A stretch of DNA of 20,000 nt. It comes from an uncultured virus (IMG/VR IMGVR_UViG_3300027798_002855). Its lineage: Duplodnaviria > Heunggongvirae > Uroviricota > Caudoviricetes. The stretch lies in IMG/VR virus record IMGVR_UViG_3300027798_002855; one strand, 5' to 3'. The position numbers and the translations under genes were made by a program. Below are positions 1 through 20,000 of this stretch, one piece after another (the first letter of the stretch is position 1; every line of letters begins with the position of its first letter). Under the pieces are notes generated by a model. It was not told where the DNA came from. It ran no database searches and was given only the letters and a program-made list of their open reading frames with translations.

Positions 1-90
1 AAAGTTAATGGCACAAATATTTCTGCTGCTCTTCCTGGTCTTACATGGGGAGAAGTTAAGAACGGCAAGTCTGGTCTAACAATTAGTTAG
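1..90 (+). CDS. 3' end of an upstream gene (5'-truncated), function unknown
   Basis: Frame 1 is open from base 1 (KVNGTNISAALPGLTWGEVKNGKSGLTIS) to TAG at 88-90, followed by an AT-rich intergenic stretch. Confidence 0.65.
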   Translation, partial: KVNGTNISAALPGLTWGEVKNGKSGLTIS

Positions 91-184
91 ACTACTTTGC
101 AAAACTAAAAGTACTTAACCTTTACTTAAGACTAACTGTTTATAAAAACACTGTAAATTATAACTTTTCTTTATATAAACTTTG

Positions 185-193
185 TGGTATACT
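185..193 (+). promoter_or_regulatory. Extended -10 promoter (TGGTATACT) for the RNR gene
   Basis: TGn+TATACT in the intergenic region; same motif class recurs before seven other genes. Confidence 0.7.
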
Positions 194-255
194 AAACACT
201 ACTTTGCGATTTGTAAAGTTCTCATATTATTTCTTGTGGAAAGGTATTAAAACAA

Positions 256-2286
256 ATGTCAGATGTATTTTCTTTTCGTTTATTGGAAGAGTTTGTAGCC
301 AAATATAAGTCTATTGAGCCTCCCTTTGGATTTGCCGATGCAGGTAATAACTCTCTTGGTGAGATAACTTTTATTCGCACCTATTCAAGAATCAAAGACG
401 ATGGCACAAAAGAACGCTGGCATGAGGTTTGTAAGCGGGTAATTGAAGGAATGTACTCTGTTCAAAAAAACCACGCAAAAGAAAATCGTTTACCTTGGAA
501 TGACAATAAAGCACAGAAATCAGCCCAAGAAGCATATGACAGAATGTTTAATTTAAAATGGACTCCACCTGGACGTGGGCTATGGGCTTTTGGTACCCCC
601 ATGACAATGGAGAGACGCAATTCTGCGGCCCTGCAGAACTGCGCTATGGTTTCTACTAGGGACATTGATAGAAACGACCCTGGAGCCCTTTTTGGCTGGG
701 TTATGGATGCTCTGATGCTAGGGGTAGGAGTTGGTTTTGATACCCTTGGACAAGAAAAGGGTATGGAAATATACAAAACCCTATCAGAAGAAATAACATA
801 TGAAATACCAGATACTCGTGAAGGCTGGGTAGAGTCAGTAAGGCTTCTACTTAATTCCTATCTTAAAGCAAACCAGGCAAAAGTGGTTTTTGATTACTCC
901 AAGATCAGGCCTTTGGGTGCTCCGATTAAAGGATTTGGCGGTACCGCTTCAGGACCAGAGCCTTTGATAAAATTACATGAAACTATTCGCAAGGTTATTG
1001 GAGATAGAGCAGGAGATATTTTAGATTCTCGTGCAATTGTAGACATTGTTAATCTTATTGGAACTTGTGTAGTTGCTGGAAATGTTCGTCGTTCTGCTAC
1101 CCTCGCACTTGGTGCTCCAGCAGATAATAGTTTTATTAATTTAAAAAATGCAGAAGAATTTCCAGAGCGTAATTCTTTTGATCCAGAAAATCCAGGGTGG
1201 GCATGGATGAGCAATAACTCTATCGCAGCAGAAGTTGGAACTAAATACGAAGAGTACGTAGATTTAATTGCTGACAACGGAGAGCCAGGATTTATCTGGC
1301 TTGATGTTGCTCGCAATTATGGTCGTCTTGCAGATCCTGCAGATGGAAAAGACTATCGTGTTATGGGATTCAATCCTTGTGCTGAGCAGCCATTAGAGTC
1401 ATATGAACTCTGCACACTTGTAGAGGTGCATTTAAATCGTCACAAAGACAAAGAAGATTTTCTACGTACATTAAAGTTTGCATACCTTTATGGCAAAACC
1501 GTTACTCTTGTTCCTACACATTGGCAGATTACTAATGGCATTATGCAAAGAAACCGTCGTATTGGAACCTCTTTAACTGGCATTGCATCTTTCTCTGATG
1601 AAAATGGTTTGCCAACAGTTCGTGAATGGATGGATGAGGGATACAAAACAATTCGTAAATACGATCATGCATATTCTGAATGGCTATGTGTTCGTGAATC
1701 TGTTCGTGTGACCACAGTTAAACCATCGGGATCCGTATCTTTGCTTTCAGGTGCTACCCCTGGTGTTCACTGGGGTCCAGGAGGAAAGTATTTCCTTCGT
1801 GCAATTCGTTTTGGAAATACAGATCCAATGATTCATTTATTCAAAGCAGCGGGGTATAAAACAGAACCAGATCTAGTATCTGCAAATACAACTGTAGTAT
1901 ATTTCCCAGTTCATTCAGGACATGCAAGGTCTGAAAAAGATGTTACATTATTTGAAAAGATTGGCCTTGCTGCTACCACCCAAAAATATTGGTCTGATAA
2001 TGGAGTGTCTGTAACTTTGTCATTTGATAAAGAAACAGAAACAAAGCATGTCGCTCATGCTCTACACATGTATGAGGGACAGTTAAAGGCTGTATCATTT
2101 TTACCTATGGGCAACAAGACATATCCACAGCAGCCATATAGCCAAATCACAAAAGAAGAATATGATTCATATGTTGGCAAGATTAAGAAGATTAATTGGT
2201 CTGCTATCTATGACGGTGTTGACAATCTTGAGGCTATTGGAGAAAGTTACTGTACCACAGATGTCTGTGAGATTAAAATAGCGTAA
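256..2286 (+). CDS. nrdJ: Class II adenosylcobalamin-dependent ribonucleotide reductase, monomeric RTPR type
   Basis: 676 aa; PPGRGLW, LQNCAMVS (active-site Cys), GNVRRSA, GFNPCAEQPLESYELCTL (radical Cys/Glu and second redox Cys), TTVKPSGSVS, C-terminal CTTDVC redox pair; no ATP cone, no intein, no adjacent beta subunit. Confidence 0.95.
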   Translation: MSDVFSFRLLEEFVAKYKSIEPPFGFADAGNNSLGEITFIRTYSRIKDDGTKERWHEVCKRVIEGMYSVQKNHAKENRLPWNDNKAQKSAQEAYDRMFNLKWTPPGRGLWAFGTPMTMERRNSAALQNCAMVSTRDIDRNDPGALFGWVMDALMLGVGVGFDTLGQEKGMEIYKTLSEEITYEIPDTREGWVESVRLLLNSYLKANQAKVVFDYSKIRPLGAPIKGFGGTASGPEPLIKLHETIRKVIGDRAGDILDSRAIVDIVNLIGTCVVAGNVRRSATLALGAPADNSFINLKNAEEFPERNSFDPENPGWAWMSNNSIAAEVGTKYEEYVDLIADNGEPGFIWLDVARNYGRLADPADGKDYRVMGFNPCAEQPLESYELCTLVEVHLNRHKDKEDFLRTLKFAYLYGKTVTLVPTHWQITNGIMQRNRRIGTSLTGIASFSDENGLPTVREWMDEGYKTIRKYDHAYSEWLCVRESVRVTTVKPSGSVSLLSGATPGVHWGPGGKYFLRAIRFGNTDPMIHLFKAAGYKTEPDLVSANTTVVYFPVHSGHARSEKDVTLFEKIGLAATTQKYWSDNGVSVTLSFDKETETKHVAHALHMYEGQLKAVSFLPMGNKTYPQQPYSQITKEEYDSYVGKIKKINWSAIYDGVDNLEAIGESYCTTDVCEIKIA

Positions 2287-2287
2287 A

Positions 2288-2296
2288 TGCTATAAT
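2288..2296 (+). promoter_or_regulatory. Extended -10 promoter (TGCTATAAT); RBS AAGGAG follows at 2304-2309
   Basis: Perfect TGn-TATAAT immediately after the nrdJ stop codon. Confidence 0.75.
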
Positions 2297-2313
2297 AAAG
2301 GGTAAGGAGCAAT

Positions 2314-5300
2314 ATGTCCAACCCGTCAAATTTATATGCAGAAAAGGTGTTCTCAGAGCACCCCACGGTCCTGTGGGCATTAGACGACACTGCTGACTAC
2401 ATCAGTCTTATAACAGAGGCTCAACGAAGTTTTACTAGTTGGACTGTTACAAATGCAACTAGAAGCGTTGCTAATGCTCCATCTACCGAACCTTTTACGG
2501 ATAGTGTTGTTAATAAATTAGACTTTGTTATTCCAGCAAATACAAGTTTTCAGGTTACTTGCGTAAGTAGTGATCTCATTAATTTTTCAAATTTAAATTC
2601 TGATTATGCAACATTTTCTGTTGGTGGATATTTCTTTGACTCAACTGCAGTTTTAGATTCTGTAGAAATAGGATACGAATATACAGATACTACAACGGCT
2701 CAAAATGTTAGAAACCTAAATACCTTTGATACAAACCTTAACAATGCCTGGGGCTTTGTTTCTGGTACTTTTGAAACTCCCAATGAAAACACTACAATGA
2801 GGGCAGTTATAAAAGCAACATTTTCTGGTGGAGCATCAACATCCACCACTTCTTTTTATCTAAACGGAATAAGTTTAGGTCAATGGTCAGAAAATTTTAA
2901 TACTCAGTCCCTTGGTATTTCTGCTGCATCAATAACATCAGCAAACATTGCTATAGCAACAACAGAAGGAGTTGAGGCAGAGGCCTATGGACTAGGTTCT
3001 GAACATGGATATTATTTAGTTAATGATAGTGCTTTAGTTGCAAAAAATTCTAGTATTCCGATGGTGTTTGGTGCTTCTGGTGTAACAGTTTTAACTCCCA
3101 GCGCAACCAGTGAACCATCTTTGATTGTTCCAGGAAAAGGATTTTTAAACGAAGCGGGAAGACACAAGGAATATACTGTAGAGTTTTGGGCAAGAATAAA
3201 TTCTAGTACAACAACTCCTAAAAGAATATTTGGTCCAATTGCTTCTTCAGACGGTCTTTATGTAGAAAGTGGATTTTTAACTTTAGTAATTGGAAATCAA
3301 TTTGGATCTCATTTCGTTGGTGAGTGGTATAGGCCAATGCTAATTCATGTTCGTATTATTCGTAATAATGCAACGGTATTGGTAAATGGAGAAGAAGTAA
3401 TAAGCCTAAGCATATCAACAGACACTATGATTTTGCCAGATATACTAAATAACTCAGATGAGGAGCAGGACTGGCTTGGTTTTTATGCATATGAAGATGT
3501 TACACCAATAGAGATTGACTGTGTTGCAATATATTCTTATCAGGTCCCACTGCCAGTTGCAAAACGAAGATGGGTTTATGGGCAAGGAGTTCTTTCTCCA
3601 GAGGGAATTAATTCTGCATACGGTGGAACATCTGCTTTTATTGACTATCCTTTTGCAGACTATACAGCAAACTATACCTATCCAGATTTTGCAAATTGGA
3701 ATCAAGGATCTTTTGATAATTTAATTACATCTGATACCTATATCAGCACTCCAAACTATCAGCTTCCAAACATTTTTATTGATGAAGAAGTCTTACAGGA
3801 CCTATATGATGATAACCAAAACATTCAGGCTGGAAGCAATAAATTTATAACATTTAGACCAACGACAAGTTGGAACTCTGTTCATGCATATTACAACTTT
3901 CCCAACTTTAACGTTTTAAATGAAGAAGTCAAGGCAGTTTACGGAGTATTTAGCCACGACGATGTAACCTCAATTAATCAAACACTTTTTAAGATTTACA
4001 ACAAGACTAATGGGAATTATTTCCAGGTAGTTCAAGATGATAATCAATTAATATACAGCCTAACTCACAATGGGGCAAGTACTTCGCTTTATACATATAA
4101 CACAATATCGGTAGATCAGATATTTGCAGTTGGAATTAATATTCCAGATTTGGTTTCTAGGTTTGGCGGTAACGTTGCATCATTTTTTGGTAATCGTAAT
4201 GGACTAGAATTGTATGTGGCAGGAGATAATACCGCAGCAAATACATTTGAGGGCAATTTGTATTCTTTTGGTTTTTGCACTGCTTTAAATGCCGACGAAG
4301 CAGATGGTTATTTTAGTAATGGTTTTGCGGCTGTAACATCTGGTCAAGATTTAATAGATTTTACAGCAAGTTATACTCTTTTACCAACTGAGGCTTATGA
4401 CACATATTTCTTAGATATTGGAGTTGCTGGGTACTGGGAAGACTATTTGCCACTTTCTTATTTTGCACAGTTTGTTGAAAACGATAGAGGAGAAACCTAT
4501 TACGACTTAGACTTTTTGCAGTTTAATATTGGATATCCAAAACCATCAGAATTGTTAGAGCAGGCATCAACAAGTGCATTTACCTATCAACAACTAAAAG
4601 ATGATTATGAATATCCTGTTCAAAGAACTTATAGTCAATTGGACAACTACTTATTTACTGGCTGGGAAAACTATCAGCAAATGATAGGTAGGACAGAAAA
4701 ATATTACGAATATGATACAGAGGATGCTTCAATCAGAAGTTTTGTTACCTTCCAGTATGTGGAATTGGGAGCAAATGCGCCAAGGGGAGACTTTACAACA
4801 AGAACAGCAAGAGAAGGATCAATAATTGATATTGACAATTTTACAAATTGGCCAAGCACAAAATTTGAGGTTGTTGACAATACTTTAATTTATCCATCAA
4901 AGAGTATAGATTTCAATCAACTAGCAGTTGTATATCATTTAGACTTTAATATTCGTGGAATCTTAAGGAAGCCTATTAGACTTAGAAGGCTAGAATTGGC
5001 ATCTCAATCATTTAATAATAACTCATTTAATCCAGTAGGAACAAGATTTGGTGTAGATATATTTCCATACAAACGTTCTGGAATTTATTACGATTACAAG
5101 GCAAAAAATCCTTTTAGTATTTATAAAGGCAGCACCCCTTATCTTTACATGACAAGAACTTCTGGAATACAGGTTCGTGGAGACTATGATCCGTTAGTAA
5201 ACAGGGGACTTGCTATTCCTATTAATCCAAATACCGCCGATGATTATCGTATCAGCGCAGTACAGATGTGGTTAAGATATGATGAAAGGCAGTTTCCAGA

Positions 5301-5892
5301 AGCTCCAGTAGAGTTGTTTGAAATAGAATATCGTTCTGATACTATTAAATTTTATTTTGTTGCGGATAGCGAAACTGGAGATCGTGCAAGAATATACGCC
5401 CTGAGTTTAGAAACAGGCGAATCTTATGACGGCATATCGTATTATTGGAATGGTACCCTTGTTAGGGAGCCAGTTTTAACAAGAAACGAATGGGGAGTTT
5501 TGGGCATAGGATTTTCTAATGCATTAAACTTTGATCTATATCTTGGCGGTATTAATCTAAACGGACCACTTGTATTTAACAACATAGCATACTATCAGGC
5601 TAATAATCTACAACAAGTTCAGAGTACCCTTACCAGACCATGGCAGCAAGTAATAACAGATGGTGCAACCAACTTCCAATGGGAGTACTGGCTTAATTCT
5701 TCAACATGGCAAGGCGTTCTTGTTATTGGATCCTCAGAACTTTATGGCGTAAACCCAAGCGATGTTTATAAAACATATATTGGAACTAATAAGATTATTT
5801 TTGATGATGAAGAGGGCTTGACCGTAGATGCAGATAAAATAAAGGTCTATACCGATACAGTTTGGACAATTAGGGTCGGTACACCAGTATAA
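2314..5892 (+). CDS. Large putative virion protein with LamG/concanavalin A-like and carbohydrate-binding-like beta-sandwich domains
   Basis: 1192 aa, rich in Ser/Thr/Asn/aromatics; N-terminal YAEKVFSEHPTVLWALDD and later YTVEFWARI...NNATVLVNGEEV...IDCVAIYSY resemble Laminin_G_3 signatures; good RBS. Confidence 0.65.
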   Translation: MSNPSNLYAEKVFSEHPTVLWALDDTADYISLITEAQRSFTSWTVTNATRSVANAPSTEPFTDSVVNKLDFVIPANTSFQVTCVSSDLINFSNLNSDYATFSVGGYFFDSTAVLDSVEIGYEYTDTTTAQNVRNLNTFDTNLNNAWGFVSGTFETPNENTTMRAVIKATFSGGASTSTTSFYLNGISLGQWSENFNTQSLGISAASITSANIAIATTEGVEAEAYGLGSEHGYYLVNDSALVAKNSSIPMVFGASGVTVLTPSATSEPSLIVPGKGFLNEAGRHKEYTVEFWARINSSTTTPKRIFGPIASSDGLYVESGFLTLVIGNQFGSHFVGEWYRPMLIHVRIIRNNATVLVNGEEVISLSISTDTMILPDILNNSDEEQDWLGFYAYEDVTPIEIDCVAIYSYQVPLPVAKRRWVYGQGVLSPEGINSAYGGTSAFIDYPFADYTANYTYPDFANWNQGSFDNLITSDTYISTPNYQLPNIFIDEEVLQDLYDDNQNIQAGSNKFITFRPTTSWNSVHAYYNFPNFNVLNEEVKAVYGVFSHDDVTSINQTLFKIYNKTNGNYFQVVQDDNQLIYSLTHNGASTSLYTYNTISVDQIFAVGINIPDLVSRFGGNVASFFGNRNGLELYVAGDNTAANTFEGNLYSFGFCTALNADEADGYFSNGFAAVTSGQDLIDFTASYTLLPTEAYDTYFLDIGVAGYWEDYLPLSYFAQFVENDRGETYYDLDFLQFNIGYPKPSELLEQASTSAFTYQQLKDDYEYPVQRTYSQLDNYLFTGWENYQQMIGRTEKYYEYDTEDASIRSFVTFQYVELGANAPRGDFTTRTAREGSIIDIDNFTNWPSTKFEVVDNTLIYPSKSIDFNQLAVVYHLDFNIRGILRKPIRLRRLELASQSFNNNSFNPVGTRFGVDIFPYKRSGIYYDYKAKNPFSIYKGSTPYLYMTRTSGIQVRGDYDPLVNRGLAIPINPNTADDYRISAVQMWLRYDERQFPEAPVELFEIEYRSDTIKFYFVADSETGDRARIYALSLETGESYDGISYYWNGTLVREPVLTRNEWGVLGIGFSNALNFDLYLGGINLNGPLVFNNIAYYQANNLQQVQSTLTRPWQQVITDGATNFQWEYWLNSSTWQGVLVIGSSELYGVNPSDVYKTYIGTNKIIFDDEEGLTVDADKIKVYTDTVWTIRVGTPV

Positions 5893-5894
5893 TC

Positions 5895-5903
5895 TGCTAT
5901 ACT
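5895..5903 (+). promoter_or_regulatory. Extended -10 promoter (TGCTATACT), probably giving a leaderless mRNA starting at ATG 5911
   Basis: 7 nt separate the -10 hexamer from ATG 5911; no Shine-Dalgarno is present. Confidence 0.7.
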
Positions 5904-5910
5904 TATGGAT

Positions 5911-6294
5911 ATGAATAGCGAAAAAATCCCAAAAGTTGGTAATGTAAGGCGCAAAGTCATAGAAAAAAACTATGATTGGGGTCTTTATGTGTATAAAAAA
6001 TCTAATGGCAAGTGGTTTACAGATGGCCAGGGTAGCGTATTAAACGTTCCAGCCATGCGTGGAGACATATCAAAGATATCAGAACTTAAGAAGGCGGCCA
6101 TGTATTATGGCGATGAGGGTGACGGAGAATGCATATTTGTCCCTGGACTTAACAGGGTATCAGAAGAGCAGTATTCAGAAATGAAAGATAGAATGGCGCA
6201 AGGACTTATTCCAAATGTTAATGACCTTGGTGCTGTTTATGATGCACAGCAAACTTTAAAGAAACACGGAAGAGACGCATACGACAATGAATGA
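5911..6294 (+). CDS. Hypothetical protein directly upstream of and overlapping the portal gene (127 aa; ORF track start 5905)
   Basis: Open frame with an 8-nt overlap into the portal start; start moved to 5911 because ATG 5905 lies only 1 nt after the -10 element. Confidence 0.8.
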   Translation: MNSEKIPKVGNVRRKVIEKNYDWGLYVYKKSNGKWFTDGQGSVLNVPAMRGDISKISELKKAAMYYGDEGDGECIFVPGLNRVSEEQYSEMKDRMAQGLIPNVNDLGAVYDAQQTLKKHGRDAYDNE

Positions 6295-7888
6295 GAATTT
6301 TGATTACATATCAGCCAGTTTAAATACTCAAATTAAAGATCCAACTCCTTTTGCAAATATGGATCCTTTTACTAAATCTTGGGATGAACTTAAAGGCTTG
6401 AATGGTATTGACAATAACTTTAGACGCAGAACAAGTAGAAGCATTACAAAGGTTGCATCAGAAAGTCCAGCATATCTTGACTCTGCTAGTGCGACACCCT
6501 CTGGCGATGACTCAAAATCAAAACAAATAAATCCTGGCACGGTATACAGAAACGGCTATGGATTATTTGATGTAATTACCCCGCCATACAACATGTATGA
6601 GTTGGCAAACTTCTATGATACAAACTTTGCTAATCATGCTGCTATCGATGCAAAGGTAGAAAATGTTGTAGGTCTTGGATACCGATTTGATATTACAGAT
6701 CGCACAATGCTCAGTTTTGAAATGAGCGATGATGATGGTAGAGTAGAAAGAGCAAGAAACAGAATTGAACGAGCAAAGATTATGCTTCGTGATTGGCTAG
6801 AAGATCTTAATGACGATGATTCTTTTACAACTACAATGGAAAAGGTTTATACGGACTTACAGTCTACTGGAAATGGATTTCTTGAAGTTGGTCGTAAAGT
6901 AAATGGAGAGATTGGCTATCTTGGTCACATTCCTGCTACGACTATCCGTGTTCGTCGTTTAAAAGATGGTTTCGTACAGATTATTGGAAGTAAGATGGTT
7001 TACTTTAGAAACTTTGGTGCTAGAAATGCCAACCCGATTACATCTGACGGAAGACCAAACGAGATTATTCATCTAAAACAATATTCTCCACTAAATACAT
7101 TCTATGGTATTCCTGACATCCTTTCAGCAATGCCTTCGCTAATTGGAGACCAGTTGGCATCTCAATACAACATTGATTACTTTGAAAATAAGGCTGTTCC
7201 ACGATATGTTATTACAGTAAAGGGCGCTAAGTTATCTGCTGATGCAGAAGACAAGATGTTTAGATTTCTTCAAACAGGACTTAAGTCTCAGTCTCACAGA
7301 ACTCTATACATTCCTCTTCCTGGAGATACAGACAACAACAAGGTTGAGTTTAAAATGGAGCCAATTGAAAACGGTATTCAAGAAGGTTCATTTAAAGAAT
7401 ATCGTAAACAAAATCGTGATGACATTTTGATTGCTCATCAGGTTCCAATTTCTAAACTTGGTGGGTCTGATTCTTCTGGTATTGCTGCTGCTATTTCTCA
7501 AGACCGCACTTTTAAAGAGCAGGTCTCTAGACCAGCACAAAGATATCTAGAGAAGATGGTAAATAAGATTGTTAAAGAAAAGACTGATATTTTAGAGTTA
7601 AAATTCAACGAGTTAACTCTTACAGACGAAATAGCACAGTCTCAAATTCTTGAGCGGTATGTAAAAACTCAAGTAATGACTCCAAACGAGGCTCGTGAGA
7701 AGTTAGATCTTCCACAGCGTTCAGATGGGGATGTTCCATTTGTTATGAGTCCAAGACAGGCTACTGACGCTAGAGCAGATTTGGCAGGGAATCGACAAAG
7801 AGATACAGAAAGAACAAATAATAACTCTGACTCCCCATCCACAATCGCTGGCCGTAATCCACAGGGTGAGGGCCGTTCATCCACATAA
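6287..7888 (+). CDS. Phage portal protein (HK97/PBSX-like family)
   Basis: 533 aa; DLQSTGNGFLEV, LGHIPATTIRV, NEIIHLKQYSPLNTFYGIP, YFENKAVP, VMTPNEAREKLDLP are typical portal motifs; sits before protease and capsid genes. Confidence 0.93.
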   Translation: MNENFDYISASLNTQIKDPTPFANMDPFTKSWDELKGLNGIDNNFRRRTSRSITKVASESPAYLDSASATPSGDDSKSKQINPGTVYRNGYGLFDVITPPYNMYELANFYDTNFANHAAIDAKVENVVGLGYRFDITDRTMLSFEMSDDDGRVERARNRIERAKIMLRDWLEDLNDDDSFTTTMEKVYTDLQSTGNGFLEVGRKVNGEIGYLGHIPATTIRVRRLKDGFVQIIGSKMVYFRNFGARNANPITSDGRPNEIIHLKQYSPLNTFYGIPDILSAMPSLIGDQLASQYNIDYFENKAVPRYVITVKGAKLSADAEDKMFRFLQTGLKSQSHRTLYIPLPGDTDNNKVEFKMEPIENGIQEGSFKEYRKQNRDDILIAHQVPISKLGGSDSSGIAAAISQDRTFKEQVSRPAQRYLEKMVNKIVKEKTDILELKFNELTLTDEIAQSQILERYVKTQVMTPNEAREKLDLPQRSDGDVPFVMSPRQATDARADLAGNRQRDTERTNNNSDSPSTIAGRNPQGEGRSST

Positions 7889-7920
7889 TATCCACATAGT
7901 GATATAAACTAGTGATATAA
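7877..7920 (+). repeat. Two pairs of short direct repeats: ATCCACATA (7879-7887, 7890-7898) and TAGTGATATAA (7897-7907, 7910-7920)
   Basis: Read directly from the portal/protease junction. Confidence 0.85.
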
Positions 7921-7921
7921 T
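7913..7921 (+). promoter_or_regulatory. Extended -10 promoter (TGATATAAT) for the protease-scaffold-capsid unit
   Basis: TGn-TATAAT with 9 nt between it and ATG 7931; no clear SD. Confidence 0.7.
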
Positions 7922-7930
7922 TGGGAAACA

Positions 7931-9226
7931 ATGATTATGAACAAAGCACAATGGACTACAAGTGGCGATAGCGTTCGTTTTTCAATGCCTATTGGCAAAA
8001 TTGATCAAGAACGTCGTATCGTTTCAGGTTTTGCAACATTAGATAATATTGACAAGCAAAACGATATCGTAACTACTGAAGCAAGTATAACTGCTTTTAA
8101 GAAGTTCCGTGGCAATCTTCGTGAAATGCATCAACCAAGTGCTGTTGGCAAAGTTGTTTCTTTTAAAGAGGATCGTTATTTTGATCCAGAAACAAAAAAG
8201 TTTTACAGCGGAGTTTATGTTTCGGCATACGTCTCCAAAGGCGCACAAGACACTTGGGAAAAGGTTCTTGATGGAACACTGACTGGTTTTTCAATTGGTG
8301 GAAACATTACTAAATCTGATGATGAGTTTAACAAAGAACTTGATAAGCCTGTGCGTATAATTAAAGAGTATCAACTGCATGAGTTATCTCTTGTAGACAA
8401 CCCTGCTAATGAATTTGCTAATGTCCTCTCAATTGAAAAGGGAGAACTTAGCGGGTACTTAGCAAAAACAGAAATTGAAAATGTTTTCTGGGATCAAGAT
8501 AGTGATATTGTTTTAATATCTTCTTCTGAAACAGAAATAAGCCCAAACTCTGGAAAGCCAATGAAGAACATTGGTTTTGTAGAGAAATCAGATTCTGATA
8601 ATGCAGAAAAAATAAAGTTCTTAGTTGATAGTGCAAAAGGCATTAGAACAATTAAGATGACAAAGGAGGATAATCCTATGACAGAAGAAACACAAGTTGT
8701 TGCAGAGGCACCAGCCGATGCAGCACCAGTCGTTGAAAATGTTGAGGTTGCTCCAGAGGCTACAGCAGAAGTCGTAGTAGAACCAGAAGTAGTTGCTCCA
8801 GAAGCACCTGCTGATGCTGAAATTGCTAAGACCGATGAAGTTGCTCCTTCAACAGAAGAAGTTGTAGAGAAGAAAGAAGATGTTGTTACAGATATCGCCA
8901 AAGATGTAACAGATATTAAAGATTCTCTAACTAATGCCTTGAGCAGTCTAGCAGAAACCGTTAAGTCACTTCAGGTTAACGTTGATGCAATAACAAAGTC
9001 CCTTGAAACAGTTACAGGCGAAGTAAAGTCTGTAGCAGGTGAGGTCAAAGAAGTAAAGGGTTCTTTTGATGAGTTTGGAAAGCGAGTAGATCTTGTAGAA
9101 AAAGATACTGCTTTCCGCAAGTCTGGCGATCTAGGCGAGATCGTACAGGAGTTCCCAGAAATGAGAACTCAAAAATCCCTATGGGGCGGACGTTTCCTCA
9201 CAAATGCCGACCTATTCAACAACTAA
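7931..9226 (+). CDS. HK97-family prohead (maturation) protease fused to a C-terminal scaffold region
   Basis: RIVSGFATLDNIDKQNDIV, LREMHQ (His), GFSIGG (Ser), ELSLVDNPAN match the HK97-type protease; the C-terminal part is an acidic E/A/V/P-rich stretch followed by a coiled-coil-like region. Confidence 0.9.
   Translation: MIMNKAQWTTSGDSVRFSMPIGKIDQERRIVSGFATLDNIDKQNDIVTTEASITAFKKFRGNLREMHQPSAVGKVVSFKEDRYFDPETKKFYSGVYVSAYVSKGAQDTWEKVLDGTLTGFSIGGNITKSDDEFNKELDKPVRIIKEYQLHELSLVDNPANEFANVLSIEKGELSGYLAKTEIENVFWDQDSDIVLISSSETEISPNSGKPMKNIGFVEKSDSDNAEKIKFLVDSAKGIRTIKMTKEDNPMTEETQVVAEAPADAAPVVENVEVAPEATAEVVVEPEVVAPEAPADAEIAKTDEVAPSTEEVVEKKEDVVTDIAKDVTDIKDSLTNALSSLAETVKSLQVNVDAITKSLETVTGEVKSVAGEVKEVKGSFDEFGKRVDLVEKDTAFRKSGDLGEIVQEFPEMRTQKSLWGGRFLTNADLFNN
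8678..9226 (+). CDS. Nested in-frame scaffolding protein (182 aa, MTEETQVVAEAP...)
   Basis: Strong SD AAGGAGG at 8663-8669, 8 nt before in-frame ATG 8678, at the boundary where composition turns scaffold-like. Confidence 0.75.
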   Translation: MTEETQVVAEAPADAAPVVENVEVAPEATAEVVVEPEVVAPEAPADAEIAKTDEVAPSTEEVVEKKEDVVTDIAKDVTDIKDSLTNALSSLAETVKSLQVNVDAITKSLETVTGEVKSVAGEVKEVKGSFDEFGKRVDLVEKDTAFRKSGDLGEIVQEFPEMRTQKSLWGGRFLTNADLFNN

Positions 9227-9249
9227 AAAACCAAATGGAGGTGAACAAT

Positions 9250-10371
9250 ATGTCGGAACAAGAAAAACTAGTAAAAGCCGCTGAAGCGGGCGCATTCGTG
9301 TCAGGTGGAATTGGCAGTGCTACTGCTACAGATCCAAATGGCAACGTGTCCCCTGCTGCATCTTTAGGTGCAGTTTCAGGCGGAACATTCGGTGTTACAA
9401 CTGGACAAAACGCAGTAAATCCAACAGGTACATCTGGTGGTATTCTAGCACCTGAACAAGCAAGACGCTTTATCGACTACGTGTGGGATGCAACAGTTCT
9501 CGCCAAAGATGGTCGTAGAGTTACAATGCGAGCAAACACTATGGAGATTGAAAAAGTCAACGTAGGAGAGCGTGTTATTCGTGCTGCTGCACAAGCAGAT
9601 GACGCATATACAAACGCAGGCGCAACATTTACAAAGGTAGAACTAACAACCAAAAAGATTCGTCTTGATTGGGAAGTTTCTACTGAGTCTCTAGAGGACA
9701 ATATTGAAGGAGCCGCTCTTGAAGATCGTCTCGTTCGCTTGATGACCAATGCATTCGCAAATGACATTGAAGATCTAGCGATTAACGGTGATGGTGCAAC
9801 AGGATCATTCCTTTCAATCATGCCTGGCTTTATTAAGCAAACTCGTGGTACAGTAGGTAACGATGCTCACGAAGCAGCGATTACTGTAACAAGTGATAAC
9901 TGGACTACTTCGGTAATGCAGTCTATCATTCTTGCACTACCACGCAAGTATCGCTCACTTAAGAGCAATCTTAAGTTCTATGCTGGTACAGATGCATTCC
10001 AAGGAATCATTAAGAATAATGGTACCCTTGCTGATGCAATTGCACAAGCATTCTCAACTAAAGACGGTCTGCTTCGCACAGAAGCAAACAGTCAAGCATA
10101 TCTTGATGGTGGCTCTCAGACATTCGGTGGTGCTCGCACTACCCGTGTTCTCGGAGTTGACGTCATGGAGGTCCCTTACTATCCAGATGGATATGTCGAT
10201 TTGACATTCCCTGAGAATCGTGTATGGGGTTTCCAGCGTGATATCACGGTCAACCGTGAATACAAGCCAAAGAAAGATACAATCGAGTACACAGTATTCG
10301 TACGCTTTGGTCTCGCTTGGGAAGAGTTGGATGCAGTTGCTTATGGCGACGCAGACAGCGCAGATTCCTAA
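9250..10371 (+). CDS. Major capsid protein (HK97 fold), 373 aa; start corrected from 9181 to 9250
   Basis: SD GGAGGTGA at 9237-9244 before ATG 9250; GGILAPEQARRFID, LTTKKIRLDWEVSTESLEDNIEG, FANDIEDLAINGDG motifs; followed by a terminator. Confidence 0.93.
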   Translation: MSEQEKLVKAAEAGAFVSGGIGSATATDPNGNVSPAASLGAVSGGTFGVTTGQNAVNPTGTSGGILAPEQARRFIDYVWDATVLAKDGRRVTMRANTMEIEKVNVGERVIRAAAQADDAYTNAGATFTKVELTTKKIRLDWEVSTESLEDNIEGAALEDRLVRLMTNAFANDIEDLAINGDGATGSFLSIMPGFIKQTRGTVGNDAHEAAITVTSDNWTTSVMQSIILALPRKYRSLKSNLKFYAGTDAFQGIIKNNGTLADAIAQAFSTKDGLLRTEANSQAYLDGGSQTFGGARTTRVLGVDVMEVPYYPDGYVDLTFPENRVWGFQRDITVNREYKPKKDTIEYTVFVRFGLAWEELDAVAYGDADSADS

Positions 10372-10391
10372 AATCTGACCAACAAAATTAG

Positions 10392-10421
10392 AAGAGAGCG
10401 GCCTAGAAACCGCTCTCTTTT
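10392..10421 (+). terminator. Intrinsic terminator after the major capsid gene
   Basis: Perfect 10-bp stem AAGAGAGCGG / CCGCTCTCTT with an 8-nt loop, running into a T-rich tail. Confidence 0.85.
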
Positions 10422-10429
10422 AGTATTTC

Positions 10430-10438
10430 TGGTATAAT
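10430..10438 (+). promoter_or_regulatory. Extended -10 promoter (TGGTATAAT); RBS GGAGG at 10445-10449
   Basis: Directly downstream of the terminator, upstream of ATG 10455. Confidence 0.75.
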
Positions 10439-10454
10439 GACAGTGGAGGATTAA

Positions 10455-10784
10455 ATGTTATCTATTGAAGAATTAAAAACAAAAAGTGTTTTTGAAATTA
10501 AATCTTATGCTAAAAAAAATAACATTGACCTAAAAGATGCTGTTAAAAAAGTAGAGATGTTAAATATTTTGCAGGGTATAGAGCCAGAAAAACCAAAAGA
10601 AACAACAGTAGAAAAAGTTGCCCTATATTCAGATCATAATAAGCACACTACTGATAAGCAATTAGGATCTCTCAAAGTTGGTTATAATATAGTTACTAAG
10701 GAGGCAGCCGATTGGTGGCTTACTCGTAAAGGTGTTCGTGAAGCAACCCCTAACGAGATAGCAAGACACTACGGCATAGAATAA
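10455..10784 (+). CDS. Small protein with an N-terminal Rho-N/HeH-like helical domain
   Basis: EELKTKSVFEIKSYAKKNNIDLKDAVKKVEMLNIL fits the L..+++.EL+..AK..gI......+K.E++..I pattern; good RBS; typical post-capsid position. Confidence 0.6.
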   Translation: MLSIEELKTKSVFEIKSYAKKNNIDLKDAVKKVEMLNILQGIEPEKPKETTVEKVALYSDHNKHTTDKQLGSLKVGYNIVTKEAADWWLTRKGVREATPNEIARHYGIE

Positions 10785-11755
10785 TGGAAATATTACGTAT
10801 TCCGCCATACCCGATTGATATTCAATACACTGTGCCAACAGCAAGCACATCGTATTTTTTAGTCATTGAAAGTAACGATAGAAACGAAGAATTGCTAAGT
10901 GTTGCTGTAACATCAAGTGCATCTTCAGTTGTTACTCGTACCCTTTCAGACACCTTCTCAAAATATGATGAGCATTATGCTGTAACAATATATGAAAAGA
11001 ACGGAACTGCTCGTGGAGATGTTGTGGTTGAGGATAATCTTGAGATTGTTAGACCATACGTAGATCCAAACTCTCTTGGAACAACTGCAACAGAGATAGC
11101 AGAGTATACAGAACATGAAAGTTTAGCAAGAAATATAATTGATTCATATGTTCCAGATGGATTTTACTTTACTACAGAATGGCTGCAAATAGTTGGTCAG
11201 GGAACTGACTACATGCCTATTTGGACCAGAGGCTATAAAATTTTAAAAGTATATCGTAACTCAGAGTTGGTTTACGATGTTGATGACGCAGACGGTCCAG
11301 CATTAGATTCGTATGATTACAGCATTACAAAAGATAAAACTGGAATTATTAAAGATCCTGTTGCGGGAGTAGATAATTGGAACAGATATGAGCGTAAGCC
11401 TGCAAGAATGCCAATCGCTGCATCAGACTCCATTTCTTTTTTTGATACAGGAGATAGCGGAAACATTCAGACGTTTAGTGGTGGAGTTAGTTTCCCAGAG
11501 GGCGAAGATTATATGTTTTATATTGAGTCAGGGTATAAAGTAGTTCCTAATGATATTAAAGATGCAACAACCATGCTTATAGATGACATTAAATGTGGAA
11601 GACTTGATTACTATAAGAGATATGTAAAAAATTATAAAACTGATCAATTTAATGTTCAATACAACAGTTTAATGATGGAAGGAACTGGAAACCTTCTTGT
11701 TGATAAAATTTTAAACAAGTATGTAAACCTTATAACTCGTCCTGGAGTATTATGA
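10784..11755 (+). CDS. Head-tail adaptor (SPP1 gp15/HK97 gp6-like) with extra beta-rich sequence
   Basis: 323 aa; ARNIIDSYV and SGYKVVPNDIKDATTMLI...ILNKYV resemble adaptor motifs; TAATG coupling to the upstream gene; synteny. Confidence 0.65.
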   Translation: MEILRIPPYPIDIQYTVPTASTSYFLVIESNDRNEELLSVAVTSSASSVVTRTLSDTFSKYDEHYAVTIYEKNGTARGDVVVEDNLEIVRPYVDPNSLGTTATEIAEYTEHESLARNIIDSYVPDGFYFTTEWLQIVGQGTDYMPIWTRGYKILKVYRNSELVYDVDDADGPALDSYDYSITKDKTGIIKDPVAGVDNWNRYERKPARMPIAASDSISFFDTGDSGNIQTFSGGVSFPEGEDYMFYIESGYKVVPNDIKDATTMLIDDIKCGRLDYYKRYVKNYKTDQFNVQYNSLMMEGTGNLLVDKILNKYVNLITRPGVL

Positions 11756-12204
11756 TGGCAATCTGTGAAGATACAGATTTTATGTTTCCGATGAAGGCAG
11801 ACGTTTATTACCCTATAATAACTCAGGGAGATTATGGTCAGCCTAAAAAAGATTGGGTTTTTGATAAGACTATATCTTGTAATGCTACACCAATTGGCGG
11901 AGCGGGATCAGAAAATATCAAGCCAGAAACATTTTTACAGTATGAAAACAAGTTAGTTGCAAGAACAAAGAGTGATCCAAGAATATCTTCTCAGCAGCAA
12001 GGAAATGCTATAACTAACATTTTAGTAACAAACATAAGGCATTCTAATGATGAACTTGTCTATAGAGAAACTGCTGGAGTCCGTGCTGGAAGGGCAACAA
12101 TATTTGAGGTAGGAACTGTTGAGCCATTTTCTGGTCCATTTAACAAGGTTGAATATTACAAGATGCTTTGGCGCAGAGCCGAAAATCAGACCGTGGGTGA
12201 CTAG
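11752..12204 (+). CDS. Putative head closure/stopper protein (SPP1 gp16-like)
   Basis: 150 aa, beta-rich, GDYGQPKKDW motif; ATGA overlap with the adaptor; synteny. Confidence 0.55.
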   Translation: MMAICEDTDFMFPMKADVYYPIITQGDYGQPKKDWVFDKTISCNATPIGGAGSENIKPETFLQYENKLVARTKSDPRISSQQQGNAITNILVTNIRHSNDELVYRETAGVRAGRATIFEVGTVEPFSGPFNKVEYYKMLWRRAENQTVGD

Positions 12205-12881
12205 TGAGAGTCGTAACAAACGTTAAAAGTTTTAGAAAAACAATGAACAATATCATAGATTACTCATATGGATTTCTTGATGGAGTTCAAGACGGCAAAC
12301 CAATATTCTTGCAAAAACTTGGCAGAGAGGTTGTTGCAGCCCTTGGTCAATACATAGACATTAATGCCAAGTCAAATCCAAAAGCTTTGCATCACGTTTA
12401 TGAATGGTATCGAACTGGCAGTCCAAGATCAAGACTTTATGACATTGACTTTATTGTAAACAAAAATGGACTTTCTGTATTCTCTAATTTTAAACAATCA
12501 ACCAGTATGTCTGGAGATTCAACAACTCCATTTTTTAACAAAGCAAAAATTATGGAAAATGGCACTCCTGTTTTGATTAGACCAAAGAAGGCATCTGCTC
12601 TTGTTTTCAACTCTGGAGGCGAGACTGTCTTTACTAAAAATCCAGTTACTGTAACAAACCCTGGAGGAAATGACGTTCAAGGAGCATATGAGCAAGTTTT
12701 TGATGAATTTATGCTGAAGTATTTTAGGCAGTCTTTCATTCGTGCATCTGGTCTGTACGACTACATTAAAAGACCAACGGTATTTAAAAAGAACATTCGT
12801 GCTGGATCCAAGGTCGGTAGGGCAAAAGGAAAAAGCACGGGATTTGCTTGGATAGCAAATGCAAGAATTGGGGTAGAATAG
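12204..12881 (+). CDS. Putative tail completion/neck protein (HK97 gp10-like position)
   Basis: 225 aa, basic, IRPKKASALVF...VFTKNPVTVTNPG motif; GTG start overlaps the upstream TAG; synteny. Confidence 0.5.
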   Translation: MRVVTNVKSFRKTMNNIIDYSYGFLDGVQDGKPIFLQKLGREVVAALGQYIDINAKSNPKALHHVYEWYRTGSPRSRLYDIDFIVNKNGLSVFSNFKQSTSMSGDSTTPFFNKAKIMENGTPVLIRPKKASALVFNSGGETVFTKNPVTVTNPGGNDVQGAYEQVFDEFMLKYFRQSFIRASGLYDYIKRPTVFKKNIRAGSKVGRAKGKSTGFAWIANARIGVE

Positions 12882-12885
12882 TACA

Positions 12886-13476
12886 ATGACTAATAATATT
12901 AAAACAACAGGATTTGCTCCAACATACATAAACAACTATGTAAATAAGCAACTATCTGATTTTGGTTTGATATCTTCTGGGCCTACCTTGCCAAACCAGG
13001 CTGGGTTTAATCCTATGGTGCCAGCACAATATCCAACAAATATAGAAGATTTATATAATGACACAATTCAAATACAGCAGGTAGACTCTCCTATTCTAAT
13101 AGTATATGATCGCATGATGAGGTTTAGGCCTTCATCTTTTTACCGTCGTAAAAGAGAGCAGTTAATATATTTTGTTTATTCTTCAGATATTGAAAAACTT
13201 ATAAATACAATAAGAGTAATTAGTGATGCCTTGGATAGAGAAGACTCTGCTGCTCAAGATATAAATGCCTATACAGCATCACAGGCAACTACATCAAATT
13301 CAGCAAATATATTTTTTCATAATGTAAGGGTCTATCAGGCTGACGAGAGCAGGGACGTGGCCGAATTGGCCTCTGCCAGAACCCTATTTGTAAACAAGAT
13401 TATAGTGGAATATGACTACCATACAAACGACACTATAACCATTTCGGGCACTTCTTATACTAATATCTATACCTAA
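12886..13476 (+). CDS. Putative tail terminator protein
   Basis: 196 aa immediately before the major tail gene; PILIVYD strand and mixed alpha/beta pattern; call rests mainly on synteny. Confidence 0.5.
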   Translation: MTNNIKTTGFAPTYINNYVNKQLSDFGLISSGPTLPNQAGFNPMVPAQYPTNIEDLYNDTIQIQQVDSPILIVYDRMMRFRPSSFYRRKREQLIYFVYSSDIEKLINTIRVISDALDREDSAAQDINAYTASQATTSNSANIFFHNVRVYQADESRDVAELASARTLFVNKIIVEYDYHTNDTITISGTSYTNIYT

Positions 13477-13481
13477 AAGGC

Positions 13482-13490
13482 TGTTATAAT
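13482..13490 (+). promoter_or_regulatory. Extended -10 promoter (TGTTATAAT) for the major tail gene
   Basis: TGn-TATAAT in the intergenic gap. Confidence 0.75.
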
Positions 13491-13544
13491 TGGTATTGAG
13501 GAAACACGCCCACCTATTTAACAAAGAAAAAAGAGGTGAACAAT

Positions 13545-14198
13545 ATGCCAGCATATAGCCGTGGTACGTCTAACAACATTATCGTTGGAGCAGCCGCGTT
13601 TTTTCTATGTGATACGACAGTAACAGCCGCACAGGCTTTTACTTCAGCCGCATCTCCAGCATTTGTAAGCACAGAGTCATACAAATCCACTCTGTCTGCA
13701 GATCCTGATTGGAACAACGTTGGTTACACAATGAACGGTCTTGAAATGCAATTCCAACCTGACTTCGGTGAGGTTGCAGTTGATCAAATTCTTGATGTTG
13801 CAAAACTTTACAAACAAGGTATGCAGGTAAATGTTGCTACAGCATTCGCTGAAGCAACTCTTGAGAATCTACTTTATGCCCTTGCATTTAATGAGTCAGA
13901 ACTCACTGGTACAAAAACAACTTCTTCAGGTCGTCGTCTGAATCTTTCAGCAGGCGAACTCGGAGAGTGCCCAGTTGAGCGAGCAATTGCAGCCGTCGGT
14001 CCAGGTACTGGCGATTGCGATGACTCAGGTAACGTAGAACGTGTCTATCTCGGATATCGTGCGCTTTCAATTGAAAACGTAACGGTTTCTGCGAAGCGTG
14101 ATGAACCTTCAATGTTTGAAGTTTCATTCCGTCTACTTCCAGAAGACTCATCTGGTGCATACGGTAAGATCGTAGATCGCACTCATACCGCATCATAA
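13545..14198 (+). CDS. Major tail (tube) protein, 217 aa; start corrected from GTG 13536 to ATG 13545
   Basis: GTG 13536 is part of the SD GAGGTGA; NIIVGAA, VGYTMNGLEMQFQPDFGEVAVDQ, FAEATLENL, FEVSFRLLP resemble siphoviral tube proteins; own promoter and terminator. Confidence 0.85.
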   Translation: MPAYSRGTSNNIIVGAAAFFLCDTTVTAAQAFTSAASPAFVSTESYKSTLSADPDWNNVGYTMNGLEMQFQPDFGEVAVDQILDVAKLYKQGMQVNVATAFAEATLENLLYALAFNESELTGTKTTSSGRRLNLSAGELGECPVERAIAAVGPGTGDCDDSGNVERVYLGYRALSIENVTVSAKRDEPSMFEVSFRLLPEDSSGAYGKIVDRTHTAS

Positions 14199-14220
14199 TC
14201 TTAAAATAAGATTAATAACA

Positions 14221-14253
14221 GCCCACTCCCTAATGGGGGTGGGTTTGTTGTTT
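14221..14253 (+). terminator. Intrinsic terminator after the major tail gene
   Basis: Stem GCCCACTCCC / GGGGGTGGGT (two G-U pairs), TAAT loop, then TTGTTGTTT. Confidence 0.85.
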
Positions 14254-14254
14254 A

Positions 14255-14263
14255 TGGTAAAAT
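14255..14263 (+). promoter_or_regulatory. Extended -10 promoter (TGGTAAAAT), probably giving a leaderless mRNA at ATG 14271
   Basis: 7 nt (AGATAAA) between the -10 hexamer and the ATG; no SD. Confidence 0.7.
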
Positions 14264-14270
14264 AGATAAA

Positions 14271-14981
14271 ATGGCTACAGAGATATATAAAATAGAAAAA
14301 ATACAATTAGTTGATGGAACAGAAATAGAACTGATTCCATTAAAAATAAAATATCTAAGAGAATTTATGTCGGTATTTAATGCAATCCGTGTAACTAAAA
14401 ATGATCAAGAAGCAATCCTTGTGTTATCAGAATGTGCAAGAATATGCATGAAACAGTACTATCCAGAAATATCAAAAACAATAGGAATGTTAGAAGATAA
14501 CCTAGATCTTCCAACGGTATATAAAGTATTAAATGTAGCGGCTGGTATTAAGATAGATAAAAAATCAGAAGAACCTGTAAAGGATCAAGCAACAGAAAGT
14601 GGTTCTACTTGGGATTCTTTAGACTTAGCCAAACTAGAATCTGAGGCATTTTTGCTCGGTATATGGAAAGATTATCAAGAACTAGAAGAGTCTTTATCAA
14701 TGCCAGAACTTATGGCTACCCTCTCCAGCAAGAGAGAACTAGACTATGAAGAAAAGAAATTTTTAGCAGCAATTCAGGGTGTTGATTTAGATTCTCAAAG
14801 CGGAAGTTCAAGAGGCCAAAAAGAATGGGAAGACATGAAGGCGAGGGTATTTAGTAAAGGCAAAACCTCAGATAGTAATGATATCCTAGCACTACAAGGT
14901 CCTGCAGCCCAGAAGGCAGGGTTTGGCATTGGAATGGGCATAGACTATGAAGATATGCGTGATCCATCAATAGTTAATTAA
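14271..14981 (+). CDS. Tail assembly chaperone, long form (G-like domain fused in frame to a T-like extension)
   Basis: 236 aa between major tail and tape measure genes; N-terminal ~95 aa are paralogous to the 109-aa downstream protein. Confidence 0.75.
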   Translation: MATEIYKIEKIQLVDGTEIELIPLKIKYLREFMSVFNAIRVTKNDQEAILVLSECARICMKQYYPEISKTIGMLEDNLDLPTVYKVLNVAAGIKIDKKSEEPVKDQATESGSTWDSLDLAKLESEAFLLGIWKDYQELEESLSMPELMATLSSKRELDYEEKKFLAAIQGVDLDSQSGSSRGQKEWEDMKARVFSKGKTSDSNDILALQGPAAQKAGFGIGMGIDYEDMRDPSIVN

Positions 14982-15009
14982 TAAAGTATTTTTAAAAATA
15001 GGCCTTTCA

Positions 15010-15018
15010 TGCTATAAT
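15010..15018 (+). promoter_or_regulatory. Extended -10 promoter (TGCTATAAT); strong RBS AGGAGG at 15034-15039
   Basis: Consensus TGn-TATAAT upstream of ATG 15044. Confidence 0.75.
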
Positions 15019-15043
15019 TACATTAGCCTATATAGGAGGAAAA

Positions 15044-15373
15044 ATGGCAACAACTACGTATGAGAGTCAAGAACTTGTACTTATGGATGGAACTACAATA
15101 GCAGTGAGACCTTTAAAAATCTCTTTGCTTCGTCCCTTCATGAGCAAGTTTGAAAAAGTGGCAGAGGTGGCAGAAGATAACGAGAAGTCTATGACTCTCC
15201 TTATTGAATGTGTAAAAATTGCTATGCAGCAATATAAGCCAGAACTGGCTGATGTTCAGAAACTAGAGGAAGTTTTAGACCTTCCAACAGTTTACAAAAT
15301 CATTGAGGCTGCTTCAGGAGTTAAACTTCAAGATGCAAACGCTCTGCTAAACACAGTGCTTGCAAATAACTAA
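15044..15373 (+). CDS. Tail assembly chaperone, short form (G-like)
   Basis: 109 aa directly upstream of the tape measure gene; DGT.I...PLKI..LR.FMS and LDLPTVYK shared with the 236-aa gene. Confidence 0.78.
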   Translation: MATTTYESQELVLMDGTTIAVRPLKISLLRPFMSKFEKVAEVAEDNEKSMTLLIECVKIAMQQYKPELADVQKLEEVLDLPTVYKIIEAASGVKLQDANALLNTVLANN

Positions 15374-15392
15374 AAAGTAAGAGGTGTTATAA

Positions 15393-18300
15393 GTGGCTGA
15401 TGTAAATGCTAATATTGGCATACATGTAGACACTTCTTCATCTTTAGCACAAATAAAGGCGCTACAGCGTCAACTAGCATCACTCTACACAAGTATCAAT
15501 AGAGGTAGCGCTGCTGCGGCAGTAGCCCAAAAGGGCCTTGCTACAAACTTAATGAACAGCATAAATGCTGGCGGTAAGTTTTATGCTCAGATGGGCTCAG
15601 TTCGCACAAGTACGGAATCCTTTACTCACGCACTAGAGAAAAATAAACTCACTATGCGTGAGTATTTCCGTTTTGCTGGCGGATCTACAAGAACATTTGG
15701 AAGACTATTTAAATCAGAATTTAACACGATTGGCAGGGTAGCCGAAGAGCGTGTCAAGAAGATGCAGACCCAGTATGTTAAGTTGGGTCGTGATGCATCT
15801 GGAGCAATGAAGGCAATGTCCATAACTCCTACATCTTTAAATATGAAAGATTATGGAACCAGGGTAGCAGTAGCAGCACAAAAACAAGCAATATTAAATC
15901 AACTACTTAGACAAGGCTCTACCAACATATTGAACTTTGGTAAGAATATGCAGTGGTCTGGTCGTCAGTTGATGGTTGGTTTTACAGTGCCTCTTGCATA
16001 CTTTGGTGCTCTTGCTGGTAAAACATTTATGGATCTTGAAAAACAAGCTCTTAGATTTAAGCGTGTTTATGGAGACATGTTTACAACTTCAGATCAAACA
16101 AATAAAGCACTTGAAGAGGTACAGGCCTTAGCTAAGGGATTTACTAAGTATGGAGTTGCTGTTGCTAAAACTATGGAAATGGCTGCAAGTGCTGCAGCTA
16201 TGGGTAGAACAGGCGCAGAACTTACAGCGCAGGTTGCACAAGCCACAAGACTTGCAGTTCTTGGCAATGTTGAACAAGAAGAGGCACTTAAGACAACAAT
16301 ATCTTTAACGGATGCTTTTGGTTTGGCTGCAGAAGATCTAGCAGGGAAAATTAACTTTTTAAACTCTGTTGAAAACCAAACTATAACAGCAATTGAAGAT
16401 TTGACTATTGCTATTCCAAAGGCTGGACCAGTTGTTAAACAACTTGGAGGTAGCGTAGAAGATCTTGCATTCTTCCTAACTGCTATGCGTGAAGGTGGCA
16501 TCAATGCATCCGAAGGTGCTAACGCACTTAAGTCTGGTTTGGCATCTTTGATTAATCCATCAGATAAAGCAGCAGCAATGCTTGGCGATTTGGGAATTAA
16601 CATAAAAGGAATCGTTGAAGGAAATGTTGGAAATCTAAAACAGACAGTAATTGATTTTGCAAATGCATTAGACACTCTTGCCCCACTTGACAGATCAAGG
16701 GCAATTGAGCAATTATTTGGTAAGTTCCAGTTTGCACGTTTATCTACTTTATTTGAAAATGTTACTAAAGAAGGCGGGCAGGCGGCAAGAGTGTTGGATC
16801 TTGCTGGAAAGTCCATAGAAGAGCTTGCAATCTTGTCAGAGCGAGAACTAGGTGCAATAGAGGACTCTGTAGCAACAGATTTCAAAGAAGCCATAGAGCA
16901 ATTTAAATTAACTATTGCTCCAATAGGAAAAGAGTTTTTAAAAGCAATAACTCCTGTTGTTAAGTTTTTTGGAGAACTGTTTGAAAAATTTGGCAATCTT
17001 AGCGATGGATCTAAAAAGTTTATAGTAATCCTAACAACCCTTATTGGGCTTGTAGGTCCTACCCTGCTTATGACCTTTGGTTTGGTTGCTAACGGTGCAG
17101 CAAACATTATTAAAATGTTCTTGTTAATGAGAACTGGATTTTTAAAATTAAGTGGCAATAGTCAGGTTCTTGCTCAACAAACACAATATTTGAATACCGA
17201 ACAAATGGAAGCGGCTGTAGTTGCTGCGTCTTTGAATCAAGCACACTCAAGGCTTACTCAACAATTTAATATTGAAACAACAGCATTAAATCAACTTAGA
17301 AATGCATATATCACAGCCACTGCAGCAGCAGCAAGGTTTGCAGCAGCAAATCCTGGAATGATGATTCGTGGAGCAGGAAAAGTACCAAAGAAGTTTAATT
17401 CTGGAACCATGAAAGTTCCAGGGTACAAAAAAGGAACCGACTCAGTACCAGCAATGCTTACACCAGGTGAGGCGGTAATTCCAGAACCCATAGCACAAGA
17501 TGATAGATTTAAACCACTTGTTGCTGCACTTGTGTCCGGAGAAATAGCAAAGTATGAAACCGGAACAACAAGCGTAGTCTTCGGTGGAAATAAGTATAAT
17601 GCTAAAACTGCAAAAAGCTCTAAAAGTTTAAGTTTATTCTTAAATGGTCTTGTCAAAAATCCAGACGGAACTCTTACATATAACGATCCAAAGGATCCGT
17701 CTCTTACTAAAACTTTTACAAAAGAAAGATTAACACAGGTTCTTGCAAAATATTCTCCAAGAGGAGACTTAACTCTTGATAAAATTAAAAGATCTTTAGA
17801 GCTTGGAACATCTTATCAAGGCAAAAGAGGAGCAGGAAAATCATCTGCAGATCCTTACCTTAAAGCACTTGTTCAAAAAGCAAAATATCCAAATGCTTTA
17901 GCAGAACAACAAAAGATTGAGTCCACATTAAAACAAAAAGGAATTACTGCAAGTCAGCAGCAATTAAGAAATCTATTTCAGACACAAGCAGCTCACATTG
18001 TTCCAGATGTTGATGCAAATGGTAAAAAAATATGGAGAGCAGCAAACATTGTTCCAGATGCAGGCTATATAAATAACTACATGAACACTGCTGGTAAAAA
18101 TATAGGTAAAGAGCTTCAAGCAATGTCTGATAACGATTTAAAAAAGCTTGGTATTAAAAGATCAGAACTAAACAACATAGTTCGCGGACGTCACCCAATG
18201 ACTGGAGCAGCAGCAGGAACCTTGGCAAACATTGCAAGGTATCAAATTTCTAAAAATCCTAATGCAAGAGGAATATATCAAGCACACGCAGTGACTGCTG

Positions 18301-20000
18301 GAATGGATTATAGAGCTTCAACAGGATTTTATCCCGCTTCTGGAGCAATAAAAACTCTTGCTCAAATTTTCCCTAAAGATCCAAGAATAATAAAAGAGCT
18401 TGGAAAAAAAGTTGCTGTTGGCATTGGAGAAAAAATTAAGGGTGCTTCTGGAAAAATTACACAAGTAACTGGTCAAACAGGAAAACCAAGACCTCCTGGA
18501 ATGCAGGTTTCTGGAGGAGCTTCAAGTGATAGACGTATTGTTCCTGCTTCAGCTGCTCCTACGGTTTTTCCAAGAGGATTTAGAGGCCCAAGGCCATTTG
18601 CTCTGGGAGCAGATAAAGGATTGGGCGAAGGCAAGGTAGTCAAAAAAGGCTCAGCTGGCGCATCTTCAAGTAAGATTACAGCAGAAACAAGAAGAACAGA
18701 AAAGTCTATCAAAGAAAATACAAAAGCAAGAAACGATAATACAAAATCTACTGTTGCTGAATCTAAGTCTAAAAGTCAAGGAACAGTAGTACAACAAAAA
18801 AATACTCAGGTTACAAGTCGATATACGGAAGCACAAAGACAGGCTGCACGTGATCGTGCTGCTCTTCAACCTAGAAATGAAGCGGGTAGATTCATAAAAG
18901 GATCTGCTGTAGCACCACCTGGTCCAATAGACCCAAAGGCTGCTCGCATGGAAAAAATGCAAAGAATGTCAGCCAGGACTGGACCTATTGCAATGGCTGC
19001 AGGAACTGCGGCTATGGTCGCAGCTATGAGCGGTGCTGATCAAAAAATAACCAATATGCTATTTGGAGTTTCCATGATTGCTGGATTACTTCCATTGTTT
19101 ACTAGTAAACTTGGAGGTTTATTTGCTGTTGTTGCCCTAGTTGGTCTTGGAATGTACAAATTAGCTTCAGATATAAATAAAGCACGAGAAGAAGGGGTTG
19201 CTTTCGCTAAATCATTGACAATGACAAATGAAAAACTAATAGAGTTATCAAAAATTACTGGACAAGTTAGCGCTACAGAATCGGCAAAAAGGGGAAGACA
19301 GGCTCAACTCTCTGGCGCATCTGGAGTTCAAAGAAAAACAGGACAGAACATTATTCAAAGTGATTTTGGCAAAGGTCTTCTTAAAGATATAGAGAGTCAA
19401 AAAAAGTCAGGAGCCTCTGATGCCGATGTTGCAAATAGTGTTGCATTAGGATTATCAACTGCAATCATGCAAGGGGTTGTGACAACCGAGCAAGCAAAAA
19501 GCATTTCTGCTGCCCTTGGTGAAAAGCTTGGTAACTACAGCATTCCAGCACAAGTAACTGGAAAAATAGTGAGCCTGGTTGGTCCAAATGGAGAACGTCT
19601 AGAAAGCCAGCCATTGCAAGTTGCTCTTGAAATTAAAAAAGATTCAATGGAGCAGCAGGCTAAGGTGTTTCAAAATGCCATGTCACAAAGAAAAAGTTCT
19701 ACTTTAAGCACTGGAATGGGTGTTGGTTCTATTATGGCTGGAGCTGTTGCAGTCACAGCAGCCTCAGGTGGGTTGTTGGCTCCAGCAGCATTAGCCGCTA
19801 GTATTGGACTGGCTACTGCGGCAGCAATTCAAGGATCCAAAGTAAGAGCAAATAATCTTAAACTTGATACTGCAGCAATTCAGCTTGGATTTGAATCTAT
19901 AGCACAAGGTCAAGGACTTGTAGACTCACTTAATAAGCAGTATGATAATAAAATTAAACAAGCAAAAACCGAAAAGGAAATTAGCACACTTGAAGCAGAG
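15393..20000 (+). CDS. Tail tape measure protein (TP901-like core), 3'-truncated, at least 1536 aa
   Basis: SD GAGGTG 15381-15386, GTG 15393 (MADVNANIGIHVDTSSSLAQIKALQRQL); frame reads open to the window end (...EISTLEAE); Ala/Gly-rich helical core (EGGINASEGANALKSGLASLINP), hydrophobic segments, GTDSVPAMLTPGEAVIP motif. Confidence 0.92.
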   Translation, partial: MADVNANIGIHVDTSSSLAQIKALQRQLASLYTSINRGSAAAAVAQKGLATNLMNSINAGGKFYAQMGSVRTSTESFTHALEKNKLTMREYFRFAGGSTRTFGRLFKSEFNTIGRVAEERVKKMQTQYVKLGRDASGAMKAMSITPTSLNMKDYGTRVAVAAQKQAILNQLLRQGSTNILNFGKNMQWSGRQLMVGFTVPLAYFGALAGKTFMDLEKQALRFKRVYGDMFTTSDQTNKALEEVQALAKGFTKYGVAVAKTMEMAASAAAMGRTGAELTAQVAQATRLAVLGNVEQEEALKTTISLTDAFGLAAEDLAGKINFLNSVENQTITAIEDLTIAIPKAGPVVKQLGGSVEDLAFFLTAMREGGINASEGANALKSGLASLINPSDKAAAMLGDLGINIKGIVEGNVGNLKQTVIDFANALDTLAPLDRSRAIEQLFGKFQFARLSTLFENVTKEGGQAARVLDLAGKSIEELAILSERELGAIEDSVATDFKEAIEQFKLTIAPIGKEFLKAITPVVKFFGELFEKFGNLSDGSKKFIVILTTLIGLVGPTLLMTFGLVANGAANIIKMFLLMRTGFLKLSGNSQVLAQQTQYLNTEQMEAAVVAASLNQAHSRLTQQFNIETTALNQLRNAYITATAAAARFAAANPGMMIRGAGKVPKKFNSGTMKVPGYKKGTDSVPAMLTPGEAVIPEPIAQDDRFKPLVAALVSGEIAKYETGTTSVVFGGNKYNAKTAKSSKSLSLFLNGLVKNPDGTLTYNDPKDPSLTKTFTKERLTQVLAKYSPRGDLTLDKIKRSLELGTSYQGKRGAGKSSADPYLKALVQKAKYPNALAEQQKIESTLKQKGITASQQQLRNLFQTQAAHIVPDVDANGKKIWRAANIVPDAGYINNYMNTAGKNIGKELQAMSDNDLKKLGIKRSELNNIVRGRHPMTGAAAGTLANIARYQISKNPNARGIYQAHAVTAGMDYRASTGFYPASGAIKTLAQIFPKDPRIIKELGKKVAVGIGEKIKGASGKITQVTGQTGKPRPPGMQVSGGASSDRRIVPASAAPTVFPRGFRGPRPFALGADKGLGEGKVVKKGSAGASSSKITAETRRTEKSIKENTKARNDNTKSTVAESKSKSQGTVVQQKNTQVTSRYTEAQRQAARDRAALQPRNEAGRFIKGSAVAPPGPIDPKAARMEKMQRMSARTGPIAMAAGTAAMVAAMSGADQKITNMLFGVSMIAGLLPLFTSKLGGLFAVVALVGLGMYKLASDINKAREEGVAFAKSLTMTNEKLIELSKITGQVSATESAKRGRQAQLSGASGVQRKTGQNIIQSDFGKGLLKDIESQKKSGASDADVANSVALGLSTAIMQGVVTTEQAKSISAALGEKLGNYSIPAQVTGKIVSLVGPNGERLESQPLQVALEIKKDSMEQQAKVFQNAMSQRKSSTLSTGMGVGSIMAGAVAVTAASGGLLAPAALAASIGLATAAAIQGSKVRANNLKLDTAAIQLGFESIAQGQGLVDSLNKQYDNKIKQAKTEKEISTLEAE
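17987..18060 (+). repeat. 23-nt imperfect direct repeat with a 51-nt period inside the tape measure gene
   Basis: AGCAGCTCACATTGTTCCAGATG (17987-18009) vs AGCAGCAAACATTGTTCCAGATG (18038-18060), 21/23 identical; encodes AAHIVPD / AANIVPD. Confidence 0.85.

Follow-up and report, generated by a model that had tools for sequence, protein, structure and literature searches.

Two adjacent paralogous genes between the tail tube and tape measure genes of an uncultured freshwater Caudoviricetes virus very probably encode its tail assembly chaperones, the long gene making the GT form from one frame and the short gene making the G form, so that no frameshift is needed. The window, by which we mean the whole analyzed stretch of 20,000 nucleotides, comes from the IMG/VR record IMGVR_UViG_3300027798_002855. 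The clade around it is a clean and independent example of a two-gene chaperone, although the principle itself is not new. The features of the locus are as follows.

13536-14198, + strand: tube-like major tail protein gene, 220 aa (phrog_2175, E 2e-33).
14220-14245, + strand: intrinsic-terminator-like hairpin downstream of the tube gene (11 pairs including 7 G-C, T-rich tail).
14255-14263, + strand: putative extended -10 element TGGTAAAAT for the long gene, 7 nt upstream of its ATG; no Shine-Dalgarno precedes the gene.
14271-14981, + strand: long chaperone gene, 236 aa, a hard-wired G-T fusion (phrog_10504 plus phrog_10474).
~14271-14555, ~14556-14594 and ~14595-14978, + strand: G part, linker and T part of the long gene.
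14556-14564, + strand: GAT AAA AAA (Asp-Lys-Lys) at the position of the relatives' slippery site.
14991-15018, + strand: promoter-like site ahead of the short gene (TTTAAA and a TG-extended TATAAT, spaced by 16 nt).
15034-15039, + strand: Shine-Dalgarno AGGAGG of the short gene.
15044-15373, + strand: short chaperone gene, 109 aa, which encodes G and is not followed by a T frame (phrog_10504, E 4e-23).
15393 to 20000, + strand: tape measure protein gene with a GTG start, running past the window end (phrog_10030, E 2e-98).

The Streptomyces phage homologues of the gene at 13536-14198 are annotated as major tail protein, and the gene starting at 15393 matches 13 further tape measure families besides phrog_10030. 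The long and the short genes sit between these two, and no further + strand ORF of at least 40 aa was found in that interval. All sequence statements of the preliminary description were confirmed. This description, made from the letters of the window, had aligned the two products by hand, counted about 42 identities and called the genes paralogs. Performing BLASTP, we obtained 42 identities over 96 residues (44%, E 1e-25). Both proteins match phrog_10504 at residues 1-100, with E values of 4e-22 (long) and 4e-23 (short), and the long protein alone matches phrog_10474 (residues 131-198, E 3e-15). The first gene had been said to run on in frame past the G region, and it is indeed a single 236-aa ORF at 14271-14981. 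The second had been said to leave no room for a T frame, and we see the same: its stop codon (15371-15373) is followed by 19 nt and then by the tape measure GTG, and the TAA at 15390-15392 closes the tape measure frame on its upstream side. The nearest record (G001; 36 kb, 33% complete) likewise holds just the two copies.

We checked the origin of the extra part of the long protein by protein comparison. Over 117 aa, the T part (residues ~109-236) shares 63% identity (E 4e-47) with the T of the uncultured L089, a closer relative than the Streptomyces phages, in which T lies in the -1 frame. By tblastn, the long protein matched 127 Streptomyces phages in two pieces, one corresponding to G and the other to a -1-frame T, and in 101 of the 127 at least 80% of the query was covered in this two-piece manner. 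The T frame of these phages is offset by -1 and overlaps G by 55-64 nt. Thus, the correspondence of residues ~110-236 to the frameshifted T frame of relatives that keep a slippery site, which the preliminary description had named as a test, holds for L089 and for the Streptomyces phages. This homology, together with the family matches, supports the proposed assignment of the long gene as GT and the short gene as G. The tail of the short protein (VKLQDANALL...) is similar to the G-frame tails of the Streptomyces phage G proteins. A blastn search of phage records gave just a 92-nt patch in 18 Streptomyces phages, and a protein search was therefore needed to find these relatives.

The fused frame is a property of a large clade, comprising 450 viral contigs and thousands of metagenome proteins. 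G and T lie in one open frame in the window and in 80/80 related viral contigs examined, in place of the frameshift by which a lambda-type pair is recognized. The short gene was seen in 78 of these 80 loci, and the sequence of the remaining two stops too soon to include it. Among 150 relatives listed from a library clustered at 50% identity, 14 span the G/T junction in one stretch; three of the 14 are full length, and the rest of the listing consists of G-only or T-only ORFs. At E<=0.001, the long protein matches 6648 database proteins of 129-413 aa. Among the database matches are 247-aa versions of it, and the relative L005 carries an in-frame GTG that lies ahead of the -10 box, within the terminator hairpin. 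In the window, no start codon precedes 14271, so we read the 247-aa versions as gene-caller choices. A few long-type database proteins (P0133, P0142 and P0155) end near the junction, as they would if the in-frame fusion were a sequencing or assembly error in an ordinary frameshift locus. We consider such an error next to impossible, because the 80 contigs with the fusion are independent, the database matches run into the thousands, a second G gene with its own signals follows the fusion in 78/80 loci, and the linker is a conserved protein sequence.

GAT AAA AAA at 14556-14564 aligns with the in-phase slippery sites of the relatives, which are C CCA AAA in L089 (2438-2444) and C CCA AAT in BillNye, and it is probably a relic of such a site. 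If it still worked, the long gene could yield both forms, with a G-like product arising by slippage at Asp-Lys-Lys, and the short gene would be a spare or re-purposed copy. The exact coincidence with the relatives' heptamer and the presence of a six-A run in 33 of the 52 distinct junctions speak for this reading. However, the longest A-run is 3 in one junction, 4 in five, 5 in twelve and 7 in one, and the junction heptamer of the long gene is out of X XXY YYZ phase. A working slippery site was thus rejected as a conserved feature of the long gene. CAG GCA, CAA CAA, GAA AAT or AGA AAA replace the run in several lineages, and synonymous AAA/AAG changes are common at the junction. The short gene, moreover, is retained in 78/80 loci with invariant strong start signals and a dN/dS of ~0.10, a sign of purifying selection. 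Slippage as the source of both forms is therefore extremely improbable, and we take the long gene to provide GT and the short gene to provide G.

The long gene is also under purifying selection, with dN/dS of ~0.14 in the G part and ~0.09 in the T part, its most conserved segment. In 479 of 576 locus pairs, its G part had a higher dN than the short gene. This faster evolution would fit a long protein that no longer acts as a chaperone and serves, for instance, in the virion or in regulation, with tails built by G alone. Such a loss of role is highly unlikely in our view, since the T part is the best conserved of all and has kept 63% identity with its counterpart in a relative that frameshifts. 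A weak predicted contact of the T part with the tube protein points the same way, and so does the need of lambda and TP901-1 for both forms, as reported (PMC5009743, PMC4493119).

Performing complex prediction, we obtained a score of 0.44 for the T part with the tube protein, against 0.00 for the best of three controls, which gives weak support to a predicted contact. The mark applied to such scores is reached by 116 of 157 solved complexes and by 2 of 215 mismatched pairs, and scores that reach it but do not exceed 0.60 include 18 of the 157 solved complexes and both mismatches. In the runs with the T part and the tube protein, at least 25% of the contacts agree, and the partner pLDDT is at least 38.

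We also checked the chaperone identity by family and fold searches. Neither protein matched a curated Pfam chaperone family above the cut-off; one of 34 relatives matched PF23857 Phage_TAC_19 (E 0.0088) and one matched PF17388 (E 0.12), both below the cut-offs. A sequence profile search of the PDB gave nothing useful, and Foldseek against the PDB gave nothing at E<=0.001. The predicted models are of moderate quality (pLDDT 64.7 and 74.6). In the BFVD fold search, proteins named tail or tape-measure chaperones made up 16 of the 50 listed matches for the short model and 15 of 50 for the long model. The best named match was a 'Tail assembly chaperone' (E 6e-7), and protein GT of N15 was among those listed (E 0.013). 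In a wide VIA search, YqbN (3klu), which we take to be a chaperone, ranked first (Z 4.9, rmsd 3.7, 85 aligned), and the HK97 tail assembly chaperone (2ob9) ranked 19 (Z 3.7, rmsd 3.6, 79 aligned); both matches are weak and tied with unrelated helical chains, and both alignments cover the G part.

RNA libraries contain sequences of this kind, as 24 runs hold 21-35% of the sampled words. We compared the window with four runs from four studies, all in the form of contigs, which carry no information on starts, strand or level and may include DNA. The tube gene was covered in 4/4 runs. The short gene was covered over at least 190 nt in 2/4 runs, and by a 36-nt piece in a third. The long gene was covered in 1/4 runs, and such contigs cannot rank the genes. 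No listed piece spans the boundary between the tube and long genes or that between the long and short genes, and given the nature of these contigs we draw nothing from the uncovered parts.

The two genes differ in their start signals. The preliminary description had placed the long gene behind a terminator, with a non-consensus -10 box and a leaderless geometry, and we re-found all three, namely the hairpin at 14220-14245, TGGTAAAAT and its short distance from the ATG. A G+C-rich hairpin with a variable stem sequence occupies the same place in the 48 distinct upstream sequences listed. A TGNTA[A/G/T]AAT box lies 6-9 nt ahead of the long-gene ATG in 43 of 44 distinct upstream sequences, and a Shine-Dalgarno-like 4-mer is present in 0/44. 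For the short gene, the consensus -10 and the AGGAGG of the earlier account lie at 15010-15018 and 15034-15039. The former is TGCTATAAT, the TG-extended -10 of the promoter-like site. It is invariant in all 41 distinct short-gene upstream sequences, 23-29 nt ahead of the ATG, and also precedes the single G gene of L089 and that of Coruscant. AGGAGG is found in 40 of the 41, and the remaining one has AGGAG. No terminator-like site was found between 14981 and 15044. Across the whole window, TGNTANAAT is not enriched: it occurs 10 times where 6.2 matches are expected, and a count of 10 or more arises in 20 of 200 shuffles. The order GT then G and both sets of start signals are common to the clade (80 contigs; 44 and 41 upstream sequences).

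These signals suggest how the two products could be made in different amounts. The long gene would give the GT form straight from its single open frame, and the short gene would give the G form. By analogy with lambda, the G part that both proteins share would attach to the tape measure protein, with the T part recruiting the tube protein. How much of each form is made would probably be decided at initiation. The long gene, behind a terminator and a non-consensus extended -10, would produce an mRNA starting at or next to the ATG and having no ribosome binding site, and the short gene would be driven by an invariant consensus extended -10 and a strong AGGAGG. In the absence of a terminator between the genes, transcripts from the long-gene promoter should also carry the short gene, so the short-gene mRNA should be at least equal to the long-gene mRNA. 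This would explain the order GT then G. The start signals would thus fit an excess of the short form and may set the short:long ratio; the promoter activity, the leaderless translation and the binding partners of the pair are what we infer here from sequence. Leaderless mRNAs can be well translated in actinobacteria, and hence a leaderless start need not mean scarce GT.

A stronger version of this reading is that a whole freshwater siphovirus clade swapped the near-universal G/GT frameshift for a fixed circuit of transcription and translation, in which a leaderless GT gene with a weak promoter precedes a G gene whose promoter and ribosome binding site are both strong. We hold it tentatively, with doubt slightly outweighing belief. 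In such a nested circuit, the G mRNA would always be at least as abundant as the GT mRNA. If this were true, leaderless initiation would be a built-in attenuator, and the AT-rich, recoded G part of the long gene would have been selected for an open leaderless 5′ end and as a block to recombination. The comparison with sister lineages that keep C CCA AAA would then be a natural side-by-side test of why the frameshift is conserved.

The origin of the pair can be read in two ways. The long gene may have been captured as the G-T gene of another phage (a xenolog), already fused or fused later, instead of arising by duplication in place. The G parts are just 44% identical in protein and 53.5% in DNA; the longest word common to both is 10 nt, the same codon is used at 18 of the 42 identical residues, and the GC3 of the long-gene G part is below that of the short gene in 54/54 distinct loci. 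Also, the long and short clades emerge from a polytomy along with classic G genes. However, a tree constraining long and short genes to one clade was not rejected and had the higher likelihood (p-AU 0.75). Both clades fall inside an aquatic group, apart from most Streptomyces phage G genes, and the low GC3 could reflect selection on the leaderless 5′ end or against recombination between the copies. On balance, capture appears unlikely, though it is the most serious of the alternatives. The preliminary description had proposed to date the duplication by synteny and phylogeny across relatives, and the layout is clade-wide.

Few recoding events in phages are as well conserved as the G/GT frameshift, and the reason for keeping it is an old question. 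Here, a large and diverse natural clade has dropped the frameshift and yet retains both products, and its conserved signals suggest a way of restoring the stoichiometry in the absence of recoding. As close relatives keep the slippery site, a single family allows the change to be both dated and compared. There is also a practical side: software for calling genes or predicting frameshifts will annotate such loci wrongly if it presupposes a G/T overlap. In the literature outside subscription journals, we found no description of this lake-phage clade, and for the same layout in siphoviruses we found only the T4-like case and a remark on Microbacterium EA phages. Work on lambda already points to the frameshift being replaceable, and the T4-like two-gene case does likewise.

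In a lambda-type pair, a programmed -1 (rarely +1) frameshift takes place at a slippery site near the 3′ end of G, the short form is in large molar excess, and neither form is found in the virion. The -1 frameshift of lambda gpG/gpGT is reported to be conserved in long-tailed phages (Levin et al. 1993; Xu, Hendrix and Duda 2004, 2013, 2014; reviewed in PMC5009743). The review gives a gpG:gpGT ratio of ~30:1, with G binding the tape measure protein and T binding the tube protein (PMC5009743). A TP901-1 mutant with fused GT only is reported to make non-infectious particles (PMC4493119), and a phage with a hard-wired GT thus needs a separate G. Like lambda, the window has these genes between the tube and tape measure genes, has a short form and a long form with a common N-terminal part and an added T part, and has homologs of both parts in phages of the frameshift layout. 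Unlike lambda, it shows no frame overlap and no programmed frameshift; its GT has a separate gene, which is followed by a second, diverged G copy, and each gene has its own start signals.

T4-like phages have been reported to use gp26/gp51 as two-gene tail chaperones (Vladimirov, Gautam and Davidson, Virology 2022;566:9, as cited in PMC10885494). There, as in the window, short and long forms come from separate paralogous genes without recoding. In T4 itself, BLASTP aligns the 208-aa product of gene 26 with the 249-aa product of gene 51 over 161 aa at 20% identity (E 2e-6), which makes the two genes paralogs. T4 is a myovirus, and its genes 26 (minus strand) and 51 (plus strand) are divergent hub genes next to 25 and 27. 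In contrast, the genes of the window are in tandem on the + strand, at the canonical siphovirus position, and have close relatives that are still frameshifting. We found no specific sequence relation to gp26/gp51: PF12322 T4_baseplate was matched by one of 34 relatives (E 0.14), and in the BFVD fold search a T4-like 'baseplate hub assembly protein' appeared weakly, at rank 48 (E 0.5). Among actinobacterial siphoviruses, the Microbacterium EA phages likewise depart from the frameshift. The passage on them describes two ORFs apparently expressed separately, with no mention in it of a fused GT or a second G.

A further comparison is with Stanwilliamsviridae phages of Streptomyces (Coruscant, Braelyn, BillNye, Wofford and Birchlyn) and with L089. 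Their gene order is the same, with homologs of tube, G, T and tape measure, and, as in the window, the tube gene is followed by a terminator and G is preceded by a TGNTATAAT box and a Shine-Dalgarno. In L089, the order is terminator, TGCTATAAT, Shine-Dalgarno, one G, C CCA AAA, a -1-frame T and the tape measure gene. The Streptomyces phage records examined annotate G and T as two CDS without a join, and a joined GT feature is thus absent from them. Unlike the window, with its fused GT and second G, these phages have one G gene and a T in the -1 frame.

Two small genes lie between a tube-like gene and the tape measure gene in the phage structural module of the window.

256-2286, ribonucleotide reductase
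6287-7888, portal
7931-9226, head maturation protease
9181-10371, major-head-like protein
13536-14198, tube-like protein (phrog_2175)
14220-14245, terminator-like hairpin after the tube gene
14271-14981, long gene, 236 aa (phrog_10504 at residues 1-100, phrog_10474 at residues 131-198)
15044-15373, short gene, 109 aa (phrog_10504 at residues 1-100)
from 15393, tape measure gene with a GTG start (phrog_10030, E 2e-98)

The preliminary description had called the two small genes paralogs, and BLASTP bears this out (42/96 identities, E 1e-25); phrog_10474 matches the long protein only. As also described, 19 nt separate the short-gene stop from the tape measure GTG, and a TAA at 15390-15392 closes the tape measure frame. 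An ORF scan found no further plus-strand ORF of at least 40 aa between these two genes. All the other sequence statements were confirmed as well. Elsewhere in the module, the protease and major-head-like ORFs, which are in different frames, share 46 nt, and a PHROG search at E<=1e-5 gave no match for a 1192-aa ORF (2314-5892) that lies between ribonucleotide reductase and the portal region.

Searching phage records by tblastn, we find that the long protein matches 127 records, all Streptomyces phages, with at least 80% query coverage in 101 of them; each of the listed rows is in two pieces. Five annotated records were examined (Coruscant, Braelyn, BillNye, Wofford and Birchlyn). Their gene order is major tail protein, a G gene of 114-120 aa, an ORF of 89-90 aa and the tape measure. 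The 89-90 aa ORF lies in the -1 frame and is open 55-64 nt upstream into G, where its translation already resembles the window linker (BillNye ...SGSTWEELDLAKLE; window ...SGSTWDSLDLAKLE). The in-phase heptamer of BillNye is C CCA AAT. L089, an uncultured and closer relative, has the complete classic layout, in the order terminator, TGCTATAAT, ribosome binding site, single G gene (2124-2456), T and tape measure gene. Its canonical heptamer, C CCA AAA, is in phase at 2438-2444, three codons ahead of the G stop, and its T, in the -1 frame, is 63% identical to the window T over 117 aa (E 4e-47). Because the T half matches the -1-frame ORFs of both the Streptomyces phages and L089, the long gene is the frameshift product (GT in lambda naming) written as a single frame, with the T part running from residue ~109 on. 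The short protein ends in a G-type tail (VKLQDANALL...), resembling Streptomyces phage G-frame tails such as VKLNDPELM... and VKLNDPNLL.... The proposed assignment, GT for the long gene and G for the short one, is thus upheld against a relative that keeps its slippery site.

L089 also carries tandem tube-protein paralogs (L089:283-939 and L089:1489-2031), 58% and 64% identical to the window tube protein, where the window clade has a single copy. In the Streptomyces phage records L001 (2788-2845), L002, L085 (1797-1851), L087 and L088, G and T are separate CDS with no join. GAC CCG GAA, which is not a canonical heptamer, stands where the T frame opens in 4/5 of these records, and the slip site there seems to be without annotation.

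Where frameshifting relatives slip, the long gene carries GAT AAA AAA, whose A-run does not fit the X XXY YYZ phase. Synonymous changes vary the run, several lineages have other codons in its place, and no conserved recoding signal was seen at the long-gene junctions of related loci. On these grounds we rejected the junction as a conserved slippery site.

The layout is shared by many relatives. A viral contig scan gave 450, and in the best 80 G and T always lie in one frame (80/80, 230-241 aa). A short G gene follows the fusion at 78 of these 80 loci and, when complete, has 102-111 aa; the remaining two are cut off before that point. Across related loci, 17-31 nt separate the short gene from the tape measure start, and a search with a fused protein of 48% identity added six more loci, which keep the same order. 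Database proteins matching the long protein at E<=0.001 numbered 6648 (129-413 aa), and a library clustered at 50% identity held 424 relatives at the same threshold. Among the best 150 of the 424, 14 extend unbroken across the G/T junction, including 3 full-length matches; the remainder are G-only or T-only ORFs, as frameshift loci predict. Since such ORFs form the majority there, the fused state is derived and limited to one clade. At two relatives' loci (L070 and L071, between 3714 and 3887) the spacer between the genes is 172 nt against the usual 26-62 nt, and TGCTATAAT still precedes the short gene. Three proteins of the long-gene type (P0133, P0142 and P0155) break off or shift frame just past the G part; either sequencing errors or a renewed split of the long gene in some lineages could account for this.

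In a tree of the G part, copies from the long gene group together with support 92 and those from the short gene with support 98, and each group arises from a polytomy shared with classic G genes. A tree constraining the two together is not rejected (p-AU 0.75). The pair may have arisen by duplication in place or by capture, the tree being compatible with either. From 576 usable pairs out of 900 sampled, dN/dS is ~0.14 for the G part of the long gene, ~0.09 for T and ~0.10 for the short gene, rough values with dS near saturation; dN is higher in the long gene's G part than in the short gene in 479 of the 576. A high AT content marks the G part of the long gene: its GC3 is 0.17, versus 0.32 in the short gene, and is the lower of the two in 54/54 distinct loci. 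The two G copies share 53.5% nucleotide identity, a longest common word of 10 nt, and the same codon at only 18 of 42 identical residues, so that they would offer no substrate for recombination deleting T.

The two genes have different start signals. The extended -10 box of the long gene, TGGTAAAAT (14255-14263), ends 7 nt upstream of the ATG, a leaderless geometry. TGNTA[A/G/T]AAT lies 6-9 nt before the long-gene ATG in 43/44 distinct upstream sequences, and none of the 44 has a Shine-Dalgarno-like word. Before the short gene, TGCTATAAT (15010-15018 in the window) is present in 41/41 distinct sequences, 23-29 nt upstream of the ATG, and AGGAGG in 40/41. In most loci TGCTATAAT begins 7-8 nt past the long-gene stop; in 4 it overlaps the stop. 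Because TGCTATAAT and a ribosome binding site also stand before the only G gene in L089 and in Coruscant, the short gene retains the ancestral signals, with the long gene lying downstream of the old terminator and upstream of the old promoter. Between the two genes no terminator-like site was found, so transcripts started at the long gene would read on through the short gene. The strong conservation of these signals makes it plausible that they give a low GT:G ratio.

Seven of the eight plus-strand matches to TGNTANAAT lie at most 45 nt upstream of an ORF start (2288-2296, 7913-7921, 10430-10438, 11701-11709, 13482-13490, 14255-14263 and 15010-15018), and for this reason the late module may hold many internal promoters. 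Across the whole window the motif is not enriched (10 found versus 6.2 expected). The head maturation protease gene also has leaderless geometry (7913-7933), with TGATATAAT ending 9 nt before the ATG.

No curated family match reached its cut-off. The predicted models are of moderate confidence (pLDDT 64.7 and 74.6). Among predicted viral structures the top named match is a tail assembly chaperone (E 6e-7), and chaperone names account for 16 of the 50 matches listed for the short model and 15 of 50 for the long one, including N15 protein GT (E 0.013). Among solved structures, YqbN (3klu) ranks first (Z 4.9) and the HK97 tail assembly chaperone (2ob9) nineteenth (Z 3.7), both weak and tied with unrelated helical chains. 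A complex prediction for the T part and the tube protein scored 0.44 (best of 3 controls 0.00), with runs sharing at least 25% of contacts and partner pLDDT of at least 38. This mark is reached by 116/157 solved complexes and 2/215 mismatches; scores of 0.60 or under comprise only 18 of the 157 solved complexes and both mismatches. The prediction faintly suggests that the T part contacts the tube protein. As the family, fold and complex results are weak, the putative chaperone identity draws chiefly on where the genes lie and on their homologs, which owe their chaperone annotation to synteny.

Lambda makes gpG and gpGT in a ratio of ~30:1, with G binding the tape measure and T the tube protein, and the frameshift is described as widely conserved in long-tailed phages 'except T4' (PMC5009743). 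A TP901-1 mutant with fused GT only is reported to give non-infectious particles (PMC4493119), which fits a need for the separate G gene here. The preliminary description held that gene duplication, in the order GT then G, had replaced frameshifting, with promoter and translation-initiation strength setting the ratio. Its structural and evolutionary part is supported and the finding is real; the ratio-setting step is plausible, judging from the conserved signals. A literature search found no printed description of the lake-phage clade. Some Microbacterium phages have two ORFs said to be expressed separately (PMC7302621). T4-like phages, like the window clade, are reported to use a short gene and a longer, fused one in place of frameshifting (Vladimirov, Gautam and Davidson 2022, as cited in PMC10885494); BLASTP finds T4 gp26 and gp51 paralogous (E 2e-6), and their genes are divergently read. 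The window clade thus adds an independent and well-anchored case of a solution previously reported in other phages, and its main value is the natural comparison with frameshifting sister lineages.

Follow-up and report, generated by a model that had tools for sequence, protein, structure and literature searches.

Why is a four-letter palindrome nearly absent from the first 16 kb of a phage locus and then found repeatedly in the last 4 kb, with the change falling inside a single gene? The question is raised by the window, the whole stretch of 20,000 nt of the uncultured virus record IMGVR_UViG_3300027798_002855 analysed here. A direct count over these 20,000 nt recovered 22 AGCT sites, at exactly the 22 coordinates listed in the initial annotation: three in 1-16000 (3761, 5301 and 12383) and 19 in 16001-20000, ten of them within 17616-18656. 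A second-order Markov model predicts 50.8 sites for 1-16000, in agreement with the earlier estimate that composition would give tens, and 33.1 for 16001-20000, and all 200 dinucleotide-preserving shuffles of the whole window contained at least 22 (102.9 ± 9.2). A model with two AGCT rates was favoured over a model with one (2ΔlnL = 26.3); by maximum likelihood the change is placed at 16040, and support within 2 lnL extends from 15450 to 16130. An origin of the sites as repeat copies was ruled out, there being no meaningful tandem or direct repeats in 15393-20000, and a 406-nt spacing is a coincidence, not a repeat.

The contrast persisted under codon-preserving shuffling (300 shuffles per segment). 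The backbone genes (256-15373) hold three sites against 58.7 ± 6.1 in the shuffles, the first part of the tape measure protein (TMP) gene (15393-16043) holds none against 5.5 ± 1.8, and the rest of that gene (16044-19997) holds 19 against 31.8 ± 4.1 (minimum 20), with none of the 300 shuffles as low as the observed count in any of the three segments. When the protein of 16044-19997 was re-encoded with the codon usage of the backbone, 29.0 ± 4.5 AGCT were predicted. Taken together, the shuffles and the re-encoding establish that the contrast is not due to amino acids or codon usage, and the difference between the two parts of the window is thus confirmed. A composition artefact, by which an Ala-rich TMP written with other codons offers more chances for AGCT under equal selection, could draw on the greater richness of the TMP in AGC and GCT per kb (and a per-kb expectation about twice that of the backbone), but it is refuted by the shuffles and the re-encoding, by the lack of AGCT in the opening 651 nt of the TMP gene itself and by the homologous TMPs of AGCT-free relatives, which are encoded with no AGCT, and retains practically no probability.

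The window belongs to an uncultured freshwater (lake) siphovirus that is distantly related to Streptomyces phages of the BE cluster (Stanwilliamsviridae). Its portal shares 44-47% and the N-terminus of its TMP 28-31% amino-acid identity with these phages, and the order of genes (reductase, portal, protease, capsid, tail, two chaperones and TMP) matches that of the cultured relative BoomerJR, in which AGCT is not avoided (238 sites against 245 expected). DNA similarity to the BE-cluster phages is confined to a TMP motif, and a megablast search of the window against GenBank phages gave no match. The TMP is conserved over its N-terminal ~725 amino acids and hypervariable in its distal part. Complete relatives encode WhiB, which in the complete, terminally repeated genome G002 (109,757 bp) points to Actinobacteria as hosts.

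The loss of AGCT is a property of the family. The word was absent from 26 of 37 viral contigs with a related TMP, and in 23 AGCT-free loci totalling 368,791 nt, in which about 1,397 sites were expected and none observed, AGCT ranked lowest of all 136 strand-collapsed 4-mers. G002 has no AGCT where about 343 were expected, and the same holds for the 70 kb of G003 (about 226 expected). Codon choice in G002 depends on the neighbouring letters: for Ala, GCT was used in 0 of 679 cases after a codon ending in A and in 774 of 1675 (46%) elsewhere; for Leu, CTN was used in 0 of 68 cases after NAG and in 935 of 2001 (47%) elsewhere; for Ser, AGC was used in 0 of 481 cases before a codon starting with T and in 204 of 1854 (11%) elsewhere. 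This codon-context bias means that selection acts on DNA. At homologous sites, relatives dodge AGCT by one-letter synonymous changes. The total exclusion across the family, together with the codon-context evidence, bears out the initial proposal that the backbone evolved under AGCT-directed selection. In the AGCT-free relatives CGCG and CCGG were purged alongside AGCT, and in the contigs that tolerate AGCT, CCGG and CGCG remain purged (3/54 and 3/31, respectively). Tolerance of AGCT requires at least three changes on the family tree, and 12 of 42 unrelated viral contigs of 38-51% GC are likewise free of the word. The window's phage presents a clear, if ordinary, instance of restriction-site avoidance together with phage mosaicism.

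We also looked for a protective methylase that could explain the tolerant lineages. No PF00145 domain was found in the five contigs G002 to G006, and among the ORFs covered by Pfam scans (111 of G002, 50 of the tolerant G005 and 29 of the part of G001 upstream of the window) none encoded a recognisable DNA methyltransferase, the scan of G005 covering a genome about 56% complete. The methyltransferase-like hits in G002, where about 70% of ORFs had no Pfam match, were only FkbM-type and Methyltransf_24 domains located beside sugar enzymes. These searches concern the genomes of relatives, the window's own phage being sampled for only about 39 kb.

Comparison with close relatives resolved the window into segments of different ancestry (Table 1). 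Positions 5501-14882 are 98-100% identical to the AGCT-free contigs L012 and L018, except for a patch at 12303-12810, and beyond about 14.9 kb identity to the same two contigs falls to 75-93%. Within the patch, identity to L012, L018 and L014 is 70-88%, both flanks being 97-100% identical, and 112-114 mismatches to these contigs fall between 12100 and 12950. In run X6 the flanks of the patch are covered at high depth and 12201-12800 at a depth of about 0. Contigs of X6 lack cover on 12201-12800 and on 14901-15800, gaps that serve as no more than a hint of allele variation.

Table 1 Features of the window, with positions on the 20,000-nt stretch.
Feature	Position	Strand	Remarks
AGCT-purged backbone	1-14882	.	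3 AGCT, 0 CCGG, 1 CGCG
Backbone genes: class II ribonucleotide reductase, 1192-aa unknown protein, portal, protease, capsid, tail genes	1-14882		
Divergent patch of ~500 bp inside ORF 12204-12881	12303-12810	+	Lone AGCT 12383, TCGA 12410
Junction J1, end of near-identity to AGCT-free sister contigs	14883-15054	.	Mismatch density
Second tail-assembly-chaperone-like ORF (109 aa, phrog_10504)	15044-15373	+	Within divergent allele
Divergent allele, still AGCT-free; chaperone ORF and first ~590 nt of TMP	15055-15985	+	
Tape measure gene, open at window end, >1535 aa	15393-20000	+	phrog_10030 (E 2.6e-93), PF10145
Junction J2, start of AGCT-bearing DNA	15985-16046	.	Change point 16040 and variant branching
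Imported segment	15986-16292	+	AGCT at 16046, 16130, 16196; 74-81% identity to relatives
200-bp patch, AGCT-free-like	16293-16492	+	No AGCT; 96-97% identical to L002/L012/L014
Remainder of conserved TMP N-domain	16493-17567	+	AGCT 16822; 74-81% identity to relatives
Hypervariable distal TMP	17568-20000	+	15 AGCT, one CGCG (18183)

Mismatches to L012 and L018 stay few as far as 14882 and become frequent from 15031/15054 on, and this junction, J1, is bridged with no differences by contigs of three runs (X3, 14742-16198; X4, 14824-15446; X7, 14835-15858). One X3 contig jumps from 15064 to 15390, a weak observation, as no more than 22 nt anchor it on one of the two sides. The stretch 15055-15985 forms a long branch and is 85.5-87.0% identical to L002, L012, L014, L015, L016, L018, L027 and L034, all eight of them outside the window's own lineage. 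The initial annotation had placed a breakpoint near or before 16040, which agrees with the change point given above and with the divergence of co-occurring variant contigs at 15985/15986 in three of four runs (X4, X6 and X7). This junction, J2, is likewise bridged with no differences, in X3 (14742-16198) and X4 (15473-16203). The second, earlier junction at 14883-15054 is a refinement to the earlier reading.

Beyond J2, positions 15986-16292 cluster with L015 and L027, which tolerate AGCT (FastTree SH 0.95), and at the three AGCT sites of this segment the AGCT-free relatives carry AGCC, GGCT, TGCT or AGCA. The site at 16822 is common to L015 and L027 and reads AACT in AGCT-free relatives, and the only two CCGG of the window (17536 and 17560) lie in the same stretch, 16493-17567. 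Over the 200-bp patch at 16293-16492 the sister assemblies L001 and L004 show 86% identity, and AGCT occurs in both of them at the positions homologous to 16388 and 16421 and in L001 at a third, 16441. The distal TMP (17568-20000) is collinear only with L035 and L013, both AGCT-free, with 60-62% amino-acid identity across the whole TMP and 47% over 17613-19997. Neither a closer relative nor a near-identical contig extending past 20000 came up among viral or metagenome contigs when the distal TMP served as protein query, and an exact 33-mer of the window end was absent from viral contigs. The codon context of 16044-19997 resembles that of the tolerant G005 (15% versus 47%, 88% versus 56% and 8% versus 14%). 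The drop in identity, this codon context and the tree of 15986-16292 uphold the earlier suggestion that this TMP DNA came from a lineage living without the constraint.

Separate phylogenies of the segments, built from short stretches and judged by FastTree local supports, are incongruent: the window falls beside L012 and L018 in the tree of segment A, beside the tolerant L015 and L027 in that of segment C (SH 0.95) and near L002, L012 and L014 in that of segment D. An assembly chimera, in which the assembler joined two co-occurring related phages in the conserved 5′ region of the TMP gene, was weighed at the boundary. Related strains do co-occur, with contigs branching at 15985/15986, and the region holds conserved stretches of 94-98% identity, but the identical join recurs in four viral records from different samples (L001, L003, L004 and G001), and the junctions are crossed with no differences by contigs of X3, X4 and X7, three runs that carry no flag as the source. 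All data on the junctions are short-read assemblies; as these are independent and their contigs bridge both junctions, we conclude that the join is not chimeric, an artefact of assembly being highly improbable. Parts of window 14001-20000 were recovered in 20 runs from 18 studies. The hybrid lineage is therefore widespread, and crossing the barrier was evidently no dead end.

The phage genome upstream of the window, as represented in G001, is not AGCT-clean either, which refines the initial reading: it holds 15 AGCT in 19.2 kb against about 73 expected. Seven of these 15 sites lie in 250-nt bins without a match in AGCT-free relatives, with no clear enrichment. A test of whether the upstream sites lie in foreign patches had no contrast to draw on, the sole close relative found, L066, being of the same lineage and carrying the same sites. 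In L014, a close relative of the window's lineage, AGCT was gained by single changes in a context of 95-99% identity.

Such gains raise the possibility of relaxation in place, without any import, a fast-evolving TMP having acquired AGCT by mutation and a slower backbone not yet. That TMPs evolve fast, that the upstream genome has scattered AGCT sites and that L014 shows the word arising by point change within this sub-clade are all in keeping with it. However, the backbone differs by 0-2% from its AGCT-free sisters and the TMP by 10-25%, across sharp boundaries, a gap that indicates allele replacement and not a change of rate; the codon context of the TMP is already like that of a long-tolerant genome; and the 200-bp patch inside the TMP returns to 96-97% identity. 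We regard relaxation in place as very unlikely.

The observations are probably best explained by a purge of AGCT at the DNA level, likely through host restriction of the AluI kind, combined with recombination that brought in foreign TMP alleles. DNA-level selection clears every AGCT from the clade, and CGCG and CCGG too, the protein being kept by a switch of the Ala, Leu or Ser codon or of the letter that closes the codon before it. Type II restriction by the host, acting on phages without a protective methylase, would be the most likely agent, AluI-type restriction being the presumed selecting force. The lineage of the window has retained a backbone almost identical to that of its AGCT-free sisters and received foreign tape-measure alleles by homologous recombination, with junctions at 14883-15054 and about 15985-16046, the DNA beyond the second carrying the AGCT usage of lineages living without the constraint. 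The purge, its action on DNA, the mosaic and the reality of both junctions are established; restriction as the cause of the purge, the donor's identity and a relaxed selection in today's host are inferred. Since one site suffices for cleavage, the hybrid would now have to multiply where AGCT restriction is lacking or neutralised, which fits the scattered AGCT elsewhere in the genome and the point-mutation gains in L014. A methylase or anti-restriction gene may sit in the remaining two thirds or so of the phage genome. Several facts sit less easily with this account: the imported segment is itself somewhat below expectation (19 AGCT against 31.8), the TMP donor is unsampled, with the nearest DNA about 80% identical, the nearest relatives of the distal TMP (47% amino-acid identity) are AGCT-free, and identity alone cannot give the direction of exchange at J1. 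The initial interpretation is supported in all three of its parts, with the refinements noted.

The presumed host enzyme was sought in several ways. A WhiB scan of genome contigs led to phage-like contigs mis-binned in MAGs (L059 to L061), all AGCT-free; G007 turned out to be a mixed bin, and no conclusion was drawn from the occurrence of PF00145 in 41 of 151 genomes of its phylum (a tally that includes the unpublished genomes G026 and G096). Samples of 20 kb from 14 actinobacterial genomes, low-GC ones included and the unpublished G009 omitted, showed no AGCT depletion. Searches of the literature on restriction-modification and methylation in freshwater Actinobacteria and Nanopelagicales found no AGCT system, those on restriction-site avoidance, AGCT and freshwater actinophages found no description of AGCT-free freshwater phages, and the word 'restriction' does not occur in PMC12143481. 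The WhiB scan, genome samples and literature thus yielded no host with an AGCT-specific enzyme.

It is also conceivable, if rather unlikely, that the purge is real but not the work of classical host restriction-modification, the imported TMP still marking lineages outside the pressure; the agent could then be a hitherto unrecognised defence directed at AGCT, a nuclease with which the phage itself cuts host DNA at AGCT, or some other process, as has been suggested for pandoraviruses. Against it, AluI-type enzymes offer an established explanation that has numerous precedents in phages, CGCG and CCGG, classic Type II targets, were co-purged, and the complete AGCT-free genome, with about 70% of its ORFs lacking a Pfam match, offers neither a nuclease nor a methylase candidate. 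In its favour, pandoraviruses lost AGCT as well, and for them restriction-modification is reported to have been tested and excluded (10.1101/712018); the sampled actinobacterial genomes are not AGCT-depleted; and the unrelated AGCT-free contigs (12 of 42) point the same way. A lake study reports neither a methylated motif nor a methyltransferase for seven freshwater actinobacterial draft genomes (PMC6329791), but these negative host data are weak, the method of that study being poor for, or blind to, m5C and its bins incomplete. That an AGCT-directed defence other than classical methylase-protected restriction drives the purge in lake phages appears distinctly unlikely; the idea follows from the purge in 12 of 42 unrelated contigs and the loss of the same word in pandoraviruses, and it would fit freshwater Actinobacteria that are apparently free of methylation. 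If true, AGCT-free, hybrid and tolerant lineages would map the defence among uncultured hosts, and hybrids like the window would be signs that the barrier had recently been crossed. We retain AluI-like restriction with recombined TMP alleles as the working explanation.

Both of its principles, the avoidance of restriction sites and the mosaicism of tail genes, are textbook matter. Mosaicism among the tail genes of phages, and among their tape measure alleles, is familiar after Hendrix and Hatfull, and the window shares with it the sharp breaks in identity against near-identical relatives, the patches of less than 1 kb and the hypervariable distal TMP cassettes; unlike in the usual cases, a purged 4-mer provides an independent, composition-free marker of the foreign patches. 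Staphylococcus phage K is reported to lack GATC. Avoidance of restriction sites, as short palindromes, is a classic phenomenon in lytic phages (Sharp 1986; Rocha et al. 2001; Rusinov et al. 2018). Here, as there, a 4-bp palindrome is absent or nearly so genome-wide, through synonymous changes, with several palindromes purged and no phage methylase; the differences are that here the trait varies between members of one family, having switched at least three times, and that a hybrid lineage was caught with its boundary inside a gene. Five enterobacterial phages of ~350 kb are reported to lack GCGC, and the same report describes A-clade pandoraviruses as totally devoid of AGCT (Poirot, Jeudy, Abergel and Claverie 2019, 10.1101/712018). 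As described there, these resemble our phages in a clade-specific fall of AGCT to zero with random, non-directed replacements, sister lineages retaining the word, but they are eukaryotic giant viruses of 2 Mb with one amoeba host, in which restriction-modification was tested and excluded; ours are bacteriophages with other Type II targets co-purged, for which restriction is plausible, and the likeness is one of sequence pattern only. The halovirus HRTV-7 is reported to lack AGCT, as well as CTAG and GATC, and the authors attribute the loss of AGCT to a restriction-modification target of the host (PMC7230728). There too, AGCT is missing from a single member of a virus group and kept by the relatives, but HRTV-7 is an archaeal myovirus known from a single genome, and the cited account describes no recombinant boundary.

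The AGCT purge provides a clean marker, readable from sequence only, of strong defence pressure in freshwater bacteria that are very abundant and for the most part uncultured: a phage contig devoid of AGCT lived under this pressure and one with normal AGCT did not. Because the pressure is all-or-none and has been switched repeatedly within one family, the motif can be used in three ways, namely to sort metagenomic phages by the defence type of their hosts, to spot recombinant patches without a reference genome, and to predict polymorphism among the hosts in an AGCT-cutting system, probably with m5C protection of a sort that SMRT methylomes miss.

The 22 AGCT sites listed in the initial annotation, 3 in 1-16000 and 19 in 16001-20000 with ten of the latter inside 17616-18656, were reproduced at every coordinate. 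Dinucleotide-preserving shuffles predicted 102.9±9.2 sites in the window vs the 22 observed, and a second-order Markov model predicted 50.8 in the first 16 kb and 33.1 in the last 4 kb. A two-rate model outperformed a single rate (2*delta-lnL = 26.3) and placed the change point at 16040 (2-lnL support interval 15450-16130). The contrast between the AGCT-poor backbone and the tape measure gene (TMP) is not an artefact of amino-acid or codon usage, as it persisted when synonymous codons were permuted among positions of the same amino acid (300 runs per region; see table) and when the distal TMP protein was re-encoded with backbone codon usage, which still predicted 29.0±4.5 AGCT. A search of the TMP gene for tandem or direct repeats returned none that was meaningful, and its 19 sites are therefore independent.

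Selection targets the DNA word AGCT and not the protein. In the complete AGCT-free relative G002, alanine was never encoded by GCT after a codon ending in A (0/679 vs 46% after other codons), leucine never by CTN after NAG (0/68 vs 47%) and serine never by AGC before a codon starting with T (0/481 vs 11%), the corresponding figures for the AGCT-tolerant relative G005 being 19% vs 39%, 60% vs 57% and 8% vs 10%. With 15% vs 47%, 88% vs 56% and 8% vs 14% in the same order, the TMP segment 16044-19997 matches a genome that has long tolerated AGCT, such as G005, and not a purged one. At the positions of the window's AGCT sites, AGCT-free relatives carry AGCC, AGCA, GGCT, TGCT or AACT.

Among 37 related IMG/VR loci, 26 had no AGCT over 6.8-22 kb, 4 were nearly free of it (L001, L003, L004 and L014) and 7 carried it at 0.3 of expectation or above. 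In 23 pooled AGCT-free loci (368,791 nt) the word was absent vs ~1,397 expected, the lowest of 136 strand-collapsed 4-mers, with CGCG at 10/132 and CCGG at 51/225 (observed/expected); five tolerant loci (89,773 nt) had AGCT at 371/520, CCGG at 3/54 and CGCG at 3/31. For AGCT, CGCG and CCGG, respectively, the longer records gave 0/343, 0/56 and 8/86 in G002 (110 kb), 0/226, 0/27 and 0/37 in AGCT-free G003 (70 kb), and 216/321, 0/16 and 0/30 in tolerant G005 (61 kb). AGCT exclusion is all-or-none and lineage-specific, and CGCG and CCGG are purged together with it. The cultured relative BoomerJR shows no AGCT avoidance (238/245). On a tree of TMP N-termini (30 rows), AGCT-free contigs occurred in every major clade, the outgroup pair included, and the tolerant label required at least three changes. 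AGCT purging extends beyond this family and is widespread in environmental phages. A set of 42 more distant viral contigs has no more than a ~30-aa motif in common with one protein of G001, a 36-kb record of the window's own lineage; 12 of these contigs also had zero AGCT vs 16-68 expected (L075, L076, L078-L082, L084, L089, L092, L097 and L110). These 12 have 38-51% GC (11 of them 43-51%) and vary in CCGG and CGCG status, some being at normal level.

The initial reading, a backbone shaped by AGCT-directed selection and a TMP gene derived for the most part from a lineage free of it, was supported by identity, codon context and segment trees, and the breakpoint originally placed near or before 16040 was refined to two junctions, J1 and J2, with sub-kb patches (see table). 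Over 5501-14882 the window is 98-100% identical in sliding windows to L012 and L018, sister contigs without AGCT in 8.7 and 6.8 kb, respectively, and mostly also to L014, the exceptions being 12303-12810 and J1. The first AGCT of the TMP lies at 16046. In the sister assemblies L001 and L004 the patch 16293-16492 is 86% identical and has AGCT at positions homologous to 16388 and 16421, with an additional site in L001 at homologous 16441. The window's only CCGG sites, 17536 and 17560, are separated by 24 nt where the conserved TMP N-domain ends, and CGCG is limited to 13595 and 18183. Because even the tolerant relatives are purged of CCGG (3/54), the donor of the TMP may belong to neither the AGCT-free nor the tolerant group. 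The imported or hypervariable part differs in base composition in a second way: over 17001-19500 in the distal TMP, AT skew reaches 0.19-0.25 and GC skew drops to about 0, both being about 0.1 upstream.

Segments, junctions and open reading frames of the window
Feature	Coordinates	Identity or annotation	AGCT and other words
Backbone genes	256-15373		3 vs 58.7±6.1; 0/300 codon-preserving shuffles as low
TMP, proximal	15393-16043		0 vs 5.5±1.8; 0/300 as low
TMP, remainder	16044-19997		19 vs 31.8±4.1, shuffle minimum 20; 0/300 as low
1192-aa ORF (+)	2314-5892	No Pfam or PHROG match
Two chaperone-like ORFs (+)	14271-15373	236 aa, phrog_10504 and phrog_10474; 109 aa, phrog_10504
Divergent patch, ~500 bp	12303-12810	70-88%	12383, sole AGCT of 5501-14882; one TCGA
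J1, end of near-identity to L012/L018	14883-15054	Mismatch density rises sharply from 15031/15054 on
Segment of ~930 nt	15055-15985	85.5-87.0% to every sampled relative outside own lineage	AGCT-free
J2, start of AGCT-bearing DNA	~15985-16046	Contigs of co-occurring variants diverge at 15985/15986 in 3/4 runs (X4, X6, X7)
TMP segment	15986-16292	74-81% to relatives; clusters with tolerant L015/L027, SH 0.95	3 AGCT
TMP patch	16293-16492	96-97% to L002/L012/L014	No AGCT
TMP segment	16493-17567	74-81% to relatives	AGCT 16822, common to L015/L027; only two CCGG of window
Hypervariable distal TMP	17568-20000	Collinear with only L035/L013, 47% aa there	15 AGCT

An assembly artefact was rejected, because the same hybrid recurs in independent records and in junction-bridging contigs, all of them short-read assemblies. 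Three IMG/VR contigs of different sample origin (L001, L003 and L004) show its signature, a single AGCT at -3010 relative to the start of the TMP followed by sites from +653 on, and G001 contains window positions 1-17005 with the same hybrid. In public runs carrying no flag as the window's possible source, Logan contigs bridged the junctions with 0 differences (X3, 14742-16198; X4, 14824-15446 and 15473-16203; X7, 14835-15858), and X3 also spans 16702-19051 with 11 differences.

All called genes are on the + strand, in the order class II ribonucleotide reductase, 1192-aa protein, portal, prohead protease, major capsid protein, several unknown proteins, Ig-domain major tail protein, two chaperone-like ORFs and TMP, which is that of BoomerJR (Stanwilliamsviridae). 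The 1192-aa ORF, kept in G002 (L044:3296-6928) and G005 (L052:6661-10359), occupies the expected place of the large terminase. One X3 contig, with just 22 nt on one side, jumps from 15064 to 15390 and would delete the second chaperone-like ORF. The TMP leaves the window after 1535 aa, with probably over 1,000 further codons beyond it; those of relatives have about 3,330 aa (G005, L051:6949-16944) and about 2,680 aa (G003, L054:11826-19859). GenBank phages gave no DNA match to the window except a short TMP motif, and amino-acid identity to Streptomyces BE-cluster phages was 44-47% for the portal and 28-31% for the ~600 N-terminal aa of the TMP. G002 (109,757 bp, direct terminal repeats) encodes PolIII alpha, DnaB, DnaG, RecA and WhiB, which marks Actinobacteria and the phages that infect them. 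G005 (L052:13256-19830) and G002 (L047-L049) carry 2OG-Fe(II) oxygenase paralogues in arrays, seven in a row in G005, and many proteins with Gly_rich_2 domains. The stretch was found in 20 public runs from 18 studies, nearly all freshwater metagenomes.

G002 encodes no DNA methyltransferase, and none was found in the examined parts of G001, G003, G004, G005 and G006. We infer that the purge is due to a Type II enzyme of the host with the specificity of AluI, which recognises AGCT and comes from an actinobacterium. Counting against this, 20-kb samples of 14 actinobacterial genomes showed no AGCT depletion. SMRT sequencing detects m5C poorly. Also counting against an AluI-type agent, seven partial actinobacterial bins from Lake Biwa had no methylated motif and no methyltransferase, and AGCT methylation (m4C) occurred only in a thaumarchaeon, according to the available text of that study (PMC6329791). 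Separately, a MAG titled uncultured Acidimicrobiaceae (G007) proved to be a mixed bin, with C2-C4 at 70% GC and C1 (271 kb) and C5 (136 kb), sampled as L131-L137 and L141, at 33-42%; C1 and C5 had CGCG at 0 vs ~81 expected over 160 kb and normal AGCT.

The finding is well documented. It combines restriction-site avoidance with mosaicism of tail genes, both of them known, and the purged word resolves the mosaic unusually sharply. Palindrome avoidance by phages is classical. GCGC is reported to be absent from five ~350-kb enterobacterial phages and AGCT from pandoraviruses, for which restriction-modification was ruled out by AluI/PvuII digestion and PacBio data (Poirot et al., 10.1101/712018), and AGCT is absent from halovirus HRTV-7 (PMC7230728). 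Literature searches, at the level of the articles themselves, returned no description of AGCT-free freshwater phages.

Upstream of the window, G001 has 15 AGCT in 19.2 kb vs ~73 expected, so that the genome outside the TMP is patchy and not clean; the only close relative found for this part, L066, is of the same lineage. Single-letter changes have also created AGCT in L014, whose backbone is the same, where the surrounding sequence is 95-99% identical; one such change turned AGTT into AGCT at the counterpart of position 14805. These sites and gains, taken with the TMP import, indicate that the constraint was recently lifted in the window's sub-clade. Host populations would differ in whether they carry an AluI-type enzyme, and phages moving to hosts without it would escape the cost and could then acquire AGCT-bearing alleles by homologous recombination.
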